NCBI GenBank assembly: GCA_045541535.1
Contig: JAZQJG010000066.1
Location: forward strand, 4,136 to 68,135
Source: Eubacteriales bacterium
GTDB lineage: Bacteria; Bacillota; Clostridia; Oscillospirales; QAKW01
Length of the DNA: 64,000 nt
Direction: 5' to 3'
The position numbers and the translations under genes were made by a program. Within the stretch, counting starts at the first letter, position 1. The number at the start of each line of letters is the position of its first letter. Shown here piece by piece: positions 1 to 64,000 of this stretch. Under the pieces are notes generated by a model, which was not told the origin of the DNA, made no database searches, and saw only the letters and a program-made list of their open reading frames with translations.

Positions 1-573
1 GACGACCCCGCCCACAACTTGGGTCTCATCCGCATCGCCGCCGACGGTGAAACCGCCGAGCTGATGTGGGGATACACCGACGGCGGCAAGTTCACCAGTG
101 AACTGCCCGCCCATCTGATGAGCCATATGGCCCGTCTGGCCCAGGATCCCAATCACCGTGTTATTATGCACACCCATCCCACCCACACCCTGGCCATGAC
201 CCATATCCATCCCCTGAATGATAAAGAATTCACCCACACCATCTGGGAAACCTGCACCGAGTGCATCGTAGTCTTTCCCGACGGTATCGGTGTTCTGCCC
301 TGGATGGTCTGCGGCAACAACGAGATCGGTGAGGCCACTGCCAAAAAGATGGCCGAGTACCGCCTGGTGGTCTGGGGCCTGCACGGCATCTACGGCGCCG
401 GCAAGGATCTGGACGAAACCTTCGGTCTGATCGAAACCGTGGAAAAGGCCGCCCAGCTTTATATGCTCTACTGCCATATGCCCCACCTCAACACCATCCA
501 CGACGACGAGCTGGTGGCCGTGGCCGAGCACTTCGGCCTTGCCTACCGCAAAGACTTTTTAAACCTCAACTAA
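1..573 (+). CDS. rhaD: rhamnulose-1-phosphate aldolase, C-terminal ~190 aa (5' end cut by window edge)
   Basis: The frame is open from nt 1. Class II aldolase motifs VIMHTHPTH and TECIVVFPDGIGVLPWMVCG are present, and the tail LDETFGLIETVEKAAQ resembles E. coli RhaD as I recall it. Confidence 0.8.
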   Translation, partial: DDPAHNLGLIRIAADGETAELMWGYTDGGKFTSELPAHLMSHMARLAQDPNHRVIMHTHPTHTLAMTHIHPLNDKEFTHTIWETCTECIVVFPDGIGVLPWMVCGNNEIGEATAKKMAEYRLVVWGLHGIYGAGKDLDETFGLIETVEKAAQLYMLYCHMPHLNTIHDDELVAVAEHFGLAYRKDFLNLN

Positions 574-580
574 ACAAAAA

Positions 581-616
581 GGCGGCGCATTCTAAGGAAT
601 GCACCGCCCTTTTTTC
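581..616 (+). terminator. intrinsic terminator after rhaD
   Basis: 12-bp GC-rich stem ggcggcgcattc/gaatgcaccgcc (1 mismatch), followed by cttttttc. Confidence 0.7.
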
Positions 617-619
617 GTC

Positions 620-647
620 TTGACGAAAATTTTATTTAGTATATAAT
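620..647 (+). promoter_or_regulatory. sigma-A-like promoter (TTGACG-16 nt-TATAAT) for the ACT/UPF0210 pair
   Basis: Hexamers read directly from the sequence, ~35 nt upstream of the 682 start. Confidence 0.45.
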
Positions 648-681
648 AGAGATATATCATTTTACCAAAGGAGAACACAAA

Positions 682-951
682 ATGAGAGCAGTAATTACCG
701 TGGTCGGCAAGGACCGTGTGGGCATTTTGGCCAACGTCAGCGCCATTTGCGCTGAAAACGGCGTGAACATTGAGGACGTGACCCAGTCGGTTATGCAGGA
801 CACCTTTTGTATGATCATGATGGCGGACATCGAGCAGATGACCCAGCCCTTTGCCGAGTTTGCCAAACAACTGAAGGCCAAGGGCGAGGAGATGCATCTG
901 GTCATTCATTGTATGCACGAAGACATTTTTGATTCTATGCACAGAGTGTAA
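682..951 (+). CDS. ACT domain protein (UPF0237 family)
   Basis: 89 aa with [28 protein letters not shown], an ACT fold signature. It has the classic pairing with the UPF0210 gene downstream. Confidence 0.8.
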
Positions 952-962
952 AGGACGCCGCT

Positions 963-2321
963 ATGATTAATACCAACGATATTTTAGAAACCATTTCCAT
1001 GATCCGGCAGGAGCATCTGGACATCCGTACCGTCACCATCGGTATTTCCCTGCTGGATTGCATTGATCCCGATATTGACCGCGCCTGTGAAAAGGTGTAT
1101 CAGAAGATCACCCGCATCGCCAAAAATCACGTGGCTGTATGCAACGAGATCGCCGACGAGCTGGGTATTCCCATCATCAACAAGCGCATTTCTGTTACCC
1201 CCATCGCCATGCTGGCCGCCGCCTGCCCGGGCGACAATCCCGTAAAATTCGCCCTGACGCTGGAGAGGGCGGCAAGAGAGCTGGGGGTGAACTTTATCGG
1301 CGGCTACAGCGCTCTGGTGCAAAAGGGCTTTGCCCCCGGTGATCTGCGCCTGATCGAGAGCATTCCCGAGGCGCTGAGCGTGACCGATCATATTTGTTCT
1401 TCCGTCAATATCGGCTCCACCCGTGCCGGCATCAATATGGACGCCGTGCGCAAAATGGGTGAAATCGTGAAAAAGACCGCCGAGGTCACCGCCGACCGTA
1501 ATTGCATCGGCGCCGCCAAGCTGGTGGTATTTTGCAATGCGGTGGAGGACAACCCCTTTATGGCCGGCGCCTTCCACGGCGTGGGCGAGGCGGAATGCTG
1601 TATTAACGTGGGTGTCAGCGGCCCCGGTGTGGTCAAATCCGCTCTGGAAAAGCACAAGGGCGAGGATCTGTCTGCCGTAGCGGATTGTATCAAACGCACC
1701 GCCTTTAAGATCACCCGTGTGGGTCAACTGGTGGCCAACCGCGCCGCCCAGCGGCTGGGCATTCCCTTCGGCATTGTGGACCTTTCTCTGGCCCCCACCC
1801 CTGCGGTGGGTGACAGCGTGGCCCATATTCTGGAAGAAATGGGGCTGGAGACCTGCGGCGGCTGTGGCACCACGGCGGCCTTGGCCCTGCTCAACGACGC
1901 TGTGAAAAAGGGCGGCGTTATGGCCAGCAGCCACGTGGGCGGCCTGTCCGGCGCCTTTATCCCCGTAACGGAAGATGCGGGTATGATCGCCGCCGCCACC
2001 AGCGGCGCCCTGACCCTTGAAAAGCTGGAGGCTATGACCGCCGTATGCAGTGTGGGTCTGGATATGATCAACATTCCCGGTGACACCACTCCCGAGGTCA
2101 TCTCTGCCATCATCGCCGACGAAGCGGCCATCGGTATGGTCAATTCCAAAACCACCGCCGTCCGTGTGATTCCCGCCATCGGCAAGACCGTGGGCGACAC
2201 CCTATCCTTCGGCGGATTGCTGGGAGAGGGTCCCATTATGCCGGTCAACACCGCCTCCCCGGCCGAATTTATCCATCGCGGCGGTCGCATTCCTGCGCCC
2301 TTGCAGAGCTTGAAAAACTGA
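963..2321 (+). CDS. UPF0210 / PFL-like (DUF711) family protein
   Basis: 452 aa. The N-terminus [23 protein letters not shown] is typical of UPF0210, and the gene lies 12 nt after the ACT gene. Confidence 0.85.
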
Positions 2322-3277
2322 TGAGAGAAGTATCTTTTGAAGAGATCCGCGCCTTTTTATTCGGCGCGGTGGAAACGGAAATAAACGAGTGGGGTCTCTC
2401 CGCCCATCGCTTTACTGCAAAACAACGAGCCATCTGGTCGTCACTCAATGACTTTATGGGTGGCGGCGCCCGTTGTACCACCGGCGTGCGGCTGGACTTC
2501 CACACCGATGCCGACAAGGTGCGCTTTACCGTAGGGGGCGAAGACCTGCGGGAGCTGAACAGCGAAAAGAATTTTAAATTCGAGGTGCTGATCGACGGAC
2601 TGTTGTCCGATTGCGTCATCACCGAGCAGGGTGAGGTGGATGTGAAACTGCCCGAGGGCGAGCACCGCCTGACCTTTGCCTTCCCCAGCCACGTGCGGGG
2701 CTATCTGCGCCGAATGGAAATTGCAAAAGGCGCCACCCTCACCCCTCACGTATACAAGCAAAAAATCTTAATGCTGGGGGATTCCATCACCCAGGGCTGG
2801 CACTCCCGTTTTGATACCTTGTCCTACGCCTGGCGCACCGCTTTGGCGCTGGATGCCGATTTATTGTGTCACGGTGTGGGCGGCAGTTATTTCTACCCCG
2901 CCGATTTTGACGGGATGGGCTTTGCGCCGGATCTTGTCACCGTGGCCTACGGTTGCAACGATTACAGTACGGTACAAAGTGAGGAAGAACTGCGGAGCAA
3001 TATGGCGGCGTTTCTCACGCCCCTGTTTGCCGCCTTTCCCGATGCACGTAAGGTGGGTATTCTGCCCATTCCCCGTCTGTCCCAGAGCGGCGAAAAGCCA
3101 CTGGGCACCTTTGCCAACTGCCGCCGCATCATAAAGGAAGAATATGCGGCCCGCAACCTTGAAATCATCGACGGCTACGAACTGGTGCCGCCCCTTGGGG
3201 AGCTGTACACCGATCATCTCCATCCCAACGACATCGGCTTCAGCCTTTACGCCGAAAACTTACTAAAAAAACTCTGA
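2321..3277 (+). CDS. SGNH/GDSL family hydrolase
   Basis: Block I LMLGDSITQGW, block III GCNDY and block V DHLHPND are present. The start overlaps the upstream stop (TGATG). Confidence 0.75.
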   Translation: MREVSFEEIRAFLFGAVETEINEWGLSAHRFTAKQRAIWSSLNDFMGGGARCTTGVRLDFHTDADKVRFTVGGEDLRELNSEKNFKFEVLIDGLLSDCVITEQGEVDVKLPEGEHRLTFAFPSHVRGYLRRMEIAKGATLTPHVYKQKILMLGDSITQGWHSRFDTLSYAWRTALALDADLLCHGVGGSYFYPADFDGMGFAPDLVTVAYGCNDYSTVQSEEELRSNMAAFLTPLFAAFPDARKVGILPIPRLSQSGEKPLGTFANCRRIIKEEYAARNLEIIDGYELVPPLGELYTDHLHPNDIGFSLYAENLLKKL

Positions 3278-3286
3278 TCCGAGCCG

Positions 3287-3340
3287 CCAAAAAGTCGTTT
3301 CACCACAGTGAAAACCCTTAAAAAGAAAAAATGGTTTGTG
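3287..3340 (+). repeat. truncated copy (5' part) of the ~260-nt intergenic repeat family 1
   Basis: ccaaaaagtcgtttcaccacagtgaaaa...aaagaaaaaatggtttgtg matches the 5' ends of the copies at 13971 (+) and 31786 (-). Confidence 0.7.
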
Positions 3341-3370
3341 CGAATATACAAAGCACAAACCATTTTTATT
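3321..3370. terminator. bidirectional terminator between convergent genes
   Basis: 11-bp stem atggtttgtgc/gcacaaaccat, flanked by an A-tract on the left and a T-tract on the right. Confidence 0.6.
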
Positions 3371-3902
3371 ATTTTAAATCCTGAATTAAAGAACGGTAGG
3401 AGCGTTTGGTATTGCCATAGCCGATGAGGGTGTCTCCGTCGGCTTGGTACCAGCCGGTGTACCGTCCCCCTTGAATGCGGTAATAATCACCCGTTTGTCC
3501 CTCGGGACGGTACAAAAAGGCCACCACCTCGTCCCCTTTGTGAATTTCGGGGCAACCGGTGCAATCGTATTCATGGGTAAAGGTATAACCGCCGTCAATG
3601 CGCACTTTGACTTTTTCGTCGGCCTTGCCGCGCAGAGTGTTTGTTACCTGCAAGGTGTATTCGGTGTACAGCCAATCGTCCCCGGCGCCGCCGTCCTCAC
3701 GGATATTTTTGCCGCCATCTACAATCCTGCCGCGCACCACCAAATGACCTTTGGCGGTCAACTGATCGTAAGGAACGAGCGCGGAACAATCGTCCAGCGT
3801 GGCACGGGAGCGTAGCATGGGAGCGAAAATCAGACCCACGATCACCAGCAGTGCCACGACCGCTACAACGCCCACACTCCACCAAATTTTCTTTCGGCTC
3901 AT
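3369..3902 (-). CDS. hypothetical membrane-anchored protein (single N-terminal TM)
   Basis: 177-aa ORF with the hydrophobic N-terminus WWSVGVVAVVALLVIVGLIF. I recognise no family. Confidence 0.6.
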   Translation of the reverse strand: MSRKKIWWSVGVVAVVALLVIVGLIFAPMLRSRATLDDCSALVPYDQLTAKGHLVVRGRIVDGGKNIREDGGAGDDWLYTEYTLQVTNTLRGKADEKVKVRIDGGYTFTHEYDCTGCPEIHKGDEVVAFLYRPEGQTGDYYRIQGGRYTGWYQADGDTLIGYGNTKRSYRSLIQDLK

Positions 3903-3919
3903 AACAAAGCCACCTCCCT

Positions 3920-4981
3920 CTATTCTCTTTCAAGTTGGTTTTGAATATACGCTAAGGTTTCCCCGTCCCGTACCAGATGGCCGTACTTTTGCAGATAGGC
4001 CTTCAAAAGGGGCCAAACGGGCGCCTTGGGTGTGGGGGAAACACGGCGGGCAAAATTGTCCCTGCAAATTTTGCGGCACACCTCGTCGGGCAGATTCAGG
4101 CCTTTAAAGCGCAGGCCCCACTGCTCCATTTCCTCCCCGGTGGTGAGAAAACGGTAGACGGTGTCGTATTTCACCATACAGCCCTCCATCAGTTTTTGAT
4201 TATGGGCGTCGGTGCCAAATTCAATACGATCCTGATATTTGATAAAGAATTCTCGCCAGTAGGCGAGATCCTTGCCGAAGTTGCCGTACATTTCGCATCC
4301 CGGTGTGAGGTCCACGTTGACGTTGGGATAGGTGTCAAAGAGCTTTGCCAGTCGCTCCCCGTCTGCCGACAGGAAGAAAAAGTGAGCCAAAGTCACCTTT
4401 AGATTGGGGTGACGCTCCAGCACGGTGTACACCTGACGGTAAAATTCTTCCTTGGGCGGGAAGGTGCCATCCACGTAGGCCCACCCTGCATCGATGGCGG
4501 TTTGGGTCACCTTGTCGGGGTCCCAGAATTCCTCGGGGTCTGCCACGTGCCACAGCAGATGAGTGCCGTCTGCCTCCACCGCCGCCAAAAAGGGCTCGTA
4601 AAATTCATCGTCCAGCGGCAATTTGGTTTGCTTTTGCTCGGTGGGTTTGGTTTCCAGCATCTTAATACCGTCACAACCCATGGCCATCAGCTCTCTGTAC
4701 TGGGTCAGAGGGTCAAAACCCTCCCCGGCACCGGTAACGGGAAACTGTTCGTAACCGAGGGCGCCGTGAACAAAGACGTTGTCAAACTTTTCCTTGGCCA
4801 GCATTCCCAACATATTCAGCCCCACGTCCCACTCGGTGGTGGCCAGCGCCGCCACGTTGAGTCCCGCCACGTCGGTGCGTTTTAAGTACTCCTCCAAATG
4901 GTCCAGATAGTGGCCGCCGTCCTTATTGATCATTTTTTCGGTATGATAATGTCCGTCAATAACGGGAAACTGTCGCCCCAT
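3920..4981 (-). CDS. amidohydrolase family protein (metal-dependent hydrolase)
   Basis: IDGHYH metal-binding start motif. I chose the ATG at 4981 (MGRQFPV) because GGGGAG lies 6 nt upstream; the ORF is open back to 5011. Confidence 0.7.
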   Translation of the reverse strand: MGRQFPVIDGHYHTEKMINKDGGHYLDHLEEYLKRTDVAGLNVAALATTEWDVGLNMLGMLAKEKFDNVFVHGALGYEQFPVTGAGEGFDPLTQYRELMAMGCDGIKMLETKPTEQKQTKLPLDDEFYEPFLAAVEADGTHLLWHVADPEEFWDPDKVTQTAIDAGWAYVDGTFPPKEEFYRQVYTVLERHPNLKVTLAHFFFLSADGERLAKLFDTYPNVNVDLTPGCEMYGNFGKDLAYWREFFIKYQDRIEFGTDAHNQKLMEGCMVKYDTVYRFLTTGEEMEQWGLRFKGLNLPDEVCRKICRDNFARRVSPTPKAPVWPLLKAYLQKYGHLVRDGETLAYIQNQLERE

Positions 4982-5034
4982 AGTCTTCTCCCCCGATTTT
5001 TTCTTTATCATATCACAGTTTTTCCTTTATAGCA

Positions 5035-5066
5035 ACAAAAAAGAGAGCCGTACGGCTCTCTTTTTT
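5035..5066. terminator. hairpin terminator downstream of the GH16 gene
   Basis: gagagccg-ta-cggctctc with A-tract and T-tract flanks. Confidence 0.5.
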
Positions 5067-5886
5067 ACGGTTTTTTCTTAAAAACACGGATATGGTCAAC
5101 GAGAAAGACGTCGCCGGCGCGGGCGGCGGCAAAGGCCTCCTCGGTGGGCAGATGCTCCGCCTTGCGATACCCCTTCATCTCGGTGGAAATGAGGATAAAC
5201 TGGGGGGTGTGAGACACAAATTCATCAATATGCCCGTCCTCCTTGCCGTCAATATAATAGGTATATCCCGTATCGTCCCACTCAAGGCCGAAGGTGTGCC
5301 ACTCTTTTTCGTCCACCGTTCCGCCGCCCACCTTGCGGCGCTGCATATCCTGCCCATAGCCACCGGTAAAGGCGTTGTGCGCGGCGATCTCGCCGGGATG
5401 GAAGGATTCCATAATATCAATTTCGGTGCCGGTTTTGGCGGGATCAAGGGAGGCGCCGATGATGGGACTCTGGAGCCAAAAAGCGCTCCACCAGCCCTCC
5501 ATCTGTTGCAGCTTGCACCGGCATTCAAAATAGCCGTGGCACTGCAAAAACTTGTCTTTTTCCAGCTTGCCGATGTTCCATTGCAGATGATCGTGACCAA
5601 AGGTGGTTTCCTTGACGGGGGCATCCATAAAATTGTGCCCCGTCTGCAGTTGGGAGGATACGGGACGGCCGTCCTCCATCATCGCAGTAAACACACAGTT
5701 GCCCTTGCCGTCCAGATGCACCCCCTTGTCGGTCCAAGCGGGATGCTCCTTTCCCATCATACTCAGACGGTAGTCCCATTTGCTCTCGTCCAGTTCCGTG
5801 CCGTCAAACTCATCACTGAACGTCAGCTCCCATTCCCCCTCGGGAAGCAGGCTGGGAGCGTGATCCTTTACAACATATTCTTTCAT
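5065..5886 (-). CDS. glycoside hydrolase family 16 protein
   Basis: Catalytic EIDIME (ExDxxE) motif within a beta-jelly-roll-like sequence of 273 aa. Confidence 0.8.
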   Translation of the reverse strand: MKEYVVKDHAPSLLPEGEWELTFSDEFDGTELDESKWDYRLSMMGKEHPAWTDKGVHLDGKGNCVFTAMMEDGRPVSSQLQTGHNFMDAPVKETTFGHDHLQWNIGKLEKDKFLQCHGYFECRCKLQQMEGWWSAFWLQSPIIGASLDPAKTGTEIDIMESFHPGEIAAHNAFTGGYGQDMQRRKVGGGTVDEKEWHTFGLEWDDTGYTYYIDGKEDGHIDEFVSHTPQFILISTEMKGYRKAEHLPTEEAFAAARAGDVFLVDHIRVFKKKP

Positions 5887-5904
5887 AGGTTTACTCCTCC
5901 ACTA

Positions 5905-5957
5905 TCTAAAAAGCCTTGTTTGTATCATCATAACACAAACAAGGCTCTTTTTTCTTT
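5905..5957. terminator. hairpin terminator after the 518-aa membrane protein gene
   Basis: 12-bp stem agccttgtttgt/acaaacaaggct with flanking A/T tracts. Confidence 0.55.
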
Positions 5958-5974
5958 TGAAAAACTATGTATTT

Positions 5975-7531
5975 TTAAGAGATTTTATCAGGATGGGCGG
6001 CATAATACTCTGCCAGCGTGATATATTCGATCTTTACGTCGTCCGGCGCCCCAAGGAAACGGCGGAAATTCCGCTTTTTGGCCATATATTTATGAACCTC
6101 CTCAGAGGTGCGGGGCCACCAGACGTATTTCTCATAGGGCCAGATAATGACCTCCACCGTGTCCTCACCTGCGGCCACCTGTTCGGCTACGTATGCCATT
6201 CGCTGGGCATCCACCTTGAAGATATAGCCGTAAATACTGGTCCAGAACAGACACAGCACGCAAACGGTGGCAAGCAAGCCCCCCATAGCGGGACGGGGGA
6301 TCCGCCAGTGCTCCGCCACCTCGGCAAAGAGCATACAGGCAATGAGGATCTGCACCACGTAGCCCGCAAAGAAATTGCGGGGACCGATGGGATTGACCAC
6401 GAACAGCGGCGCAATCATCACGCCGAGACTGCCGTACAGTGCCCAGACACGCACCCGCATCCGACCGTCGGAAGCGGTGAGCAATAACAATGCAAAGCAA
6501 CTGATCAGATAGGCCAGACCGCTGAGCACTTTAAAGGTTTCGGTATAGGTGCCCAGCACCTGCCAGGTGTAAGAGGCGCGGTGAACAAAATAGCCGGTAT
6601 GGATCCAATCGGTGACGTTGCAGGCGTAGACGGTGGCGTATACCGCCCACAAAAGATTGTACAGACACAACACCCGACAAACCAATGCCCGACGTCCCGA
6701 CATAGCAGGCAATTTGCGGCTGACAAACCAGATCAGCAGTACCGTTACCACCAAATTGAGCAAAGTGTTCTGGTACATACCGTACTGAAACACCGTGCCG
6801 GAACTGTCCACGATACCCTGCAACAGACCGCCGGCCAGACTGCGATAGCCGTCCTCACCGGCAGCCACCTTATAATATCCGCCATTGGAAAACATAATCA
6901 CGGCGCCAACCACACTGCCCAACAGCCAGGAAATACCCACACCGCTGAGCTTTTTACGGGAAAACCATACGAAGGCAACGGCGCTCACACCCAATACCAG
7001 ATTGAACACCGTCATATTTTCCATACAAAGGGCGGCTAAAACGGCCACCGGTCCCACCGTAAGGCAGAGGGCCGGCCCCCCTTTCCATTCGCCGTCCAGT
7101 GTCTTTTTCATACACAAGGCAAAGAACATTGCCGCCACCAGCGGGGGCACGTAGTTGAAAAATCCGGCGGCCCACACGATGGCCTGCTGCCAGATCTCCG
7201 CCGAGCAAAGCAATACCAATGCGGTACTGCCCACGGCAATGGTCATCCGCTTGCGATCGTTGAGAGCGGCCGTCAGGCCGATGAGTGCCGTCAGCAAGGC
7301 TCCCTCCAACAACGCCCGCAGGGGACGCACACGGGTAGCCACGATCTCCAGCATATTGCCCAGATACCGACCGTTGTAATCCTTAAACCCTTTGTTCAGC
7401 AAATTCATTCCGTGCTGAGTTCCCCAGGACCAATCGTCGCCGCTGTAAGGAAAGAGATAGCTGAGCAGGACGAAAAAGAGAAACAAAATGCCAAGATACA
7501 CCCACAAGGGCTTTTTACACAGCTTTTTCAT
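5975..7531 (-). CDS. polytopic integral membrane protein of unknown function (GT-C-like/DUF6056-like; tentative)
   Basis: 518 aa with more than 10 hydrophobic segments and an N-terminal YSGDDWSWG motif. An AGGAG RBS overlaps the cysS stop, and the gene starts 9 nt after it. Confidence 0.7.
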   Translation of the reverse strand: MKKLCKKPLWVYLGILFLFFVLLSYLFPYSGDDWSWGTQHGMNLLNKGFKDYNGRYLGNMLEIVATRVRPLRALLEGALLTALIGLTAALNDRKRMTIAVGSTALVLLCSAEIWQQAIVWAAGFFNYVPPLVAAMFFALCMKKTLDGEWKGGPALCLTVGPVAVLAALCMENMTVFNLVLGVSAVAFVWFSRKKLSGVGISWLLGSVVGAVIMFSNGGYYKVAAGEDGYRSLAGGLLQGIVDSSGTVFQYGMYQNTLLNLVVTVLLIWFVSRKLPAMSGRRALVCRVLCLYNLLWAVYATVYACNVTDWIHTGYFVHRASYTWQVLGTYTETFKVLSGLAYLISCFALLLLTASDGRMRVRVWALYGSLGVMIAPLFVVNPIGPRNFFAGYVVQILIACMLFAEVAEHWRIPRPAMGGLLATVCVLCLFWTSIYGYIFKVDAQRMAYVAEQVAAGEDTVEVIIWPYEKYVWWPRTSEEVHKYMAKKRNFRRFLGAPDDVKIEYITLAEYYAAHPDKIS

Positions 7532-7540
7532 AGTGTTCTC

Positions 7541-8935
7541 CTATTTTTTAATGAGAATCTTGGGACCGTCCTTGGTGTCCTCCACAATGACGCCCAAGGC
7601 GGTGAGCTGATCGCGGATCTCGTCGGCCTTGGCCCAATCCTTGGCGGCACGGGCGGCAGAGCGGGCCTCCACCAAAGCCATCACCTCGTCGGAAACCTCC
7701 ACCTTGCGTTCCTCTGTGAGTACACCCATCACGCCCGTCAGCTCCTCAAAGAGACCGAGCACCTTGGTAAGGAAGGCGGCGGAATGGGGCGCCTCCAGCG
7801 TGATATTGATCTGTTTTGCGAAATCAAAGAGCACGGAGATGGCGTCGGCGGTGTTGAGATCGTCGTCCATCCGCTCGCAGAATTTGTCACGGAAGGCCTC
7901 AAACAGAGCGATGTCCTCCCCGTCCTGCAATTTGGCGGTTTTGGCGTTTTTGATCTCATAGCGCAGATTGTCACGGGCGGTGTAGAGCCGCTCCAGACCG
8001 GCGGCCGCGCCCTCCAGCGCATCGGCGGAATAGTTGATGGGGGAACGGTAATGGGAGGTGAGCATAAAGAAACGGATGGTCTCGTAGCCGTAGGCGGCGG
8101 CCGCATCCCGCACGGTGAAGAAGTTGCCGGCGGATTTGCTCATCTTGCGATTATCAACGTTGATGTGTCCGTTATGGATCCAGTAGTTGGCAAATTGCTG
8201 ACCGTTGGCCGCCTCGGACTGGGCGATCTCGTTTTCATGATGGGGGAACACCAGATCCACGCCGCCGCAATGGATATCAATGGTCTTACCCAAAAATTTG
8301 CCGGCCATAGCCGAGCACTCAATGTGCCAGCCGGGACGGCCCATACCCCAAGGAGACTCCCAGGCGGGCTCGCCGGGCTTTTGGGCCTTCCAGAGGGCGA
8401 AGTCCATGGGGTCCTCCTTACGCTCGTCCACACCAATACGGGCGCCGCTTTCCAGCTCGTCCAGGGGCAGGTGGGACAGCTTGCCGTACTCTTTGAATTT
8501 CTTGGTACGGTAATAAACGTCACCGTCCACCTCGTAGGCATAGCCCTTTTCCACCAAGGTAGACACCAGGTTAATGATATCGGTGATGCAGTCGGTGGCC
8601 TTGGGATGCACGGTGGCGGCCCGCACGCCCAAGCCCTTGGCATCGGTAAAATATTCCTCAATATACTTTTCACCCAACTCCTTGACGGTGATGCCCAGAT
8701 CGTTGGCCTTGTTGATCATCTTGTCGTCAATGTCGGTAAAGTTTTGCACGAAGCGCACCTTTTTGCCCCGATACTCAAAATATCTGCGCAACAGATCAAA
8801 GGTGATAAAGGGGCGGGCGTTGCCGATGTGAAAGAGATTGTATACCGTGGGACCGCAGGCATAAATGGTGACGGTACCGGGCTTGATCTCCTTAAATTCT
8901 TCCTTTTGACGGGTGAGTGTATTAAACAGTTTCAT
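7541..8935 (-). CDS. cysS: cysteine--tRNA ligase
   Basis: [14 protein letters not shown].., HIGN (HIGH-type) and KMSKS motifs. The start is reset to the ATG at 8935; the upstream 75 codons of the listed ORF run through the cysE 3' end. Confidence 0.95.
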
Positions 8936-9569
8936 TTGACTTTTCCTCCAATTTTTTCTCCAAAGCCGCAATGCGTGCCTGCAGGCGGCAAATTTCTTGA
9001 CTGACGGGGTCGGCAAAATGGGTCTGGTCCAGTTTTTCCCGGGGCACCGATTTGCCGCCCAGACGCACCACTCTGGCAGGTACGCCCACCGCCGTGGCAT
9101 CGTCGGGAATGGGATCCAGCACCACGGCGCCTGCGGCGATCTTAACGTTGTTGCCCACACGGAAGGGGCCCAGAATCTTGGCGCCGGCGCCCACCATAAC
9201 GTTGTTGCCGAGGGTGGGATGACGCTTGCCGGTGTCCTTACCGGTGCCGCCCAGGGTCACCCCCTGATAGAGCACGCAGTTGTCCCCGATCTCGGCGGTC
9301 TCGCCGATGACCACGCCGGTGCCATGGTCAATAAACAGGCCCTTCCCGATGGTGGCGCCGGGATGAATCTCAATCCCCGTACGCCGTTTGGATCGCTCGC
9401 TGATCCAACGAGCCAAAAACCGAAACCCCATCTTGTGCAACCGATGGGCCAGACGGTAGGAACGTACCGCCTTAAACCCATTGTACAACAGCACGATCTC
9501 CAGCCAGCTACGGGCGGCGGGGTCGTTGTCCTTGACCACTTGGATTTCATATTTTAGGTTTTTGAACAT
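8922..9569 (-). CDS. cysE: serine O-acetyltransferase
   Basis: Hexapeptide-repeat region [44 protein letters not shown]. The start is the ATG at 9569 (MFKNLKY) after a GGAGAG RBS. It overlaps cysS by 14 nt. Confidence 0.9.
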
Positions 9570-9771
9570 ACATATCTCTCCTTTGGCAAAAAGAAATACA
9601 GAGTAAAGCGCATCTTCATTTCTTTTTGCCGCCTTGTTGCGTACAAAACAGTTGTTATTTTGGGGACGCACCATTTCACGTTCGCTCCCGCTCCGCTCAA
9701 AGGAACTTCCCCAAGGCTTAGCCGCTGACGCTCCAAGCCTGCATACCGAATCCGTGTGATCGTGGAGCCGC

Positions 9772-10009
9772 ACAAAAAGAAAGCGCCCCTTGACCGTTTG
9801 GGTCAAGAGGCGCAGAAAAATACGCGGTTCCACTCTCGTTTATCGCTTTTAAGGGAAAATAACGGTTCCACCCGTGGGACACTGCCGCATCCCCCGCTCC
9901 GCCGAACGCAATGCACGCTTCCACCTTTCACCGCGGCTCTCAGCCCTTGACCGCAGGCTCTCTTACAAAAGTGAGTGAAGCTGCCCTTTCGGAATCAACA
10001 CGTTTGTTC
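9772..10009 (-). promoter_or_regulatory. T-box leader (probable Cys specifier) with intrinsic terminator
   Basis: On the minus strand, the T-box motif AGAGTGGAACCGCG lies at 9823-9836. It is followed by the terminator gcgcctcttgaccc-aaac-ggtcaaggggcgc plus a U-tract (9772-9813). AGAGA and GCUGAGAG stem I elements are present. A UGC followed by A sits in a plausible specifier position (plus-strand 9913-9915). Confidence 0.75.
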
Positions 10010-10016
10010 TCTCTAT

Positions 10017-10045
10017 ATTATATGTGACTTTTTTAAAAAAAGCAA
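10017..10045 (-). promoter_or_regulatory. promoter of the T-box/cysES unit (TTGCTT-17-TATAAT on the minus strand)
   Basis: Hexamers read from the reverse complement, immediately downstream of the pgsA stop. Confidence 0.5.
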
Positions 10046-10052
10046 CAAAAAC

Positions 10053-10631
10053 TTATTTTTTCGGATCAATATAGCTACGGGCGTCCCACAAATAGATGGC
10101 GCCGGAGATCACGCACAAAACGGCACCGATCCACAAAATCACAATGATGGCGATATCCGCCACAGGCTTTAAAGCCGCAACGCCAAAATCAAAGACCAGG
10201 CTGTACAGCCCCAAGGCGGCCACGATGCCCACCATCTGGGCCATGGTTTTGCTCTTGCCCCAGATATTGGCGGCCACCACCTTGCCGTCGCTGGTCACCA
10301 GCACCAGACGGATGGAGGAAACCAAAAATTCACGGAACAGCACGATAAAGCAAACCCACACGGCGTGGGCCCGAATGCCCTCCCACATAATAAAGCCGAT
10401 AAAGGCGGAGGTGGTGAGCATCTTATCCGCCAAGGGATCCAGAAATTTGCCGAAATTTGTCACCAAATTGTGTTTTCTGGCCATATTGCCGTCAATGGCG
10501 TCGGTAATGGCCGCCAGGGCAAACAAAACCAGGGCCACCAAATAATGATAGGGAAATTCAATGGCCATCGCCGCCATAAAGAAGGGGCAGGCGATCATAC
10601 GGGCTACCGTCAATTTGTTGGGTGTATTCAT
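10053..10631 (-). CDS. pgsA: CDP-diacylglycerol--glycerol-3-phosphate 3-phosphatidyltransferase
   Basis: CDP-alcohol phosphatidyltransferase motif DAIDGNMARK..G.FLDPLADK in a 192-aa polytopic protein. Confidence 0.9.
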   Translation of the reverse strand: MNTPNKLTVARMIACPFFMAAMAIEFPYHYLVALVLFALAAITDAIDGNMARKHNLVTNFGKFLDPLADKMLTTSAFIGFIMWEGIRAHAVWVCFIVLFREFLVSSIRLVLVTSDGKVVAANIWGKSKTMAQMVGIVAALGLYSLVFDFGVAALKPVADIAIIVILWIGAVLCVISGAIYLWDARSYIDPKK

Positions 10632-11944
10632 TCTACTACCTCTCCGATCATATCAAAATCCAACAGTTCGGTGATACGCACTTTGACAAAGCTACCGGGG
10701 GCCGCCTTGCCGGTGAAAAAGATCTTACCGTCAATGTCGGGCGCCTCGCCGTAGCTGCGGCCGAAATTGCACTCCGCCAGCCGATCAAAGCCCTCGCACA
10801 GTACGGTGAGCTCCTTGCCCACCATCGCCTCCATTTTGCCATAGGCAATGTCAGTCTGTACGTCCTCAATGATCTCCGCCCGACGGGCCTTGACCTCCTC
10901 GGGGATCTGACCGTCAAAGTCGGCGGCAGGGGTGCCCTCCTCGGCAGAGTAGGTAAACACGCCCAACTTGTCAAATTCAGCCGCCTTTACAAAGCGGACC
11001 AACCCCTCAAACTCCGCCTCCCCTTCTCCGGGGAAGCCCACCATCAGGGTGGTGCGCAGTACCGCCCCGGGAATGGTCTTGCGAATCTTTGCAATCAGCG
11101 AGAGCAGGCTCTCTCTGTCACCGGGACGGTTCATTTTGGACAGCACCGCCTCCTCGCTGTGCTGAATGGGCATTTCAATATAGGGGATCAGTTTTTCCTC
11201 TCTGGCAATGAGCTCCAAAAGCTCGTCGGTCACCTTGTCGGGATAGAGATACAGCAAACGGATCCAGACAAAGCCCTCTATCTTGACAAGCTCTCTCAAA
11301 AGATCGCAAAGCTTTTGCTCACCGTAAAGATCCACACCGTACATGGTGGTGTCCTGGGCAATGAGGATCAGCTCCTTCACGCCCTCGGCGGCAAGCTCCT
11401 TGGCCTCCGCCAGAATATCCTCCATTTTGCGGGAACGCAGCTTGCCCCGAATGCCGGGGATGGCGCAATAACTGCAACAATTGTTACAGCCGTCGGCAAG
11501 CTTGAGATAGGCGGTGAAGGGCAGCCCGGTACGGATCCGTTTTCCTTCCAGATCCTGCTCCTCGGGCGGGGCGAAACGGCAGGGCTTTTTTCCCTGTTCC
11601 AGTTCCTCCAGCACCGCCACGATGTCCTGAAAGCTACCCACGCCCACAAAGGCGTCTGCCTCAAAGATCTCCTCGGCAATGCTGTCCTGATACCGCTCGG
11701 GCAGACAGCCGCATACCACGATCTTTTGAATCTTGCCCTCTTTTTTCAGCTCCGCCATCTCCATAATGGTCTCAATGGCCTCGCTCTTGGCGGATTCAAT
11801 AAATCCGCAGGTGTTGATCACGATCACCTCTGCCGCGTCGGCGTCGGACACGATCTGATGTCCCGCCTCCTTGACACGGTAGATCATCTGCTCGGTGTTG
11901 ATCATATTTTTTTCACAGCCGAGCCCGATAAATCCTACTTTCAT
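10628..11944 (-). CDS. rimO: ribosomal protein S12 methylthiotransferase
   Basis: MKVGFIGLGCEKN start, radical-SAM CNNCCSYC cluster motif and C-terminal TRAM-like region. Confidence 0.9.
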   Translation of the reverse strand: MKVGFIGLGCEKNMINTEQMIYRVKEAGHQIVSDADAAEVIVINTCGFIESAKSEAIETIMEMAELKKEGKIQKIVVCGCLPERYQDSIAEEIFEADAFVGVGSFQDIVAVLEELEQGKKPCRFAPPEEQDLEGKRIRTGLPFTAYLKLADGCNNCCSYCAIPGIRGKLRSRKMEDILAEAKELAAEGVKELILIAQDTTMYGVDLYGEQKLCDLLRELVKIEGFVWIRLLYLYPDKVTDELLELIAREEKLIPYIEMPIQHSEEAVLSKMNRPGDRESLLSLIAKIRKTIPGAVLRTTLMVGFPGEGEAEFEGLVRFVKAAEFDKLGVFTYSAEEGTPAADFDGQIPEEVKARRAEIIEDVQTDIAYGKMEAMVGKELTVLCEGFDRLAECNFGRSYGEAPDIDGKIFFTGKAAPGSFVKVRITELLDFDMIGEVVE

Positions 11945-12552
11945 TCAAAGACCTCTGTATCTGTATATTCACTCATCACGGCCCGAATGTCCTCAAAGGA
12001 AAATCCCAGCCGCACCAGTCCCGCGCTGACCCGCCGCCGCTCGTCGGGGTCGGACAGATCCTTTTTGCGGTATTTGTGCTCCAGATGATAACGGATGTGC
12101 TCCCGCTCGTCCTCCGGCTCCTCCCCGGAGGTGGGGGTGATGCCCCGTTTGTAGAGCTCCCGGGCTCTGCGGCGGGGGCCCCAATGCTTGCTTTGCACCA
12201 TCACGTCGGTCAGTCTGCCGGCCAGTGCCTCATCGTCCACCAGCCCCAGCTCCTCCAGACGGGTGAGCGCCACCTCCACAGCCGCCTCGTCAAAGCCGGC
12301 CTTTTGCAGTTTTTCTCCCAGCTTTTTGCGGGAGAGCGCCTGATAGGAGAGATAGGTATACGCCTTCTGAATGGCCCGCAAGCCCTCGGCCTTGGCCGTC
12401 AGTTCCTCCAGCGCCGCCTCGTCCAGCTCGTCCCCGGTGTGCAGGTCCAGACTCATCACGATATCGGCGCCCAGAGTGGCAAACAGCTCACCGTCCAGAT
12501 AGATCTGACGCTTGCCGTTTTCATCGGAGGGTGTAATGCTTGTAATGATCAT
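11941..12552 (-). CDS. recX: recombination regulator RecX
   Basis: 203 aa with helical repeats. It directly follows recA with a 1-nt overlap. Confidence 0.85.
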   Translation of the reverse strand: MIITSITPSDENGKRQIYLDGELFATLGADIVMSLDLHTGDELDEAALEELTAKAEGLRAIQKAYTYLSYQALSRKKLGEKLQKAGFDEAAVEVALTRLEELGLVDDEALAGRLTDVMVQSKHWGPRRRARELYKRGITPTSGEEPEDEREHIRYHLEHKYRKKDLSDPDERRRVSAGLVRLGFSFEDIRAVMSEYTDTEVFE

Positions 12553-13703
12553 TATTCAAAATCGTCGGCCAATACGTCCAGATCCACCTTGCCGCCCTTG
12601 GTCTTTTTCACAGGGGCGGGCTCGTCGGCAAACATCGCTTTGGCCTCGGGGGAGGATTCGGTGGGCATCTTCCCTACCACCTGATCTGCGGCCGCCTTTT
12701 TCAGGGCCTGATCCGCCTTCTGCTGTTGCAGGGTCTGACGGATCTTTTCCTCAATCTCGTTGGCGATGTCGGGATTTTGCTTGAGATATTTCTTGGTGTT
12801 GTCTCTGCCCTGACCGATGCGGTTTTCACCGTAGGAGAACCAGGCGCCGCTCTTCTTGAGAATGCCGAACTCAACGCCCATATCCACCAGTTCACTCTCG
12901 TGGGAGATACCCTCGCCGTACATAATGTCGAAGGTAGCGGTCTTAAAGGGCGGGCTGACCTTGTTTTTAACCACCTTACACTTGGTGGTGGAGCCGATCA
13001 TCTCGGTACCGTTTTTCAGGGTCTCGCCCTTGCGCACGTCAATACGGACGGAGGAGAAGAACTTCAGCGCTCTGCCGCCGGGGGTCACCTCGGGATTGCC
13101 GTATACCACGCCCACCTTTTCACGGAGCTGGTTGATAAAGATACCCACGCAGTTGGTCTTACCCAGAGCGCCTGCCAGCTTTCTCATCGCCTGACTCATC
13201 AGACGGGCCTGCAGACCCACGTGGCTGTCACCCATATCACCCTCAATTTCGGCTTTGGGTACCAGGGCGGCAACGGAGTCCACCACCAATACGTCCAGCG
13301 CGCCGCTGCGGATCAGCGTTTCGGCAATTTCCAGACCCTGCTCGGCGGTATCGGGCTGGGACACCAACAAGCTGTCCACGTCCACGCCCAATGCCTCGGC
13401 ATATACGGGGTCCAGTGCGTGCTCGGCGTCGATATAGGCAACCTCGCCACCCATCTTCTGGGCCTCGGCCACGATGTGCAGGGCAACGGTGGTCTTACCG
13501 GAGGATTCCGGCCCAAAGATCTCCACGATACGGCCGCGGGGCACGCCGCCGATTCCCAGGGCATGGTCCAGCGCAATGGAGCCGGTGGGAATGACCTCCA
13601 CGTTCATTGCCTTGTTTTCACCCATTTTCATAACGGCGCCTGCGCCGAATTCCTTTTCAATCTGTTGCAGGGCCACCTGCAATGCCTTTTTCTTATCCGC
13701 CAT
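12552..13703 (-). CDS. recA: recombinase RecA
   Basis: [16 protein letters not shown] Walker A and full-length RecA similarity, with a longer C-terminal K/A-rich tail. Confidence 0.97.
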
Positions 13704-13741
13704 AATAAAAATCTCCTTTTTATTAAGTTACATATATAATC

Positions 13742-13770
13742 ATTATAACAATTATTCTGTATAATTGCAA
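13742..13770 (-). promoter_or_regulatory. recA promoter (TTGCAA-17-TATAAT on the minus strand)
   Basis: Hexamers read from the reverse complement, ~40 nt upstream of the recA ATG. Confidence 0.55.
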
Positions 13771-13933
13771 CATCTATTTCTGCAAAATACGCAACAAATT
13801 TCATATTTTGCAGCCTTCCGTTGTATACAGGATATCACTCCATCTGTCCCATAGAACGGACAGGGGCAGCCTTTGCGTACAAATGCGCAGTTCGGAATTT
13901 CGGTAGCCTTTTGGCTTGTGCATAATTGTTCAC

Positions 13934-13969
13934 TAAAAAAACACTCTTGCCGGGCAAGAGTGTCTTTTC
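13934..13969. terminator. bidirectional hairpin terminator
   Basis: Stem acactcttgc-cgg-gcaagagtgt with an A7 tract upstream and cttttc downstream. Confidence 0.6.
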
Positions 13970-13970
13970 A

Positions 13971-14231
13971 GACTGTCAAAAAAGTCGTTTCATCACAGTG
14001 AAAAGCGAATCAAAAGAAAAAATGGTTTGTGGAGTCATAATAAACACAAGTCGTTTTTAATAATGGAAAGTCATCAAAGCAATTCCTTCTTTCCCTTGCG
14101 TTGCAAGGGATTCACTGTTTTCCGCTGCTACGCTCTCTACCGTACCCATGTACGCCGACGAGATCGCATCAGCGAAATGCAACGCCCTTTTTGGCAGTCT
14201 GCCAGCGTGTCAAAGAGGGTTCTTTGACACG
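13971..14231 (+). repeat. intergenic repeat family 1, full copy (~260 nt)
   Basis: Near-identical over most of its length to the reverse complement of 31524-31786. It contains conserved hairpins cccttgc-gt-tgcaaggg and gtgtcaaagag..ctttgacac. Confidence 0.85.
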
Positions 14232-14235
14232 CTGA

Positions 14236-14276
14236 CAAAAAGACAGGATTTTTCATCCTGTCTTTTTGTGTTTTTT
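14236..14276 (+). terminator. intrinsic terminator immediately 3' of the repeat copy
   Basis: Stem agacaggat-ttttc-atcctgtct, followed by tttttgtgtttttt. Confidence 0.75.
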
Positions 14277-14522
14277 GGGGGGCTTTACAGTCATTTTAAT
14301 ACATAAAAAAAGGGTGGTCAACGGGGCGGGAGGGGGAGATTTTGTTAATTTTGAATTTTTTTGCATATAGATATCCCGACGGCAGGGTTTACAAGCAAAA
14401 TAAAATGTGATACACTAAAAGATAATATAAATCAGGAAAAATCCAGCCCCCGGCGGCCGGAGAAAAGCGGGCGATTTTCCTGTGATATGCCGTCCCGACG
14501 GCAGGAGAAGAGAGGTAGACCG

Positions 14523-15629
14523 ATGGTAATTTTAGACGAGATCAAAATGAATCTGAGCGCCAAGGAGCCGGAGCTGAAAAACCTGAAAAAGGCCCTTGGA
14601 ATTGAGGAAAATCAAGGACGTTTGGCAGAGCTGGAAAAGCAGAGCGAGGCCCCCGATTTTTGGGACGATCTGGAAAACAGTCAGAAGGTATTGCGGGAGA
14701 TCAAGGGCATCAAAAACACCGCCGAGGAATATGCGGCATTGGAGAGCGCCTTTGAGGATATCGGCGCGATGATCGAGCTGGCCGAGGAGGAAGGCGAGGA
14801 GGATCTGGCAAGTGAGATTGCCGCCGAATACGCCGCCTTTGAGCAAAAGCTGGAGGCCGCCAGCCTGCAGGCCTTGCTGTCGGGGGAATATGACAAGAAC
14901 AACGCCATCCTCACCTTCCACGCCGGCGCCGGCGGCACCGAGGCCCAGGATTGGGCGGAGATGCTGTACCGTATGTACACCCGTTACGCCCAGCGCCACG
15001 ATTTCAAGATCACCGTGCTGGACTATCTGGACGGAGAAGAAGCGGGTATTAAGAGCGCTACCATTATGGTAGAGGGAATGTATGCCTACGGCTATCTTAA
15101 GTGCGAGATGGGCGTGCACCGTCTGGTGCGCTGTTCTCCCTTTGACTCCAGTGGCAGACGGCACACCTCCTTTGCTTCTCTGGAGGTTACCCCCGAGCTG
15201 GAAAACGACACCACCATTGAGATCGCCGACGACGACATCCGTGTGGACACCTATCGGGCCAGCGGCGCCGGCGGTCAGCACGTTAACAAAACCAGCTCCG
15301 CCATCCGGATCACCCATCTGCCCACCGGTATCGTGGTCACCTGCCAGAACGAGCGCAGTCAGCACAAAAACCGTGATATGGCCATGAAAATGCTGAAGAG
15401 TAAACTGTTGCAGATCAAGGAACGGGAGCATCTGGAAAAAATTGAGGATATCAAGGGCGATATGATGCAGATCGGCTGGGGCAGTCAGATCCGCAGTTAC
15501 GTATTTATGCCCTATACTCTGGCCAAGGATCACCGCACCGGCCACGAAAACGGCAACATCAACGCCGTTATGGACGGCGATATCGACGGCTTTATCACTG
15601 CCTCCCTGTTGGGCAAAACCGAGGAATAA
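14523..15629 (+). CDS. prfB: peptide chain release factor 2 (single ORF, no programmed frameshift)
   Basis: SPF tripeptide (RCSPFDS), GGQ ([11 protein letters not shown]) and PDFWDD near the N-terminus. The start is the ATG at 14523 after a GAGAGG RBS. Confidence 0.93.
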   Translation: MVILDEIKMNLSAKEPELKNLKKALGIEENQGRLAELEKQSEAPDFWDDLENSQKVLREIKGIKNTAEEYAALESAFEDIGAMIELAEEEGEEDLASEIAAEYAAFEQKLEAASLQALLSGEYDKNNAILTFHAGAGGTEAQDWAEMLYRMYTRYAQRHDFKITVLDYLDGEEAGIKSATIMVEGMYAYGYLKCEMGVHRLVRCSPFDSSGRRHTSFASLEVTPELENDTTIEIADDDIRVDTYRASGAGGQHVNKTSSAIRITHLPTGIVVTCQNERSQHKNRDMAMKMLKSKLLQIKEREHLEKIEDIKGDMMQIGWGSQIRSYVFMPYTLAKDHRTGHENGNINAVMDGDIDGFITASLLGKTEE

Positions 15630-15656
15630 ATCACAAAAATCAAGGACGTTAAAGTT

Positions 15657-16940
15657 ATGACGCTGATTGAATTTTTTGACGAAAACCGCATTGAAAACGT
15701 GGCCTGCGCTCTGATCTGTAAGGCGGAGCGGGTATATCTGCTGGGGGGCTCCCCTGCGGGACTGGCTGAGTATTGCAGACGGTATGGGGAGCTGACGGGT
15801 AAGGAATTTATTGCCCGCAGTATCAACCGCAGTAAGCTGACCGAAACGGTAAAAGAATTGGAAAAGCTGATCCACGAGATCCTTGCCGAGGATGAGGAAT
15901 GCGTGCTGGAGCTGGCCGGCGGAGACGATCTCTGTCTGGTGGCCGCCGGTATGGTGGCGGATCGGTTTGAGAGCGGGGTGCGTTTGTGTCGCACCAACGT
16001 TCCCCACAGCCGTATCGACACCTTTTATCCCGAGAGCAAGAGCTGCAGTGCACCCCTGCGACTGAGCATTGCGGAGAACGTGCGCATATACGGTGGCGGA
16101 TTGCATCTGACGGAGAACTGGGATCTGGAGGCTATCCGTCCCACCGCCGAGCTGTTGTGGAGTCTGGGAGAAGAATTTTCCGACTGGAACAGCCGTTGCG
16201 AGCTGATGGGGCGGATCCGCGCCAATTTCCCCGTGGATGCCAATAACAATCCTTTGACCGTGGAAGGGGACAAGACGGGCTATCTGCGCTTCGGCGGGCG
16301 GTTTTCCGATATTTGCAATCCCAATCATCTGGCCCGGCTGACCCGTGCCCAGTTGCAACAAGTGATCGAACTGTTGCAGGCCATCTGGCGGCGGCAGGGG
16401 GAGGAAAATCAGGTATTGCGTTCCCTGTTGGTGGATGAGCAGGCGGGGCTGTTGTATGCGGAATTTGCAAGTGAGAGCGCCAAGCGCTTGCTGGACAAAG
16501 CGGGTCAGGTGCTGGAGGTCTGGCTGGCCTGTCAGCTCAAAGAACTGAAGGAGCCCAAGGCCAAGGTGGGCGGTCCCTTTTTCCAGGATATCTGCGTGGG
16601 CGCAGAGCTGGATTGGGACGGTGTGGCCGAGCCGGACAATTTGCCCGACGTCAATAACGAGATCGACGTTATGGCCATGCGGGGAATGATCCCCATCTTT
16701 ATTTCCTGCAAAAACGGCAAGGTCAAAACAGAGGAGTTGTACAAACTCTCCCACGTGGCCGAGCGCTTTGGCGGGGAATATGCCAAAAAGCTGTTGGTGG
16801 CCCGCTCTCTGGGAGCGGAGGACAACGCCGAGATCAGCTTTGAAAAGCGGGCCAAGGAGATGGGCATCCATCTTATAGAGTTGGACGAACTGGAAAATAC
16901 ACAGCAACTGCTGTGGGAAATACAAAAACATTGTATGTAG
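15657..16940 (+). CDS. Card1-like (DUF1887) protein: CARF-like N-domain + PD-(D/E)xK nuclease-like C-domain
   Basis: The N-terminus ENVACALICKAERVYLLGG ... LELAGGDDLCLVAAG is Rossmann/CARF-like. The C-terminus NEIDVMAMRGMIPIFISCKNGK fits the DUF1887 restriction-endonuclease-like signature. Confidence 0.65.
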   Translation: MTLIEFFDENRIENVACALICKAERVYLLGGSPAGLAEYCRRYGELTGKEFIARSINRSKLTETVKELEKLIHEILAEDEECVLELAGGDDLCLVAAGMVADRFESGVRLCRTNVPHSRIDTFYPESKSCSAPLRLSIAENVRIYGGGLHLTENWDLEAIRPTAELLWSLGEEFSDWNSRCELMGRIRANFPVDANNNPLTVEGDKTGYLRFGGRFSDICNPNHLARLTRAQLQQVIELLQAIWRRQGEENQVLRSLLVDEQAGLLYAEFASESAKRLLDKAGQVLEVWLACQLKELKEPKAKVGGPFFQDICVGAELDWDGVAEPDNLPDVNNEIDVMAMRGMIPIFISCKNGKVKTEELYKLSHVAERFGGEYAKKLLVARSLGAEDNAEISFEKRAKEMGIHLIELDELENTQQLLWEIQKHCM

Positions 16941-16952
16941 AGGAGAAAAAAT

Positions 16953-17420
16953 ATGGGACTCAACAAAAGTGATCTGATCTTTGCCGCACTGCAGGCGGCG
17001 CTCAACAAAATTGATTGGAAGTACCGTGTACGGGAAAACAGCAGAATGATCGTCAGCGGTATGAGAGGGGACGATCTGCCCATTGACGTAAAGATCGACG
17101 TCAGAGAGGATATGGAGACCATTCTTTACGTTTCCGTCCTGCCCTTTGAGGTACCGGCTGAAAAGCGTATGGAGATGTGTACGGCCCTCAACGTCACCAA
17201 CTACGTATTAAGGGACGGTTGCTTTTCCATGGATATGGCCGACGGCAACGTGTTGTTTAAGCTGACCACCTGCTATCACGATTGTAACGTGGGAATGGGT
17301 CTGTACGTCCATTATCTGGAGCGTATGTGCGCCACGGTGGATCATTTTGACCGCAAATTGTACGAGCTGTCCACCGGTGAGATCACCTTGAAGGATTATA
17401 TTGCTTTTGTGATGGAATAA
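16953..17420 (+). CDS. YbjN-like (T3SS-chaperone-like) domain protein
   Basis: 155 aa. The pattern ..ILYVSVLPFEVPAEKRMEMCTALNVTNYVLRDGCFSMDMADGNVLFKLT is typical of the YbjN family as I recall it. Confidence 0.55.
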   Translation: MGLNKSDLIFAALQAALNKIDWKYRVRENSRMIVSGMRGDDLPIDVKIDVREDMETILYVSVLPFEVPAEKRMEMCTALNVTNYVLRDGCFSMDMADGNVLFKLTTCYHDCNVGMGLYVHYLERMCATVDHFDRKLYELSTGEITLKDYIAFVME

Positions 17421-17424
17421 AAAC

Positions 17425-18327
17425 GTGACCGGAGAAGAAATCTATCAAACAATAGAGGCGGCCTTGGTACAGAGAAACTGTACCGTTCGGCGGCAACAGG
17501 TATACGGTGTGCAATGGCTGGAAGCCGTGCGAAGGTCGGGGGATAGCGTAAGGGTGCAGTACTTGCAGTGGGAGAACGTATCGGAACTGGAGTTTACCGT
17601 TGCGTTGGCCACCCCGATCAAAAAGGAAAATACGGTTACGACCTGTGTGTTGGCCTCCCGCCCCCTCTACCCGTTCACCGTGGAAGGGAATCGGGTTTTG
17701 TACCGTCGGCGGTTTGCGTTGTCGGAGCCGGTGGACACCGAATATCTTATCCGCGCTCTGGAACGGATGTGGGCGGTTACGGATCGGTACGTTTGGTATT
17801 TTGCGGCGGTGGACGTTACGGCACAGCCAAAGCAGGTGTTGCCGGAGGATTTGCCGCCCATCAGCCATTCGTCAGACCGTCTGCAGGAGGCGGATTCCGA
17901 GAACTTTGTGGGCCTTGGGGAGGCATTTGAACAGGCAGGCTGTTACGTGGAAGCGCGGGACGGCCGCTTTGCCGCCACCCCGGAGGGCGGCTTTCCGTAT
18001 ATGGTATATCGGGAGCCGGAGTCGGCACAGTTGCGCATCTGCTATCGATTGGGGCGGATCCCACGGCACAAGCGGGCGGCGGCCTGCGTCCTTCGTTGCG
18101 CCCTGCAACGGGAGATGGAGGGCCTTTATCTGCAATTTGACGTGGATGATGGGACGTTGGAGCTTTGTTATGAGTTACCCTACTACGCCGCCCCGGAAAA
18201 TGATTTCATCGCCTTGGTTTTGAAAAGACTCTTTCGGCAACGTCGGAGGACAACGCGCTTTTTTAACCGATTAAACGACGGTTGTCCCCTGGGGGAGCTG
18301 TTGGAGGAACTGGGAGGTTTGGGATGA
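17425..18327 (+). CDS. hypothetical protein, apparently two YbjN-like modules
   Basis: GTG start 4 nt after the upstream stop. The second half, RICYRLGRIP..CALQREMEGLYLQFDVDDGTLELCYEL, repeats the YbjN-like pattern. Confidence 0.5.
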   Translation: MTGEEIYQTIEAALVQRNCTVRRQQVYGVQWLEAVRRSGDSVRVQYLQWENVSELEFTVALATPIKKENTVTTCVLASRPLYPFTVEGNRVLYRRRFALSEPVDTEYLIRALERMWAVTDRYVWYFAAVDVTAQPKQVLPEDLPPISHSSDRLQEADSENFVGLGEAFEQAGCYVEARDGRFAATPEGGFPYMVYREPESAQLRICYRLGRIPRHKRAAACVLRCALQREMEGLYLQFDVDDGTLELCYELPYYAAPENDFIALVLKRLFRQRRRTTRFFNRLNDGCPLGELLEELGGLG

Positions 18328-19220
18328 GCGCCAACGAACAACTGCTGGAATGTTTTGGAAAAGTATTGGCAGAACAAGGAATTTATTGCAGATTGGAGCA
18401 TTCTGCGTTGGTGGGGAGCGAGCCCTATCCCGTGTTGGTGCGGGCGGAGGGGTATTCGCTGAACGTTCGCATCGGCTACGGCCCCGCCAACGGACGGCAG
18501 CATTACGTGAAAACGGCGGTGCAATTGGCACGGGCCGGCGCATTTTGCGACACCGGCGGCACCTTTTGCCAAACAGAGGCGGCAGCGCCGGAATATCGCC
18601 GTACCTTTGTTTTTATCTACGATCCTACGCCGGACGTGCTGGAGGCTTGGGCGGAACAGCTTTTGCGCATTATGCATGGGTTTCGCGGCTTTATTTATGA
18701 GGGCAAGCCCATTGCATATCTGCCCGATCAACCCTTACGTTATAACGACAATCCCGAATTTTTGGGGCGGCTGGCACGGCGTAATATGCAACGGATGAAG
18801 CGATTTTTGATACAAGAGGACTTGCCCGCCACCGAACGGGACAATATGCTGGGCTGTGCCCTGCCGGAGGGAAGCGTTTTTACGATACAGCCAAACGTCA
18901 ACGGACAGTTTTTGCTGGTGAGCAGTCAACGGATTGACGTTCCCGATCATAAACTGGCATTGGCGGCGGCCTTTCAGGCCTTGCTCAATACCCGTATCGA
19001 GCCCTTTTACGTGGACACCCATCTGGAGGAGGGCTGGTTGCGGCTCTGCCTGACGCTGGATTATGCCGGTGGCACCCCCATCGCCTCGGAGAAGATGACC
19101 CTGTTGCGGGAATTTTCGGAAACGACGGAGCGGTTGAAGGAACTGTACAACACGCTGTTTCGGGAGGAAACGGACGTGCGTGCCCTGTGGCAAAGCATAT
19201 ATAACAGTGGACTGAAATAA
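18324..19220 (+). CDS. hypothetical protein, apparently two YbjN-like modules
   Basis: The ATG at 18324 overlaps the upstream TGA (ATGA coupling). The C-terminal half, ..ALLNTRIEPFYVDTHLEEGWLRLCLTLDY, is YbjN-like. Confidence 0.5.
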   Translation: MSANEQLLECFGKVLAEQGIYCRLEHSALVGSEPYPVLVRAEGYSLNVRIGYGPANGRQHYVKTAVQLARAGAFCDTGGTFCQTEAAAPEYRRTFVFIYDPTPDVLEAWAEQLLRIMHGFRGFIYEGKPIAYLPDQPLRYNDNPEFLGRLARRNMQRMKRFLIQEDLPATERDNMLGCALPEGSVFTIQPNVNGQFLLVSSQRIDVPDHKLALAAAFQALLNTRIEPFYVDTHLEEGWLRLCLTLDYAGGTPIASEKMTLLREFSETTERLKELYNTLFREETDVRALWQSIYNSGLK

Positions 19221-19230
19221 AGGAGAGGCT

Positions 19231-19764
19231 ATGTATACACCCCAACCCACCAAAACCGACCATATCACCCTGCCCGAAACGCTGTTACCCCTGCGGGAAA
19301 AGCTGGCGGAAAACGTCCATCGGGTATGGATGGAGACCCGCCTGTCCCAGGGCTGGCGCTATGGCCCCCGTCGGGACGACGAGCAACTGACCCATCCGGG
19401 GCTGGTGCCCTACGGGGAGTTGTCCGAATCGGAAAAGCGGTTTGATCGGGCCACCGCGCTGGGGACTCTTCGGCTGATTTTGGCGCTGGGCTATCGGATA
19501 ATTGCCGATGAGCAGACCGAGGGATTTCCGCCTGAGCTCTACCAACTGCAGGAGCAGATTGCCGAGGATATCCACGACATCTGGTCCAAGGGACGGCTGG
19601 AGCAGGGCTGGCGTTACGGCCCGGCGCGCAATGATGAAACGAAGGAGCACCCCTGTCTGGTGCCCTACGAGGAGCTCAGCGAGGAGGAAAAGGAATACGA
19701 CCGCCGTACCGCCTTTGAGACCTTATCCCTGATCCTTGCATTAGGTTATAAAATTTATAAATAA
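19231..19764 (+). CDS. tandem RyR (ryanodine-receptor repeat) domain protein
   Basis: Two internal repeats: AENVHRVWMETRLSQGWRYGPRRDDEQLTHPGLVPYGELSESEKRFDR..ILALGYRI and AEDIHDIWSKGRLEQGWRYGPARNDETKEHPCLVPYEELSEEEKEYDR..ILALGYKI. Confidence 0.75.
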   Translation: MYTPQPTKTDHITLPETLLPLREKLAENVHRVWMETRLSQGWRYGPRRDDEQLTHPGLVPYGELSESEKRFDRATALGTLRLILALGYRIIADEQTEGFPPELYQLQEQIAEDIHDIWSKGRLEQGWRYGPARNDETKEHPCLVPYEELSEEEKEYDRRTAFETLSLILALGYKIYK

Positions 19765-19772
19765 CGAGTAAG

Positions 19773-19805
19773 ACCGCCGTGGGAACGCCACGGCGGTTTT
19801 TTATT
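19773..19805 (+). terminator. intrinsic terminator after the RyR gene
   Basis: Perfect 10-bp stem accgccgtgg/ccacggcggt followed by T6. Confidence 0.8.
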
Positions 19806-19807
19806 TG

Positions 19808-19836
19808 TTGACAGTATATCAATAAAATTATATAAT
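19808..19836 (+). promoter_or_regulatory. consensus sigma-A promoter TTGACA-17-TATAAT
   Basis: Both hexamers are perfect with a 17-nt spacer, 40 nt upstream of the 19877 ATG. Confidence 0.7.
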
Positions 19837-19876
19837 TGTTCTATATATTGACAAATTCTGCAAAGGAAGTGCTTGT

Positions 19877-22800
19877 ATGAATAAAAGTAAAGCTTTAAGG
19901 GCAATGATGCTGACCGCTCTGCGCCGCACGGCGGCCTCCGGTATTTATAAAATTACGCCGGAGCAATTTTTACTTTGTGTGGCGGAGATCGATACGCTGA
20001 ACGCCGATTCGGAAGTGATGCGGGCGGTGGATCTGCTACGTCACAGGGCGGAGAATTTTGAGCGTTTTCAACAGGCACTGCAATATTTTCTTCGTTTAAA
20101 GCAGGGAGAGCCTGCGGAATTTGACGAGGCGCTGGAGCGTGCCGAAGAGAGAAGTCAGGCGGCGGAAAAAACGGAACTGACGCTGGATGCGCTGGTGGAG
20201 GAAATCCTGGAGGAGCCCGGCCGTAACGTGGGCTTTGCTCTGCTGTGTGAAGAAGCGGAGCTGGAATTGTTGCGGGCAGAACTGGAAGAGGAGGCGCAAG
20301 GGGCGTCTTCCGGCCGGGAGCGCACGGATGAGGAACTGTTGCAACTGCTGGAACGGTTACATCAGGTGGAACAGGAGGAAATGGCGGAGCTGATGGGAGC
20401 TCTCAATCCGGCGGATCTGGAACGGTTGGGCGAACTGCTTACCGAGCAGCATCCGGAGGTTTTGGAGGAGGATCCGGACCGTACCTATACCGATGAGGAA
20501 CTGTGGGCGCTGTGGGAGCAAATGGACGAAGCGGACGGCGACGAGGTAGACCGTGTTTTGGAGAGTTTGCCCCCCGCGGATCTGAAGCGTCTGGTGGAAC
20601 TGATTGAGGAAAAGCGAGAGGATCTGCTCACCGAACTGGCGGTGGATTTGGCAAATATGGAAGAAAAGGCGAAGGCGGAGGATTCCGCATCCGAGCTTTC
20701 GGTGGAGGAAAAGGCGAAACGTGCCATTCTCACCCTGGACCGTATGATGAAACAGGGGGATCACGTGGGGGCCTTCACAATGATCCAGAACACCGAGCCG
20801 CCCGTGGCTATGGAGATCATTTCTTTGATGCAACAGGCCGGTATGTTGGAGGAGGATGCCGCCGAGCAGTTGCGATATGCGCTGGGCGGCGAGGAAGCCC
20901 TGCAACAGAAACCCGAAGATATGGAAGAAAACAAAGGAGCCGAGGAGCCCCGTGCAACGGGCAAACTCTCGGACTTTTTGGCAGAGCTTTTGGGCACCGC
21001 CATGGCAGAGGCTGAAGAAGTGCTTGGGGAGGAGACCGAACAGGTGATCACCGAGAAAGAGGAGGCGGCAGACGTTGACGCCATCACCCGACTGGTGACC
21101 CGTGTCAACGACATTCGCACCAAGCTCCTTGGCAAGGTATTTGGTCAGGAGCACGCCGTGGACGTGTGTGTGACCGGTTTGTTTAATGCGGAGTTTGCCG
21201 CCCTCACCGGTCACGAGACCAACAAGCCCCGGGCCACCTTCCTCTTTGCCGGACCTCCCGGCGTGGGTAAGACCTATCTGGCTGAATCTATGGCTGAGCT
21301 GATGGGACTGCCCTATCTGCGGGTGGATATGAGCGAGTTTGGTAATTATCACGGCTCCGAGCGCTTTAGAAACGTTCTTCAATTCGTGAAGGAAAAGCCC
21401 AAAAGCGTTATTTTGTTTGACGAGATCGAGAAGGCCAACGGCGAGGTTATCAATCTGTTTTTGCAGATTCTGGACGCCGGCAGAGGCGGCGAGGCGCCCC
21501 GTGCGGTCAGCTTTGCCGAGACCTATCTCTTTTTTACCACCAACGTGGGTCGGGGGCTGTACGAGGGCACCGATCAGACCGATCTCTCCGGCAACAGCCG
21601 CAAGGTGATCCTGCGGGCCTTGGAGCAGGAGATCAATCCCCAGACCCGTCAGCCTATGTTCCCGGCGGCCATCTGTTCCCGCTTTGCCACCGGTAACGTG
21701 GTGATGTTCAATCACCTGCCCGCCCACCAGCTTTGTCGCATTGCCAAGGACGTGATCCTGCGGCGGGCAGAGGGTGTGGCCAACAAGATGAATCTGCAGG
21801 CGGAATTCGACCCTGCCGTTTTTTCCACCGTTCTTTTTGCCCAGGGCGGTCGGGCCGACGGCCGTACGGTAACCGCCTGTGCCAACGCCTTCTTTGAGGG
21901 TGAGCTGTACGAGCTGTTCCGTATGGTCCACAGCAAGGCGGAGGACAAGAAGATCGGCAACATCCGTCGGGTGCGCTTTACCCTGGAAATGCCCGAGGAT
22001 GAAGAACTCCGCAAGCTGTACGTGGCAGAGGAAAAAATGAAGGTGCTGATGTTTGCCGATTCCCTGACCGGCGCCCTGCAACGCCCTGCCTGTAACCAAT
22101 GTGAAATTCTGACCGTGGATAATATTCCCCAGATGGAGCTGCTGTTGGCCACCGAGCCCATCCGTCTGGTGCTGTGCGATATTTCCTACGGTTTTAAAAC
22201 CAGTGATTATCTCAACACCGAGGATTGCAGCTCCCGTGGACGGGATTGCTTTAAAAGACTGCGGGAGCGGCATCCCGCTTTGCCCGTTTATCTGCTCCAC
22301 GACGGTTTGAGTGACGAGGAAAAGGTTTCCTTTACCCGTGAAGGGGCCAGAGGATTTTTTGAGAAAACTGCCATCCATCATCCGGAGACCATGACGGCCT
22401 TGGACGAGATCGCCCTGCAGCTTCATCAGCAGGAGAGTATGTACGCCCTGGCCAGTACCAATCGTATGGTGGATTATGAAACGGCCCAGCGGATCTCCGA
22501 GGACGGCGAGAGCTGTGAGATCCGTATCTTTGATCTGTGCACTCGGGTCAACGTGGACGCCGAGGATCGCGACAGCGTGCTCTCCGCCTTGGAAAAACCG
22601 GACGTAAACTTCGCCGACGTGATCGGCGCCAAGGATGCCAAGGAAGAACTGCAGTTCTTTGTCAATTACCTGCGGGATCCCAAGGCCTTCCGCAAAAGCG
22701 GGACCAAGGCGCCCAAAGGCGTTCTGCTCTACGGCCCTCCCGGCACCGGTAAGACTATGCTGGCCAAGGCCATGGCCAACGAATCCGGCGTCACCTTTAT

Positions 22801-23920
22801 TGCCAGTGAGGGCAACGCCTTTTTGAAAAAATGGGTGGGCGAGGGCCCGCAAAAGGTGCACGAGCTGTTTGCCACCGCCCGTAAATATGCGCCCGCCATT
22901 ATTTTCGTGGACGAGATTGACGTGATCGGCAAGGAGCGCTCGGGAGACGACGGCACCGGCTACAAGCCTGACGATATTCTCACCGCGTTTCTGGCCGAGA
23001 TGGACGGCTTTGCCGCCAACCCCGACAAGCCGGTCTTTGTACTGGCCGCCACCAATTACAGCGTGGAGGCGGGCAATGCCAAGAGTCTGGACGGAGCGCT
23101 GTTGCGGCGCTTCGACCGGCGGATCCTGGTGGATCTGCCGGATAAGGAGGAACGGTTGCGCTATCTTAAACTGCGCACCGAAAAGGATACCTTCTTTAAG
23201 GTCAGCCAGGCGCAACTGGAGAGTCTGGCCGCCCGTTCGGCGGGGATGAGCCCCGCTTTGCTGGAGGGTGTGCTGGAAATGGCCAAGAGAGAAGCTCTCA
23301 AGGACGGCGCTTCCGCAGTGGACGACAATATGCTGGACCGTGCCTTTGAGACCTACAACAGCGGAGAGGAAAAGGTGTGGAATCCCGATCAGCTGGAGCG
23401 GGTGGCCTATCACGAGGCAGGACACGCCTTGCTGAGCTGGCTGGCGGGGGACAAGCCCACCTACATCACCATCGTGGCCCGTGGCAATCACGGCGGCTAT
23501 ATGCAACACGGTGATAACGAGGGCAAGGCCATCTTCACCAAGGATGAATTGTTGGCGCGCATTCGCACCTCTTTGGGTGGACGGGCCGCCGAACTGCTAC
23601 ATTACGGCGACAAAGACGGCGTAACCACCGGCGCCTCCGGTGATCTGGCCTCGGCCACCGAGCTTGCTACCCATCTGGTTTGCTCCTACGGTATGGACGC
23701 CGACTTCGGTCTGGCGGTGATTTCCCCCGAAGCGGCCTATAAGGGCGGCTTGGCGGAAGAAATCCGCGCCACCGTTAACGTCTTGCTTCAGGAACAGTTG
23801 ACCCGGGCCATCGGGCTGTTGCAGGAGCATCAGAACAAACTGGAGGCTATGGTGGAGCGCTTGTTGGACTGCAACCACCTGACTGCCGAAAAAATCGAGC
23901 AGATCTTTGCTGAAAATTAA
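19877..23920 (+). CDS. soluble dual-AAA+ metalloprotease chimera (acidic N-region, Clp-D2-like AAA+, receiver-like domain, FtsH-type AAA+ and M41 peptidase)
   Basis: Walker A FAGPPGVGKT and Walker B VILFDEIEKA, preceded by GQEHAV (Clp D2 style). Second Walker [11 protein letters not shown] and Walker B IIFVDEIDV. Zn motif HEAGH and GASGDL are present. There is no hydrophobic TM segment, unlike the canonical ftsH at 40733. Confidence 0.8.
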   Translation: MNKSKALRAMMLTALRRTAASGIYKITPEQFLLCVAEIDTLNADSEVMRAVDLLRHRAENFERFQQALQYFLRLKQGEPAEFDEALERAEERSQAAEKTELTLDALVEEILEEPGRNVGFALLCEEAELELLRAELEEEAQGASSGRERTDEELLQLLERLHQVEQEEMAELMGALNPADLERLGELLTEQHPEVLEEDPDRTYTDEELWALWEQMDEADGDEVDRVLESLPPADLKRLVELIEEKREDLLTELAVDLANMEEKAKAEDSASELSVEEKAKRAILTLDRMMKQGDHVGAFTMIQNTEPPVAMEIISLMQQAGMLEEDAAEQLRYALGGEEALQQKPEDMEENKGAEEPRATGKLSDFLAELLGTAMAEAEEVLGEETEQVITEKEEAADVDAITRLVTRVNDIRTKLLGKVFGQEHAVDVCVTGLFNAEFAALTGHETNKPRATFLFAGPPGVGKTYLAESMAELMGLPYLRVDMSEFGNYHGSERFRNVLQFVKEKPKSVILFDEIEKANGEVINLFLQILDAGRGGEAPRAVSFAETYLFFTTNVGRGLYEGTDQTDLSGNSRKVILRALEQEINPQTRQPMFPAAICSRFATGNVVMFNHLPAHQLCRIAKDVILRRAEGVANKMNLQAEFDPAVFSTVLFAQGGRADGRTVTACANAFFEGELYELFRMVHSKAEDKKIGNIRRVRFTLEMPEDEELRKLYVAEEKMKVLMFADSLTGALQRPACNQCEILTVDNIPQMELLLATEPIRLVLCDISYGFKTSDYLNTEDCSSRGRDCFKRLRERHPALPVYLLHDGLSDEEKVSFTREGARGFFEKTAIHHPETMTALDEIALQLHQQESMYALASTNRMVDYETAQRISEDGESCEIRIFDLCTRVNVDAEDRDSVLSALEKPDVNFADVIGAKDAKEELQFFVNYLRDPKAFRKSGTKAPKGVLLYGPPGTGKTMLAKAMANESGVTFIASEGNAFLKKWVGEGPQKVHELFATARKYAPAIIFVDEIDVIGKERSGDDGTGYKPDDILTAFLAEMDGFAANPDKPVFVLAATNYSVEAGNAKSLDGALLRRFDRRILVDLPDKEERLRYLKLRTEKDTFFKVSQAQLESLAARSAGMSPALLEGVLEMAKREALKDGASAVDDNMLDRAFETYNSGEEKVWNPDQLERVAYHEAGHALLSWLAGDKPTYITIVARGNHGGYMQHGDNEGKAIFTKDELLARIRTSLGGRAAELLHYGDKDGVTTGASGDLASATELATHLVCSYGMDADFGLAVISPEAAYKGGLAEEIRATVNVLLQEQLTRAIGLLQEHQNKLEAMVERLLDCNHLTAEKIEQIFAEN

Positions 23921-23927
23921 CCCTGTT

Positions 23928-23950
23928 CCCGACGGGCCTCGCCCGTCGGG
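23928..23950 (+). other. GC-rich stem-loop between the protease and membrane-protein genes (no U-tract)
   Basis: Perfect 10-bp stem cccgacgggc-ctc-gcccgtcggg followed by GGAAAGGA (the RBS of the next gene). Confidence 0.5.
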
Positions 23951-23964
23951 GGAAAGGATATGAT

Positions 23965-26499
23965 ATGCAACAGTTTTTAGAAGCCTTTTTGGCACTTCTC
24001 GGCAAGAAAACCTATCCGGCAGAGCCAAAGGTGATGCTGATCACCACGGCCCTGTCCCTGCTGGTGTTGGCGCTGGCCATCGGCATTGCGCTCAAACGAC
24101 GCAAGCCCACCGGCGGCAAGCCTTTTCCCTTTTCCCGTGGCATCGTATCGGTGGCTCTCATTGCCTTTTCGGTGTTTATCTACGTATTTCCCTTGCAGAT
24201 GTACGTGTATCTGGGAGATTATCAAGGGGAATGGGATCTGGGAGCGGCTATTGCGCTGGCCCTTTACGAAACGGTCCGTGTCTTTCTGGTGGGCGCCGAT
24301 TTTAACTTTGTGAAGGATGCCGTCAGCACCAGCTCCGATATTTTGCAGAGCTTTTGCGTGATTTACGGCGGCCTGCTGTATGCCTTGGCTCCGATGATGA
24401 CCATCGGCTTTGTGCTCTCTATGTTCAAGGATTTCTGGGCGCAGGTGCGCTTTATGATGCCCCGGTATTTCCGTACCACCTATTACGTTTTTTCCGAACT
24501 CAACGAGCGCTCTCTGGCCCTGGCCACCAGCATCTGCCGGCAATACCATTCTCCCTGGGACAGATGGTTTAGGGGGGCAAAGACTGCCTCTTTAAATGCG
24601 GCACAGCCCGTGGAGCAACCCACGCCTTACGAAGCGCAGGGCGAACTGCTGAAGAGCGTGCAGGCACAACTGGCACAGGTGGAAAAGAGGCTGCGGGAGG
24701 CGACGGGGGATGAAAAGCGGGATTCGCTTACGGTCCAACGGCAACAATTGCTGGAATTGGAGCAGACGCATCGGCATATTTTGGAAAACGCTCCGCAAGA
24801 GGTGCGGGTAAAATACCTGAAGGAAGAAGACCGGGGTGCCGCCCGAAAGTCCTCGGTCAACCGGCGGAAGCCCTATTTCGGTAAGCCCATCATCGTGTTT
24901 ACCGACGTATACGTGCAAAACGAGGAGCGACCCTACGAGCTGACCGCCAGAGCCAGAGAATTGGGCGCTATCTGCCTGAAAAAGGATATTACCACCCTGA
25001 ACGTACATAAACGGTGGAACGGTGTGGAGTTTTACGTCATAGGCGAGAACGAATCGGAAAATCTGCATCACGCCTTGCATCTGGTGGAGCAATGCGCCCA
25101 GCGTCCGGTAAAGGTGCGCCGCAGAGTGTATATCTTCGCTCGCACCGAAACGGCGGCCCATATCATTGATTCGGCCCAAGGACAGGAGTTGACGGAACTG
25201 CGGGAGCAGTTAAAAGAATCCTTTGCAAAAAATGAAGAAAAATTTGCCGCCAACACAGAGGATCCCGGCCTGATCAAGGCCAATATTCAAAAAATGCTGC
25301 AGGCCCATCAACGGATGAGCGACGAGCGGCTTATGATCCGCAGGGTGGACGACGTGCAACTGTTGGTACTGCGCACTTTGAGGCAGGCAAAGCTCTTTGA
25401 ATCCGCCAAAAGCACCGGCAAGATCTGTATCACCGTGGCCGGTATGGGCGAATACGGCAGAGCCTTTGTTAAAACCGCCCTGTGGTTTTGCCAGACCGAG
25501 GATTATTTTCTGGAGCTCAACGTGATTGATGAAAACGGTGATGCCCAGCAACGGCTGTGGCACGAATGCCCCGAGCTGATGGCCCGTAACGGCGTCGTTG
25601 AGGCAGGGGAGGCCCGTTACAGTATGCGGTTTTTCAGCGGTGTCAACTGCTTTGACAAAACGCTGGACGAATTGCTGGAGGGCAAGAAGGGCTTTACCGC
25701 AGAGGATGCCGCCCGTCTGGGCCGCACCACCCATCTGTTTATCGCCTTGGGCGACGATGATCGCAATATTGAGGCGGCAATGATGTTCCGCAATCGCTTT
25801 GATCGCCTGCGGGGCTTTCGGGCCAATAAGAAGATCAAACCGGAAGAGGAAACTCTTGCCATCTATGCCGTGGTCTACGACGATCAAAAGGCGCACAATC
25901 TGGATATTTCCGAGAATGACAAGCAGACGCTGATCAACCACGAGAGCATCCCTTATAATATCAATTTCATCGGCAGTATGAGTGAGCAATATCGGTACGA
26001 CTTTTTCCACGACGACGAGGAGGAGCATCGGGCCTTTGCCTATCATATGGATTGGGCGGCCTCGGAATTTGCCATCCGTCTGGCAGAAGCCCGCAGGCAG
26101 GGCGCCGTGGCGGTGGATCTTACCTATTTGGATCAGTTGTCCGACCCCGAAGAAGCCTATCAAGATATTATGAAATACGAGCAGTACGAGTATTATCGGG
26201 AGTCCTCCCTGGCCAAGATGCACCATCGAGAAGCCAGTCTGGATGCCATGCCCAAACGACTGCTTTGTCACTACGTCTTACCCACGGAAACGCCGGAAAG
26301 ACGGCGACAGGTGAAACCCTACGTTGGCTGTCAGTGTGAGAACTGTCAGCGCCGCCGTCGCAGTGAGCATATGCGCTGGAACGCCTATATGCGCGCCCAG
26401 GGCTACGTTTTCGGTCCCCGCAAGGCCACCCGCGGCAAGGTCCACGCAGATCTCAAGCCCTTTGCCGGGCTACCCCTTCACGAGCAGCTTAAGGATTAA
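23965..26499 (+). CDS. membrane protein with Rossmann-like (TrkA-N-like) central region and C-terminal RyR-like domain
   Basis: About 4 N-terminal hydrophobic segments, a coiled-coil-like stretch and a glycine loop ICITVAGMGEYG. The C-terminus SEHMRWNAYMRAQGYVFGPRKATRGKVHADLKPFAGLPLHEQ resembles the RyR repeat of the 19231 gene. Confidence 0.65.
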   Translation: MQQFLEAFLALLGKKTYPAEPKVMLITTALSLLVLALAIGIALKRRKPTGGKPFPFSRGIVSVALIAFSVFIYVFPLQMYVYLGDYQGEWDLGAAIALALYETVRVFLVGADFNFVKDAVSTSSDILQSFCVIYGGLLYALAPMMTIGFVLSMFKDFWAQVRFMMPRYFRTTYYVFSELNERSLALATSICRQYHSPWDRWFRGAKTASLNAAQPVEQPTPYEAQGELLKSVQAQLAQVEKRLREATGDEKRDSLTVQRQQLLELEQTHRHILENAPQEVRVKYLKEEDRGAARKSSVNRRKPYFGKPIIVFTDVYVQNEERPYELTARARELGAICLKKDITTLNVHKRWNGVEFYVIGENESENLHHALHLVEQCAQRPVKVRRRVYIFARTETAAHIIDSAQGQELTELREQLKESFAKNEEKFAANTEDPGLIKANIQKMLQAHQRMSDERLMIRRVDDVQLLVLRTLRQAKLFESAKSTGKICITVAGMGEYGRAFVKTALWFCQTEDYFLELNVIDENGDAQQRLWHECPELMARNGVVEAGEARYSMRFFSGVNCFDKTLDELLEGKKGFTAEDAARLGRTTHLFIALGDDDRNIEAAMMFRNRFDRLRGFRANKKIKPEEETLAIYAVVYDDQKAHNLDISENDKQTLINHESIPYNINFIGSMSEQYRYDFFHDDEEEHRAFAYHMDWAASEFAIRLAEARRQGAVAVDLTYLDQLSDPEEAYQDIMKYEQYEYYRESSLAKMHHREASLDAMPKRLLCHYVLPTETPERRRQVKPYVGCQCENCQRRRRSEHMRWNAYMRAQGYVFGPRKATRGKVHADLKPFAGLPLHEQLKD

Positions 26500-26511
26500 C
26501 TTAAGTTTTGC

Positions 26512-26540
26512 TTGACAAAAATTCGGGCCCTCATTATAAT
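26512..26540 (+). promoter_or_regulatory. consensus sigma-A promoter TTGACA-17-TATAAT
   Basis: Perfect hexamers with a 17-nt spacer, directly upstream of the riboswitch. Confidence 0.7.
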
Positions 26541-26549
26541 ATTAATAGT

Positions 26550-26716
26550 GATTCCCAATGAGGGAGTAGCAACCGTCCGTCGGACGGAGTTCGGTCAACA
26601 ATCGGCATTTTGCCTGGCCGACTTTAAACTGCGAGACTCATGTATGATCCTTTCGACGTACATCGGTCGGCTAAAACATCCAAACCCGTGTACACTAAAG
26701 GTGTACGCGGGTTTTT
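26550..26716 (+). promoter_or_regulatory. yybP-ykoY (Mn2+) riboswitch with terminator expression platform
   Basis: AAUGAGGGAGUAGC (26557-26570), GGUCAACAAUCGGCAU and UUUAAACUGCGAGACUCAU match the conserved cores. P1 is aatgag/ctcat. The terminator aaacccgtgtacac-taaag-gtgtacgcgggttt plus T5 lies at 26682-26716. Confidence 0.7.
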
Positions 26717-26741
26717 CAATTTACACAAGGGAGAACAAGGT

Positions 26742-29366
26742 ATGAAGTTTTACAACAACACCCCGGAAGAGATCTTTACGTCTCTGGAATGTAGTGAAAA
26801 CGGTCTTTCCGCCGCCGAGGCCGCTGCCCGGTTGGAGAAAAACGGCCCCAACAAATTGGCCGCCGCCAAGGGAAAGAGTATTTTCCGCCGTTTTCTGGAG
26901 CAGTTGATGGATCCGATGATCATCATTCTGCTCTTTGCCGCCGCCATCAGCGGCGTGATGGCTGTGGTGGAAAACGAGAGCTTTGCCGACGTGATCATCA
27001 TTCTGGCCGTCGTTTTGATCAACGCCGTGTTGGGCGTGTATCAGGAGAGCAAGGCGGAAAAGGCCATTGAAGCCCTGCAGGAAATGAGCGCCGCCACCAG
27101 TAAGGTCATCCGGGACGGCGTGCTCAAGGTCGTTCCCAGCGAAAGTCTGGTAGTGGGCGATATCATTGCTCTGGAGGCCGGCGACGCCGTGCCTGCCGAT
27201 GCCCGCCTGCTGGAAAGCGCTTCGCTGAAGGTGGAGGAGGCCGCCCTGACCGGTGAGTCCGTCCCCGTCGACAAGGTGATCAAGCTGTTGGGTCTGGAGG
27301 GGGAGGACGTCCCTCTGGGCGACCGTAAAAATATGGTTTATATGGGCGGCACCGTGGTGTACGGCCGTGGCAAAGCGGTGGTCACCGCCACCGGTATGGA
27401 TACCGAGATGGGTAAGATTGCCGACGCTCTTACTGCCGCCGAGGAGGGGGATACCCCTCTGCAGAGAAAGCTCCATCAGCTTTCTAAAATTCTGACCTGG
27501 CTGGTACTGGGCATCTGTCTGGTGGTGTTCGGCGTGCAGTTATTGCGTGCCGGCGGCTTTGAATTTGAGGTGGTACTGCACTCCTTTATGGTGGCGGGTT
27601 CTCTGGCCGTTGCCGCCCTTCCCCAGGGTCTGGCCGCCGTGGTTACGGTGGTGCTGTCCATCGGTGTTACCAATATGTCCAAGCGCAACGCCATTATCCG
27701 TAAACTGACGGCGGTGGAAACGCTGGGCTGTGCCCAGATCATCTGCTCCGACAAGACCGGCACCCTCACCCAGAACAAGATGACGGTGGTGGACGCCTTC
27801 GGCTGTGATGAAAAGCTGACCGCCGCCGCTATGGCCCTTTGCTCCGATGCGGAATTGGATCAGGAGGGCGAGGTCACCGGTGAGCCCACCGAGGCCGCTC
27901 TGGTGGTTTGGGCCGACAAGTTAGGGCTCAACAAAAACGCTCTGAAAACTGCCGCTCCCCGTGTGGGCGAGGCTCCCTTTGATTCCGGCAGAAAGATGAT
28001 GTCCACCGTTCATCAGCAGGACGGTAAATTGGTGCAATACACCAAGGGCGGTATGGACGTACTGCTGGCAAAATGCACCTATTATCTCAAGGACGGGCAA
28101 CCCGTACCCATCAACGAGGAATATAAAAACGAGGTGATCTCCGCCGCCGGCGCCATGGCAAACAAGGCCTTGCGCGTGCTGGCCTGCGCCACCCGTACCC
28201 ACGATACCATGCCCGAATGTACACCGGAAAATCTGGAGCAGGAGCTCTGCTTTATCGGTTTGACGGGTATGATCGATCCTGTTCGTCCCGAGGTCAAGGA
28301 CGCCATTACCGAGTGCCGTAACGCCGGCATCCGCGCTATTATGATCACCGGCGACCATATTGACACCGCTCGTGCCATTGCCGCAGAGCTGGGCATCCTC
28401 ACCGAGGGTGTATGCGCTGTCAGCGGCAGTGAGCTGGACAAAATGGACGATGAAACCTTTGAGAAAGAATTTCAGTCCATCGGCGTGTACGCCCGCGTAC
28501 AGCCCGAGCACAAGACCCGTATCGTCACCGCCTGGAAAAAGGCGGGATATATCACCGCTATGACCGGTGACGGCGTTAACGACGCCCCCTCCATCAAGAG
28601 CGCCGACATCGGCGTGGGTATGGGCATCACCGGTACCGACGTTACCAAAAACGTGGCGGATATGGTTCTCACCGACGATAACTTCGCCACCATCGTGGGC
28701 GCCGTAGAGGAAGGCCGCCGAATTTACGACAATATCCGTAAGGCCATTCAGTTCCTGCTGGGCTCCAATATGAGTGAGGTCATTTCTATCTTCGTGGCCA
28801 CCCTCATCGGCTTTACCATTCTGGAGCCGGTGCATCTGTTGTGGATCAATCTGGTCACCGACACCTTCCCCGCCCTGGCTCTGGGTATGGAAAAGGCGGA
28901 GCGGGACGTAATGAAGCGTAAGCCCCGTGATTCCAAGGCCGGCATCTTCGCCGACGGTATGGGTGTGGACGTAGTCTATCAGGGTCTGATGGTTTCCGTG
29001 CTCACTCTGGCCTCTTACTTCATCGGCTGTTATCTGGAGACCGGTGTCTGGGCCTTCGTTCAGGAGCCCCACGGCATTACCATGGCTTTCCTTACCATGT
29101 CCATGGCCGAGGTATTCCATTCCTTCAATATGCGTTCCCAGCGTGGTAGCATCTTTACGATGAAATCCCACAACAAGGTGCTGTGGCTGGCCATGCTTGG
29201 CTCCTTTATCGCCACCACCGCCGTATGTGAGATTCCCTTGCTGGCCGGCGCCTTCGGTCTGACCGCCGTCAACCTCACCGAATACGCCATTGCCATCGTA
29301 CTGGGTATGGCCGTTATTCCCGTGGTGGAACTGGTCAAATTTATTCAGAGAAAATTGGCAAAATAA
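26742..29366 (+). CDS. P-type (PII, Ca2+/Mn2+-type) cation-transporting ATPase
   Basis: DKTGTLT, TGDGVNDAPS and TGES motifs, with N-terminal GLSAAEAAARLEKNGPNKL. The start is the ATG at 26742 after a GGGAGAA RBS; the listed ORF extension overlaps the riboswitch terminator. Confidence 0.9.
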   Translation: MKFYNNTPEEIFTSLECSENGLSAAEAAARLEKNGPNKLAAAKGKSIFRRFLEQLMDPMIIILLFAAAISGVMAVVENESFADVIIILAVVLINAVLGVYQESKAEKAIEALQEMSAATSKVIRDGVLKVVPSESLVVGDIIALEAGDAVPADARLLESASLKVEEAALTGESVPVDKVIKLLGLEGEDVPLGDRKNMVYMGGTVVYGRGKAVVTATGMDTEMGKIADALTAAEEGDTPLQRKLHQLSKILTWLVLGICLVVFGVQLLRAGGFEFEVVLHSFMVAGSLAVAALPQGLAAVVTVVLSIGVTNMSKRNAIIRKLTAVETLGCAQIICSDKTGTLTQNKMTVVDAFGCDEKLTAAAMALCSDAELDQEGEVTGEPTEAALVVWADKLGLNKNALKTAAPRVGEAPFDSGRKMMSTVHQQDGKLVQYTKGGMDVLLAKCTYYLKDGQPVPINEEYKNEVISAAGAMANKALRVLACATRTHDTMPECTPENLEQELCFIGLTGMIDPVRPEVKDAITECRNAGIRAIMITGDHIDTARAIAAELGILTEGVCAVSGSELDKMDDETFEKEFQSIGVYARVQPEHKTRIVTAWKKAGYITAMTGDGVNDAPSIKSADIGVGMGITGTDVTKNVADMVLTDDNFATIVGAVEEGRRIYDNIRKAIQFLLGSNMSEVISIFVATLIGFTILEPVHLLWINLVTDTFPALALGMEKAERDVMKRKPRDSKAGIFADGMGVDVVYQGLMVSVLTLASYFIGCYLETGVWAFVQEPHGITMAFLTMSMAEVFHSFNMRSQRGSIFTMKSHNKVLWLAMLGSFIATTAVCEIPLLAGAFGLTAVNLTEYAIAIVLGMAVIPVVELVKFIQRKLAK

Positions 29367-29480
29367 TTTTTTCGGCACAGCCTGTCGGCTGTGCCGAAAA
29401 TTGCGAAAGGGCAAAAAAAGTTGCGTTTTTCGGTAAAAACGCGGTACAATAATAATGATTTTACACAGGGAGGATAAATT

Positions 29481-29771
29481 ATGGACCCCAATACTCAGCC
29501 CGATTATATTGCGCTCGGGATGGTCATCGTACTGCTGGTGATCGTGGCGGTGCTCTTCGTTCGTAAGTGGCTGTCCAACCGTGCCGCCGCCAAGGCGGAG
29601 TCGGAGACCGCCGTATCAAGTGTCGCCCCTGCCCCCGGTACCGGCGGCAAACTGCGACTGAATAGCGTTGATCCCAAAACGGCGGCAATGCTGATGGCCA
29701 TCGTGGCCGATCAAACCGGCAAACCGCTCAACGAACTTCGTTTTATTTCCATCGAGGAGGTTGATGAATAA
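29481..29771 (+). CDS. OadG/GcdD-like small membrane subunit of a Na+-translocating decarboxylase
   Basis: 96 aa with one TM and the C-terminal PKTAAMLMAIVADQTGKPLNELRFISI motif of the decarboxylase delta/gamma family. Confidence 0.7.
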   Translation: MDPNTQPDYIALGMVIVLLVIVAVLFVRKWLSNRAAAKAESETAVSSVAPAPGTGGKLRLNSVDPKTAAMLMAIVADQTGKPLNELRFISIEEVDE

Positions 29772-30172
29772 TGAAATACAAGATTACACTGGAAGGCCGT
29801 ACATACGTGGTCGAGGTGGAAGAGGGCAAGCCCATGCTGTTGGATGAGTACGAGGCTGTGATGCCCGCCGCCCCCGCTCCCGTTGCCCCGGCCGCCCCCG
29901 CTCCTGCAGCTCCCGCTGCTCCCGCCGCTCCTGCGGCTCCCATCACCGTCACCGGTGCCGGCGAGCCGGTCAACACCCCCTTGCCCGGTACCATCCTGCA
30001 GATCAAGGTCAGTGCCGGACAGGCTGTCAAGAAGGGCGACGTGCTGGTAGTGCTGGAAGCAATGAAAATGGAAAACGAGATCACCGCTCCCAAGGACGGT
30101 ACCGTCACCCAGATCGTGGCCCAGGCCGGCTCCACCGTGGACACCGGCGCCGTTTTGCTGATGCTGGAATAA
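29771..30172 (+). CDS. biotin carboxyl carrier subunit with Ala/Pro linker
   Basis: EAMKMENEI biotinylation motif and an (AP)-rich linker APAPVAPAAPAPAAPAAPAAPAAP. Confidence 0.85.
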   Translation: MKYKITLEGRTYVVEVEEGKPMLLDEYEAVMPAAPAPVAPAAPAPAAPAAPAAPAAPITVTGAGEPVNTPLPGTILQIKVSAGQAVKKGDVLVVLEAMKMENEITAPKDGTVTQIVAQAGSTVDTGAVLLMLE

Positions 30173-30186
30173 GAAGGGAGTAAACT

Positions 30187-31287
30187 ATGGATATTCTTTA
30201 TAAAAACCTGCTGGAATTTCATTGGCAGAACATCGTGATGATCCTCATCGGCTGTCTGCTGGTGTATCTGGCTATTAAAAAGGAAATGGAGCCCTCCTTG
30301 CTTCTGCCTATGGGCTTTGGTACCATTCTGGTCAACATTCCCTTGGCAGACGTAATCACCGAGCACGGCGCCCTGACCACCCTGTACGGTGCCGGTATTG
30401 CCAACGAGCTCTTTCCCTTGCTCCTCTTTATCGGTATCGGTGCGATGATCGACTTTGGCCCCCTGCTCACCAATCCCAAGCTGATGCTCTTCGGCGCCGC
30501 CGCTCAGTTCGGTATCTTTTTCACCCTGTGTACCGCCAGCATCTTCTTCCCTGAGATCAAAGATGCGGCCTCCATTTCCATCATCGGCGCCGCCGACGGT
30601 CCCACCTCCATCGCCGTTGCCAACACCTTAAAATCCCAATACGTGGGCGCCATCACCGTGGCCGCCTACTCCTATATGGCGCTGGTACCCATCATTCAGC
30701 CCCCGGTCATCAAACTGCTCACCACCAAAAAGGAACGCCTGATCCGGATGCCCTACGAGCAAAAATCCGTCAGCAAGCTGACCCGGATCATGTTCCCCAT
30801 CATCATCACCGTAGTGGCCGCCGCCGTCGTGCCCCAGGCCACCTCGCTGATCGGTTTTCTGATGTTCGGTAACCTGATCCGTGAGTGCGGCGTGCTGGAG
30901 TCTCTCTCCGAAACGGCCCAGAAGGTGCTGGCCAACCTGATCACCATTTTCCTTGGTATCTCCGTTGCCTTTAATATGACTGCCGAGCAGTTCTTAAAGC
31001 CCGACACCCTGCTTATTCTGGGTCTGGGTCTGGTGGCCTTTATCGTAGACACTGCCGGTGGTGTGCTCTTTGCCAAACTGCTCAACCTCTTCTCCAAAAA
31101 GAAGATCAATCCTATGATCGGTGCCGCCGGTATCTCCGCTTTCCCCATGTCCGGCCGTATCGTTTCCAAAATGGCCACCGACGAGGATCCCCAGAACTTT
31201 ATTCTGATGCAGGCCATCGGTGTCAACGTTTCGGGTCAGATCGCCTCGGTGATCGCCGGCGGTATCATCTTGAATCTGTTTTCTTGA
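30187..31287 (+). CDS. Na+-translocating decarboxylase beta subunit (OadB/GcdB/MmdB family)
   Basis: 366-aa polytopic protein with family-typical IGAADGPTSI and GAAGISAFPMSGR blocks. Confidence 0.9.
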   Translation: MDILYKNLLEFHWQNIVMILIGCLLVYLAIKKEMEPSLLLPMGFGTILVNIPLADVITEHGALTTLYGAGIANELFPLLLFIGIGAMIDFGPLLTNPKLMLFGAAAQFGIFFTLCTASIFFPEIKDAASISIIGAADGPTSIAVANTLKSQYVGAITVAAYSYMALVPIIQPPVIKLLTTKKERLIRMPYEQKSVSKLTRIMFPIIITVVAAAVVPQATSLIGFLMFGNLIRECGVLESLSETAQKVLANLITIFLGISVAFNMTAEQFLKPDTLLILGLGLVAFIVDTAGGVLFAKLLNLFSKKKINPMIGAAGISAFPMSGRIVSKMATDEDPQNFILMQAIGVNVSGQIASVIAGGIILNLFS

Positions 31288-31305
31288 TAGGGAGGAGTAC
31301 AAACG

Positions 31306-31476
31306 ATGAATATTGCTTTGTTATCTGCGGCCCCCAGAATCTTTTTTGAGCCGCTGAATTTTGTGAAAAATCTGCAGTATATGGGTGTGGGTATGCTGGT
31401 CATCTTTGCGGTCATCGGTGTGATCATCCTGACCACGATGCTGGTAAACTACCTTTTCTCCACCCCCAAAAAATGA
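31306..31476 (+). CDS. 56-aa single-TM peptide, possible extra small decarboxylase subunit (not in the supplied ORF track)
   Basis: The ATG at 31306 follows a GGAGGAG RBS. Translation: MNIALLSAAPRIFFEPLNFVKNLQYMGVGMLVIFAVIGVIILTTMLVNYLFSTPKK. Confidence 0.5.
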   Translation: MNIALLSAAPRIFFEPLNFVKNLQYMGVGMLVIFAVIGVIILTTMLVNYLFSTPKK

Positions 31477-31487
31477 AAACTAAAAAA

Positions 31488-31519
31488 CTGCGGCGCAGGG
31501 ATACTTCCCTGCGCCGCAG
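31488..31519. terminator. 14-bp-stem hairpin (minus-strand terminator of the repeat copy)
   Basis: Stem ctgcggcgcaggga-tact-tccctgcgccgcag. On the minus strand it is followed by ttttttagtttt. Confidence 0.6.
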
Positions 31520-31523
31520 TTCG

Positions 31524-31786
31524 TCGTGTCAAAGAATCCTCTTTGACACGACGGAAGACTGTCAAAAAGGAAGTTGCATTTCGCCGATGCGATCTCGTCG
31601 GCGTACGTTGGTACGGTAGAGAGCGTAGCGGCGGAAAACAGTGAATCCCTTGCAACGCAAGGGAAGGAATGGATCACTTAGGCGAATTTCAATTACTTAA
31701 AATGGCTTGTACCTATTATGTTTGCACAAACCGTTTTTTCTTTACATTCTATTTTCACTGTGGTGAAACGACTTTTTGCCAGTCTT
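31524..31786 (-). repeat. intergenic repeat family 1, full copy (inverted relative to 13971-14231)
   Basis: The reverse complement aligns with 13971-14231 with scattered substitutions and small indels. Confidence 0.85.
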
Positions 31787-31794
31787 AACAAAAA

Positions 31795-31835
31795 CTGCGG
31801 CGCAGGGAAGCCTCCCTGCGCCGCAGTTTTGTTTT
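31795..31835 (+). terminator. second copy of the same 14-bp-stem hairpin, with a T-tract
   Basis: Stem ctgcggcgcaggga-agcc-tccctgcgccgcag followed by ttttgtttt. Confidence 0.65.
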
Positions 31836-31893
31836 CGGCGGGTGGCGCCCGTTTGATTTAACAAGCCCTCACGGGGCGGTTTTGAAATTGAGG

Positions 31894-31922
31894 TTGTATT
31901 TTTGCAAGGTTTGGTATATAAT
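31894..31922 (+). promoter_or_regulatory. possible rnj promoter (TTGTAT-17-TATAAT)
   Basis: Hexamers read from the sequence. It would give a ~190-nt structured 5' UTR. Confidence 0.4.
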
Positions 31923-32114
31923 ATATAGTGATTTCGTGTTCGGACGGTAAAAAGGGTCCCACTCACCCCTTTTTGCCACAATTACAAATCCGCAGGGGTA
32001 CGGACCTAAATATCCCTGCTGCATCAACGGGGAAGGGGCACCTTTCCTGCTTTTTGCGTTGCAAAAAAAGCCCGTTTTCGGGCTGGTACATACTATATTG
32101 AATTGGAGAAAACT

Positions 32115-33983
32115 ATGCAAGAAAAAATCAAAAAAGCGCTCCCCACCGAACAAAAGGGAAGCAAGAAAACCGGTCGCAAGCCTGCGGCCAAAAAAACGGC
32201 GACCAAAAAGAGCGTGGCTAAAAAGCCTGCGGCCGGGAAAACGGCCCCCAAGGCAAAAAAGCCGACCGCTAAAAAAACGGTCGCTAAAAAGCCGACCACC
32301 AAGAAAAAGGCGCCCCGCACGGCGTTGCCCGCCGGCAAGCTGCGGGTGATCCCGCTGGGCGGTCTGGACGAGATCGGTAAGAATATGACCCTCATTGAGT
32401 ATGAAAACGATATGATTCTCATTGACAGCGGTATGGCCTTTCCCGACGAGGATATGCCCGGTATCGATCTGGTCATCCCCGACTTTTCCTATCTTATTAA
32501 AAATCGGGATAAACTGCGGGGTGTCTTTATCACCCACGGTCACGAGGACCATATCGGCTCCTTGCCCTATCTTTTGCGGGAGATCAACGTGCCCGTCTAC
32601 GGCACCCGTCTGACGCTGGGTCTGGTGCGGCGCAAGCTGGCCGAGCATCGGCTGGATAAGCAGGCCATTCTCATTGAAAAGCAATACGACGACGTGGTGA
32701 AAAGCGGTTGTTTTGCCGTGGAATTTATCAAGGTCAATCACTCCATTGCCGACGCCTGCGCCTTTGCGGTGCACACTCCGTTGGGTACGGTGATCCACAC
32801 CGGCGACTTTAAGATCGACACCACCCCCATTCGGGGCAAGATGATCGATCTGGCCCGTTTCGGCGAGCTGGGGCGGGACGGTGTGTTGCTTATGATGAGT
32901 GACTCCACCAACGCCGAGCGCCCCGGCTATGCCATGAGCGAAAAGGCGGTGGGCAAGAGCTTTGAAAACATCTTTAACAACGCCGGAGATAAGCGTATCA
33001 TCGTCGCTACCTTCTCCTCCAACATTCACCGTGTACAGCAGATCATCAATGCGGCGGTGGCCCACGGACGGAAGGTGGCCCTCAGCGGCCGCAGTATGGA
33101 AAGCGTGCTGCAGGTGGCCAGAGAATTGGGACATATGAACATCCCCGAGGGTACGCTGATCCCCTTGGCCGAGATCTCCCGTTATCCCGATCGCAAGGTG
33201 GTGCTCATCACCACCGGCTCCCAGGGCGAGCCGATGAGCGCCCTGTATCGGATGGCCTTCAGCGATCATAAGAGCGTGGAGATCACCGGTAACGACCTGA
33301 TCATCATTTCCGCCCGTCCCATTCCCGGCAATGAAAAGCTGGTCAACAACGTGGTCAACGAGCTGGAAAAGTTGGGGGCCGAGGTGGTGCAGGACGGCAC
33401 CATTCACGTTTCCGGTCACGCCTGTCAGGAGGAGCTGAAGATTATGCTCTCCCTGATCAAGCCGATGTATTTTATGCCGGTGCACGGTGAGTTTAAGCAT
33501 TTGTTGCAACACGCCGGTCTTGCCAAGGAAACGGGGGTCAGCCCCGAAAACGTCTTCCTCTCGGAAAACGGCAAGGTGCTGGAGATCACCGCCGCCAAAG
33601 CGGGCTTTAACGGCACGGTGCCCTGCGGCAAGACCTTTGTGGACGGCATCGGCGTGGGTGACGTGGGCAACATCGTGCTCCGTGACCGCAAGCATCTGGC
33701 GGAGGACGGCATCATCATCGTGGTGGCTACCATTGATCCTGCCACCGGTATTTTGGTGTCGGGTCCCGACGTGATCTCCCGCGGCTTCGTATACGTCAAG
33801 GACAACGAGGCGTTGATGGAGGAGGCCCGTAAGGTGGTGCTGGCGCGAATGCAACGTACCCTGTCCCGTGGGATGCGGGATTGGGGCACCCTGAAAAACG
33901 ATATGCGGGAGGAACTCCAGCACTTTATCACCGCCAAAACCAAGCGCCGCCCCATGATCCTGCCTATTTTAATGGACATTTGA
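32115..33983 (+). CDS. rnj: ribonuclease J with Lys/Ala/Pro-rich N-terminal extension
   Basis: Metallo-beta-lactamase HGHEDHIG motif and beta-CASP region. The ATG at 32115 follows a GGAG RBS. About 75 aa of AKK/PAAKK repeats precede LRVIPLGGLDEIGKN. Confidence 0.9.
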   Translation: MQEKIKKALPTEQKGSKKTGRKPAAKKTATKKSVAKKPAAGKTAPKAKKPTAKKTVAKKPTTKKKAPRTALPAGKLRVIPLGGLDEIGKNMTLIEYENDMILIDSGMAFPDEDMPGIDLVIPDFSYLIKNRDKLRGVFITHGHEDHIGSLPYLLREINVPVYGTRLTLGLVRRKLAEHRLDKQAILIEKQYDDVVKSGCFAVEFIKVNHSIADACAFAVHTPLGTVIHTGDFKIDTTPIRGKMIDLARFGELGRDGVLLMMSDSTNAERPGYAMSEKAVGKSFENIFNNAGDKRIIVATFSSNIHRVQQIINAAVAHGRKVALSGRSMESVLQVARELGHMNIPEGTLIPLAEISRYPDRKVVLITTGSQGEPMSALYRMAFSDHKSVEITGNDLIIISARPIPGNEKLVNNVVNELEKLGAEVVQDGTIHVSGHACQEELKIMLSLIKPMYFMPVHGEFKHLLQHAGLAKETGVSPENVFLSENGKVLEITAAKAGFNGTVPCGKTFVDGIGVGDVGNIVLRDRKHLAEDGIIIVVATIDPATGILVSGPDVISRGFVYVKDNEALMEEARKVVLARMQRTLSRGMRDWGTLKNDMREELQHFITAKTKRRPMILPILMDI

Positions 33984-34009
33984 CAAATCGGTAAAAGAAT
34001 AATATAATT
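33981..34009 (+). promoter_or_regulatory. consensus sigma-A promoter TTGACA-17-TATAAT (overlaps the rnj stop)
   Basis: Perfect hexamers with a 17-nt spacer, upstream of the yybS-gdpP-rplI-dnaB cluster. Confidence 0.65.
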
Positions 34010-34100
34010 ATATATTACCACTTTGTGGTATATTGTTATAGCGGGGCGGGGACGCCATTGTTTCCGCAAAACCCGCCTGATCATCCGAGGATAGAGGCTT

Positions 34101-35099
34101 ATGGAGCAAAAGAAACCGAAAACAATTTTATACGTTTTACTCACCACCTTGGGTGGCGGGGCGTTGCTCATTGGGGGCAACTATCTGCCGCTGTTGTGGT
34201 TTTTCGGGTTGCTGTTGGCGCCGGTCAGTCTGGCAGTCTTTCGCAGTTTTCCCCGGGCGCGGGCGCTGTTGTTCGGGCTGGGGCTGGGCGTGATGTGTCT
34301 GGTGGGAGCCCCCACCGTGGGCATCGGGCTTTTGCTCTTCGTTTTGTGGTACGGCGCCGCCATTCTTTCCGATCAGATGACCCGCTCCTCTCCCGAATTG
34401 TTTCCCGCCCTCTTTTACGGCGGCACCCTCCAGGGCTTTGCCTTTTGCGGAGCGGTGTGCGTGTGCATCAAGGAGCACTACGGCGTGTGGGATATCCGTG
34501 GAATATTCACGGCTATGGAGCGCGCCGTGGGGCAGGCCATTGATCTGGTGGAAAAGACCTATGCCACCCTGCTGACAGAGGAAAGTATGGCGCAGATGAG
34601 CGCCCAGTTGGATCTGTTGCGGCAGGGAATCGAGAGCTTTGTATATCTGTGTATTTGTATGGTGCTGAGCGCCGTATTACTGCACTTTTTCCTCACCCTT
34701 AAGACCGGCGTCCGTCTGTGTGAGCGGGTGGGCATTCCCTATCCCGTGTTGCCCCTGCGTCTGCTGGTGGTACCGCCGGAGATCACCACCGCTTATCTGC
34801 TGGTTACCTTTATCAGCATCTTCTTTATGAACAGCGATTATTTCTACGCTCTGCTCATTGCCAACGTTTTGATGGGATATCTCTTCGTGTTGGTGGGCAT
34901 CGGCTGGGTGGACAGCAAAATGCAAAAACTGCCCGTGGCCCTGCGGAATCTGATCAAGCTGGCGTTGCTTGGCGCCGCCTTTTTCAGAGAAAATCTCTTT
35001 TACGGAATCGCCTATCAGCTTTTGCAGCTGCCGGGTATTTTTATCAGCCTGTCCAGACGGGTGATCGTCCGTCGGACCGAAGGAGACGACAATGAATAA
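34101..35099 (+). CDS. YybS-like (DUF2232) membrane protein
   Basis: 332-aa polytopic protein in the conserved position directly upstream of gdpP (8-nt overlap). Confidence 0.75.
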   Translation: MEQKKPKTILYVLLTTLGGGALLIGGNYLPLLWFFGLLLAPVSLAVFRSFPRARALLFGLGLGVMCLVGAPTVGIGLLLFVLWYGAAILSDQMTRSSPELFPALFYGGTLQGFAFCGAVCVCIKEHYGVWDIRGIFTAMERAVGQAIDLVEKTYATLLTEESMAQMSAQLDLLRQGIESFVYLCICMVLSAVLLHFFLTLKTGVRLCERVGIPYPVLPLRLLVVPPEITTAYLLVTFISIFFMNSDYFYALLIANVLMGYLFVLVGIGWVDSKMQKLPVALRNLIKLALLGAAFFRENLFYGIAYQLLQLPGIFISLSRRVIVRRTEGDDNE

Positions 35100-37062
35100 A
35101 CGAATCAAGACCCTCCGACCCCACGACACGGTGTCGTTGGTCCTGCCGGTGCTCTTTATTTTGCTGACCGCCACCACACGGGTGTGGTGGATCGTCGGCG
35201 TGGAGGCACTGGCACTGTTGGGCTATTATATCTTCCGCTTCTTTGCCCGCAAGCATCACAACGAGCGGCTCTTTTCCTATCTGCAGAATATGACGGAGTT
35301 TCTGGACGAGGCCAGTCGGGACAACCTGACTTCCTTTCCCATGCCCATCACCCTGCTGGATTCCAAGGGTATCGTTTTGTGGTACAACGATCTCTTTCAC
35401 AACATTCTGCAGGGTCACAACGTGCCCAGTGTGTTCGGTGAGGAGATCGGCAAGCTGTGCGATTCCATCTATCTGGATCAGATCGCCGGCGGCAGACAGC
35501 GCTTTGACGTCAGCTTTCAGGGCAAATACTACACCGTCTACGCCATGCGGCAGGGGCTGAAAAATCAAAAGGAGCATTATTTCGCCCTCTACTGGATGGA
35601 GGATGACAAGATCAAGCGGGAAAACCTGCGCCTGAAAAATGAAAAGCTGTGTCTGTGTTACATTATGATCGACTCCTACGACGAGATCCCCTCGGACATT
35701 TCCGAGATACAAAAGTCCAATTTCGTTACCCGTGTGGACGTTAAGGTGAGAAATCTGGCCCGTAGCGTGGACGGCGTGCTGAAAAAGCTGGAAGTGGACA
35801 AATATCTTTTGATGTTTGAGCGGCATAAGCTGCAACAACTGGAAAAGAACAAATTCCAGATTCTGGAGGAGGTCAAGGAGGTCTCCATTGACGATCGGGT
35901 ACACGCCACCCTGTCCATCGGCGTAGCCAAAATGAGCGGCGAGATGCGTAAGATCGACCACGCCGCCCGCGCGGCGCTGGATATGGCCCTCTCTCGAGGC
36001 GGAGATCAGGCCGCTGTAAACACCGGCGAAAAATACGTCTTTTACGGCGGTAAGGCTCAGGCGGCGGAAAAGCGCAAGCGTGTCAAGGTGCGCATCATTG
36101 CCGAGGCCTTTGCCACCCAGGTCACCACCGCCGACCGTGTGCTGATTATGGGGCACAAGTTTGCGGATCTGGATTGCATCGGCGCCGCCCTGTCGTTGGC
36201 CCATTGTGTCAACATTCTGGCCACCCCCGTTAATATCGTCATTCATCCAAAGGAAAATCTGGTGGGCAATCTCATTGACAGTGTGATGGATACGCCGGAA
36301 TATGCCGACGTTTTCGTAGACCCCATCCGCGCCCAAAAGCTGATCACCGAAAATACCCTGCTGATCATCGTGGACACCCATTCTTTGGGGTATATGGAAA
36401 ACGACAAGCTTTATCATATGGCCACCCGTGTGGCCCTCATTGACCACCATCGCAAGGTGACCAGCGGCGCCGTGGAAAACGCCTTGATCCATTTCCACGA
36501 GCCCAACGCATCCTCCTGTTGTGAGATGGTCGCCGAGCTCATTGACAATCTGCCCGGTTGCCGCATCGGCAAAACCGAGGCCAACGCCCTGATGGCGGGT
36601 ATCATTCTGGATACCAAAAACTTCACCGAGCGCACCGGCGTGCGTACCTTTGAGGCGGCGGCCTATCTGAAGGGCTGTGGCGCCGATACCGCTCAGGTGC
36701 AAAAATTCTTTAAGAGCGATATCGACACCTACAAGCGGCAACTGGAAATTATGGGCAGTGCCGTGCTGTACGGTGACAATATGGTGGCGGCCTACGACGC
36801 CCCGCCTTTCCCCGGCATCAAGATGCTGGCGGGTAAATCTGCCGACGAGCTGTTGGGCCTGAAGGGGGTACACGCCTCCTACGTGCTCTACCGTGAGGAG
36901 GGACAGACCCATATCTCCGCCCGTGGGGAAGGGGATAAAAACGTGCAGACCGTGATGGAAGCCCTGGGAGGCGGCGGTCACCGTTCTGCCGCCGGCGCAC
37001 AACTGGATTGCAGTCTGGAAGAGGCGCTGGAGCAACTATTGCAACTCATCAACGAAAAGTAA
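35092..37062 (+). CDS. gdpP: c-di-AMP phosphodiesterase GdpP (TM-PAS-degenerate GGDEF-DHH/DHHA1)
   Basis: Two N-terminal TMs, DHH motif (IIVDTHS .. LIDHHR) and DHHA1 GGGGH near the C-terminus. Synteny with rplI and dnaB. Confidence 0.9.
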   Translation: MNKRIKTLRPHDTVSLVLPVLFILLTATTRVWWIVGVEALALLGYYIFRFFARKHHNERLFSYLQNMTEFLDEASRDNLTSFPMPITLLDSKGIVLWYNDLFHNILQGHNVPSVFGEEIGKLCDSIYLDQIAGGRQRFDVSFQGKYYTVYAMRQGLKNQKEHYFALYWMEDDKIKRENLRLKNEKLCLCYIMIDSYDEIPSDISEIQKSNFVTRVDVKVRNLARSVDGVLKKLEVDKYLLMFERHKLQQLEKNKFQILEEVKEVSIDDRVHATLSIGVAKMSGEMRKIDHAARAALDMALSRGGDQAAVNTGEKYVFYGGKAQAAEKRKRVKVRIIAEAFATQVTTADRVLIMGHKFADLDCIGAALSLAHCVNILATPVNIVIHPKENLVGNLIDSVMDTPEYADVFVDPIRAQKLITENTLLIIVDTHSLGYMENDKLYHMATRVALIDHHRKVTSGAVENALIHFHEPNASSCCEMVAELIDNLPGCRIGKTEANALMAGIILDTKNFTERTGVRTFEAAAYLKGCGADTAQVQKFFKSDIDTYKRQLEIMGSAVLYGDNMVAAYDAPPFPGIKMLAGKSADELLGLKGVHASYVLYREEGQTHISARGEGDKNVQTVMEALGGGGHRSAAGAQLDCSLEEALEQLLQLINEK

Positions 37063-37077
37063 AAGGAGAACGTAAAT

Positions 37078-37521
37078 ATGAAGGTAGTATTACTTGCTGA
37101 CGTAAAGGGCAAGGGTAAAAAGGGCGACACCGTCAACGTTGCCGACGGTTACGGCCGTAATTTTCTCATTGCCAAGGGGCTGGCCGCACCGGTAGACGCC
37201 CAGCTTCAAAACGATTTTGCCGGTAAAAAGCAAAGTGAGATCTTTAAGGAGGAGCAGGCCGAGGCCGCCGCCAAGGAAGTGGCCGCCAAACTGGAGGGTA
37301 AAACCATCACGCTGCCTGCCAAGGGCGGCGACAGCGGTAAGCTGTTCGGCAGTCTGACCACCAAGGAGATCGCCGCCGCACTCTCCAAGGAGACCGGCGC
37401 CACCATTGATAAAAAGAAACTTGTGGCCGAGACCATCAAGGCCTTCGGCAGTTATCCCGTTACCGCCAAGCTTCATAAGGGCGTGGTGGCTAAATTTACC
37501 GTCAACGTGGTAAAAGAATAA
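37078..37521 (+). CDS. rplI: 50S ribosomal protein L9
   Basis: [30 protein letters not shown] is the canonical L9 N-terminus. Confidence 0.95.
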
Positions 37522-37549
37522 ACACTCCCACAACACAACGGAGGTTATT

Positions 37550-38911
37550 ATGGAATTTGACGCTTTAAAGCAAATGCCCCATTCCATTGAAGCGGAGCAA
37601 TCGGTGATCGGCGCGCTGATCATGGATCCCGCCTGCTTTGATCAGATCACGGGCTTTTTGAAGCCGGAGCATTTTTATCACGAAAAATACGGTCGCATTT
37701 TTCAAACCATTTCCTATATGAATATGGATAATGAAAAGACCGATTTCGTTACCGTACTGGAAAAGGTGCGGGCCGCCGGCATTTACGACGAGGAAGAGGG
37801 CAAGCGGGTGTTGTACGATCTGGCCCAGAGCGTGCCCACCTCGGCCAACGTGGTGGCCTATGCCCGCATCGTGGAGCAAAAGGCCAAACTGCGGCAACTG
37901 ATCACCGCCTGCAGTGAGATCAACGAGGCGGCCTACGCCCAAAACGAAGAGGTTGCCAAAATTCTGGATATGGCGGAAAGCAAGATCTATGAGATTATGC
38001 AGAGCCGCCAGAACACCGAGCTGACCCATATCAAGAGCGCCATCGTGGAAGCCTACGACGCTTTGTCCGAGCGTTGCGAGAACCGTGGCTCCATTCAGGG
38101 TGTGGCCACCCATTTCTCTGCCTTGGACCAGTATTTGCTGGGTCTGGGCAAGGGCGATCTGGTACTGATTGCCGCCCGTCCCGGTATGGGTAAAACCGCC
38201 TTTGCGCTCAATATTGCCGAAAACGTGGCACGCGGGGGTAAGGATAAGGCGACCCGCGCCGCCAATAAAGAACATAAGACCATCGCCGTCTTTTCTCTGG
38301 AGATGTCCAACGAACAGCTGGTCAACCGTCTGTTGTCCTCTGCCTCCGGCGTTATGAACACCAAGTTCCGTAGCGGCGAGCTGGACAGTAACGAGTGGCG
38401 TGCCATCAATCAGGCGGCCGAGTTGTTATCCCGTACCGATATTTATCTGGACGATACTCCCGGTATCACCGTTCCCCAGATCAAGGCCAAATTGCGCCGC
38501 CTGAAAAATCTGGATCTGGTGATCATCGACTATTTGCAGTTGATGGAATCCGCCAAAAAGACCGACGGCAGAACCCAAGAGGTTTCCGAGATCTCCCGTT
38601 CCCTCAAGCTGATGGCCAAGGAATTCGGTATTCCCGTGATTGCCCTGTCCCAGTTGTCCCGTGGACCGGAGAGCCGTCCCGACAAGCGCCCCCAGATGAG
38701 CGATCTGCGTGAATCGGGCGCCATCGAGCAGGATGCGGATATCATTATGATGCTGTATCGTGACGATTATTATAACAAAGAAAATTCCCAGACCCCCGGC
38801 ATCTGCGAGTGTATCATCACCAAAAACCGCCATGGTTCCTCCGGTACGGTACAATTGCACTGGTCGGGTGAAAATACCAGATTCTCCGATCTGGAACAAC
38901 GGTATGAATAA
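37550..38911 (+). CDS. dnaB: replicative DNA helicase
   Basis: MPHSIEAEQSVIGALI N-domain, Walker A ARPGMGKTAF and DYLQLM block. Confidence 0.95.
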   Translation: MEFDALKQMPHSIEAEQSVIGALIMDPACFDQITGFLKPEHFYHEKYGRIFQTISYMNMDNEKTDFVTVLEKVRAAGIYDEEEGKRVLYDLAQSVPTSANVVAYARIVEQKAKLRQLITACSEINEAAYAQNEEVAKILDMAESKIYEIMQSRQNTELTHIKSAIVEAYDALSERCENRGSIQGVATHFSALDQYLLGLGKGDLVLIAARPGMGKTAFALNIAENVARGGKDKATRAANKEHKTIAVFSLEMSNEQLVNRLLSSASGVMNTKFRSGELDSNEWRAINQAAELLSRTDIYLDDTPGITVPQIKAKLRRLKNLDLVIIDYLQLMESAKKTDGRTQEVSEISRSLKLMAKEFGIPVIALSQLSRGPESRPDKRPQMSDLRESGAIEQDADIIMMLYRDDYYNKENSQTPGICECIITKNRHGSSGTVQLHWSGENTRFSDLEQRYE

Positions 38912-40157
38912 ACGCATTGCCGCCGCCCTGACGGGCCCCTGTGGTCTGCGGGCCGGCGATCATATCACCGTGGCCCTGTCCGGTGGACGGGATTCGGTGG
39001 TGTTGGCCCACGCCTTGCTGGCTGTGGCAGGGGAACTGGGGCTCACCCTTTCCGCTCTTCACATCCATCACGGCCTGCGCTCCGCCTCCGACGGGGAGGA
39101 GCAGTTTGTCAGAGAACTGTGCCGGAGCCGGAACCTGCCCCTGTCGGTGCGCCGCCTGCAGATCACCCCGCAAAAGGGGGAGAGTCTGGAGATGGCGGCC
39201 CGCGCCGCCCGCTACGCCGTATTTGCCGAATACGTGGGGGAAGGCCGCTACGTTGCCACCGCCCACCATCTGGACGATTGTATGGAAACCTTTTTCATCA
39301 ATCTTTGCCGTGGTTGCGGCAGTAAGGGGCTCAGCGCCATCCCTCATCAGCGGGACGGCATCATTCGCCCTCTGCTGGATTGCCCCGGGGAGACGGTGCA
39401 GGCCTACGCCGAACAGCAGGGTCTGCAATGGGTGGAGGACGAGAGCAATGCCGACACCTATTATCTGCGCAATTTTATCCGTCACGAAATCCTGCCCCGA
39501 CTCAAGGGGCGGCAGGACGTGTCCTTTACCGCCGGCTTTGCCGCCACCCTGTCCAATTTGCGGGAGGAAAACGAGTTTCTGGAGCAGGCGGCGGGAACGG
39601 AGGAACTAACCCATCGGCCGCTGGCCTGGCGGGTGCTCAAGGTCCGGTGTCCCGCCTTGACCCGAGAACGCTTTGAGCAGATCTACGGACGGATACAGGC
39701 GGGGGAGAAAAGCTTTGAGGAACAGGTGCAGGGGGATTTGTTCGCCCGATGGGAAAAAGGGGAGATCTCCTTTTATCGGCGAAGCGCCCAACGGCCCATC
39801 CCTCTGCAAAAGTTGGAGGAAACGCTGTCCCTGTCCGATAAAAAAACAATTTATTTGAAAGAAATTCACAGCGAGTTTACAAATTTTGATATGGACTGTG
39901 ATAAAATAGGTGATACTCTGTATATAAGCTCCCGTAAAGCGGGGGACGAGATCACCCTGCCCCGACGTCCGAGGAAGAGCCTGAAAAAACTCTTTGCCGA
40001 GGAAAAGGTGAAAAATCGGGAAGAGGTGGCGGTGATTCGGGACGGACAGGGCGTCCTTTGGGTGGAAGGCTTTGGCGCCGATGAGCGCAGTGCGCCCGAC
40101 GGTAATACAAAACGTGCATATCGTGTGGTTGTGACGACTACTGATAAAAATAAGTAG
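38904..40157 (+). CDS. tilS: tRNA(Ile)-lysidine synthetase
   Basis: PP-loop SGGRDS. The ATG at 38904 overlaps the dnaB stop; the longer listed ORF lies inside dnaB. Confidence 0.9.
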   Translation: MNKRIAAALTGPCGLRAGDHITVALSGGRDSVVLAHALLAVAGELGLTLSALHIHHGLRSASDGEEQFVRELCRSRNLPLSVRRLQITPQKGESLEMAARAARYAVFAEYVGEGRYVATAHHLDDCMETFFINLCRGCGSKGLSAIPHQRDGIIRPLLDCPGETVQAYAEQQGLQWVEDESNADTYYLRNFIRHEILPRLKGRQDVSFTAGFAATLSNLREENEFLEQAAGTEELTHRPLAWRVLKVRCPALTRERFEQIYGRIQAGEKSFEEQVQGDLFARWEKGEISFYRRSAQRPIPLQKLEETLSLSDKKTIYLKEIHSEFTNFDMDCDKIGDTLYISSRKAGDEITLPRRPRKSLKKLFAEEKVKNREEVAVIRDGQGVLWVEGFGADERSAPDGNTKRAYRVVVTTTDKNK

Positions 40158-40167
40158 GAGAGAAAAA

Positions 40168-40713
40168 ATGAAAATTCATAAGGACGTAAAGTACGTGCTG
40201 ATTTCCGAGGCACAACTGAAGGAAAAGGTAGAGCAACTGGGTGCCAGGATTACCGAGGACTTTCGGGGCAAGCATCCGGTGGTGGTGTGCATTCTCAAGG
40301 GAAGCGTGGTCTTTATGGCCGACCTGATGCGCGCCATTGATCTGGACATTGATATTGACTTTATGGTGGTTTCTTCTTACGGCGCCGGCACCAAGAGCGG
40401 CGGCAACGTTAAGATCGTCAAGGATCTGTCGGTGGACATCACCGGCCGTGACGTGATCATCATTGAGGATATTCTGGACAGCGGTAACACCCTGTCCAAT
40501 CTGATCCGTTTGTTGGATTGCCGCGGCGCCTCCTCTATCAAGCTGTGCGCCCTGCTCAACAAGCCGGATCGCCGCACCGCCGAGGTGCATCTGGACTACG
40601 AGGGGTTCGTTATTCCGGACGAGTTTGTCATCGGCTACGGTCTGGACTATAACGAGACCTATCGCAATTTGCCCTACGTCGGCGTACTGAAGGAAGAAGT
40701 TTATTCCAAATAA
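40168..40713 (+). CDS. hpt: hypoxanthine phosphoribosyltransferase
   Basis: PRPP-binding VIIIEDILDSGNTL. Part of the tilS-hpt-ftsH synteny. Confidence 0.93.
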   Translation: MKIHKDVKYVLISEAQLKEKVEQLGARITEDFRGKHPVVVCILKGSVVFMADLMRAIDLDIDIDFMVVSSYGAGTKSGGNVKIVKDLSVDITGRDVIIIEDILDSGNTLSNLIRLLDCRGASSIKLCALLNKPDRRTAEVHLDYEGFVIPDEFVIGYGLDYNETYRNLPYVGVLKEEVYSK

Positions 40714-40732
40714 AACCTAAGGAGATACCGTT

Positions 40733-42673
40733 TTGAAGAAGAAAAAGAAAGTAAGCGGACTGCTGTTTTATATCCTGATTATGGTGATTATCGTGGTGGG
40801 ACTCTCCGTCTTCACCCGTGGTAAGGCAGAGGATAAAAACGTGTCCTTCCACGGCCTGGTGGAACTCTTTGAGCAGGATCAGGTAGCCACCTTTACCGTA
40901 GAGGGGGCTAAGGTGACCTGTAAGCTGGTGGATGGCAGCGAAAAGACCCATACGCTGCTCAGTCTGGGGCTGTTTGACGAATACGTGATGCCCCTGACCG
41001 CCGAATGTAAAAATCTGCAGGACTATAACTTTGAAGAGGGCTTTGTATTGCCCTGGTGGGTCAGCTATCTGCCCCTGTTTTTGCTCAGCGGCGTGATCAT
41101 CTTTATGATCGTGATGTCCAATCGGCAGATGAACGGCGGCAAGGCCCCCAATTTCGCCCGTGCCCGTGTGCGTATGGCAGAGGACGATAAGGACAAAAAG
41201 ACCTTTGCCGACGTGGCCGGCGCCGATGAAGAAAAAACAGAGCTTTCCGAAATGGTGGATTTCCTCAAAAATCCCCAGAAATATATGGCGCTGGGCGCCC
41301 GTATTCCCAAGGGCGTACTGTTGGTGGGCCCTCCCGGAACGGGTAAGACCCTGCTGGCCAAGGCCACGGCAGGGGAGGCCGGCGTGCCCTTTTTCACCAT
41401 CAGCGGTTCCGATTTTGTGGAGCTGTACGTAGGTGTGGGCGCCAGCCGTGTCAGAGATCTGTTTGAGCAGGCCAAAAAGGCGGCTCCCTGTATTATCTTT
41501 ATTGATGAGATCGACGCCGTCGGTCGCCAGAGAGGCACCGGTCTTGGCGGCGGTCACGACGAAAGAGAGCAGACCCTCAACCAGTTGCTGGTGGAGATGG
41601 ACGGTTTCGGTAAAAACAGCGGTATCATCGTGATGGCCGCCACCAACCGCGCCGACGTTTTGGATCCCGCTCTGTTGCGTCCCGGCCGTTTTGACCGTCA
41701 GGTCTACGTGGGCTATCCCGATCAGAAAGGTAGAGAAGAAATTCTGCAGGTCCACGCCGTTGATAAGGTGTTTGCCTCCGACGTATCCTTTAAGGATATC
41801 GCCAAGGAGACCATTGGCTTTACCGGCGCCGACCTTGAAAATCTCTTAAACGAAGCGGCCCTGCTTGCCGCCCGTAACGATCAAAAGGAGATCACGGCGG
41901 CCAATATTCAGGATGCGGTGATGAAGGTGGCCGTTGGCCCCGAAAAGAAATCCCGCAAGATTTTGGAAAAAGAACGCCGTCTGACCGCCTTCCACGAGGC
42001 GGGTCACGCCGTGGTTGCCAAATATCTGCCCACCGCCGATCCCGTCCACGAGATCAGCATCATTCCCCGCGGCACCGCCGGCGGTTATACCATGCATCTG
42101 CCTCAGGAGGATCTGTCCTATTCCACCCGCAGTGAGTTGTACGAGCGTATCGTCAGCCTGTTGGGAGGCCGTGCCAGCGAAAAGCTGACGTTGGACGATA
42201 TTTCCACCGGCGCCTCCAGCGATATCCAGCGCGCCACCGCCATTGCCAAGGATATGGTCACCAAGTACGGCTTTTCCGAGACCCTTGGTCCCATCCTCTA
42301 CGGCGGCGAGAGCAGAGAGGTATTTCTGGGCCGTGATTTCTCCAATCAGGCCCAATGGTCCGAGGAGACCGTGGCCGTTATTGATAAGGAGATCAAGGCT
42401 TTGGTGGACAAAGCCTATCAACAGGCCCTTGACCTGCTCACCGAGCACCGTGACCAGTTGGACGCCGTGGCGGCCTATTTGCTGGAGCACGACAAGATGA
42501 CCGGCGAGCAGTTTGAAAACGTGATGAAGGGTCTGCCGGCCGACGGCGAGCCCGAAGAGGCCCCCGCCGAGGAGAGCGACGCTCCCGTGGCCGACACCCC
42601 TGTGGCAAACCCCGTGGAGCCTGCCGCTCCCGAGGCAACCAACACCCCCGCCACCGAGGACGAAACCGAATAA
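40733..42673 (+). CDS. ftsH: ATP-dependent zinc metalloprotease FtsH (canonical, membrane-anchored)
   Basis: TTG start after an AAGGAG RBS. Two TMs, [17 protein letters not shown] and HEAGHA. Confidence 0.95.
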
Positions 42674-42675
42674 CC

Positions 42676-42712
42676 AAAAAGAGCAAAGCGATTTGTCGCT
42701 TTGCTCTTTTTT
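42676..42712 (+). terminator. intrinsic terminator after ftsH
   Basis: Stem gagcaaagcg-atttgt-cgctttgctc followed by T6. Confidence 0.8.
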
Positions 42713-42797
42713 ATGGGTTTTTAGCTCCGTCAAATGGCTACTGAAATTCCGAACTGCGCATTTTAGATGGAGGTTTTGCAGGGCAAAACCAAACCGA

Positions 42798-42832
42798 CGT
42801 TATTCGTTTTTTCGTTATTCGTTATTCGTTTT
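42798..42832 (-). repeat. CGAATAA-type heptamer tract (reverse orientation)
   Basis: Sequence cgttattcg tttttt cgttattcgttattcg ttttt. Confidence 0.7.
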
Positions 42833-43034
42833 TGCGGCGACAGCCGTTTTTTGTATATATTATACAAAAAAGTCTCTTGCTTTTTGACACTTCCCACAAG
42901 CAAACAACTATTGCTTTTTTGACAAATATAAGGTAAAATATAGTATGAGTAATAGACTGCACTTTTATATCCTTTTATACTTCTTATAATTATAAATATA
43001 TAAAGGGTCAGTCGGAAAAAGGAGAGAATGCAAT

Positions 43035-46000
43035 ATGTTGAAATCAAAACGCGTACTCAGCTTGATTTTGGCGATCTTTATGTTGGTCAGCATGCTGACT
43101 TGCATCGTTCTGCCCACGGCAAGTGCGGAAAACACCCTGTCCGTTGCAGAGCGCTTTGCCAAGATTAAGGCCACAGACAGCGACAATGACGGTGTGTTTA
43201 CCCCTGCGGCAAACGTCGTCTTTGTCAATCCGAGCTTCGGCACGGGTACCTTCACCTACAAATACGGTGACGGTACCACTTGGGGTAACGGTGTTACCTA
43301 CGAGCTGACCCTCGGCGAAAACGCTTTTAAAAAATTGCAAGAGGGTATCTACGCTTGTCGTGATGCCTGGAATGCCCATGGCGGCACCGTGGCCGACTAC
43401 ACCGGTCCCGACACCGTTGTCGTTTGCCCCGGCACCTACGCAGGTGACCAGTGGCAAAAGACTGAGTGGGTTATTTACAACCTGCCCTCCGATTGGGATG
43501 ACGGCGCTTATACCGACCTGTTCACCCTGAACGTTGTGGGTCCCCAGGCAGGTATTTCCCCCGTAACCGACGGTATTGACCATGCCAACCCCACTCCTCA
43601 GAACGGCAGAAGCGTGGACACCAAGAAGGAAGCTGTTTCCACCTCCACCATGTGGGAAGCTACCAATGCTCACTACATCGTTGACGGTATGGCTTTCAAG
43701 GGCGCCCATAACTTCTATTTCAGAGGCACCTCTGCCGGCGTTTACTATGCTCAGACGTTTAGAAATATCTATCATCAGATCGACGTTGAGTATCAGGACA
43801 GCAACGGTTATACCTACTTCCGTGGCGCCGGTGTTGCCTGTAACCGTAGCTTTGAGATGAACAACTACTACCTGAAGTATAAACAGATCAACTACACCAA
43901 GGCAACCGGTAACAACAAGCTGATCGCCACCCGTATGGTGATGGATAACTTCTATCAGGATTCCCACGAGATCGACTATCTTTCCGACCAGCACAAGCAG
44001 GGCTTCCAGATGCATTGCTATCTCACTCCCTATAAGAGTCAGGCCCCCGGCTTTTTGGGTAAGGACGTAAAGGGTTCTCATTGGGAGATCAAAAACTCTG
44101 TTGTTAACAACACCAAGTCCAATCACTGGATGCGTTTCTACACCCATGATAGCAACTATGCCGACGATGCAAACGGCGGCACGGCGGCCATGGACTCCCT
44201 GAACATCAGCTACATCAACAACCTGTTCTACAATCCTGCCCAACTTGTCCGTACCACCTATGCCAACAGCAAGTGGAACGGCGCCGATCAGGCTACCATC
44301 AAGGACGACGGTGGCTTCGGTGACACCATCTCCTTCCAAAACGGTTGGGCTTTCACTCAACAGTCCGGTATGCTGAACTTCACCTTCTCCGAGAACACCA
44401 TTCAGTACACCTCCGCTGCTCTCAACGACCGTTACAACGGCGCCGGCGGCAGAGAGGCCAAAACGGCCGGCGGTACCTTCTTTAACATTAACGACGATAC
44501 TTGGAACAAGCTGGCCGATACCGCCAACAACAAGATCGACTGGGTATTTAAGGACAACACCCTCATCGTTCCCACTCCTTATACCCTCTCCTCCAAGTTC
44601 TATCTGACCAACACCTCCGATGCGGCGGCCAAGGCCAACGCTCACGGTACCCACTTTGACGCCTCCTCCATTCTGGTGATGAACCAGAACAACGAGGTTT
44701 GCACCTTCTATCAGAGTAACCACGATATGAAGGACATCTACGCCTCCGACAAGATGGCCGGCGGTGTCAGAGAAATGTTCGGTGTTACCAACGGTGCCCA
44801 GATGGCAATTGCGGATTCTCAGGTAGAGATCCGTAAGTCCCAGAACAATCACTGTCCCGTTCCCGGCTTTGACGGTAAACTGATGATCGTTCCTCAGAAC
44901 AATGCCACCACCCACGACGTGAAGGATCTGTTTACCTTCCGTGGTGAGGGCGTTGAGATCGTCAAACTGGTTGATACAAACGGCACCGAGGTGACCGGTA
45001 AGGTCAACCCCAAGGATCTGGACGGTTATAAAGTAACGGCGCAGCTCAAGGGTGACAAGTCCGTTTGTAACGTGACCTTCACCATCAGCATCGCCACCGA
45101 TGACAAATATCTGTTTATCGATCCCACCAACTCCGTTACCTCCTATGAATTTAACGGCAAGACCTATACTTTGAATTCAAGCAACCGTGTCGCTCAGTTT
45201 AATCTGGCACAGGCGGATGCAATGGTCAATGCTTCCGATGCTACCCGCAAAAAGGTAGTTGTATTCCTGCCCGGTACCCATACTCCCGGTAACAACCAGC
45301 TCAAGAGCAATATGGCTCTGCTGGGTCCCCAGTTCGGTGTCTCTCCTGTAACCGACAACTTCACCCTGGCCACCGGCCGTGGCATTACCAAGAATGCCGA
45401 AAACAGCTATGCCATTGATACCACCAAGGAAGCTGTTCTGAAGAACGGCTACTGGGATATCTACCGTACCGAGGTTGCGGTATACGTTGACGGTTTTGTC
45501 TTTGACAACGCCCGTTTCAACATTTCCAACGCTACCGTTGGTGTAAACGGCTGGCACTTTGCCATGCGCGGCGCCCTGCTGGGTCTGTCCATCAACAACG
45601 TATTCCTCAACGGTTGGTCCTCCACCACTGTCGGCGGTTTCGGCACCAGCTACGCCAGCCAAGGTATCAAGGGCTTCCTGCAGATGAAGGACATCTATGC
45701 GGCAGGTCTCGGTAAGACCGATTATAAGAACATTATCGATACCACCGCCATCAACGTCAATCTGGATCATATGTACGTTGAAAACAGATACACCTCTGCA
45801 CTCTTCCGTGTACAGGCCACCAACGGTAAAAACCTGATGATCCATCCCGGTCAGGTTACCTTTAAGCTCAAGAATTCCAAGTTTATCAATATGTATGATA
45901 ACTGGAACTTTATGTATCCTAACTACGTTGACCCGATGGTCAGCTCTTCCACCTGGGGCGGCACCGCCAATGCAAACTCCGCCGAGTATTATCCTGCAGG

Positions 46001-49000
46001 CTTTAAGCACGAGCTGGACAACAATATCTTTGAGGATATTTCCACCACGGCAGCCTATGCCTATCGCGGCGGCGCTCCCAACAACCCTGTCGGCACCGAT
46101 TTTTACTTTACCAACAATACGGTAATCGATACTGCCGACACTACCCACGGCGCCAACTATTACTTCTGGACGCCCGCGGCTATGGGTAAAGTCAACGATT
46201 ACGTTATTGAGGGCAACGCCTTTATCAATCAGCCCAAGGTTGGCGGTGTGTACATCGCTTATAAGGATCATGATGTTAATCTGGTCAATCTGGACGAAAA
46301 CTTCTACGGTAAGACTGTAGGCGGTAAGGACGTCGTTCAGCTGATGAGCCCCACTTTGGCGCAGCACACTTCCAAGAGCGATTGGTACTATCTGGATCGT
46401 GCCTTGACCACCAAGAATACCGAGGTATATCTGGCTGACAACGGCTACACCTCCATTGAGCACGGCAAGTTTGATGGCATCAACTATGCCACCATCAAGA
46501 CCGCTCAGACCGGTCTGACTGCTGAGAATGCCTTCAAGGCCATCAGCGGCGCCGAGATCGCCGGTGTATATGCCGACGAGGCTTGCACCACTCCCATCAC
46601 CGGCGCACTGACCAAGCCCAATATGACCCTCTACGTTATGGTCAAGAAGAGCGCCACCGGCATCGGTTGCGTTACCAAGGTGACCATGGAACTGCCCTGT
46701 GCGCACGCCGGCAGCAAGACCCTCAAAGACCACGTTGCCGAAACCTGCGGCACCGACGGTTACAAGACCTACACCTGTGACGACTGCGGCAGAGAGATCA
46801 ACGCTTGGAAAGAGATCCTGCCCGCTACCAACGCTCACGTTTGGGACAGCGGTGTTGTAAGCATTGCTCCCACCTGTCAGGTAATGGGTACCACCCTGTA
46901 TACCTGTACTGCCGCCAATTGTTTGGCGGACGGCAGCAAAGCCACCAAGACCGAGCAGGATATCGCCGTTGTTCCCTGCGAAAGCGACGGTACCTGGAAC
47001 GTAGTTACCGCTCCCAAGTGTGAAGTGGACGGTAGCGAAACTCAAAACTGTAAATGGTGTGGCGCCGTTCTGGCCACCCAGGCCATTCCTCAAACCGGCC
47101 ACGATTGGGATGAGGGTTACGAGGATCCCATCCACGATTGTATGCATTCCGGTACCATGCACTACACCTGTAAGAACGATTCCAGCCATACCTATACTGC
47201 AGAAGTTCCCTCTACCGGCGAGCATAACTTTATTCCCGCCGTTAAGACTCCTGCCACCTGTACCACCGAGGGTGTAATGACCTACACCTGTTACGGTTGT
47301 AACACCACCCACGAGGCCGCCATTCCCGTTACCGGTCACGATTACGTGGCTGTAACCACCAAAGAGCCTACCTGTGTGGAAGACGGCATTTTAACCTATA
47401 CCTGTCAGAATTGTGGTGATTCATACACCACTCCCGCCCCTGCCAACGGTTCTCACGATTACAAGGCAGAGGTTACCGTATATCCCACCTGTACCACCGA
47501 GGGTGTGATGACCTACACCTGTCAGAGATCGGATTGCGGCGAAGTTACCACCGAAGCGATCCCCAATCTGGGCGGTCATAAGTACGGCGATTGGATACTG
47601 CGTACCGCTTCCACCTGCGCCGTGCCCGGTGTGGAATACCACACTTGTACCGTTTGCGGATATGAGGAGACCAGAAATCTGCCTCTGTTCGACCACTACT
47701 ATTCCGACGAATTCACCATTGACATCAAGCCCACCGGCACCGTCAGAGGTGAAAAGTCCCGTCACTGTCTCATCTGTACCGCCAGAACGGACATTACCGA
47801 TCTGGGCTATTGTCAGCACGAGAATATCGGTAAAGACTGGATCATTGATATGGAGGCCAGTTGTACCGCTCCCGGCGAGAAGCATCAGGTATGTCTGGAT
47901 TGTGGCGACAACGTTAACAGCACCGAGATCAAGCAGCTGGATCATACCTACGTTGAAACCGGTGTGAACAAAGAGCCCACCTGTACCGAGAAGGGTGAGA
48001 TGGCGCTGACCTGTAGCGTCTGCGGTGGCACCTCTACCAAGGTGATTGCCGCCAACGGCCACAATCCCGGTGCTTGGGTTACCGTTACCGCTCCCACCTG
48101 CACCACCGAGGGTCTGGCCGAGCAGGTATGTCTGACCTGTGATGCCAAGGTGAAGACCAAGACCTTGAGTGTCGTTGATCACGCCGAGCTGATCTGGGTT
48201 ACCACCACGCCTGCCGATTGTTTGGCCGAGGGTGTATCCTCTTACGTATGCGCCGATTGCGGCGACGTCTTTGATGAAAAGGTAATTCCCGCCACCGGCC
48301 ATAAGGCTACCCACGTTGATACCACTCCCGCCACCTGTACGGAAGACGGTCTGCGCGACTACGTCTGCAGCGTCTGCGGCGAGGAGAATCTGGACGTAGT
48401 GATCGCCGCCAAGGGCCACACCGAGGGTGAATGGGTTGTTGTTACTCCCGCCACCATCCACGGCGCCGGCCTGCAGGTGAAATACTGCACCGTCTGCGGC
48501 GAGATCGTTGCAGAGGAAGTTCTGGAGTGGGTTGTCAACGAGTGTGATCCCTTCACCGACGTTGTTAAGAAGAGCTGGTATCATAAGGGCGTTGACTTCG
48601 TATTCAACTCCGGTCTGATGTCCGGTATCTCCTCCACCAAGTTTGCTCCCACTATGGCCACCTCCCGTGGTATGTTCGTTACCATTCTGGGTAGACTCAG
48701 CGGTGTGGATGCCGACCAGTACACCTTCGCTTACTTTGAGGACGTGAAGGATGGCTCTTACTACTTCGGTTATATCGAGTGGGCCAGAGTCAACGGCATC
48801 GTAGCCGGTACCGGCAACTACGTCTTCCAGCCTGACCGTGCTATCACCCGTCAGGAGATGTGTAAGATGATCGTATCCTACGCCAACTACGAGGAAATCG
48901 AGCTGGTGATGAACAAGGGTAAGGTCACCTTCAAGGATGACGCTTCCATTGCCAAGTGGGCCAAGAGTGACGTTTACACCTGCCAGCGTGCAGGCATCGT

Positions 49001-49100
49001 CAACGGCGATACCAACGGCACCTTCCGTCCCACCGATACCGCAAGCCGTGCAGAGGTTGCAGTGCTTATTATGAACTTCTGGAACTCCTGTATGAAATAA
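43035..49100 (+). CDS. 2021-aa secreted SLH-anchored surface protein (candidate S-layer/adhesin)
   Basis: Signal peptide LSLILAIFMLVSMLTCIVLPTASA. Two paralogous ~600-aa modules, about 15 Cys-containing ~40-aa repeats and three C-terminal SLH-like repeats (FTDVVKKSWYHKGVDFV.., FEDVKDGSYYFGYIEWA.., FKDDASIAKWAKSDVY..). Confidence 0.85.
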   Translation: MLKSKRVLSLILAIFMLVSMLTCIVLPTASAENTLSVAERFAKIKATDSDNDGVFTPAANVVFVNPSFGTGTFTYKYGDGTTWGNGVTYELTLGENAFKKLQEGIYACRDAWNAHGGTVADYTGPDTVVVCPGTYAGDQWQKTEWVIYNLPSDWDDGAYTDLFTLNVVGPQAGISPVTDGIDHANPTPQNGRSVDTKKEAVSTSTMWEATNAHYIVDGMAFKGAHNFYFRGTSAGVYYAQTFRNIYHQIDVEYQDSNGYTYFRGAGVACNRSFEMNNYYLKYKQINYTKATGNNKLIATRMVMDNFYQDSHEIDYLSDQHKQGFQMHCYLTPYKSQAPGFLGKDVKGSHWEIKNSVVNNTKSNHWMRFYTHDSNYADDANGGTAAMDSLNISYINNLFYNPAQLVRTTYANSKWNGADQATIKDDGGFGDTISFQNGWAFTQQSGMLNFTFSENTIQYTSAALNDRYNGAGGREAKTAGGTFFNINDDTWNKLADTANNKIDWVFKDNTLIVPTPYTLSSKFYLTNTSDAAAKANAHGTHFDASSILVMNQNNEVCTFYQSNHDMKDIYASDKMAGGVREMFGVTNGAQMAIADSQVEIRKSQNNHCPVPGFDGKLMIVPQNNATTHDVKDLFTFRGEGVEIVKLVDTNGTEVTGKVNPKDLDGYKVTAQLKGDKSVCNVTFTISIATDDKYLFIDPTNSVTSYEFNGKTYTLNSSNRVAQFNLAQADAMVNASDATRKKVVVFLPGTHTPGNNQLKSNMALLGPQFGVSPVTDNFTLATGRGITKNAENSYAIDTTKEAVLKNGYWDIYRTEVAVYVDGFVFDNARFNISNATVGVNGWHFAMRGALLGLSINNVFLNGWSSTTVGGFGTSYASQGIKGFLQMKDIYAAGLGKTDYKNIIDTTAINVNLDHMYVENRYTSALFRVQATNGKNLMIHPGQVTFKLKNSKFINMYDNWNFMYPNYVDPMVSSSTWGGTANANSAEYYPAGFKHELDNNIFEDISTTAAYAYRGGAPNNPVGTDFYFTNNTVIDTADTTHGANYYFWTPAAMGKVNDYVIEGNAFINQPKVGGVYIAYKDHDVNLVNLDENFYGKTVGGKDVVQLMSPTLAQHTSKSDWYYLDRALTTKNTEVYLADNGYTSIEHGKFDGINYATIKTAQTGLTAENAFKAISGAEIAGVYADEACTTPITGALTKPNMTLYVMVKKSATGIGCVTKVTMELPCAHAGSKTLKDHVAETCGTDGYKTYTCDDCGREINAWKEILPATNAHVWDSGVVSIAPTCQVMGTTLYTCTAANCLADGSKATKTEQDIAVVPCESDGTWNVVTAPKCEVDGSETQNCKWCGAVLATQAIPQTGHDWDEGYEDPIHDCMHSGTMHYTCKNDSSHTYTAEVPSTGEHNFIPAVKTPATCTTEGVMTYTCYGCNTTHEAAIPVTGHDYVAVTTKEPTCVEDGILTYTCQNCGDSYTTPAPANGSHDYKAEVTVYPTCTTEGVMTYTCQRSDCGEVTTEAIPNLGGHKYGDWILRTASTCAVPGVEYHTCTVCGYEETRNLPLFDHYYSDEFTIDIKPTGTVRGEKSRHCLICTARTDITDLGYCQHENIGKDWIIDMEASCTAPGEKHQVCLDCGDNVNSTEIKQLDHTYVETGVNKEPTCTEKGEMALTCSVCGGTSTKVIAANGHNPGAWVTVTAPTCTTEGLAEQVCLTCDAKVKTKTLSVVDHAELIWVTTTPADCLAEGVSSYVCADCGDVFDEKVIPATGHKATHVDTTPATCTEDGLRDYVCSVCGEENLDVVIAAKGHTEGEWVVVTPATIHGAGLQVKYCTVCGEIVAEEVLEWVVNECDPFTDVVKKSWYHKGVDFVFNSGLMSGISSTKFAPTMATSRGMFVTILGRLSGVDADQYTFAYFEDVKDGSYYFGYIEWARVNGIVAGTGNYVFQPDRAITRQEMCKMIVSYANYEEIELVMNKGKVTFKDDASIAKWAKSDVYTCQRAGIVNGDTNGTFRPTDTASRAEVAVLIMNFWNSCMK

Positions 49101-49113
49101 GCTAAACCTACCA

Positions 49114-49147
49114 AGTTCTCCCGCCGCAAGGTGGGAGAACTTTTCTT
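49114..49147 (+). terminator. intrinsic terminator after the SLH protein gene
   Basis: Stem agttctccc/gggagaact followed by ttttctt. Confidence 0.7.
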
Positions 49148-49164
49148 AGAAAAGGAGAATCATT

Positions 49165-49560
49165 ATGCAAGGAAAAATTAAAGGTGTACATCACATTGCG
49201 CTCAAGGCCAAGGGTCTGGAGCAATATCATCAATTGGTATCCTTCTATCACGATCTGTTGGGGATGCCCGTAGTGCGTGAGTGGGGCAGTGCCGAAGCGC
49301 CTGCCATGATGCTGTCCACGGGAGACGCCCTGCTGGAACTCTTTTCCGACGCGCCCGATTGTCTGGGCGCCGGTGCTTTGCGCCATCTGGCGCTGGCCAC
49401 CGACGACGTAGACGCCTGTATTGCCGCCGTTCGGGCGGCGGGCTACACCGTGACGATGGAGCCCACCGATATCGTCATTTCCTCCAATCCGCCCTATCCC
49501 GCCCGCATTGCCTTCTGCATCGGCCCGGTGGGGGAGGAAGTGGAGTTTTTCAGTGAATAA
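49165..49560 (+). CDS. VOC (glyoxalase/bleomycin-resistance/dioxygenase) family protein
   Basis: 131 aa with GVHHIALKAKG start and RHLALATDD, a typical VOC pattern. Confidence 0.8.
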   Translation: MQGKIKGVHHIALKAKGLEQYHQLVSFYHDLLGMPVVREWGSAEAPAMMLSTGDALLELFSDAPDCLGAGALRHLALATDDVDACIAAVRAAGYTVTMEPTDIVISSNPPYPARIAFCIGPVGEEVEFFSE

Positions 49561-49581
49561 TGAATAATGAATAGTGAATAG
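49554..49581 (+). repeat. TGAATAR heptamer x4 (the first unit supplies the VOC stop codon)
   Basis: Sequence tgaataa tgaataa tgaatag tgaatag. Confidence 0.75.
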
Positions 49582-49586
49582 TTGTG

Positions 49587-49712
49587 GAGGGATTTTTGAC
49601 TTTGTCAAAAATCTCCATTCACAAACCGATCGTGCGTTCGTGTACTTATTGCAATTACATGCTGATATGATCGGATGGCCTCCCCGTGCTACGGGGGCGG
49701 GGGTCTCCCCGC
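49587..49712 (+). repeat. mosaic intergenic repeat modules
   Basis: ggagggatttttgactttgtcaaaaatctccattc matches 51360-51394. ccccgtgctacgggggcggg matches the reverse complement of cccgccctgtagcacgggg near 51425. Confidence 0.7.
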
Positions 49713-49795
49713 AAAAGTTTACAAAAAGGACTTTATTTTTATATAGAAGTATGATAGAATATAAGTAATATTCTACGTAAGGAAGGAAGATCCCC

Positions 49796-51304
49796 ATGGG
49801 AAAAGGACAACGTTCTCGTCTGGCAAGAGCTGACGAGGTCAAAGAAAAGAAAATCGCTGCAAAAAAGAAAGAAAAGAGAGATAAGATCGTTCGTGTTATT
49901 TCTCTGATCACCGCCATTGTTTTGGTGATCGGTTTGGCCGGTTGGATCGGTTATTCCGTGGTAGACAGCAACAACCGCTCCAGCGGTAGCTATCTGAATA
50001 AAGATATTGCCGTCGAGTCTGCCAACTTTAAGGTGACCGATGCGCAACTGATGTATTATTTTCAGAACTACTATGCCAATATGCTGAGCAACTATTCTGC
50101 CGAGAGTCTGGGCCTGGACACCAGCAAATCGCTGAAGGAACAGCAATGCGCCATTTCTACTGATGAAAGCGGTAACACCCAGACTTGGTATGAGTATATG
50201 ATGGACGGCACCGTTGCACAGGTCAAGCAGACGCTGGTAATGGCCGAAGCGGCCAAGGCTGCGGGCGTAGAGCTGGACGAGCACGACACCGCCGAAATTG
50301 AAAACACCCTGAACAACATCAAGCCCGAGGATTATGCTCCCGGTTTGACCAAGGAAGCCATCGGCGAATTTATGAAGATGGCAATGCTTGCCTCCAATTA
50401 TCAGACCCAGGTGCAGGAGAGCATTGAATGCACCACTGCTGATATGGAAAAGTATTATAAAGAAAACAAGAACAACTACGACAAGGTTGACTATCGTATG
50501 TATTCCTTCAGCTATGCGGCCGCTGAGGATGAGGAAACCACCGCACTGACCAAGGAAGCCGCCAAGAAACTGGCTGATGAGCTGGCCGCCACCGGTAATG
50601 AAACGGCCTACGTTGATTGGTTGAGAAACTACTTCACCACCGTCGTTAAACCCAAGGATGTGGAGAAAGAGTTGAACAACTATAAGACGGAAGGCGCCGC
50701 TTATGATGAATCCAATGCCGGTAACGAGTTCCTCTTTGCCTCTTCCACCAAAGCCGGTGATATCAAGGTAATTGATGACGAAACCGACGAATGCTATAAG
50801 GTATATCTGATGCTTGCGCCCGCTCACCGTGATGAGACCGTTACCCAGAGCGTCCGTCACATCCTGATCAGCGTGGATGATAAAGAGGACAAAGAAGCCT
50901 TGGCCACCGCCAAGAAGGAAGCCGACGATCTGCTGGCCAAATGGAAGAAGGACGGCGGTACCGAAGAAGCCTTTGCCGCGCTGGTACACGACAACACCGA
51001 CGATCCCGGCTCTGCCGAGAATGGCGGTCTGTACGAAAATTTCCCCAAGGGCCAGATGGTAGCCGAGTTTGAAAACTGGGCCTATGATGCCGCCCGTAAG
51101 ACCGGCGACACCGGCATCGTGCAAACCGATTACGGCTATCACATTATGTACTATGTTGGTAAGGGTCTGCCCGCCTGGCAGGCAACCGTTAAGGCTGATA
51201 TCGTCAGCACCGAATATGCCAAGCAAACCGAAGCCTTCACCGAGAAACACGTAGTTACCGTCAACGACAAAAACGTTAAGAAGATCGCTTCTTACATTGC
51301 CTAA
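49796..51304 (+). CDS. membrane-anchored peptidylprolyl isomerase (PpiC/parvulin type, PrsA-like)
   Basis: N-terminal TM and a parvulin block VRHILISVDD ... GGLYENFPKGQMVAEFENWA ... DYGYHIMYY. Confidence 0.8.
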   Translation: MGKGQRSRLARADEVKEKKIAAKKKEKRDKIVRVISLITAIVLVIGLAGWIGYSVVDSNNRSSGSYLNKDIAVESANFKVTDAQLMYYFQNYYANMLSNYSAESLGLDTSKSLKEQQCAISTDESGNTQTWYEYMMDGTVAQVKQTLVMAEAAKAAGVELDEHDTAEIENTLNNIKPEDYAPGLTKEAIGEFMKMAMLASNYQTQVQESIECTTADMEKYYKENKNNYDKVDYRMYSFSYAAAEDEETTALTKEAAKKLADELAATGNETAYVDWLRNYFTTVVKPKDVEKELNNYKTEGAAYDESNAGNEFLFASSTKAGDIKVIDDETDECYKVYLMLAPAHRDETVTQSVRHILISVDDKEDKEALATAKKEADDLLAKWKKDGGTEEAFAALVHDNTDDPGSAENGGLYENFPKGQMVAEFENWAYDAARKTGDTGIVQTDYGYHIMYYVGKGLPAWQATVKADIVSTEYAKQTEAFTEKHVVTVNDKNVKKIASYIA

Positions 51305-51310
51305 TACAAG

Positions 51311-51348
51311 CTCTCCCGCAGACACTTGTCTGCGGGAGATTTTTTTTG
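51311..51348 (+). terminator. intrinsic terminator after the PrsA-like gene
   Basis: Stem ctcccgcagac-actt-gtctgcgggag followed by a T8 run. Confidence 0.8.
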
Positions 51349-51359
51349 TGAACAATTAT

Positions 51360-51625
51360 GGAAGGATTTTTGACGTTGTCAAAGATCTCCATTAATAATC
51401 CGATTTTATGTTCGTGTACCCGCCCTGTAGCACGGGGAGGCAATCCGCTGGAATGCCCGAGTACCTGTGATAGGTGCCCGCGCATTCGCAGATTGCACCA
51501 AAGGTGCTGTCTGCGCCCGAGATTGCGCCGCCCCACCGAGTGGGGAATCTATCCGATCTCACGTGCGAGCACTCTTTGCGTGTGCTCGCAAATGCAATCG
51601 GATTACCCACAGGGGTACCCTGTTT
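51360..51625 (+). repeat. mosaic GC-rich hairpin-module repeat block
   Basis: Shares ~20-35-nt modules with 49587-49712, 53033-53215 and 54722-54905, for example ccgat(c/t)ttatgttcg(g/t)gtacc and gtgcgagcac..gtgctcgcaaatgc. Confidence 0.7.
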
Positions 51626-51695
51626 GTGCAAAGTGTTGCAAAAAAATGTGGAGGGGTATTGTTTTTGGGCGGGTCTACAAAAATGATTGATTCAT

Positions 51696-51724
51696 TTGAC
51701 ATTTGTGGCGTTTTGCAGTAGAAT
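51696..51724 (+). promoter_or_regulatory. promoter TTGACA-17-TAGAAT for the MFS gene
   Basis: Hexamers read from the sequence, 45 nt upstream of the 51770 ATG. Confidence 0.55.
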
Positions 51725-51769
51725 AAGGGACGAAACGAGCAAAAAATGATCACTTCTTCGGAGGTTTCT

Positions 51770-53053
51770 ATGAAAAAACTAACCAATCGTAAACACGTCG
51801 CCGCCTTGACCTGGTTGTGCACCCTAGCCTATTTTGCCAGCTACGTAGCCCGTACCGACTTTGCGGCGGTGCTCACCAGCTTTGTGGACGCACAGGCCGC
51901 CGCCAAGACGGGGATCGATGCCGCACAGGCGGGCCTGATCATCACCGGCGCCTTTTTCTCCTACGGCATCGGCCAGTTGCTCAGTGGCTATCTGGGGGAT
52001 AAAATCCCGCCTAAATACATCATTTTCTTCGGCTTTTTGCTGACCGGCAGTATGAATCTGCTGATGCCTTTGGGGCAGGGGATCGTGTGGTATATCACCG
52101 TGTGGGCGGTCAACGGTTTTGCCCATGCCATGATGTGGCCGCCTATGACCAAGATTCTCACCGCTTATCTGTCGGCAAACGATTACGTTCATTCGGTAAC
52201 CACCGTGTGCGCCGGCGCCAATCTGGGTAGCGTGGCGGTATATTTGCTGGCCGCCGCTTTGGTAGGTGTAATGGGTTGGACCTCGGTATTGTATATTGCC
52301 GCCGGTGTGGCGCTGACGGTGGCGGTGGTTTGGTTTATCGCCATGACCGCCATTGAGAAAACGGCAGAGAAATACGGCGAAGAGGATAAATTGACCATCC
52401 CTCAAGAAAACCGCAATCATACCGCCGCCGAATCTCTGAAAAACGTGCATTGGAAGCGCGCCATCGTTTTGATTATGGTGGCCATTATTGCACAAGGGTA
52501 CCTGCGGGACGGCATTTCCACCTGGCTTCCCAAATACCTGCAGGATACCTTTTCTCTTAACACCTCCGGCTCCTTGCTGGCCACCGTGCTTTTGCCCGTC
52601 TTTAACATCGTGATCATGGAATTCACCAGTTGGCTTTATCGCAACCACCTGCGCAACGAAACGCTGTGTGCCGGCGTGTATTTCGGTTTTTGCTCTCTGC
52701 TGACCGTATTGCTGACGGTGTTCTTTGATCTCCACGTGGCCCTTTCCTTGGCACTGGTGATTCTGGTCAATGGCGCTATTCACGGCATCAACCTGATTTT
52801 GGTGTGTATGATCAGCCCCCATTTCCGCAAATACGGCAAGACTTCTATTATGAGCGGCGCCCTCAATTTCTGTACCTACATCGGTTCCGGCACCGCCACC
52901 TATACCATTGCTCTGGTGTTTGAATACGTGGGCTGGCGGGCAACTATCGCCTCCTGGTCGGTGATTGCGCTGGTGGGCGCCCTGTGTTGCGTTTTTGCCA
53001 TCGGTCTTTGGAAAAAATTCGTCCGCACCGCAGATGCGGCGGGTCGCCGCTGA
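51770..53053 (+). CDS. MFS transporter
   Basis: About 12 hydrophobic segments. The ATG at 51770 follows a GGAGG RBS. The last ~7 codons and the stop lie inside a repeat module. Confidence 0.85.
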   Translation: MKKLTNRKHVAALTWLCTLAYFASYVARTDFAAVLTSFVDAQAAAKTGIDAAQAGLIITGAFFSYGIGQLLSGYLGDKIPPKYIIFFGFLLTGSMNLLMPLGQGIVWYITVWAVNGFAHAMMWPPMTKILTAYLSANDYVHSVTTVCAGANLGSVAVYLLAAALVGVMGWTSVLYIAAGVALTVAVVWFIAMTAIEKTAEKYGEEDKLTIPQENRNHTAAESLKNVHWKRAIVLIMVAIIAQGYLRDGISTWLPKYLQDTFSLNTSGSLLATVLLPVFNIVIMEFTSWLYRNHLRNETLCAGVYFGFCSLLTVLLTVFFDLHVALSLALVILVNGAIHGINLILVCMISPHFRKYGKTSIMSGALNFCTYIGSGTATYTIALVFEYVGWRATIASWSVIALVGALCCVFAIGLWKKFVRTADAAGRR

Positions 53054-53215
53054 CGATCCGATTGCATTTGCGAGCACCTATAACGGGTGCGCGAACGTAA
53101 GGTCGGATGAATCCCCACGTAGTGGGGCGGCGGGTCGCCGCTGACAATCTCGGGCGGCGGGTAACCTGCCGGTTATCCCGTCGTATGTGTGAGTACCCAC
53201 TACAGGTGCCCGAAC
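53033..53215 (+). repeat. mosaic GC-rich hairpin-module repeat block (left flank of marR-degV)
   Basis: Modules tttgcgagcacctataacgggtgcgcgaac, ccccacgtagtggggcggcgggtcgccgctgac, gtaacctgccggttatcccg and gtacccactacaggtgcccgaacataag recur inverted and re-ordered at 54722-54905. Confidence 0.8.
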
Positions 53216-53228
53216 ATAAGAATACAAT

Positions 53229-53260
53229 AAACAGCCGTTCCCTGGGGAACGGCTGTTTTA
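53229..53260 (+). terminator. hairpin terminator (short T-tract)
   Basis: Stem acagccgttcc-ctgg-ggaacggctgt followed by ttta. Confidence 0.5.
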
Positions 53261-53272
53261 ATGAGTTAGAAG

Positions 53273-53301
53273 TTGACATATCAACATTTTTGGTATATAA
53301 T
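53273..53301 (+). promoter_or_regulatory. consensus sigma-A promoter TTGACA-17-TATAAT for marR-degV
   Basis: Perfect hexamers with a 17-nt spacer, 30 nt upstream of the 53332 ATG. Confidence 0.65.
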
Positions 53302-53331
53302 GGTAGGGACAACAGCAAAGGAGAAAAAACA

Positions 53332-53784
53332 ATGGTCAGTCGTTTTGAAAAATTCAGCACCGCAATTTTTACCGTTTTCCGTTACGTTCAGCATCTGGAA
53401 ACGGAGGAAATGGAAAAATTCGGGATGAAGGGCAGTTTTGCCCAATATTTACTGGTAATGGAACGGTTTCCCGAGGGTATTACAGCGGCAAAACTCGGTA
53501 AACTATGTGATAAGGATAAGGCGGCGGTGTCCCGTGCGTTGAACGAAATGCAGGAAAAGGGGCTGGTCTGCCGTGTGGATCAGGGGAATGGCAGTTACCG
53601 TGCGCCCTTGGGTCTGACGGAGGAAGGCAAGGCGGCGGCTGAGTTTGTACAACAGCGGGCCAAATTGGCCGTGGAGGCCGCCGGCGCCGGACTGGATGAG
53701 GAAAACCGCAGAATTATGTATGAAAGTCTGGACCTGATCGCCGCCAATCTTAAAAAAATCTGTGAGGATGGAATTCCCCAATGA
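53332..53784 (+). CDS. MarR family transcriptional regulator
   Basis: Winged-helix block GITAAKLGKLCDKDKAAVSRALNEMQEKGLV. The ATG at 53332 follows a GGAGAA RBS; the longer listed ORF runs through repeat DNA. Confidence 0.85.
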   Translation: MVSRFEKFSTAIFTVFRYVQHLETEEMEKFGMKGSFAQYLLVMERFPEGITAAKLGKLCDKDKAAVSRALNEMQEKGLVCRVDQGNGSYRAPLGLTEEGKAAAEFVQQRAKLAVEAAGAGLDEENRRIMYESLDLIAANLKKICEDGIPQ

Positions 53785-54608
53785 GTGTAAAAATAATCGT
53801 GGATTCCGGCACCGATCTGTTGCCCGGTCACAGAGAACGGGTGGAGGTACTGCCGTTGACGGTACGGTTTGGCGAGCGGGAATATGCGGATGGAGTGGAT
53901 TTGACTCCCGCCGAATTTTATGAAAAATTGGCGACGGAGACGATGTTTCCCACCACCAGTCAGGTTCCGCCCGAGCAGTTTGCCACTGTCTTTGCAGGTT
54001 TCAAGGCGGCGGGGGATACCGCCGTGGTGCTCACCCTGTCAAGCGAGTTGTCAGGCACCTATCAGAGCGCTATGATCGCCGCTATGGATTTCCCCGGTAC
54101 CGTTTACGTGGTGGACAGCCGCTCGGTGGCCATTGGCGGCGGTATTTTGGCGGCGTACGCCCTGCAATTGATCGACAAGGGAAAGAGTGCCGCCACCGTG
54201 GCCCAAGCCTTAATGGAGGCCAGAGAACGGATCAGCCTGATTGCCGTGGTGGATACTCTGGAATATCTTAAAAAGGGTGGCCGTATTTCTGCCGCCGTGG
54301 CGTTGGCGGGTGGATTGCTTGGCATCAAGCCGGTGATCGGCCTGCGGGACGGCAAGGTGGAAATGCTGGGCAAGGCCCGTGGTTTCAAACAGGCGACGAG
54401 GCTGATGAATCGATTGGTGGCAGAGGTGGATGGGAATATGCCCATTCTGTTGGGCTATACCGGCGCCGAGGATGAAATACTGAAAAAATATATCGCCGAA
54501 AACGGGGAACTGTGGGGGCCGCAACCGCCCTGTACCGTGGTGGGAAGCGCCATTGGCGCTCACGCCGGTCCCGGTGCCATTGCCGTGGCGTATTTTGGAA
54601 AAGAATAA
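53781..54608 (+). CDS. DegV family fatty-acid-binding protein
   Basis: MSVKIIVDSGTDL start and TSQVPPEQF motif. It has an ATGA overlap with marR. Confidence 0.9.
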   Translation: MSVKIIVDSGTDLLPGHRERVEVLPLTVRFGEREYADGVDLTPAEFYEKLATETMFPTTSQVPPEQFATVFAGFKAAGDTAVVLTLSSELSGTYQSAMIAAMDFPGTVYVVDSRSVAIGGGILAAYALQLIDKGKSAATVAQALMEARERISLIAVVDTLEYLKKGGRISAAVALAGGLLGIKPVIGLRDGKVEMLGKARGFKQATRLMNRLVAEVDGNMPILLGYTGAEDEILKKYIAENGELWGPQPPCTVVGSAIGAHAGPGAIAVAYFGKE

Positions 54609-54643
54609 AAAGTGCTTGTACCGGTGGTACAAGCACTTTTTTG
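54607..54643 (+). terminator. intrinsic terminator after degV
   Basis: 12-bp stem agtgcttgtacc/ggtacaagcact followed by T6. Confidence 0.8.
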
Positions 54644-54644
54644 A

Positions 54645-54675
54645 CGAATAACGAATAACGAATAACGAATAACGA
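54645..54675 (+). repeat. CGAATAA heptamer x4.4
   Basis: Sequence cgaataa cgaataa cgaataa cgaataa cga. Confidence 0.8.
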
Positions 54676-54721
54676 TGGAAACCTTTTGGGCGAGGCCCAA
54701 AATCTGATTGAGTTTTATAAT

Positions 54722-54905
54722 TATGTGTTCGCGCACCCGTTATAGGTGCTCGCAAATACGGCGGGATAACCGGCAGGTTACACGCCGTCCGTGATCGTCA
54801 GCGGCGACTCGCCGCCCACTACGTGGGAATTGATCCGATCTTATGTTCGGGTACCAATTATGGGTACACGCTGATGCGATCGGATTGACAGCGGGGTCGC
54901 CCCGC
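54722..54905 (-). repeat. mosaic GC-rich hairpin-module repeat block (right flank of marR-degV, inverted)
   Basis: See the 53033-53215 block: the same modules occur as reverse complements in a different order. Confidence 0.8.
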
Positions 54906-56027
54906 TTAATTGCAGAGGGAGGCGAAGGAGTAGATGTCGGTGCTACGGGAAACGTAGGAACGGGTGATGCGGAAATTTTCGCCGTTGGTGGTGAAGGTGC
55001 CGCCGTTCATCAGCAGACCGAAACTATAATACCGCTCACAAACCTCACGGGAAAGGGTAGAACTCTTGCCGGTGGGATAGCAGATGACAAAAGGCTCCTT
55101 GCCGGTGATCTTTGCCAGAGTCTTTTTGGACCCCAACAGCTCGTCCACCAGCGCCTCCTCTCCCAGATCACTGAGGAAGGGATGGGTCACGGTGTGGCTC
55201 TGGATGGAAACCAGACCCGAGTCACTCATTTCCTTGATCTGGGCCTCGTTCATATAATGGGTGGTGCCGATGCTGCCGGTGATCACGAAAACGGTGGCCT
55301 TGGCGTTGTACTTTTTCAGTAGAGGAAGAAGTTGGGAATAGTTATCCTCATAGCCGTCGTCAAAGGTGAGCATCACCGGCTTTTCAATTTCGTCCAGTCG
55401 ACCCACGTCCTCAAAGGTGACGGTGGTGTAGCCGTTGTCACGGAGATAAATCAACTGTTTTTCCAGCTCGGAGGGACGGACGAAGAGGGAGGATATGCCC
55501 CAGGGCTCGTCGCCTACGGCGTGATACATCAAAATGGGCAACCGAATGCCCTCAGGCATCTGATCGGGATAGGCGGTGTAATAGGTAACGTTGCCGTCCT
55601 CAAAAACGTGATAATCGGGGCCGATGGGAAGAAAACGGCAGGGGAGATACCATTGGGTGCCGTCAAAGAGGGGCTTGTACCCCAGCTCTACGTCCAATTC
55701 GCCGTCGGTGAGCAGATCACTGTCGGTGGAAAGCTGATAGAGCTTGCCGGAGGCGGAAAAGGAGCAGGCGTAGGGGGCGGCATTGTCCTCGGGGGTATTT
55801 ACGGTGCCACCAAAGGCCTCGGCCAGGGCAGTTAGCCGGATATAATCGTTTTCCCCTGCGGCAAAGACGGGAAAAACTTTGCCGTCAAAGGCAACGGTTT
55901 CGCCGTTTTCCACGGGAGCGGTGTCATAGACGGGGGTGGGAGTCGGCGGCTCGGCGGGAGCGGTCGGCGTGGCCGAACAGCCTGCCAACAGACAAACCAT
56001 ACAGAATAAACAAATCAACTTTTTCAT
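54906..56027 (-). CDS. lipoprotein-type polysaccharide deacetylase (NodB homology domain)
   Basis: Lipobox LLAGCSA and NodB motifs MLTFDDGYEDNY and VSIQSHTVTH. Confidence 0.8.
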   Translation of the reverse strand: MKKLICLFCMVCLLAGCSATPTAPAEPPTPTPVYDTAPVENGETVAFDGKVFPVFAAGENDYIRLTALAEAFGGTVNTPEDNAAPYACSFSASGKLYQLSTDSDLLTDGELDVELGYKPLFDGTQWYLPCRFLPIGPDYHVFEDGNVTYYTAYPDQMPEGIRLPILMYHAVGDEPWGISSLFVRPSELEKQLIYLRDNGYTTVTFEDVGRLDEIEKPVMLTFDDGYEDNYSQLLPLLKKYNAKATVFVITGSIGTTHYMNEAQIKEMSDSGLVSIQSHTVTHPFLSDLGEEALVDELLGSKKTLAKITGKEPFVICYPTGKSSTLSREVCERYYSFGLLMNGGTFTTNGENFRITRSYVSRSTDIYSFASLCN

Positions 56028-56512
56028 TGATCTACCTCATTTGTCAAACTTTGTTTGAGCTCGGCCAGCGCCGTGTGGATCTCGGGACAAAAGTCCAGAT
56101 ACCACTGCTCGGTTTCGGCAATATATTTTTGTTTAAAGGCGGGATCGGTGGCCACGGCGCAACGGAGGTTGTGCAAACGGTCGGCCGCCTTAACGGTAAA
56201 GGCCAAGGGATTTTCCTTGATGGCGGCGATGTATTCGGCCATCTGATATCCGGGCTGTTTGGTGAGGAGCTTAACCGCTTGTAATACCTCGGCGTTGGAC
56301 AGGGCCAGAATTTCTGCTTCCGTAGCGTCGGTATCCTCCAGCAGATCGTGGAAGAGGGCGGTGATGCGGTATTCCTCTCCATACCCCCATTCCTGTACGA
56401 TGTCAGCCACGGCGGTGGGATGGGTGATATAGGGCAATCCGCCGCGACGGCGCTGATTGCTGTGCTTTTCGGCGGCGTACACCAAAGCTGCTTTGTAATC
56501 CATTGGGATCAC
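56024..56512 (-). CDS. HD domain protein (small SpoT/Mesh1-like (p)ppGpp hydrolase type)
   Basis: YITHPTAVA ... LFHDLLEDT ... KAADRLHNL. Confidence 0.8.
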   Translation of the reverse strand: MIPMDYKAALVYAAEKHSNQRRRGGLPYITHPTAVADIVQEWGYGEEYRITALFHDLLEDTDATEAEILALSNAEVLQAVKLLTKQPGYQMAEYIAAIKENPLAFTVKAADRLHNLRCAVATDPAFKQKYIAETEQWYLDFCPEIHTALAELKQSLTNEVDQ

Positions 56513-56518
56513 CTCTCG

Positions 56519-57760
56519 TTATTTTGTAATTCTGCGGCATTCCAGATAAAACCGCTTGTCATGGGATTCACCCATAGAAAAGGTTTTGCGGGGCAGGATG
56601 CCGTCGGCAAAAATGCTGTCAAAAAAGCAATCTTTTTCAATGGCGGGAAGTAAAAAACCCACGCTGTTTTCTGCTTTACAGCAGGCTTTCAGGGCCTCCT
56701 CCTCGTGGATATAATCCACCTCCGCTTCGGGATGACGGGTCAGGTAATCGTCAATAAAGCTCTGCAGGGTGCCCACGGTCAGCTTGGCGGTGGGACGGGT
56801 GAGATAGATGCCTTGCTCTTCGCCGTCGGCATAACAGCGCAGAAATTGCCCTTGCTCCCCATCCTGGGGTTGGGCGGCAAACAGTTCGGACAAAAGTTCC
56901 TCTTTGTTTACGTTGTAGAGTACACGGTGAATGGGCTCAAATACCGTACCACTGCTGTGCAGATTGGTGATCTCCACCAACATATAGCGGGCGGGATGCT
57001 CCAAAGCGGCCTCCCCCAGATTGCGCTTTACCCGCTCGTAACAGGCCTTGGCGGTGGCGATGGAATGATTGCCGTCCCCCACCAGATAGAGCAGGGGATG
57101 GCCGTATTTGGCGGCAGAGGCTTCCTTGATTGCGTTCAAAGAGGCGTCCACCTGTGCCACCTGCTCTTCGCTGAGGGTATAGCCCTTGAGATGACCGCCC
57201 CGTTGCATCAGGGTGAAATCATAGACCTTTTTCATCTTTGATTTGCTTTTCTCCAGAGGCTCAATGACGCTGAGGGTCGGATCATCGATGAGGATGAGGG
57301 CGTGGGGCAGCTCCAAGGGCGCGCCGGTGCGTACCCGTTGGCGGGGCGGAATGCGGGAGGCCACCGTTTCTTCGGTGGGACGGCAAAGGGTGGTGGCGTC
57401 GGGAGAAAAGTCGTATTCCTCCAGATCCAACACACCCACGAGCCCCTTGCGGATTCTGCCGCAATCCAGCGTGCGCTCCACGTAGATCATGGTGTTCAGA
57501 TGACGGCGCAGGATGCGCTGGTCCAGATATTCTTCCATATGCCGGTGGATGGCGTCAATGCGATCCTCCATACCACGCTCATTCAAAAAGATCTCGGGCA
57601 GGGTGAGATGCAGGGTGGAGGGAGCGTCCCCCACCTGACGGTAGAGTTCCTCCCAATATTCGGGGGAGCCGGTGTATTGATCGCAGGCGACCACGCTCCA
57701 CTTTTTCATATTTTGACCGTAGGGCAGCAGGATATCAGCGGGATAAAAACCTGTACTCAT
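56519..57760 (-). CDS. DUF1015 family protein
   Basis: 413 aa. The N-terminus ..PADILLP....MKKWSVVACDQYT and the GDGNHS block are typical of DUF1015. Confidence 0.8.
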   Translation of the reverse strand: MSTGFYPADILLPYGQNMKKWSVVACDQYTGSPEYWEELYRQVGDAPSTLHLTLPEIFLNERGMEDRIDAIHRHMEEYLDQRILRRHLNTMIYVERTLDCGRIRKGLVGVLDLEEYDFSPDATTLCRPTEETVASRIPPRQRVRTGAPLELPHALILIDDPTLSVIEPLEKSKSKMKKVYDFTLMQRGGHLKGYTLSEEQVAQVDASLNAIKEASAAKYGHPLLYLVGDGNHSIATAKACYERVKRNLGEAALEHPARYMLVEITNLHSSGTVFEPIHRVLYNVNKEELLSELFAAQPQDGEQGQFLRCYADGEEQGIYLTRPTAKLTVGTLQSFIDDYLTRHPEAEVDYIHEEEALKACCKAENSVGFLLPAIEKDCFFDSIFADGILPRKTFSMGESHDKRFYLECRRITK

Positions 57761-57777
57761 ACTGTTACTTCCTTTGT

Positions 57778-59118
57778 TTATCTCAAAAATGCGCGCATCG
57801 CGCGGTAGGTTTCGTAGACGTCGGCCTTGGAGGAGAGCTCGTAGGGGGCGTGCATAGAGAGCAGACCCACACCGATGTCCAGAGTGTCAATGTCACGGTT
57901 GGCCATATATTTGGCAACGGTACCGCCGCCGCCAACGTCCACCTTGCCCAGCTCGCCGGTCTGGAAGACCACGTTGTCCTTGCGCATAATTTCGGTGAAA
58001 TAGCGCATCACCTCGGCGGTGGCGTCGCTGGTGGAGGACTTGCCTCTGGCGCCGGTATATTTTGTCAGACAGGGACCGCAACCCAGCGTACAACCGTTTT
58101 GCTTGTCAATTACGGAAGGATAGAGGGGATCCAGGGCGGCGTTCACGTCGGCAGACAGACAATGGGAATTGGTGCAGATCTCCAGCAGATCGCCGCCGTT
58201 GGAGAGCAGAGAGAGCATTCTCTCAAAAAATCTGCCCTGCATACCGGTCACACCGTCGGAGCCCACTTCTTCCTTGTCGGCCAAAAATACGATGGCGGTC
58301 TGCTCGGGGGCGTCCACTTCCATCAGGGCCTCAAAGGCGGTGTAGGCGCAAACACGGTCGTCCTGACCGTAGGCGCCGATCAGACTCTTGTCCAGACCGA
58401 TGGCGGCGGGCTCCAGCTTGGGCACCAGCGTCAGCTCTGCGCATTGCAGATCCACTTCCTCCACACCGTATTGGTTGTAGATCAGATCCAGAATGGCGCT
58501 TTTTACCTTCTGCTCGGAGGCATCCTTGTCGGGAATACTGCCGGCGATCACCTGCAGTGCCTCGCCTTCAATGGCGTTGCTCAGGGTCTTTTGCATTTGA
58601 TCGGCGGCCAGATGGGGCAACAGATCGGAGATGCAATAGGTGATCTCTTCGTCGTGTACGTCCACGGCAGTGCCGTCCTTCTTGATGATCACACCCTCCA
58701 GGGACAGAGGAATGGCGGTCCATTGATATTTCTTGATACCGCCGTAATAATGGGTCTTAAAGAGCACCAGCTCCTCCTGCTCGGTGACGGGGTTACACTT
58801 CAGGTCCAGACGGGGGGAGTCGATGTGAGCGGCGGCAATATGCACGCCCTTTTCCATGGGTTGCTTGCCCATAACGGCAAAGGCGGCCGCCTTGCCACGG
58901 TTGTTAAAGTATACCTTGTCGCCGGTTTTGTAGACCTTGCCCTTTTCAAAGGGGAGGAAGCCGTTGGCTTCCGCCTCGGCAATCAGGAAGTTTACACAAC
59001 GCCGCTCGGTGGTGGCATCTTTTAAAAACTTCATATATTTTTCGGCAAATTTATCGCCTTGCTCCGTGGTATACTCGGTGTCGTAAACGCTCAGTTTTTT
59101 GTAGGCATGTTCACTCAT
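57778..59118 (-). CDS. M18 family aminopeptidase
   Basis: AAHIDSPRLDLK, LADKEEVGS and LSMHAPYE blocks. Confidence 0.85.
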   Translation of the reverse strand: MSEHAYKKLSVYDTEYTTEQGDKFAEKYMKFLKDATTERRCVNFLIAEAEANGFLPFEKGKVYKTGDKVYFNNRGKAAAFAVMGKQPMEKGVHIAAAHIDSPRLDLKCNPVTEQEELVLFKTHYYGGIKKYQWTAIPLSLEGVIIKKDGTAVDVHDEEITYCISDLLPHLAADQMQKTLSNAIEGEALQVIAGSIPDKDASEQKVKSAILDLIYNQYGVEEVDLQCAELTLVPKLEPAAIGLDKSLIGAYGQDDRVCAYTAFEALMEVDAPEQTAIVFLADKEEVGSDGVTGMQGRFFERMLSLLSNGGDLLEICTNSHCLSADVNAALDPLYPSVIDKQNGCTLGCGPCLTKYTGARGKSSTSDATAEVMRYFTEIMRKDNVVFQTGELGKVDVGGGGTVAKYMANRDIDTLDIGVGLLSMHAPYELSSKADVYETYRAMRAFLR

Positions 59119-59708
59119 AATGCTTTCTCCTTTTTAATTTCTTCCGCAAGTGCCAGGGCACGTTTGGTCAGTTTTACAATGTTGCCGTCGTTTTCCAGAA
59201 TATAGCGGCAATTCCGTCGCAAAAATTCTTCATCCTTCTGATGGGACAGGCGACGGAGCGCCGTTTGGCGGTCAATGCCGTCGCGGTTCATAATGCGCTC
59301 CACACAGGTATTGAGGGGGGCGATCATACCGATCACCGCCTGACATTCCTTGTCAATCCCCGTTTCAAAGAGGGTGGGGGCATCCAATAGGGCGTACTCA
59401 CTGCCGATGGCCGCCAACTCCTTGTGGACCTCGTCCACGATGGCCTGCCGCAGGATATCGTTGAGCAGGGCCAGCTTCCGGGCGTCGGCAAACACCAGCT
59501 TGCCCAGCGCTTTGCGCTGTACGCCGTCCTCGGTGAGCATTTCTGCTCCGAAATGACGGGCAATGGCCTCTCTCACGTCAGGGCGTTGATATACTTTTTC
59601 ATGGACCAGCTTGTCGCAATCAATATGGGCAAAGCCCTCCATGGCGAACAGACCGCCCACCAGCGTTTTGCCACTGCCGCTGGGGCCGCAAAGGCCGATC
59701 AAAATCAT
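59115..59708 (-). CDS. coaE: dephospho-CoA kinase
   Basis: MILIGLCGPSGSGKT P-loop in a 197-aa protein. Confidence 0.9.
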   Translation of the reverse strand: MILIGLCGPSGSGKTLVGGLFAMEGFAHIDCDKLVHEKVYQRPDVREAIARHFGAEMLTEDGVQRKALGKLVFADARKLALLNDILRQAIVDEVHKELAAIGSEYALLDAPTLFETGIDKECQAVIGMIAPLNTCVERIMNRDGIDRQTALRRLSHQKDEEFLRRNCRYILENDGNIVKLTKRALALAEEIKKEKAL

Positions 59709-60727
59709 TCTTCCACCTCCAGCACCGTAAATTCTGCCGCACGCAGTAATCGGTTGTATACCGCCAACCCCACGCCGTGTATGGCGGGGCGGCGGGCATA
59801 GATCTCGGTAACGGGGAGCTTGTCAAACTGCCGCAGGGCGGCAAAGAGCTGTCTGCTCTGGGCATCGGCATCCTCTTCTGCGCCGTAGGTACGCACGCTT
59901 TCTCCCTGCAATTCTCCCTCAAAGCAGAGAATGCCGGCGCCCTCCTTTTGCTTTTGCCGCAAAAAGGCCAATACCTGTTCTTTTTCCCCCGTAACGATGG
60001 TCAGGGGCGCCTTGGGCGCATAATGGCGATGCTTCATACCGGGGGAGAGAACGGGGCGGGTTTGATCCAGTGGGGCCAGCACGTTGGGATCAATCTCCAC
60101 ACGCAGCCCCAGAGCTTCCAGCATGGCGGGGGTGATGGCGCCGGGGCGCAGGATGCGCAGGCTGTTTTCCCCCGTGGGCAGGACCACCGTGCTCTCCACA
60201 CCCACACTGCAGGCGCCGCCGTCAATGATAGCCGCCACCTTGCCCTCCAGATCCTCCGCTGTGGTTTCAAAATCCGTGGGGGAGGGTCTGCCGGAGAGAT
60301 TGGCGCTGGGGGCCACCACGGGTACGCCCGCCGCCCGGATCAGATCTCCGGCAATGGGATGGTCGGGACAGCGCACCGCCACGGTGTCACCGCCGGCGGT
60401 GACACGGGAGGAAAGTCCCTCGGCCTTGGGCAGGATCACCGTCAGGGGGCCGGGCCAAAAGGCATCGAACAGTTTGCCGGCCAGCGGGGTGATCTCACGC
60501 GCCGCCATGGGCACCATAGAAGGGTCGGCCACGTGGGCGATAAGGGGGTTATCCGCCGGCCGGTTTTTGGCGGCAAAAATTTTGGCCACCGCCTCGTCGT
60601 TCAGGGCGTCGGCTCCCAAACCGTAGACCGTTTCGGTGGGAAAGGCCACGATCTCACCCTCCCGTAGCAGGGCGCCGCAATGGGCCAACTGCTCAGACGT
60701 TATGTTTTTAAATAATTCCGTTTTCAA
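59705..60727 (-). CDS. tsaC: L-threonylcarbamoyladenylate synthase (Sua5/YwlC type with C-terminal Sua5 domain)
   Basis: FPTETVYGLGADA, NRPADNPLI and PSANLSGRPSPT blocks. Confidence 0.9.
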   Translation of the reverse strand: MKTELFKNITSEQLAHCGALLREGEIVAFPTETVYGLGADALNDEAVAKIFAAKNRPADNPLIAHVADPSMVPMAAREITPLAGKLFDAFWPGPLTVILPKAEGLSSRVTAGGDTVAVRCPDHPIAGDLIRAAGVPVVAPSANLSGRPSPTDFETTAEDLEGKVAAIIDGGACSVGVESTVVLPTGENSLRILRPGAITPAMLEALGLRVEIDPNVLAPLDQTRPVLSPGMKHRHYAPKAPLTIVTGEKEQVLAFLRQKQKEGAGILCFEGELQGESVRTYGAEEDADAQSRQLFAALRQFDKLPVTEIYARRPAIHGVGLAVYNRLLRAAEFTVLEVEE

Positions 60728-60743
60728 ATATACAATCTTCTTT

Positions 60744-61304
60744 CTACATTGTTGCGATCATCAGCGCCAGCGCCAGACCGCCCAGCCAACGGGCGGAGAG
60801 GGGCAGGCGGGGCGCCGTTTGTAATACCAGCCCGCAACTGACTGCCAACAGCATTCCGCACAATCGCAGGGGTGGAGAACACCAATGGTGCAGTATCACC
60901 CCCACCAGATAGGCGGGTGGCGCCGCCCATGGCAGGGCGGGGGCAGACAGCAGTCCCACGCTTGTAAAATACCACAGCAGGGGGACGGGCAGGGGTGTGG
61001 CGTTCAGCCCCAGACAGAGGCTGTGTACCGCCAGCGCAAGGATAAACAAATTTGTAAAGTTTTTTGGCTTTACAATTTCTTTTAAGAACACACCCCCGAT
61101 AATGCCCAGCACAAAGGCGGGCACCGGGATCAGGGTGGGCAACAGTGGCAGACAGCCGGGGAGCAGGCAAAACACCTGACAGCCCCACAGCATTCCCGCC
61201 CCGATGGCGGGGAGCCGGGGGTAACGCCGTAACCACCGTCCCAACAACAGCCCCGTCAAAATGCGGCCGCTGTGATACAGACCCGTAAGGATCATAGGGA
61301 TCAC
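60744..61304 (-). CDS. hypothetical polytopic membrane protein
   Basis: 186-aa hydrophobic ORF filling the gap between prfA and tsaC. I recognise no family. Confidence 0.5.
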   Translation of the reverse strand: MIPMILTGLYHSGRILTGLLLGRWLRRYPRLPAIGAGMLWGCQVFCLLPGCLPLLPTLIPVPAFVLGIIGGVFLKEIVKPKNFTNLFILALAVHSLCLGLNATPLPVPLLWYFTSVGLLSAPALPWAAPPAYLVGVILHHWCSPPLRLCGMLLAVSCGLVLQTAPRLPLSARWLGGLALALMIATM

Positions 61305-61333
61305 CTCATCAAAGTATATGAGGTGAGAGGGAT

Positions 61334-62398
61334 TTATAAGCCGGCTTTCAGCTTTTCAGCCTGATCGGCGGTGATCAGAGCGTCGATCAGCTCATCCAGA
61401 TCGCCGGCCAGAGTCTGCTCCAACTTGTACAGGGTCAGTCCGATGCGGTGATCGGTCACACGGCCCTGGGGATAGTTATAGGTACGGATGCGCTCACTGC
61501 GGTCGCCGGTACCCACCTGAGTCTTGCGCTGATCGGCGATCTCGGCCTGCTGTTTGGCCATTTCCATATCCAGCAAACGGGCGCGGAGCACCTTCATGGC
61601 CTTTTCACGGTTTTTGTGCTGACTGCGCTCGTCCTGACACTCTACCACCAAACCGGTGGGCAGATGGGTGATGCGGATGGCGCTTTCCGTTTTGTTAACG
61701 TGCTGACCGCCGGCGCCGCTGGCACGGTAGGTATCTACTTGCAGGTCGGCGGGATTGATCTCAAAGTCCACTTCTTCCGCCTCGGGCAATACGGCCACCG
61801 TAACGGTGGAGGTGTGAATGCGGCCGCCGCTTTCCGTTTCGGGTACACGCTGTACACGGTGCACGCCACTCTCAAATTTATAACGGGAATAGGCGCCGTC
61901 GCCGGTGATGTTAAAGGCAATTTCCTTGATGCCGCCCAGCCCCGTTTCGTTGAGGGAGAGCACCTCGAATTTAAAGCCCTTGGTTTCGGCGTACATGGTA
62001 TACATACGGTAGAGGGCGGCGGCAAACAGCGCGGCCTCTTCACCGCCGGCACCGCCGCGGATCTCCACGATAACGTTTTTGTCGTCGTTGGGGTCACGGG
62101 GCAACAGCAGGATCTTCAGCGCCTCGGCGCTCTGCTCCATACCTTCCTTGCCTTCCTTGTACTGGGCCTCGGCCAGCTCCTTGAGCTCACTGTCTCCCAT
62201 CTCCAGCAATTCCTTGGCCTCCTCAAAGGCGGCGGAAAAACCCTTGTAACGGGCAAACTCCTCCATAATGGGGGAGAGGTGCTTGTGCTCCCGCATCAGC
62301 TTGGTATAGGTCTGCTGATCGGAGATGACGGCGGGATCGGCCAGCATATTGCCGATCTCTTCAAATCTTTTTTCAATTTCACTCAGCTTTTCAATCAT
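61334..62398 (-). CDS. prfA: peptide chain release factor 1
   Basis: PET tripeptide region [14 protein letters not shown] and GGQ ([11 protein letters not shown]). Confidence 0.95.
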
Positions 62399-62402
62399 AC
62401 TC

Positions 62403-62579
62403 TTATTCCTTGATCTGTTTGATATTTTTTTCCACTTTACTGCGGGGCAGCATCATTTCCCGTCCGCATCCGTCGCACCGCAGTTTAAAGTCTGCGCCGA
62501 TTCGGGTGACGGCAAATTCACGACTGCCGCAGGGGTGGGGCTTCTTCATAATGAGGATATCGCCGACGGCTATATTCAT
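62403..62579 (-). CDS. DUF951 family small protein (58 aa; not in the supplied ORF track)
   Basis: Minus-strand translation [58 protein letters not shown], with the KKPHPCGS...C.GCG pattern of DUF951. It ends 4 nt before the prfA start. Confidence 0.7.
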
Positions 62580-62718
62580 AAGAATGCCTCCTTTAGTACA
62601 TACATAATTATTATATCATATTTATATAAGGGATGCAAATAAAAAAACGCCAAAGTTGGGGCATACTTGCCCCTGAAAATTCATAGATATATACAAAGAT
62701 TTTTTGGAGGGAACAAAT

Positions 62719-63660
62719 ATGAAGGAAATCTCTTATCGAAGTGAGGGGATCAAAAATCCGGGAGACGAGGTATACCTCTCTTCTCTCAGAGGACTTCAGA
62801 CCGCTATGCGGCAGGGGCGTATCCTGCAGGCCCGTTGCGTGATGTGCGATGCGGAACACAATTTATACGTGGAGCTGGGAGAGCGACGGGGCATTATCCC
62901 CCGTGAGGAGGCGGCTCTGGGCATTCGTGAGGGCACGGTGCGGGACGTGGCCATTATTACGAGAGTTAACAAAATGGTCAGCTTTAAGGTGATCAGCGCC
63001 CAGGAGGACGAGGTGGTGCTCTCCCGTGCCGCCGCCCAGCGGGAGTGTCGGGAGATGCTTTTTTCCACCCTTTCACCGGGGGATATTCTGCCCGCCCGCA
63101 TCACCCATCTGGAGCCCTTCGGGGCCTTTGCGGATATCGGATGCGGCATCGTGAGTATGATTTCCATTGATAATATTTCCGTCAGTCGGATCCGTCATCC
63201 CGCCGATCGGTTTTGTGTGGGAATGGAGATTCTGGCGGTGGTGCGGGAGGTGGATCGGGAACAATTTCGCATCAATCTCTCCCATAAGGAATTACTGGGC
63301 ACCTGGTCGGAAAATGCCGCCTTGTTTGAGGCGGGGCAAACGGTCAGCGGGATCGTGCGCAGTGTGGAGAATTACGGTATTTTCGTGGAACTGGCCCCCA
63401 ATCTGGCGGGACTGGCGGAATATGCCGAAGGCATCACGCCCGGCACATTGGCCGGGGTGTATATCAAGAGTATTTTGCCCGATAAAATGAAAATCAAGCT
63501 GGCCATCGTGGATACGGGGGAAACGGCGCCCCGTCCCGCCCGACCCGAATATTTTATCAGTGAAGGGCGATTGGAGCATTGGCGCTATTCTCCCGAAGAA
63601 TGCCCGCGGCTGATAGAAACGGTATTTCTGCCCCAAGCCGCCGCACTTCCATACGAATAA
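62719..63660 (+). CDS. S1 RNA-binding domain protein (three S1-like modules)
   Basis: PGDILPARITHLEPFGAFADIG and GQTVSGIVRSVENYGIFVELA S1 signatures. The ATG at 62719 follows a GGAGGG RBS. Confidence 0.8.
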   Translation: MKEISYRSEGIKNPGDEVYLSSLRGLQTAMRQGRILQARCVMCDAEHNLYVELGERRGIIPREEAALGIREGTVRDVAIITRVNKMVSFKVISAQEDEVVLSRAAAQRECREMLFSTLSPGDILPARITHLEPFGAFADIGCGIVSMISIDNISVSRIRHPADRFCVGMEILAVVREVDREQFRINLSHKELLGTWSENAALFEAGQTVSGIVRSVENYGIFVELAPNLAGLAEYAEGITPGTLAGVYIKSILPDKMKIKLAIVDTGETAPRPARPEYFISEGRLEHWRYSPEECPRLIETVFLPQAAALPYE

Positions 63661-63708
63661 ATTAAAATATCCGCCCCTCGAGGCGCACTCCGTAAGGAAG
63701 TGCGCCTC

Positions 63709-63890
63709 AACTAAGTTTGCCCTTTCGGGCAAGTGAAGTTATCTGCGATCGTGAAGTTGTCCTGCGGACAGTGAAGTTTCGCCTACGGCGAAATGGGCAA
63801 ACTTAACTTCACTTGGTCTGCAAGACCAAGCTTCACTGTGAGCAAAGCGAGCAACTTCACTTTTGCGTCAGCAAAAACTTCACTTCACAA
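63709..63890. repeat. octamer array: 3x GTGAAGTT then 3-4x inverted AACTTCAC, interleaved with mini-hairpins
   Basis: GTGAAGTT at 63733, 63751 and 63771. AACTTCAC at 63805, 63853 and 63876, with AGCTTCAC at 63829. Between them lie gtcc-tgc-ggac, tcgcc-tac-ggcga, ttggtc-tgca-gaccaa and ttttgc-gtca-gcaaaa. Confidence 0.75.
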
Positions 63891-64000
63891 GCCGAAAAGA
63901 ATCTGCTGTTTTTCGTCAAGTATTTACCTTTCTCAAAGTATGTAACCCACTATGACACTTTCACAATCCTTGTGCAAAGTGTCATTTGTTTTGTGTAGAT

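Follow-up and report, generated by a model that had tools for sequence, protein, structure and literature searches.

Several described systems resemble the locus reported here. Thoeris combines a TIR synthase (ThsB) with a signal-activated effector, and types V and X, with membrane and ion-channel effectors, have recently been proposed (doi 10.64898/2025.12.03.692087). Phage RyR-domain proteins bind cyclic-ADPR immune signals via H/W/H/K-D residues (PMC13232231; doi 10.64898/2026.06.04.730250; both 2026 preprints); the cADPR-contacting residues are H75, W78, H100, and D117 in RyDEP according to the former, and the corresponding residues of RyR Tad are H129/W132, H154, and K170/D171 according to the latter. 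Can2 and Card1 (CARF4) are cA4-activated nucleases of type III CRISPR-Cas, and Iyer et al. 2022 (PMC9503650) predicted conflict systems that centre on ADP-ribose and include proteins of the YbjN/T3SS-chaperone (TY-chaperone) fold. CalpL-CalpT-CalpS, other cOA-controlled protease cascades, and IetAS link a nucleotide sensor genetically to regulated proteolysis.

We analyzed a cluster of seven genes (P1 to P7) within a 64-kb stretch of DNA from a Eubacteriales bacterium, referred to as the window. The initial annotation had proposed a sensor/effector system of a composition not described before, and we likewise found none of this composition in PADLOC or the literature searched. PADLOC-DB gave no match for P7 and P2 to P4, and P1, P5, and P6 matched single-component, generic-ATPase, or marginal candidate profiles only (CARF4, IetA/DolB/TRIP13, PDC-S05). 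On balance, we favor, with reservations, the interpretation that the seven genes are a member of an undescribed, recurrent, and modular conflict cluster restricted to Oscillospiraceae, Acutalibacteraceae, and related Clostridia, many of them from the gut, whose function would most likely be anti-phage abortive infection.

All seven ORFs are intact, point in the same direction, and lie between 15657 and 26499, at the coordinates previously given (Table 1). They are as tightly packed as had been described, with gaps of 12 nt (P1 to P2), 4 nt (P2 to P3), 10 nt (P4 to P5), 112 nt (P5 to P6), and 44 nt (P6 to P7) and a 4-nt overlap between P3 and P4. The start of P4 is most likely the ATG at 18324, which overlaps the P3 stop, and not the TTG at 18282. 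The terminator and the perfect promoter noted earlier were both found again; the former closes the transcription unit prfB-P1-P5, and P1 to P5 appear to be co-transcribed with prfB.

Table 1 Features of the seven-gene cluster, in window coordinates.
Feature	Position	Strand	Description
P1	15657..16940	+	427 aa, Can2/Card1-like CARF + PD-(D/E)xK nuclease
P2	16953..17420	+	155 aa, one YbjN / T3SS-chaperone-like (TY-chaperone) module
P3	17425..18327	+	300 aa, fast-evolving, two predicted TY-chaperone-like modules
P4	18324..19220	+	298 aa, C-terminal half paralogous to P3, otherwise orphan
P5	19231..19764	+	177 aa, soluble, two RyR domains (Repeat12-type) in tandem
Intrinsic terminator	19770..19800	+	13-bp stem, 8 GC pairs, T-run
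Sigma-70 promoter, P6-P7	19808..19836	+	TTGACA-17-TATAAT, 12/12 consensus match
P6	19877..23920	+	1347 aa, soluble two-ring AAA+ metalloprotease
P7	23965..26499	+	844 aa, hub protein, 4 TM segments + two Rossmann/RCK-like domains
RyR-type pocket of P7	26338..26496	+	residues 792-844, RyR-repeat-derived, very C-terminus

The flanking genes are of a housekeeping type (CysS, RecA, prfB, P-type ATPase, OAD-beta, GdpP, DnaB, and TilS), which argues that the seven genes are a discrete insert and not a piece of a large mixed island. A riboswitch had been assigned to the adjoining P-type cation ATPase, a claim we could not uphold: Rfam gave no match at gathering score, and the trpB-motif reached 32 bits against a cutoff of 59. 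The cluster shows no GC anomaly, and neither an integrase nor a phage structural gene was found among ten scanned flanking ORFs, prfB, or the ATPase. The 64-kb window contains no tRNA, no CRISPR array or cas genes, and no TIR gene detectable with a TIR HMM, and the cluster itself encodes no nucleotide-signal synthase (TIR, Cas10, CD-NTase).

P5 consists of two RyR repeats (Pfam RyR, PF02026, E 2.8e-60) and matches RyR Repeat12 at 1e-56 as well as the B. thetaiotaomicron protein 3nrt in the PDB, in line with its annotation as a tandem RyR-domain protein. The ligand residues are kept in both repeats (H30/W33/H55/D72 and H115/W118/H140/D157). In P7, four TM-like segments (residues ~19-154) precede two Rossmann/RCK-like domains (invariant SELN at 177-180; GMGEYG at 493-498). 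Its AF2 model (pLDDT 81.7) finds the CASTOR gating ring and Slo1 as best Foldseek matches (E 0.06, TM 0.24-0.42); given these weak statistics, and with no K+ selectivity-filter motif in the protein, a channel-like reading of P7 is weak. Profile comparison shows homology between RyR repeats and the C-terminus of P7: the RyR and P7 families align in hhalign with a probability of 97.5% (E 5.5e-12), the P7 HMM matches P5 at 2e-13, and PF02026 is precomputed on three P7 homologues. The Pfam RyR match of P7 itself is insignificant (E 0.11), and the protein ends at D844, so that its repeat lacks the final helix. The pocket residues, H802-x2-W805-x21-H827-x15-K843-D844, are invariant in the family alignment. 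Their spacing (+3, +22, +17 for H, W, H, K-D) equals that of RyDEP, and RyR Tad shows the same pattern. The earlier description of P7 as a membrane protein ending in a RyR-like domain is thus borne out. The view that the RyR module links both transcription units gains strength, since small RyR genes neighbor P7 in 24 of 81 loci and share with it a homologous ligand pocket.

For P1, several searches agree on a Card1-like (DUF1887) sensor-nuclease, as first annotated. It matches Pfam Card1_endonuc (PF09002) with 32.7 bits (cutoff 26.4) and 17 PADLOC CARF/Csx1-type profiles, 13 of which are CARF4--CARF_PDDEXK variants, and its family profile matches VC1899 (1xmx) and Can2 (7bdv) over both halves including the CARF half, where the GG motif is G88-G89. 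The nuclease motif reads E335-x-D337 ... S350-C-K352, with Ser in place of the usual Glu; because this SCK, which is invariant across the P1 family, departs from the ExK motif in its canonical Glu, nuclease activity is uncertain.

Three proteins had been proposed to be built from YbjN-like modules, and this was confirmed to a different extent for each. P2 matches Pfam YbjN (25.3 bits, cutoff 22). P3 gave no sequence-profile hit and a marginal match to the YbjN profile; its low-confidence AF2 model (pLDDT 58.6) contains two predicted alpha-beta-beta-beta-alpha-beta-beta-alpha modules, and Foldseek consistently returned T3SS chaperones and YbjN/AmyR (ExsC, VecA, CesT, YbjN, and AmyR; probability 1.0, E 5e-4 to 1e-2), so that a TY-chaperone-like fold is predicted. 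The C-terminal half of P4 is paralogous to that of P3 (E 6e-7), from which a YbjN assignment would follow only indirectly, and its N-terminal half received no assignment. P3 has two homologues among 5.8 billion proteins. Exhaustive HMMER searches with P4 returned P4 itself and two fragmentary multi-stretch matches (E 1.3e-20 and 1.1e-4), neither of which aligns along the length of P4. P3 and P4 are thus near-orphans, a hallmark of conflict genes.

P6 has no TM segment and comprises AAA_2 (451-568), AAA (949-1086), and Peptidase_M41 (1171-1343) domains behind a Clp_N-like N-terminus and an acidic linker. All catalytic motifs are present: Walker A (459-466) and B (511-516) of the ClpA/B-D2-like AAA_2 module, their counterparts in the FtsH-type AAA module (953-960 and 1008-1013) with the pore loop WVG at 986, and HEAGH of the M41 peptidase at 1179. 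The soluble Clp-D2/FtsH-M41 architecture annotated before therefore stands, while the receiver-like part of that description stayed sub-threshold; the middle domain is tentatively REC-like, with an invariant D768.

The P7 family is rare: 5.8 billion (5.8e9) proteins yielded 62 protein clusters, and a search of 185,579 species representatives gave 408 genome hits; the best 80 of the 408 hits are all from Clostridia. We surveyed 80 related loci together with the window, 81 in total, and found TIR genes in 27, a separate RyR gene in 24, CARF in 19, P6 in 19, and YbjN in 15 (14 of the 80 without the window, mostly tandem pairs). At least one partner gene is present in 62 loci, almost always co-directional with P7 and within 5 kb, compared to zero in 856 kb of control loci. 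P6 homologues adjoining P7 homologues (n = 16) are 42-50% identical. The gene order is shuffled: CARF-YbjN-YbjN-P6-P7-RyR in two loci (L006 and L017), P7a-P6-P7b with gaps of 8-76 nt in four (L001, L008, L009, and L046), and P6 downstream or inverted in three (L026, L032, and L040), which argues for selection on linkage and not for shared descent alone. Homologues thus co-localize across dozens of species far beyond chance, and profile and fold searches uphold the assignments to CARF, YbjN, and RyR. Together with the absence of a matching named system, these outcomes speak for the initial annotation on every point at which it could have been refuted.

TIR-LRR genes with a conserved catalytic Glu directly adjoin P7 homologues (<60 nt) in about 17 loci, and TIR genes occur within CARF/RyR/P6-type clusters in L009, L032, and L063. 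In the clade of the window P7, partners are mainly P6, RyR, and CARF. The TIR-partnered P7s mostly form a different clade, which makes the TIR link of the window cluster one by homology and not by direct context. In L032, CRISPR mini-arrays lie on both sides of P6/P7/TIR. Modules also occur separately, namely P7 with TIR and P6 with YbjN; in L161 and L163, YbjN proteins of 276-323 aa (double-length) lie behind P6-like proteases that are more distant, and the L163 pair lies ~4 kb downstream of Cas10/Cmr3/RAMP (type III-B) genes, with several genes between.

A conflict function is suggested by the rare and patchy P7 family with its close, co-directional partners, by the pocket of P7 matching cADPR-contacting phage residues, by the adjoining TIR-LRR genes, by the P6-YbjN pairing elsewhere with P6 catalytic motifs intact, and by near-orphans in a discrete insert among housekeeping genes. 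The gene anatomy, the domain homologies, the conservation of the ligand residues, and the conserved co-localization of modules are observed. Since the window holds no signal synthase, we infer in what follows which ligand acts, in which direction regulation runs, the membrane-damaging activity, and the defense role. P7 would be a membrane effector that senses an adenine-containing second messenger through its cytoplasmic tandem Rossmann/RCK-like ring and its C-terminal RyR-type pocket, likely an ADP-ribose-derived signal of the TIR-made kind and possibly another adenine nucleotide. Binding would switch the four-helix membrane domain and perturb the membrane. P5, as a soluble RyR buffer, may bind or hydrolyze the same ligand and thus set a threshold or an off-switch; docking onto the truncated repeat of P7 is also possible. 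P1 would respond to a ligand of the cyclic oligoadenylate type and contribute an arm that degrades nucleic acids, P6 may set the level or activation of the effectors, and P2 to P4, as putative peptide-binding proteins, could be adaptors, baits, or substrates of P6. The signal generator would act in trans from outside the window.

Several observations count against this interpretation, among them the missing synthase and CRISPR array, the TIR link by homology, the truncated RyR repeat of P7 with its insignificant Pfam match, the weak structural matches behind a channel-like P7, and the absent Glu in P1. The independent occurrence of modules and the split of the cluster by terminator and promoter also count against it and lend themselves to another explanation, a mini defense island of two or three independent, non-cooperating systems in a common insertion hotspot: a CARF nuclease (P1) that would be an orphaned ancillary protein of type III CRISPR, a YbjN and AAA+/M41 protease module (P2-P4, P6), and a RyR and P7 module (P5, P7). 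P6-like and YbjN pairs without P7, CARF, or RyR, P7-TIR pairs without other modules, the placement of the YbjN genes and P6 in different transcription units, and the recurrence of loci near prfB (L006, L018, L041), which suggests a hotspot, all fit such an island. We nevertheless regard it as rather unlikely, since the same specific families occur together in at least ten species at ~30-50% identity, P6 is sandwiched between P7 paralogues, and CARF abuts P7 in about a dozen loci (including L001-L003, L012, L020, L034, and L036). Moreover, the co-occurrence counts (CARF-RyR 11, CARF-P6 8, RyR-P6 9, and CARF-YbjN 9, of 19-24) far exceed the expectation for independent rare genes.

The apparent co-transcription of P1 to P5 with prfB, unusual for a tightly controlled toxic system, would suit a physiological, non-immune signaling and proteostasis module, as would the housekeeping flanks, the adjacent cation ATPase, and the inconspicuous GC content. 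P7 would then be an ion transporter or channel regulated by adenine nucleotides (ATP/NAD(H)), with the RyR and RCK-like domains as metabolic sensors, P6 and YbjN would serve stress proteolysis, and the CARF protein would act as a nuclease or regulator responsive to nucleotides. In keeping with this, NAD(H) or ATP are the classical ligands of RCK/KTN domains. ATP binding by the RyR R12 domain is cited in doi 10.64898/2026.06.04.730250, and YbjN proteins are tied to stress responses (PMC5398634). The very patchy distribution, the hyper-variable partners (TIR-LRR, CARF-nuclease, sigma/anti-sigma pairs, proteases, CRISPR arrays), the orphan-level divergence of P3 and P4, and the lack of a K+ selectivity filter in P7 make such a role improbable. 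The prokaryotic RyR-domain proteins functionally characterized so far all come from phages and counter Thoeris as sponges or hydrolases (PMC13232231; doi 10.64898/2026.06.04.730250), and TraG/VirD4-like and ClpP genes recur by some related loci; on a third alternative reading, the cluster would be counter-defense cargo of an integrated mobile element or prophage, with its RyR proteins sponging host Thoeris signals and the other genes carried along. This we consider very improbable: P7 is unmatched in 72,556 plasmids, INPHARED and IMG/VR together gave one near-identical fragment, which bears bacterial housekeeping genes, neither an integrase nor a phage structural gene is among the ten flanking ORFs scanned, prfB, and the ATPase, and the window has no tRNA.

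Compared with known systems, the proposed conflict cluster combines familiar parts in a new context. The C-terminal 440 residues of P6 align with FtsH over the whole AAA and M41 core and share Walker A/B, the HEAGH motif, the pore loop, and the region of the third zinc ligand, but P6 lacks the TM anchor and periplasmic domain, carries an extra N-terminal AAA_2 ring, and scores 370 against the NCBIfam FtsH cutoff of 600. The coupling of proteolysis to a nucleotide sensor recalls CalpL-CalpT-CalpS, also in the sigma/anti-sigma pairs of several related loci, and IetAS (AAA ATPase and protease), to whose IetA P6 gives generic AAA matches. In contrast to these, P6 joins a Clp-D2 ring to an ATP-dependent metalloprotease of the FtsH type and is neither SAVED/CARF-Lon nor subtilase, with no sensor domain of its own, a possible REC-like insert aside. 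P1 shares the two-domain architecture of Can2/Card1, with homology detectable in both domains, but has no cas genes or CRISPR array within 64 kb, carries the invariant Ser, and is embedded among RyR, YbjN, and AAA-protease genes.

ADP-ribosylglycohydrolase and phosphatases, regulated by Nudix/WYL proteins, are central to the systems of Iyer et al. 2022 (PMC9503650), and the cluster has none of these; those systems likewise contain single and duplicated YbjN-type proteins, which adjoin restriction-endonuclease-fold effectors as here, in an NAD/ADPr-related, fast-evolving, and variable neighborhood. Unlike the phage RyR-domain proteins, the cluster genes are host-chromosomal; P5 is a covalent tandem like R12 instead of a homodimer, and in P7 a membrane/Rossmann protein carries a fused, truncated repeat, which is a previously undescribed architecture. 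Nonetheless, P5 belongs to the same Pfam family with the His/Trp/His/Asp ligand and catalytic residues in both repeats, and P7 has the same residues at identical spacing. With regard to Thoeris, the window cluster lacks a TIR gene, TIR partners elsewhere carry LRRs, no Thoeris effector has been reported to carry a RyR-type sensor, and P7 matches no PADLOC model. However, the TIR(-LRR) genes of the ~17 related loci are co-directional with their P7 homologues and their products weakly match ThsB profiles, and P7 itself combines a membrane domain with a pocket of the fold shown to bind 2'/3'cADPR.

P1-P7 are seven intact, co-directional ORFs between prfB and the gene of a P-type cation ATPase, with operon-like gaps of 12, 4, -4 and 10 nt inside P1-P5 and of 44 nt between P6 and P7, which bears out the tight packing described in the initial annotation. 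P4 most plausibly begins with the ATG at 18324, in overlap with the P3 stop codon. As had also been claimed, the 112 nt between P5 and P6 hold a strong intrinsic terminator followed by a 12/12 sigma-70 promoter. Because the spacing from the prfB stop to the P1 start is only 27 nt and terminator-free, P1-P5 are probably read through from prfB. A riboswitch proposed for the ATPase leader was not backed by Rfam, in which the match to the trpB motif stayed below threshold (32 bits versus 59); the leader looks like an attenuator, of a class not recognised as a riboswitch. The GC content of the cluster is unremarkable, and neither tRNA nor CRISPR array was found in the 64-kb window. The wider flanks of the cluster carry housekeeping genes (CysS, RecA, OAD-beta, GdpP, DnaB, TilS), for which reason we rejected the view that it is one piece of a defence island of large size and mixed content. 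The prfB gene encodes its PCRF and RF-1 domains in a single continuous frame and hence without programmed +1 frameshift; prfB also lies near P7 homologues in three compared loci (L006, L018, L041). Two long antisense ORFs are composition artefacts. Outside the cluster, the window contains a match to the Rfam Gut-1 RNA and the gene of a probable cell-surface protein unrelated to the cluster.

Coordinates of features in the window and in compared P7-related loci
Feature	Locus	Position	Strand	Remark
P1-P7 cluster	window	15657-26499	+
prfB	window	14361-15629
Terminator between P5 and P6	window	19770-19800
Sigma-70 promoter before P6	window	19808-19836		12/12
P6	window	19877-23920	+	1347 aa
P6 region with the long linker	window	19877-21088
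P7	window	23965-26499	+	844 aa
Second perfect sigma-70 promoter	window	26512-26540		leader region of the ATPase gene
Hairpin and T-run	window	26682-26714		ATPase leader or 5' end of the ORF (region 26512-26722)
P-type cation ATPase	window	26640-29366
Antisense ORF opposite prfB/P1	window	14532-16931	-	799 aa
Antisense ORF opposite P6	window	20357-23509	-	1050 aa
SLH protein	window	43035-49100		2021 aa, C-terminal SLH domains
Gut-1 RNA	window	63708-63782		52 bits, gathering score 50
Single-repeat RyR protein	L002	13511-13795		94 aa; 10 similar
Toll-like-receptor-like TIR protein	L055	13985-15994		family F27
Toll-like-receptor-like TIR protein	L037	11729-13375		family F5
Three-gene set	L055	3863-9562		567 aa, 738 aa, ~1900 aa
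Three-gene set	L052	950-3166
Three-gene set	L051	4-1707
Two-gene set	L054	4482-9695		595 aa, ~1740 aa
Two-gene set	L073	15-1802
CRISPR mini-array	L032	5323-5560		4 copies
CRISPR mini-array	L032	15457-15750		5 copies

P5, which had been described as a tandem RyR-domain protein, is unambiguously of the RyR Repeat12 type, with two repeats in Pfam PF02026 (2.8e-60) and PDB matches to R12 of RyR1-3 and to 3nrt. The last ~55 residues of the membrane protein P7 are homologous to RyR repeats as well, as seen in the alignment of the small-RyR family with the P7 family (hhalign probability 97.5%, E 5.5e-12), in the match of the P7 HMM to P5 (2e-13) and in precomputed PF02026 matches on three P7 homologues. 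The RyR-like end claimed for P7 was thus upheld as to homology but not as to completeness: P7 covers positions 20-72 of the 92 of the repeat (Pfam E-value 0.11), and since its chain stops at the Asp, the last helix of the four-helix repeat is absent. P7 is a derived, truncated relative and not a canonical member. Ligand-type residues are present in both P5 repeats (H30/W33/H55/D72 and H115/W118/H140/D157) and in P7 (H802/W805/H827/K843-D844), in the latter invariant or nearly so in 54 family members, and their spacing is that of H75/W78/H100/D117 in RyDEP. Two preprints of 2026 report that phage RyR-domain proteins bind the Thoeris signals 2'/3'cADPR with nanomolar affinity or cleave them (PMC13232231; doi 10.64898/2026.06.04.730250), whereby RyDEP uses His75, Trp78, His100 and Asp117 (PMC13232231) and RyR Tad uses H129/W132, H154 and K170/D171 (doi 10.64898/2026.06.04.730250). 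Binding and cleavage of TIR-derived cyclic ADP-ribose by RyR Repeat12 was shown only in that year, and only for these phage counter-defence proteins (PMC13232231; doi 10.64898/2026.06.04.730250). Eleven 94-aa single-repeat RyR proteins beside P7 homologues carry Thr at the position of RyDEP His100, at which His is kept in both P5 repeats and in P7; this difference may separate binding from catalytic subtypes.

P7 itself gave no Pfam, NCBIfam or PADLOC match. In its AF2 model (pLDDT 81.7), the N-terminus forms four TM helices, two domains of the Rossmann type are present and the C-terminus is helical; the best PDB folds are tandem-RCK gating rings, i.e. CASTOR (6o7a; probability 0.96, E 0.06, TMt 0.36-0.42) and Slo1, with weak statistics. 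A GxGxxG motif is located at residues 493-498. P7 has no GYG motif and thus no TVGYG-type selectivity filter, which rules out a K+ channel; no homologue of its N-terminal four-helix domain was detected, and a search of the fold against viral structures returned nothing. The family is rare, with 62 clusters among 5.8 billion proteins and 408 matches among 185,579 GTDB species representatives, of which the top 80 come without exception from gut and rumen MAGs of Clostridia.

Based on sequence and profile comparisons, P1 is a Can2/Card1-type protein consisting of CARF domain and restriction-fold nuclease, in agreement with the DUF1887/Card1-like sensor-nuclease originally assigned. Its C-terminal domain matches the Card1-type restriction-endonuclease fold (Pfam PF09002, 32.7 bits versus a cutoff of 26.4), and PADLOC yielded 17 CARF/Csx1-type profile matches, 13 of them CARF4 variants (best CARF4--CARF_PDDEXK, 4.8e-20). 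Residues 8-174 of the family profile align to Can2 19-176 (domain E 0.0026, whole-sequence E 4e-6), the profile also aligns to VC1899, both proteins are matched in both halves, and the CARF GG motif is kept (G88-G89). The canonical D...ExK triad is missing in P1; the motif reads E335-I-D337 ... S350-C-K352, with the Ser in place of the ExK Glu invariant in 15 family members, whereas Can2 and VC1899 have IECK where the P1 family has SCK. Since an SxK variant with relocated Glu is known in Cfr10I-type enzymes, P1 may still be active as a nuclease. As to the association of Can2/Card1 with type III CRISPR, the window contains no CRISPR array, and Pfam identified no cas genes among the ten largest flanking ORFs, prfB and the ATPase gene.

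P6 is a chimeric protease with a Clp_N-like N-terminus (inferred from a sequence motif and from Clp_N Pfam matches on homologues), an acidic linker, a ClpA/B-D2-like AAA_2 ring, a receiver-like insert and an FtsH-type AAA plus M41 module that is complete in all catalytic motifs including HEXXH. It contains no hydrophobic segment and hence no membrane anchor. The architecture proposed earlier was therefore confirmed for AAA_2, AAA, M41 and solubility, but the receiver-like part, which has an invariant Asp at the phospho-acceptor position, matched only below threshold. An FtsH orthologue is ruled out by the missing anchor and a TIGR01241 score of 370 versus the cutoff of 600. The internally repetitive linker is ~200 residues longer than in 16 homologues (404 aa versus 170-237 aa). 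Exact-sequence look-up of P4 and P6 in the contig index gave no match. In a metagenome scan with a profile specific to P6, AAA proteins of the ClpA/B type dominated the matches; full-length relatives were found only in L081-L084, near none of which P7, RyR or CARF was present, so that this reciprocal test in metagenomes is weak.

Of the three proteins initially annotated as YbjN-like, P2 is a bona fide member by its Pfam match. P3 and P4 are near-orphans: P3 has 2 homologues among 5.8 billion proteins, and for P4 an exhaustive HMMER search recovered only the protein itself and two fragmentary matches. The low-confidence AF2 model of P3 has two alpha-beta-beta-beta-alpha-beta-beta-alpha modules and matched ExsC, VecA, CesT, YbjN (6vu7) and AmyR (5fr7) with a Foldseek probability of 1.0, which suggests the YbjN or T3SS class-I chaperone fold. 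The four halves of P3 and P4 gave no significant hhalign match to the YbjN family (probability <10%), and an enlarged YbjN HMM matched P3 marginally; the assignment of P3 therefore rests on fold prediction, and the tentative one of P4 on the paralogy of its C-terminal half to that of P3 (E 6e-7). The YbjN family has for decades resisted a clear functional assignment. Genes of more distant P6-like proteases (885-912 aa, AAA_2+AAA+M41) have as immediate downstream neighbours genes of 276-323-aa proteins in which Pfam finds significant YbjN domains, in one case clearly in tandem; this shows that proteases of this type are regularly accompanied by double-length YbjN proteins like P3 and P4. The pairs sit in defence-rich contexts: one (L161) adjoins NACHT-like and ZorA genes, and the other (L163) lies upstream of Zorya-like genes and ~4 kb downstream of Cas10/Cmr3/RAMP, with several genes between. 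Single and duplicated T3SS/YbjN-type "TY-chaperones" were predicted as peptide-binding parts of ADP-ribose-centred conflict systems, which also carry restriction-fold effectors (Iyer et al. 2022, PMC9503650).

In order to determine co-localisation, component HMMs were run on six-frame translations of 80 P7-related loci and the window. At least one partner was detected in 62 of these 81 loci: a TIR gene in 27 (26 within 5 kb of P7, 25 on the same strand), a separate RyR gene in 24 (24 and 24), a CARF nuclease in 19 (17 and 18), P6 in 19 (17 and 18) and YbjN in 15 (13 and 15). The same HMMs matched nothing in 856 kb of unrelated control loci save the P6 bait itself. Two loci (L006, L017; CARF-YbjN-YbjN-P6-P7-RyR) and L005 come closest to the order in the window; elsewhere, and in many loci, two P7 paralogues bracket P6 (L001, L008, L009, L046) or stand in tandem (L002, L003, L020, L072). 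The NJ tree has three groups: a "P7b" clade, which holds the window P7 and is mainly partnered by P6, RyR and CARF, a "P7a" clade, and a clade mostly partnered by TIR. The TIR partners, usually TIR-LRR proteins with the catalytic Glu kept, directly adjoin P7 in ~17 loci and also occur inside CARF/RyR/P6-type clusters (L009, L032, L063). Some clostridial TIR proteins have Toll-like-receptor-like layouts; two types were seen, TIR-TM-LRR and cytoplasmic TIR with BspA-type LRR, the latter usually followed by a CitMHS-type permease gene. Other recurrent neighbours are TraG/VirD4-like ATPases, ClpP, SpoVK-type AAA, PrsW and TerB-like proteins, transglutaminase-like giants and sigma/anti-sigma pairs, a variable periphery as is typical of conflict systems. 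Directly upstream of P7 homologues in ~12 loci, we observed three-gene and two-gene sets whose giant proteins carry TM helices at the N-terminus and a transglutaminase-like domain at the C-terminus; no protein of these sets had a PADLOC match.

Links of the cluster to type III CRISPR were indirect and confined to L163 and L032. The latter contains two CRISPR mini-arrays with the repeat CTTTCATTACCTCTATAAGGAATTGATAC, each behind a near-consensus promoter, that bracket P6-like, P7-like and 632-aa TIR genes, and no cas genes within its 22 kb. A k-mer scan found arrays in no other of the 80 P7 loci and a weak 3-copy match in a control locus (L155), and the Cas10, Cmr and RAMP queries from L163 matched nothing in the 80 loci.

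We read the cluster as a probable case of immunity by nucleotide second messengers, in which the sensor-effector class and the protease module would both be new. This builds on the observed anatomy, homologies, conserved ligand residues and conserved modular linkage, and the mechanism as a whole is moderately probable. P7 would be an effector in the membrane that an adenine-containing messenger switches by binding at the RyR-type pocket and the Rossmann ring; P5 might be a soluble buffer or hydrolase of the same ligand, or a partner completing the truncated repeat of P7. P1 would act as a nuclease activated by a cOA-type ligand, and P6 with the YbjN proteins would form an arm for regulated proteolysis of the effectors or of targets in phage or host. 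As no gene for TIR, Cas10 or CD-NTase was seen in the window, the signal source would have to act in trans. Gene order and orientation vary among the loci (L026, L032, L040, L064), which argues for selection on the linkage, and a mini-island of independent modules seems rather doubtful to us. A physiological module of nucleotide-regulated transport and proteostasis is improbable. Counter-defence cargo of a mobile element is more remote still and hardly credible, since P7 is essentially missing from plasmid and phage collections: the plasmid collection gave no match, and the sole phage- or viral-labelled homologue is on L166 (GenBank MT835673) and L168 (IMGVR_UViG_3300007796_000088), 98% identical to each other and probably bacterial fragments; ORF translations of the former read as two-component, thymidine-kinase, HemN-like and topoisomerase genes.

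If immunity by a nucleotide signal is correct, the cluster would establish a class of effectors and sensors new to nucleotide-based immunity and supply the first "RyR buffer" of a host. Its regulated AAA+ protease, partnered by YbjN-type proteins, would likewise be of a new type, and ligand control of the R12 domain of ryanodine receptors could be tested directly in a bacterial model. In the cluster and its relatives, which span at least 80 species, the RyR pocket known from phages appears in hosts, as part of a membrane/Rossmann protein that is genetically tied to TIR-LRR proteins, to CARF nucleases and to a soluble protease, a Clp-D2/FtsH chimera that is unique. The cluster is abundant in gut and rumen Clostridia, a group under-sampled for defence systems. 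A bolder and less likely reading would be a bacterial axis from TIR via an ADPR signal to a RyR-domain membrane effector. In gut Clostridia, a TIR(-LRR) sensor would produce a messenger derived from ADP-ribose, by which the RyR-domain membrane protein would be opened or activated, and the P7 family would represent the first cellular, non-animal membrane effectors gated via a RyR Repeat12-type pocket. To this, the version in the window would add a built-in RyR protein as soluble buffer or hydrolase, a nuclease of the CARF type and a dedicated two-ring AAA+ protease that has YbjN proteins as its adaptors, which would turn it into a multi-input, self-limiting immune hub. Such an axis would parallel the long-debated one of animals from TIR/CD38 via cADPR to the ryanodine receptor, as its counterpart in prokaryotes and possibly as its evolutionary source.

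No described system of such composition was found, as initially claimed. In PADLOC-DB v2, no single system was matched by all components; P2, P3, P4 and P7 had no matches, P1 matched single-gene CARF4 profiles only, and P6 generic AAA only (IetA, DolB, TRIP13). The literature yielded no prior description of RyR with CARF or TrkA, of DUF1887 with ryanodine or of type III with FtsH, and a host RyR-domain effector is absent from both phage-RyR preprints and from the systematic Thoeris survey (PMC13232231; doi 10.64898/2026.06.04.730250; doi 10.64898/2025.12.03.692087). Searched with the TIR HMM, the 64-kb window gave no match and hence no Thoeris-type TIR gene, and the cluster ORFs had no polymerase-like Pfam match comparable to Panoptes, the guard system of mCpol and CARF-TM. 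The cluster thus differs from the known classes in having no TIR, a non-canonical P1 motif, a P6 that is not an FtsH orthologue and a P7 that is neither a K+ channel nor a canonical RyR. It lies outside Thoeris and the ancillary signalling of type III CRISPR by membership but resembles both in its proposed working. P7, whose RyR-type pocket has a fold that binds 2'/3'cADPR in phage proteins, would be a candidate for an effector that binds the TIR product.

Follow-up and report, generated by a model that had tools for sequence, protein, structure and literature searches.

Within the window, by which we mean the whole 64,000-nt stretch of DNA analyzed here, lies a gene for a real, full-length protein of the Card1/Can2 type, in which a sensor domain is followed by a nuclease fold. 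In the reading we favor, with a probability of roughly 0.6, this protein is a CRISPR-independent Card1-like CARF nuclease with a fixed S-C-K site and a rebuilt pocket, which would respond to a ligand other than cA4 within a stress or anti-phage cassette. Rather than a decayed orphan, the gene looks like part of an undescribed signaling or defense module. To our knowledge, CARF nucleases are known almost wholly as cyclic-oligoadenylate (cOA) effectors of type III CRISPR systems, and the only orphan CARF nuclease that has been studied, VC1899, is without an assigned ligand or function. The present work defines a large orphan branch whose catalytic site is intact though variant, whose pocket has been rebuilt systematically and whose partners recur, and thereby offers a concrete panel of ligands and point mutants with which to ask which signals CARF domains perceive when they are not part of CRISPR. 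The features discussed below are collected in Table 1.

Table 1. Features of the Card1-like cluster and its upstream flank (positions in the window).
Feature	Position	Strand	Basis or remark
Terminator	14235-14269		Upstream of prfB
Promoter-like site	14388-14416		Upstream of prfB
prfB (release factor 2), upstream gene	14523..15629	+	PCRF/RF-1 homologs at the same position in another locus; probably same transcript as the Card1-like gene
Card1/Can2/VC1899-like CARF + PD-(D/E)xK protein ("SCK clade")	15657..16940	+	ORF, 427 aa
CARF (Rossmann) domain	15657..16121	+	Residues ~1-155
Altered ligand motif L86-A87-G88-G89-D90-D91	15912-15929	+	Profile alignment to SthCan2
PD-(D/E)xK nuclease domain	16473..16928	+	Residues 273-424
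E287 codon	16515-16517	+	Nuclease domain residue
E335 codon	16659-16661	+	Nuclease domain residue
D337 codon	16665-16667	+	Nuclease domain residue
S350-C351-K352 codons	16704-16712	+	Replaces E-C-K of solved relatives
YbjN-like protein, recurrent partner	16953..17420	+	155 aa; PF10722 (YbjN) 25.3 bits, cut-off 22
Two tightly packed proteins between the YbjN and RyR genes	17425..19220	+	ORFs; 300 aa and ~298-312 aa
Stand-alone protein of two RyR repeats	19231..19764	+	177 aa; PF02026 2.8e-60
Strong intrinsic terminator	19770-19800	+	Downstream of the RyR gene
Sigma-70 promoter	19808-19836	+	12/12; after the preceding terminator
Double-AAA+/M41 (FtsH-type) protease, recurrent partner	19877..23920	+	1347 aa; Pfam AAA, AAA_2, Peptidase_M41
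Membrane protein with two Rossmann (RCK-like) domains and a C-terminal RyR-like half-domain	23965..26499	+	844 aa; ~4 TM segments, RyR residues

Fold and catalytic site of the Card1-like protein

The first-pass annotation had assigned the protein to the Card1/DUF1887 family, and alignment to profiles and structures bears this out. The N-terminus, MTLIEFFD, agrees with the family consensus MTxIEFFD. Pfam PF09002 (Card1_endonuc) matches residues 273-424 at 32.7 bits, above its cut-off of 26.4, and reaches 33.7 bits at the same gene in a six-frame search of the genome; the PADLOC model CARF4--CARF_PDDEXK also matches (4.8e-20). As in the Card1/Can2 family, whose members span ~370-440 aa, an N-terminal CARF Rossmann domain and a C-terminal PD-(D/E)xK domain share one chain. 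With the AF2 model (pLDDT 92.1, pTM 0.90) as query, the top Foldseek match was VC1899 (1xmx; E 2.5e-22, TM 0.70/0.78), followed over the full length by 7bdv, 6xl1, 8bao, 9u49, 8q3y and 6sce, in that order, while matches confined to the CARF domain include Csm6, Cam1 and Csa3. A phmmer search of the PDB with the single 427-aa protein returned no match, unlike a family profile, which reached chains 1xmx, 7bdv and 8bao. On balance, we favor a dimeric-type CARF plus restriction-fold nuclease of the Card1/Can2/VC1899 (DUF1887) structural family, in which dimerization is presumed.

The nuclease signature NNEIDVMAMRGMIPIFISCKNGK carries S-C-K at the position for which the first-pass annotation gave E-C-K as the family motif. 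The family motif was given correctly, as the family profile aligns SCK on IECK of VC1899 (1xmx), IECK of SthCan2 (7bdv) and VECK of 8bao. The accompanying suggestion of a degenerate motif, in a protein that senses a ligand but does not cleave, is not supported. Despite identities of only 26-61%, all 43 homologs retain E287, E335, D337, S350 and K352. In the AF2 model, helix 282-295 and strands 311-319, 335-342 and 345-352 follow the canonical alpha-beta-beta-beta order, and the family pattern of E (helix), ExD (strand 2) and (E)xK (strand 3) is filled by E287, E335, D337 and K352, with Ser350 in place of the ExK Glu. As aligned, the catalytic set E287...E335-x-D337...S350-x-K352 is fixed across the whole branch, and this invariance argues for selection on the active site rather than decay.

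A precedent for the serine is provided by TbrCan2, an active cA4-dependent nuclease that lacks ECK and carries Ser356 at the position of Glu308 in Card1 and Glu291 in SthCan2 (Jungfer et al., 2023; PMC10783487). Its DNase activity needs E304, D343 and K369, and the roles of E304/E341/D343/K369 have been described (PMC10783487); in Can2, E276 and D278 are essential (PMC7969007). Equivalents of TbrCan2 E304, D343 and K369 are all present in the 427-aa protein, and interchange of E and S is also seen in kinase-fused relatives. The exchange takes away one inner-sphere metal ligand, for which TbrCan2 compensates through an SxTTS motif and a relocated Lys; neither occurs in the 427-aa protein, whose Lys occupies the canonical xK position. 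Because the serine is a conserved variant and is found in an active enzyme, the Card1-like protein is most likely a metal-dependent nuclease, although by analogy with VC1899 its activity could be weak or specialized.

The loss of a metal-coordinating Glu also lends itself to another reading, in which the E-to-S change killed the nuclease and left a pure sensor, a sponge or a ring-nuclease-like regulator that does no more than bind (or degrade) a nucleotide signal, for example titrating it for the RyR and protease genes. VC1899, the closest structural match, shows only residual, weak and unregulated RNase activity in vitro (PMC7969007). In several families, ring-nuclease activity resides in the CARF domain itself. 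However, five invariant residues at such divergence are hard to square with a dead site, TbrCan2 is active with the same serine, and conservation along the protein is highest in the C-terminal domain. We therefore regard an inactive sensor as unlikely.

Ligand pocket and CRISPR, Cas10 and cyclase searches

By alignment, the real departure from Card1/Can2, which the first-pass annotation missed, is the ligand pocket of the CARF domain. The motif NxTGGTK, which binds cA4 (PMC10783487), reads LTGG(D/E)(E/D) in the Card1-like branch: G88 G89 D90 D91 fall on T-G-G-T-K of SthCan2, and an acidic residue occupies position 90 in 36 and position 91 in 42 of the 43 homologs. The SthCan2 contacts S19, T42, K99 and Y118 are represented by D8, a variable residue, E/D91 and R112, the last belonging to a conserved H111-R112 pair. 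The predicted pocket is thus left without any of the cA4-binding residues shared by Can1 and Can2 (0/4 kept), and the phosphate-binding T-K has given way to two acidic residues.

These features recall VC1899 of Vibrio cholerae (1XMX), the founding DUF1887 member and the best match to the 427-aa protein by both structure and profile, at ~17% identity. VC1899 is likewise an orphan CARF nuclease with no link to type III CRISPR; it is not activated by cA4, and its acidic or hydrophobic pocket has S19/T42/K99/Y118 replaced (PMC7969007). The Card1-like protein agrees with it in the lack of CRISPR association and in a pocket that has acidic residues and no cA4 contacts. Conversely, VC1899 keeps E-C-K, the conserved H111-R112 and the acidic GG(D/E)(E/D) are the branch's own, and the RyR, AAA-M41 and YbjN partners often found in the branch are unreported for VC1899. 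The cA4-activated type III ancillary nucleases Can2, Card1 and Cdn1 (7BDV, 6XL1/6WXW, 8BAO, 8Q3Y, 9U49) match in domain order and fold over the full length, their catalytic E...ExD...K core is kept, and clade 1 TbrCan2 shares the serine at the ExK-Glu position (PMC10783487). They differ in that NxTGGTK and the S19/T42/K99/Y118-type contacts are all replaced in the branch, in that no carrier genome examined has Cas10, and in their partners, which are cas genes rather than RyR, AAA-M41 and YbjN genes. Of the marks of a cA4 effector, conserved cA4-binding residues and a Cas10 in the genome are both absent here.

The window had been described as free of cas genes, CRISPR arrays, Cas10 and CD-NTases, and profile and k-mer searches extend this description from 64 kb to all 118 contigs of the 97%-complete, 2.25-Mb assembly. 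Profiles for Csm1 (TIGR02578), Cmr2 (TIGR02577), Cas1 (PF01867) and SMODS (PF18144) gave no match, even at E<=1, and a k-mer scan of the genome found no CRISPR arrays, which, like short contigs, are often missed in MAG assemblies. CRISPR-like repeats on contigs C20 (8000-8284) and C81 (42-226) were rejected as plain tandem repeats with near-identical "spacers". In a sample of 401 genomes of the order, Csm1 was above cut-off in 0 of 54 carriers of the Card1-like family and Cmr2 in 0 of 53, with one sub-threshold match on a different contig, while the 8 Csm1-positive genomes all lacked the family. Most matches to the Csm1 model in this sample were rejected as Cas10, as they were below cut-off, covered model positions 7-122 and came from HD-domain proteins of ~520-550 aa. 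Among 107 Card1-like neighborhoods, no cas family, no CorA-type gene and no signal-generating enzyme was recurrent. With Cas10 lacking in the carriers as well, a response to SAM-AMP from CorA-type CRISPR loci is not supported for the branch, although the acidic pocket would suit a cationic ligand. TIR genes adjoin the Card1-like gene at only one of these loci; the present cluster contains none, and the six TIR_2 loci of the genome lie on other contigs. These results support the orphan status of the gene as regards both type III CRISPR and CD-NTases, and the branch as a whole has probably left type III CRISPR.

A conventional cOA effector that has been parted from its synthase would have the same overall architecture as cA4-activated Card1, Can2 and Cdn1. 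It would receive cA4, cA6 or a CBASS-type signal from elsewhere in the cell, an unassembled contig or a mobile element, and at 118 contigs and 97% completeness something could be missing from the assembly. Against this stand the genome-wide absence of Csm1, Cmr2, Cas1 and SMODS matches, the lack of Cas10 among carriers together with the 8 Csm1-positive genomes that lack the family, and the replacement of all four conserved cA4 contacts as well as the T-K of NxTGGTK, two of them by acidic residues. Such an effector is therefore improbable, and clearly more so than the inactive sensor considered above.

Genomic slot and recurrent partners

The cassette sits in a hypervariable slot between the conserved prfB and a P-type ATPase: the flanks are 89-97% identical between loci, as against 39-59% for the Card1-like protein, and the set of genes varies. 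The gap between the prfB stop and the ATG of the Card1-like gene measures 27 nt rather than the 28 given in the first-pass annotation, which was right that no terminator-like site lies within it, and the two genes are probably co-transcribed. An Rfam search of 13-32 kb found nothing at the gathering threshold. The short spacer, together with the adjacency of prfB in three loci and in 6/80 further ones, might suggest a housekeeping role tied to prfB or translation termination, such as RNA quality control by a nuclease that is produced together with release factor 2. Yet the Card1-like family is patchy, occurring in just 54 of 401 genomes of the order (13%) and 6 of 49 of the family; prfB is not near in most loci; and where prfB is 96-97% identical (96% in one of the compared loci), the Card1-like protein has diverged to 39-59%. 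A role of this kind is very improbable. The branch comprises at least 564 species-level loci and is so far confined to gut Clostridia (Acutalibacteraceae, Oscillospiraceae, Ruminococcus and relatives). No homolog was found by tblastn against phage sequences, and the same search against plasmids gave just one weak DUF1887 match, on a Peptoclostridium megaplasmid, an outcome that is neutral with regard to a defense role.

The Card1-like gene is not context-free, a point that the first-pass annotation missed: it shows a statistical association with RyR, AAA-protease and YbjN genes, which here lie directly downstream. The terminator and promoter at 19770..19836 split the cluster into two transcription units, so that the AAA+ protease and membrane genes, set apart from the first unit by the strong terminator, possess a promoter of their own. 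Homologs of the YbjN-like protein, often as tandem pairs, lie directly upstream of the Card1-like gene in four loci, and this partner occurs in 10/80 further loci. The two proteins that follow it have no Pfam, NCBIfam or PADLOC match; their interpretation as tandem YbjN modules finds no confirmation in sequence, as an HMM built from nine partner genes misses both at E<=1. The 177-aa RyR protein is the sole PF02026 match in the genome. The protease is soluble, with no TM segment, and its homologs (43-61% identity) adjoin Card1-like genes in seven loci, with the same partner in 23/80 further loci. Neighbors encoding RmlD, YgjV, GHMP kinase, M23 peptidase, PHP, YfhO, SpoIIIA and GFO/IDH/MocA oxidoreductase were rejected as partners and attributed to housekeeping synteny.

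In the 401-genome sample, the Card1-like gene was present in 24 of 34 genomes with the membrane-bound RyR protein (TM-RyR), against 4.6 expected (odds ratio 27), and in 19 of 33 with PF02026, against 4.4 expected (odds ratio 12.9), both calculations ignoring shared ancestry. For the canonical small RyR protein the figure was 17 of 21 genomes. Partners (RyR/TM-RyR, AAA+/M41 protease or YbjN) lie next to the Card1-like gene in 14/27 and 35/80 loci (35-50%), often within a few bases of it and in varying order, across at least seven families. Conversely, 27 of the 54 carriers have no RyR or TM-RyR gene at all.

This last figure, together with the approximately half of loci that have no partner and the separate promoter of the AAA and membrane genes, would also fit a stand-alone sensor-effector of a housekeeping or invader metabolite (c-di-AMP, ppGpp, Ap4A or 2',3'-cyclic phosphate RNA ends), for which the RyR, protease and YbjN genes are mere island neighbors. 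The genome encodes one DAC cyclase, and a TIR-SAVED effector without its cyclase has been reported to sense host c-di-AMP (bioRxiv 10.1101/2025.06.19.660554). What weighs against mere co-residence is the strong reverse dependence of both RyR types on the Card1-like gene, and the recurrence of partners within a few bases, in varying orders and in at least seven families, which exceeds what co-residence in islands predicts. We give a stand-alone sensor about the same low standing as the inactive one.

A candidate nucleotide-signaling module

In the favored reading of a CRISPR-independent nuclease with a non-cA4 ligand, the CARF dimer would bind a small molecule, and we infer that this binding switches the nuclease on and leads to a stress or anti-phage response. 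Candidate ligands include another signal derived from a nucleotide, a conjugate that is cationic or of the ADP-ribose type, and a housekeeping messenger. The Card1-like gene would be the first of a variable cassette, followed by the YbjN-like gene, the two unassigned genes and the RyR gene, and then by the Clp/FtsH-type protease and the membrane Rossmann-RyR protein. The RyR proteins are probably binders or degraders of nucleotide signals that buffer or relay the signal of the nuclease, with the protease and the membrane protein as probable additional outputs. Since half of the carriers have the nuclease with no RyR partner, the nuclease can be taken as the core and the other genes as accessories. 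With no signal-generating enzyme recurrent near Card1-like genes, "signaling" is here a scheme without its first step. A defense role for the cluster would rest on its patchiness, the variability of the slot and analogy.

The RyR partners offer a comparison with phage RyDEP. A 2026 preprint by Lopez Rivera et al. (PMC13232231) describes phage RyDEP and other PF02026 RyR proteins as cleaving or sequestering 2'/3'-cADPR. The His-Trp-His-Asp ligand or catalytic tetrad of RyDEP (H75/W78/H100/D117) recurs with identical spacing in the cluster, twice in the 177-aa protein (H30/W33/H55/D72 and H115/W118/H140/D157) and once in the 844-aa membrane protein (H802/W805/H827/D844), a correspondence of spacing only and not of alignment to RyDEP. 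The tetrad points to nucleotide-signal handling in the module. RyDEP serves as counter-defense against Thoeris, whereas the RyR genes here belong to the chromosome and accompany a CARF nuclease; no TIR synthase recurs next to them, and the operon contains no ThsB-type TIR gene. The RyR link, if true, would place RyR domains, known from phage (PMC13232231), on the host side of nucleotide signaling and would join CARF sensing to ADP-ribose-type chemistry.

A more specific and tentative version, which we consider possible but rather doubtful, casts the SCK-type nuclease as the central effector of an undescribed immune module in gut Clostridia, one that is independent of CRISPR and works by nucleotide signaling. 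The ligand of its rebuilt, partly acidic CARF pocket would not be a cOA but, for instance, a nucleotide conjugate that is cationic or derived from ADP-ribose; host RyR proteins, as the host counterpart of phage RyDEP, would buffer, degrade or relay the signal; and the TM-RCK-RyR protein and the soluble Clp/FtsH protease would act as parallel outputs. The concept of one small-molecule signal leading to nuclease, protease and/or membrane effectors is shared with the CRISPR SAVED-Lon protease system CalpL-CalpT-CalpS and with multi-output type III sets. In contrast to CalpL-CalpT-CalpS, the present protease, a soluble Clp/FtsH fusion, has no CARF or SAVED domain, and neither a sigma/anti-sigma pair nor CRISPR accompanies it.

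The 844-aa membrane protein shares its GxGxxG motif and RyR residues, without variation, with 59 homologs. Its AF2 model (pLDDT 81) gave only weak Foldseek matches, to the RCK gating rings of CASTOR and DMI1 (best E 0.013), and may tentatively be described as channel-like.

Family assignment, nuclease site and sensor pocket

With a probability of roughly 60%, the Card1-like protein would be a CRISPR-independent, probably active CARF nuclease whose pocket has been rebuilt to sense a ligand other than cA4, forming the core of a module of gut Clostridia in which RyR, AAA-protease and YbjN genes are variable accessories; its ligand, activity and biological role are what we infer here. The Card1-like (DUF1887) identity proposed by the first-pass annotation was borne out by a Pfam PF09002 (Card1_endonuc) match at residues 273-424 (32.7 bits against a cut-off of 26.4), by PADLOC CARF4--CARF_PDDEXK models (best 4.8e-20) and by structural comparison. 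In total, 153 homologues were gathered, and the best 120 are mostly ~390-450 aa, those with names being Clostridia MAGs; the N-terminus, MTLIEFFD, is in line with the homologue consensus. Using an alignment of 43 homologues (A1), AlphaFold2 returned a confident model (pLDDT 92.1, pTM 0.90), for which the top Foldseek match in the PDB was VC1899 (1xmx; E 2.5e-22, TM 0.70/0.78), followed in order by SthCan2 (7bdv), Card1 (6xl1/6wxw), 8bao, Cdn1 (9u49), TbrCan2 (8q3y and related entries) and Can1 (6sce). CARF-only matches (Csm6, Cam1 and Csa3) came after these full-length ones; thus, it is a complete DUF1887-family protein, with CARF and PD-(D/E)xK domains in one chain.

The nuclease-motif string NNEIDVMAMRGMIPIFISCKNGK was found in the protein, and it had been suggested to mark a possibly degenerate, non-cleaving sensor, with Ser where the family has E-C-K. 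The comparison was correct: in the A1 profile alignment, F-I-S-C-K-N-G of the family falls on I-E-C-K in VC1899 and SthCan2 and on V-E-C-K in 8bao, placing Ser350 at the Glu of ExK. The suggestion of degeneracy was not supported. Across the 43 sequences (26-61% identity), G283, L286, E287, N334, E335, D337, P346, F348, S350, C351, K352 and G354 are invariant, and the modeled topology is canonical, with E287 on helix 282-295, E335 and D337 on strand 335-342, and S350 and K352 on strand 345-352. E335 and D337 correspond to E276 and D278 of SthCan2, which are essential (Zhu et al., 2021; PMC7969007). TbrCan2 is active and cA4-dependent without ECK, carrying Ser356 where Card1 has Glu308 and SthCan2 has Glu291; E304, D343 and K369 are required for its DNase activity, and E341 for its second metal (Jungfer et al., 2023; PMC10783487). 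Each of these four residues has an invariant counterpart in the Card1-like family. On these grounds of conservation, model and analogy, the Ser350 substitution does not appear to be decay, and the nuclease site is most likely functional, although the SxTTS context around the Ser of TbrCan2 is lacking in the Card1-like protein.

The part that appears from sequence to depart from Can2 is the CARF pocket. At the position of the NxTGGTK motif, which contacts cA4 (PMC10783487), the family has (D/E)-L-T-G-G-(D/E)-(E/D), acidic at position 90 in 36 and at position 91 in 42 of the 43 homologues. The cA4-binding residues common to Can1 and Can2, S19, T42, K99 and Y118 (PMC7969007), are replaced in turn by D8 (37/43), a residue that varies, E/D91 and R112 (R/K in 39/43). 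VC1899 shows replacements of the same kind and its site is acidic or hydrophobic; cA4 does not activate it (PMC7969007). cA4 is therefore unlikely to be the ligand. The conserved H111-R112 pair may still point to a phosphate-bearing one.

CRISPR markers and co-occurrence with RyR genes

The source assembly (2.25 Mb, 118 contigs, 97% complete, 0.07% contamination; the window is part of a contig of 75.7 kb) contains no CRISPR-like array and no match to Csm1, Cmr2, Cas1 or SMODS even at E<=1. This whole-genome scan extends to the assembly the earlier observation that the window holds no cas gene or CD-NTase. Two candidate arrays (G000:C20:8000-8284 and G000:C81:42-226) were rejected, being tandem repeats with near-identical units and a period of ~90 nt; terminator-like hairpins lie inside the copies of the latter. 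Among 401 genomes of the same order (>=90% complete), the family occurs in 54, with a patchy spread: 6 of the 49 genomes in the source organism's own taxonomic family, and 33 of 183 genera. Csm1 exceeds its cut-off in eight genomes, none of them carriers, and Cmr2 in none of the 53 other carriers, with one sub-threshold match on a different contig.

In the same sample, with kinship ignored, the Card1-like gene is present in 24 of the 34 genomes with a membrane Rossmann-RyR (TM-RyR) protein (expected 4.6; odds ratio 27), in 19/33 with the RyR domain PF02026 (expected 4.4; odds ratio 12.9) and in 17/21 with a canonical ~100-aa RyR protein. Co-occurring genomes span at least seven families. The dependence is asymmetric: RyR genomes mostly carry the Card1-like gene, whereas 27 of the 54 carriers lack both kinds of RyR gene, which marks the nuclease as the core of the module and its partner genes as accessories.

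Locus organization and the variable slot

The spacer between prfB, ending at 15629, and the Card1-like gene measures 27 nt (28 in the first-pass annotation) and has no terminator by consensus scan, as described earlier. The junctions from the Card1-like gene through the RyR gene are 12 nt, 4 nt, an overlap and 10 nt. Because a terminator and then a promoter follow the RyR gene, the seven-gene cluster is predicted to form two transcription units, with transcripts from prfB probably running on into the first. The promoter and hairpin at 26512-26714 could form a leader or attenuator; no Rfam family matched there at gathering score.

Features of the Card1-like locus (window coordinates; L handles are homologue loci)
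Feature	Position	Strand	Details
Card1-like CARF nuclease ORF	15657..16940	+	427 aa
Terminator	19770-19800		Strong, 13-bp stem; after RyR gene
Promoter	19808-19836		12/12, perfect TTGACA-17-TATAAT; within 8 nt of terminator, ahead of protease and membrane genes
Soluble double-AAA+/M41 protease	19877-23920		Copies adjoin Card1-like genes in L009, L016, L048, L049, L050, L054 and L060 (43-61% identical)
Membrane Rossmann protein with RyR-like end	23965-26499		32% identical to L009 neighbour
Second perfect sigma-70 promoter	26512-26540		
Terminator-like hairpin	26682-26714		15-bp stem; just inside 5' end of annotated P-type ATPase ORF

Positions 14361-31287 were compared with two relatives, L060 (genome G003, same genus) and L013. 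The flanks are 96-97% (prfB) and 89-90% (P-type ATPase) identical in amino acids, and the Card1-like protein between them is 39% identical in G003 and 59% in L013. The slot between prfB and the P-type ATPase/OAD operon is hypervariable: its cargo is Card1 plus protease in G003, only Card1 in L013 and a set of seven genes in the window. A fast-turning cassette between conserved flanks would fit the usual picture of a hot spot for accessory or defence genes. In L013 (1818-2907), the closest relative, prfB is split over two frames (residues 1-121, then 130-368), while the window copy is one continuous frame; the break lies well away from the canonical codon-26 site and may reflect either a frameshift or misassembly.

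Recurrent partners and possible signalling

The gene had been called an orphan, which stands as to CRISPR but not as to context, since RyR, AAA-M41 and YbjN partners recur beside its homologues in changing order. These include small RyR proteins and YbjN-like proteins, the latter often paired in tandem immediately upstream. Of the first 27 loci, 14 carry one or more partners within ~10 kb (RyR-bearing 11, AAA-M41 8, YbjN 5). A search by sequence pattern across 185,579 species genomes gave 564 relatives, of which the best 80, all from Clostridia and partly overlapping the first 27 loci, have a partner nearby in 35 cases (TM-RyR 24, AAA-M41 23, YbjN 10, small RyR 6). Other recurrent neighbours reflect housekeeping synteny. 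A YbjN HMM search did not confirm the two middle genes of the window's cluster as YbjN-like. At L044 (G393:C5, 11200-15510), the Card1-like gene has two YbjN-like genes ahead of it and, immediately after it, a 100-aa RyR gene and a pair of paralogous TM-Rossmann-RyR genes (611 and 731 aa); no AAA protease is present. On metagenome contig L016 (1-21317), a Card1/AAA-M41/776-aa trio is flanked on one side by polymorphic-toxin-like genes (Endonuclea_NS_2, LHH, TNT, SUKH immunity) and on the other by a pair of TIR_2 proteins, of which one is a NUDIX fusion.

The window RyR protein carries H30/W33/H55/D72 and H115/W118/H140/D157 at the exact spacing of H75/W78/H100/D117 in RyDEP, a phage RyR-domain protein acting on cADPR signals (PMC13232231). 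At the C-terminal end of the membrane protein stand H802/W805/H827/D844, which vary little or not at all among 59 homologues; its model (pLDDT 81) comprises two Rossmann domains and roughly four TM helices, with weak matches to the RCK gating rings of CASTOR/DMI1 channels (E 0.013) as its sole fold matches. The only PF02026 matches in the source genome are the RyR genes of this cluster. Judged by these partner features, the module looks like nucleotide-signal handling without a signal maker at the locus. Across the neighbourhoods of the 27 loci and the best 80 of 564, TIR, cyclase and cas families do not recur. The idea that this branch responds to SAM-AMP from CorA-type CRISPR loci was likewise not confirmed, as CorA-type genes do not recur there either. 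Elsewhere, the source genome has one DAC cyclase and six TIR_2 loci (contigs C56, C54, C30, C10, C117 and C95), five of which exceed the Pfam cut-off and two of whose ORFs reach 1602 and 1766 aa; all six lie away from the cluster. Effectors can work without a dedicated synthase, as in the stand-alone TIR-SAVED effector that senses host c-di-AMP (bioRxiv 10.1101/2025.06.19.660554). Among the papers searched, none links CARF and RyR.

Kinase-fused relatives of ~1400 aa occur in L070 (G121:C12, 5018-9253, minus strand) and L072 (G030:C262, 967-5139, minus strand), with a Ser/Thr kinase as the N-terminal part and a Card1-like CARF-nuclease as the C-terminal part. In this motif the two are distinguished by the residue at the ExK position alone (VSCK in L070, IECK in L072), an interchange that adds to the case against decay of the site. 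A PP2C phosphatase gene adjoins the fused gene in L072.

What the first reader, a model, noticed from the sequence alone, without database searches (positions are those of the whole stretch)
19231..19764. Stand-alone bacterial protein consisting of two RyR repeats
The internal duplication is directly visible: A E(N/D)(V/I)H..W...RL.QGWRYGP.R.DE...HP.LVPY.ELSE.EK..DR......L.LILALGY(R/K)I occurs twice. RyR repeats are best known from eukaryotic ryanodine-receptor Ca2+ channels, and the function of bacterial and phage homologues is unknown. A 177-aa protein that is nothing but two repeats looks like a dedicated binding or regulatory module.
Basis: partly seen in the sequence, partly recalled or inferred. 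Interest (0 to 1): 0.6.

Follow-up and report, generated by a model that had tools for sequence, protein, structure and literature searches.

The report
Stand-alone two-repeat RyR nucleotide-binding protein
This 177-residue bacterial protein is a free-standing copy of the nucleotide-binding "Repeat12" clamp of animal ryanodine receptors. It sits in a mobile, defence-like gene island whose relatives in other gut bacteria are tied to TIR immune-signalling genes, so it probably binds or destroys an ADP-ribose-type alarm molecule.

Summary
ORF 19231-19764 (+) encodes 177 aa made of two RyR repeats (Pfam PF02026, E 2.8e-60). The halves are 60% identical (E 4e-29). The AlphaFold model superposes on human RyR3 Repeat12 (TM 0.87-0.92).

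Both repeats keep the four ligand residues (H-W-H-D) at the same spacing as the phage proteins RyDEP and RyR Tad, which two 2026 preprints show bind or cleave 2'/3'cADPR.

The gene is not isolated. In 26 of 80 related loci and all 5 RyR-carrying relatives, a small RyR gene lies directly downstream of a homologue of the window's 844-aa membrane protein or its AAA+/M41 protease. That membrane protein's C-terminus is itself RyR-like (hhalign 96%). TIR genes abut these genes in 19 loci.

The 11-kb island is inserted between prfB and a P-type ATPase; a same-genus genome has the empty site. The ATPase adjacency is therefore coincidental.

Almost all relatives are single-repeat, so the window's fused tandem form is uncommon but not unique.

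Most likely role: a sink or terminator, or else a sensor, for an adenine-nucleotide immune signal. This is inferred, not shown. Other first-stage notes from this scan already flagged the surrounding cluster on this same window.

The parts
19220..19225 (+). Ribosome-binding site AAGGAG, 5 nt before the ATG
   Evidence: Read directly from the sequence.
19231..19764 (+). Gene for the 177-aa tandem RyR (Repeat12-like) protein, including the stop codon
   Evidence: ORF list. Pfam PF02026 E 2.8e-60, two stretches. AF2 model pLDDT 85.7. Foldseek TM 0.87-0.92 to RyR3 Repeat12 and the Bt-hRyR chimera.
19231..19506 (+). RyR repeat 1 (aa 1-92); ligand positions H30, W33, H55, D72
   Evidence: Spacing +3/+22/+17 is identical to RyDEP H75/W78/H100/D117 (PMC13232231) and RyR Tad H129/W132/H154/D171 (10.64898/2026.06.04.730250).
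19522..19761 (+). RyR repeat 2 (aa 98-177); ligand positions H115, W118, H140, D157
19770..19800 (+). Intrinsic-terminator-like hairpin (13-bp stem followed by a T run) right after the RyR stop codon
   Evidence: It is a consensus match only; no transcript data are available.
19808..19836 (+). Perfect TTGACA-17-TATAAT promoter-like site in front of the AAA+/M41 gene
   Evidence: 12 of 12 matches. It suggests that the RyR gene ends the first transcription unit of the island.
15657..16940 (+). Island gene 1: Card1-like CARF/PD-(D/E)xK protein (427 aa)
   Evidence: Pfam Card1_endonuc E 6.5e-8. PADLOC CARF4--CARF_PDDEXK E 4.8e-20. Homologues occur in 18 of 80 related loci.
16953..19220 (+). Island genes 2-4: one YbjN-domain protein (155 aa) and two unannotated proteins (300 and 312 aa)
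   Evidence: Pfam YbjN E 1.9e-5 for the first. YbjN155 homologues occur in 14 of 80 loci. The 300- and 312-aa proteins have no family hit.
19877..23920 (+). Island gene 6: soluble AAA+ / AAA+ / M41 (FtsH-type) protease, 1347 aa
   Evidence: Pfam AAA, AAA_2 and Peptidase_M41. Homologues occur in 18 of 80 loci. In L103 and L104 the small RyR gene directly follows it, with a 4-nt overlap or a 3-nt gap.
23965..26499 (+). Island gene 7: 844-aa membrane protein (N-terminal TM helices, Rossmann-like core)
   Evidence: Family of about 60 clusters and 417 genome loci. AF2 pLDDT 79. No significant whole-chain PDB fold match.
26344..26496 (+). RyR-like C-terminal segment of the membrane protein (aa 794-844); H802, W805, H827 and D844 have RyR spacing, and the last helix of a full repeat is missing
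   Evidence: BLASTP E 6e-4. hhalign 96.2%, E 2.1e-9. The family profile hits both RyR repeats in the own genome. PHROG 5154 E 1e-5. Residue spacing.

Best explanation
The gene encodes a soluble, self-contained Repeat12-like clamp: two RyR repeats fused in one chain, each with an intact adenine-nucleotide pocket. It is one component of an 11-kb accessory, defence-like island. The island also holds a Card1-like CARF nuclease, YbjN proteins, an AAA+/M41 protease, and a membrane protein with a RyR-like C-terminal sensor. In related genomes the same genes are directly joined to TIR-domain signal-generator genes. I propose that the protein binds an ADP-ribose-derived TIR-type signal (2'cADPR, 3'cADPR, cADPR or a relative), or possibly another adenine nucleotide. 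I further propose that it acts as the island's built-in signal sink or terminator, either a sponge or a RyDEP-like glycosidase. In that role it would set the threshold for firing of the RyR-sensor membrane effector and the protease, and reset them afterwards. This would be the functional counterpart of stand-alone CARF ring nucleases in type III CRISPR. Shown: domain identity, predicted fold, conserved pocket residues, conserved gene linkage, and island nature. Inferred: the ligand, the direction of regulation, and that the island is a defence system.
For: Domain and fold: PF02026 E 2.8e-60. RyR Repeat12 E about 1e-55. Foldseek TM 0.92 to human RyR3 R12 bound to AMP-PCP and azumolene, and TM 0.87 to the Bt-hRyR tandem chimera.

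Pocket: H30/W33/H55/D72 and H115/W118/H140/D157 have exactly the spacing of the ligand and catalytic residues of RyDEP and RyR Tad.

Linkage: in 26 of 80 loci found with the membrane-protein family, a small RyR gene lies on the same strand no more than 289 nt downstream (mostly under 90 nt) of that gene or of the AAA+/M41 gene. The same holds in 5 of 5 RyR-carrying relatives and in 2 of 3 contigs found by exact look-up.

The effector carries the same fold: the membrane family's C-terminus is RyR-like at 96% hhalign probability.

TIR link: TIR_2 proteins occur in 27 of 80 loci, and all 10 that I checked were confirmed by Pfam. They abut island genes in 19 loci, and three loci read membrane protein, RyR, TIR. 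The own genome has at least 5 TIR proteins elsewhere, and no Cas10 or SMODS CD-NTase was found in it.

Accessory island: one same-genus genome has the empty prfB-ATPase site and another has a reduced variant. RyR is patchy, in 9 of 61 relatives.
Against: There is no TIR gene in the window or on its contig, so any TIR signal would have to come from elsewhere in the genome. In L103 and L104 the small RyR follows the protease with no RyR-sensor membrane protein present, which fits a sensor or adaptor role better than a decoy role. System-linked single-repeat RyRs carry Thr at the second His position (26 of 27), whereas both window repeats carry His. The window protein may therefore belong to a different subclade with a different ligand. 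In the window the gene sits upstream of the protease, not in the usual position downstream of the membrane or protease gene. According to PMC13232231, conservation of the H/D dyad does not predict catalysis. Animal R12 binds ATP/ADP, so the ligand could be an ordinary nucleotide.
Confidence: 0.45

Rival explanations
1. Sensor or adaptor. The RyR protein is the ligand receptor that switches the island's effectors on. Once loaded with nucleotide, the clamp closes and docks onto the AAA+/M41 protease or the membrane protein, activating them or being degraded by them.
For: In L103 and L104 the only RyR domain in the cluster is the small protein, translationally coupled to the protease gene. Solved R12 structures exist in open and closed forms, including ligand-bound entries (6UHA, 6UHE, 6UHH). 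The gene sits tightly at the 3' end of the effector genes.
Against: Where the membrane protein is present it already carries its own RyR-like sensor, which makes a second sensor redundant. Characterised stand-alone RyR proteins are sinks or hydrolases, not activators. In the window a terminator and a promoter separate the RyR gene from the protease gene.
Confidence: 0.3
2. Metabolic nucleotide sensor. The protein binds ATP/ADP, like animal Repeat12, and reports energy state. Its link to immunity genes is incidental, or the island is a stress or proteostasis module rather than a defence system.
For: Human RyR3 and RyR1 R12 bind ATP/ADP (PDB 6UHH, 9L9B, 7TZC). The island encodes an FtsH-type protease and YbjN proteins, neither of which is defence-specific. 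No PADLOC model covers RyR proteins.
Against: Distribution is patchy and island-like at a variable hotspot. The cluster is repeatedly joined to TIR, STAND-NTPase-TIR, CARF-PD-(D/E)xK and TerB genes. Phage homologues prefer cADPR isomers with nanomolar affinity.
Confidence: 0.12
3. Counter-defence cargo. The gene is a mobile-element or prophage anti-Thoeris sponge, like RyR Tad or RyDEP, that happens to sit in this island.
For: All experimentally characterised stand-alone RyR proteins are phage anti-defence factors. The protein hits phage families PHROG 5154, 11782 and 18865. Unverified faecal 'Bacteriophage sp.' contigs carry a 57%-identical RyR.
Against: There are no phage or integrase genes in the island. 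The gene is co-oriented and tightly spaced with host-type genes. Linkage to the same partner genes is conserved across many genera of gut Clostridia.
Confidence: 0.08

Closest known systems
Repeat12 (R12, RY1&2) domain of animal ryanodine receptors, e.g. human RyR3 848-1055 (PDB 6UHE, 6UHH, 9L90/9L91) and RyR2 862-1071
   Same: Two RyR repeats in one chain form a pseudo-two-fold clamp. Sequence E is about 1e-55. The model superposes with TM 0.87-0.92. The H..W...H pocket residues that contact adenine nucleotides and dantrolene are conserved.
   Different: It is a free 177-aa protein, not a domain of a 5000-aa channel, and the inter-repeat linker is shorter. It keeps Asp at the fourth position in both repeats, where the RyR2 repeats have Asn. 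The two halves are much more alike (60%) than RyR2 R1 and R2 are. Nothing links it to calcium: the neighbouring P-type ATPase is a core gene that stays in place when the island is absent.
Bacteroides thetaiotaomicron 'putative ryanodine receptor' (PDB 3NRT, 4N05, 6UAG) and the engineered tandem chimera Bt-hRyR_12 (6UHI, 6UHS)
   Same: A bacterial stand-alone RyR domain, about 54% identical to each window repeat. The engineered tandem is the best fold match. It has the same HWHD residues.
   Different: The natural B. thetaiotaomicron protein has a single repeat. Its function is unknown, and I did not examine its genomic context.
Phage RyDEP (mycobacteriophage DyoEdafos gp78) and RyR Tad (Pectobacterium phage CB1 gp68)
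   Same: The same Pfam family and the same four ligand or catalytic positions at identical spacing. All are small soluble proteins whose whole job is to bind or cleave a nucleotide signal.
   Different: The phage proteins are single-repeat homodimers that act against host Thoeris. The window protein is a fused tandem, chromosomally encoded in a host island next to candidate effectors. Similarity is too low for DyoEdafos to appear in the tblastn search at E 1e-5. Activity is untested.
Stand-alone CARF ring nucleases (Crn1 type) of type III CRISPR. This is a functional analogy only, drawn from my own knowledge.
   Same: A free copy of the effector's sensor fold, encoded beside the effectors, that removes the signal.
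   Different: The fold and the ligand are unrelated. The analogy is an inference and was not tested.

Membership tests
Pfam RyR domain (PF02026) | Profile match above the gathering score | tested here: met
   201 bits against a cut-off of 27.4, E 2.8e-60, two stretches. The whole-genome scan finds both repeats.
Repeat12-type tandem RyR clamp | Two repeats in one chain that fold as a pseudo-symmetric pair | tested here: met
   AF2 pLDDT 85.7, pTM 0.67. Foldseek TM 0.87-0.92 to RyR3 R12 and 6UHI over about 200 columns. This rests on a prediction, not a solved structure.
Repeat12-type tandem RyR clamp | Adenine-nucleotide pocket residues (His, Trp, His) conserved | tested here: met
   H30/W33/H55 and H115/W118/H140. 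H30 and W33 are invariant across 34 aligned homologues.
RyDEP / RyR Tad family (signal glycosidase or sponge) | Catalytic or ligand dyad His + Asp at RyDEP positions 75 and 117 | tested here: met
   H30/D72 and H115/D157 at identical spacing. The paper shows that the dyad alone does not predict catalysis.
RyDEP / RyR Tad family (signal glycosidase or sponge) | Binds or cleaves 2'cADPR / 3'cADPR | not testable with these tools
   This needs biochemistry.
RyDEP / RyR Tad family (signal glycosidase or sponge) | Encoded by a phage as an anti-defence gene | tested here: not met
   It is chromosomal, lying between prfB and a P-type ATPase, with no phage genes in the island.
Thoeris-type TIR signalling system | A TIR-domain signal generator in the same gene cluster | tested here: not met
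   There is no TIR on the window's contig; the own-genome TIR hits lie on other contigs. The feature is met in related loci: 27 of 80 carry TIR, and in 19 it directly abuts island genes.
Thoeris-type TIR signalling system | An effector with a signal-binding domain | tested here: inconclusive
   The membrane protein has a RyR-like C-terminus, but neither ligand binding nor toxicity has been tested.
Ryanodine receptor Ca2+ channel | Pore-forming transmembrane region plus SPRY, Ins145_P3_rec, MIR and RIH domains | tested here: not met
   The protein has only 177 aa, and the only Pfam hits are RyR and an overlapping DUF7701.

The most novel reading that the evidence does not exclude
Bacterial RyR domains are native receptors for TIR-made ADP-ribose signals. 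On this reading, the membrane protein with a RyR-like C-terminus is the effector of an undescribed Thoeris-like family in gut Clostridia, which is variably combined with a CARF nuclease and an AAA+/M41 protease. The stand-alone RyR protein would be its host-encoded signal terminator or co-receptor. The eukaryotic Repeat12 domain, and the disputed cADPR sensitivity of ryanodine receptors, would then descend from this immune receptor module. Fusion of a homodimer into a tandem chain would have happened repeatedly: here, in P0002, and in eukaryotes.
Probability: 0.3. Interest if true: 0.8.

Novelty: new variant of a known kind. Interest (0 to 1): 0.6.

Why it matters
Until 2026 the RyR domain had no known function outside animal calcium channels. 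Two preprints now show that phage versions bind or destroy TIR-made cADPR isomers.

This finding gives the host side. A family of gut-bacterial islands carries a RyR-like module on a candidate membrane effector, a free RyR protein beside it, and often a TIR gene directly adjacent. If the link is real, three things follow:
- It adds a new sensor fold and a host-encoded signal-control step to TIR immunity.
- It explains what phage RyR sponges are mimicking.
- It offers a small, tractable, naturally fused bacterial Repeat12 domain (177 aa, both pockets intact) for testing whether Repeat12 binds cADPR-type ligands. That question has been open in ryanodine-receptor biology for decades.

If the link is not real, the protein is simply another uncharacterised RyR-domain protein.

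Tried and rejected
- Calcium link: rejected. The P-type ATPase next to the island sits directly after prfB in a same-genus genome that lacks the island, so the adjacency is an accident of the insertion site.
- Type III CRISPR or CBASS as the signal source: no Cas10 (TIGR02578, TIGR02577) and no SMODS CD-NTase were found in the 97%-complete genome.
- Internal duplication versus fusion of two genes: unresolved. In the ML tree the two repeats are not sisters. Repeat 1 is nearest to the P0024/P0082 type, and repeat 2 is nearest to system-linked RyRs. The tree that holds them together is not rejected (p-AU 0.97), and the 99-column alignment resolves few forks. The two repeats of P0002 are sisters (SH-aLRT 88), which suggests a separate duplication.
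- Whole-chain Foldseek of the 844-aa membrane protein: no hit with E below 0.03. There are only faint resemblances to RCK-type K+ channels and to Rossmann enzymes.
- PADLOC PDC-S05 hits to the RyR protein (E about 1e-3): none of 10 other RyR proteins reproduces them, so I treat them as chance.
- Phage collection: only 18 records match at E 1e-5. The best two are unverified faecal contigs with no system genes nearby, so they are not informative.
- GC content does not mark the island.
- Literature searches for host RyR together with CARF or defence, and for PF02026, found nothing beyond the 2026 phage papers.

Full report
**1. The observation**

Window 19231-19764 (+) is an intact ORF of 177 codons. 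An AAGGAG ribosome-binding site lies 5 nt upstream, and the ORF starts 10 nt after the stop of the preceding gene. Pfam RyR (PF02026) matches at E 2.8e-60 (201 bits; cut-off 27.4) in two stretches.

The two halves align at 60% identity over 77 residues, E 4e-29.

Sequence search of the PDB gives RyR1/2/3 Repeat12 at E about 1e-55 and the Bacteroides thetaiotaomicron RyR protein (3NRT) at E 1e-27.

**2. Structure and pocket**

An AlphaFold2 model (34-row alignment; pLDDT 85.7, pTM 0.67) shows two copies of the same unit: a long helix, a hairpin, a short helix, a long helix and a strand. The linker between them is of low confidence (residues 91-100).

Foldseek against the PDB puts the engineered tandem Bt-hRyR_12 chimera first (6UHI, TM 0.87). 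Human RyR3 Repeat12 bound to AMP-PCP or ADP plus dantrolene or azumolene follows (9L91_A, TM 0.92), along with the ATP complex 6UHH.

Two 2026 preprints define what the fold does outside animals:
- RyDEP of mycobacteriophage DyoEdafos is an inverting glycosidase. It opens 2'cADPR and 3'cADPR to ADPR using H75 and D117, with W78 stacking on the adenine and H100 on the phosphates. Other phage homologues with the same residues only sequester the signal (PMC13232231).
- RyR Tad of a Pectobacterium phage is a gcADPR sponge that uses H129/W132, H154 and D171 (10.64898/2026.06.04.730250).

In the window protein, H30/W33/H55/D72 and H115/W118/H140/D157 reproduce the +3/+22/+17 spacing of both phage proteins exactly. 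Both pockets therefore look intact. Sequence alone cannot tell whether they bind only or also cleave.

**3. How unusual is the tandem form?**

Of 1602 homologues in the word-indexed search, virtually all are single-repeat proteins of 97-110 aa. Only one other protein, P0002 (178 aa, 47% identity), is a tandem of similar size.

The exhaustive search of 1.84 billion representatives gives 6715 hits at E <= 1e-3. Among its best 150 there are 12 short proteins (131-260 aa) with two RyR domains. The fused form is therefore uncommon but not unique.

All RyR genes found in relatives and in the related loci that I fetched are single-repeat, apart from the one on the P0002 contig (L003).

I could not decide whether the window's tandem arose by internal duplication or by fusion of two genes:
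- Each repeat is closer to some single-repeat proteins (64-67%) than to its partner (60%).
- The maximum-likelihood tree does not pair the two repeats.
- A tree that does pair them is not rejected (p-AU 0.97).

The two repeats of P0002 are sisters (SH-aLRT 88). That points to a separate duplication there.

**4. Genomic context in the window**

The seven genes are:
- a Card1-like CARF/PD-(D/E)xK protein (Pfam; PADLOC CARF4--CARF_PDDEXK E 5e-20);
- a YbjN-domain protein;
- two unannotated proteins (300 and 312 aa);
- the RyR protein;
- a 1347-aa soluble AAA+/AAA+/M41 protease;
- an 844-aa membrane protein with no family hit.

A 13-bp-stem terminator-like hairpin (19770-19800) follows the RyR gene. 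A perfect TTGACA-17-TATAAT site (19808-19836) comes next. On these pattern matches, the RyR gene probably closes the first transcription unit.

The membrane protein ends in a RyR-like segment. The evidence is:
- BLASTP E 6e-4;
- hhalign 96.2%, E 2.1e-9, aligning RyR residues 22-74 with residues 794-844;
- the family profile picks out both RyR repeats in the own genome;
- PHROG 5154 hits both proteins.

H802/W805/H827/D844 have the canonical spacing, and D844 is the last residue. The final helix of a full repeat is therefore missing, as it is throughout the family.

**5. Is the neighbourhood conserved?**

Yes. The membrane-protein family has about 60 clusters and 417 loci in species-representative genomes. 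All 80 loci fetched are from gut Clostridia MAGs labelled Oscillospiraceae, Acutalibacteraceae, Faecousia, Ruminococcus, Lachnospiraceae or Christensenellaceae.

In these 80 loci I found:

| Partner gene | Loci (of 80) |
|---|---|
| Small RyR gene | 26 |
| AAA+/M41 homologue | 18 |
| CARF/PD-(D/E)xK homologue | 18 |
| YbjN homologue | 14 |

In every case the RyR gene is on the same strand and no more than 289 nt downstream of the membrane gene or the protease gene. The gap is mostly under 90 nt, and some genes overlap. A typical order is CARF, YbjN x2, AAA+/M41, membrane protein, RyR (L016, L030).

Independent samples agree:
- Of three close RyR homologues looked up by exact sequence, two sit next to a membrane-family gene, and one of those loci also has the CARF gene.
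- Of 61 related genomes, 9 have a RyR match. In all 5 with a strong single-repeat match, it abuts the membrane gene (L101, L102, L105) or the protease gene (L103, L104: CARF, protease, RyR).

**6. The TIR link**

Clustering all genes in the loci revealed a 548-aa family directly after the membrane gene in 12 loci. Pfam calls it TIR_2 plus BspA-type LRR.

A profile built from that family's N-terminal regions found further TIR proteins with TPR, STAND-NTPase, LRR, HD or membrane modules. All nine that I checked with Pfam are TIR_2, with E between 1e-22 and 1e-7.

Among the 80 loci, 27 carry a TIR gene. Across the 28 TIR-bearing loci analysed (those 27 plus L105), it lies within about 100 nt, on the same strand, of a membrane, RyR or CARF gene in 19. 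In L020, L077 and L105 the order is membrane protein, RyR, TIR.

Other recurrent neighbours include:
- a TerB-domain protein right after the RyR gene; a RyR-TerB fusion (P0048) also exists;
- PrsW proteases;
- transglutaminase-like giants;
- an unannotated pair of about 280 aa and 90 aa.

The window's own contig has no TIR gene. The genome has at least five TIR proteins elsewhere, including a TIR-kinase fusion, and I found no Cas10 or SMODS cyclase in it.

**7. Island nature**

In a same-genus genome (G006), prfB is followed directly by the orthologous ATPase. In another (G002), the same site holds only a diverged CARF gene and an AAA+/M41 gene.

RyR is not found at significance in the six other genomes of the genus searched.

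The seven-gene block is therefore a variable accessory island at a hotspot, and its adjacency to a Ca2+-type ATPase is coincidental. GC content does not set it apart.

**8. Mechanism**

Established:
- the protein is a Repeat12-like clamp with two intact nucleotide pockets;
- it is genetically tied to a membrane protein carrying the same sensor fold and to an AAA+/M41 protease;
- this gene set is repeatedly joined to TIR signal generators and to a CARF nuclease.

Inferred:
- the ligand is an ADP-ribose-derived TIR product;
- the free RyR protein removes or buffers that signal.

The inference about the protein's role rests on two points. Every characterised free RyR protein does this, and a free copy of an effector's sensor fold encoded beside the effector is how ring nucleases work in type III CRISPR (my own knowledge).

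I give this reading 0.45. The main rival (0.3) is that the protein is the activating sensor or adaptor for the protease. This fits L103 and L104, where no membrane sensor is present. A plain ATP/ADP energy sensor (0.12) and a mobile anti-defence sponge (0.08) are less likely.

Four caveats apply:
- System-linked single-repeat RyRs have Thr where the window repeats have the second His.
- The window gene sits in an atypical position.
- No TIR gene is adjacent in the window.
- Nothing has been tested experimentally.

**9. Novelty**

The domain and its stand-alone bacterial form are known (Pfam; 3NRT), and phage members now have a function. I found no description of host-encoded RyR proteins as components of TIR- or CARF-linked islands, nor of a RyR-like sensor on a membrane effector. 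The Thoeris survey preprint (10.64898/2025.12.03.692087) does not mention RyR in its text or its held supplements. I rate this a new variant of a known kind, with interest 0.6.

Other first-stage notes on this window had already flagged the cluster, the membrane protein's RyR-like tail and the protease. I tested those points independently here.

Noticed in passing
L053:3154-4800, and equivalents in L040, L044, L051, L058, L067, L070, L071, L079, L083, L089: A 548-aa TIR_2 + BspA-type LRR protein lies 15-32 nt downstream of the membrane-protein homologue in these loci, usually followed by a CitMHS-type permease. It looks like a two-gene Thoeris-like unit with a RyR-like sensor on the effector.
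   Followed up: partly
window 26044-26055 (aa 694-697 of the 844-aa protein): A second 'H..W' motif (H694, W697; H694 is nearly invariant in the family) sits in a helical region upstream of the RyR-like tail. The C-terminal 160 residues may be a degenerate two-repeat RyR module. This was not tested.
   Followed up: no
L121 (G002:C75) and L122 (G006:C34): The prfB-ATPase site holds three states within one genus: empty (G006), CARF + AAA+/M41 only (G002), and the full seven-gene island (the window). It behaves as a variable hotspot.
   Followed up: yes
L008:1295-2364, L019:2106-2954, L054:8056-8328 and 6 further loci: An unannotated pair of about 280 aa and about 90 aa recurs upstream of the CARF or membrane genes. 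The small partner has a CxxC motif and resembles an anti-sigma zinc finger. It may be a dedicated regulator pair. Neither protein has a Pfam hit.
   Followed up: partly
L012:13795-14256, L021:13776-14234, L028:5912-6262, L033:13795-14256; protein P0048: A TerB-domain protein follows the small RyR gene within about 110 nt in L012, L028 and L033 (about 1.1 kb downstream in L021), and P0048 is a natural RyR-TerB fusion. P0067 is an HD-phosphohydrolase-RyR fusion, and L074 carries a TIR-HD protein.
   Followed up: partly
27 small RyR proteins of the related loci (rows SYS_): System-linked single-repeat RyRs almost all have Thr (26 of 27) at the position of the phosphate-contacting second His. Both window repeats, B. 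thetaiotaomicron 3NRT, RyDEP and RyR Tad have His. This may reflect a difference in ligand or subclade.
   Followed up: partly
window 26512-26540: A second perfect TTGACA-17-TATAAT site lies just after the island, in front of the ATPase leader.
   Followed up: no
L125 (MT836850.1) and L126 (MT837259.1): Two unverified 'Bacteriophage sp.' contigs from human faeces encode 97-100-aa RyR proteins 53-57% identical to the window repeats, with no island genes nearby. I could not tell whether they are phage or bacterial.
   Followed up: partly
G000 contigs C56, C54, C30, C10 (L109-L112): The genome has several TIR-domain proteins away from the island, including a TIR-Ser/Thr-kinase fusion (432 aa) and one next to a serine recombinase and an SPFH protein.
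   Followed up: partly
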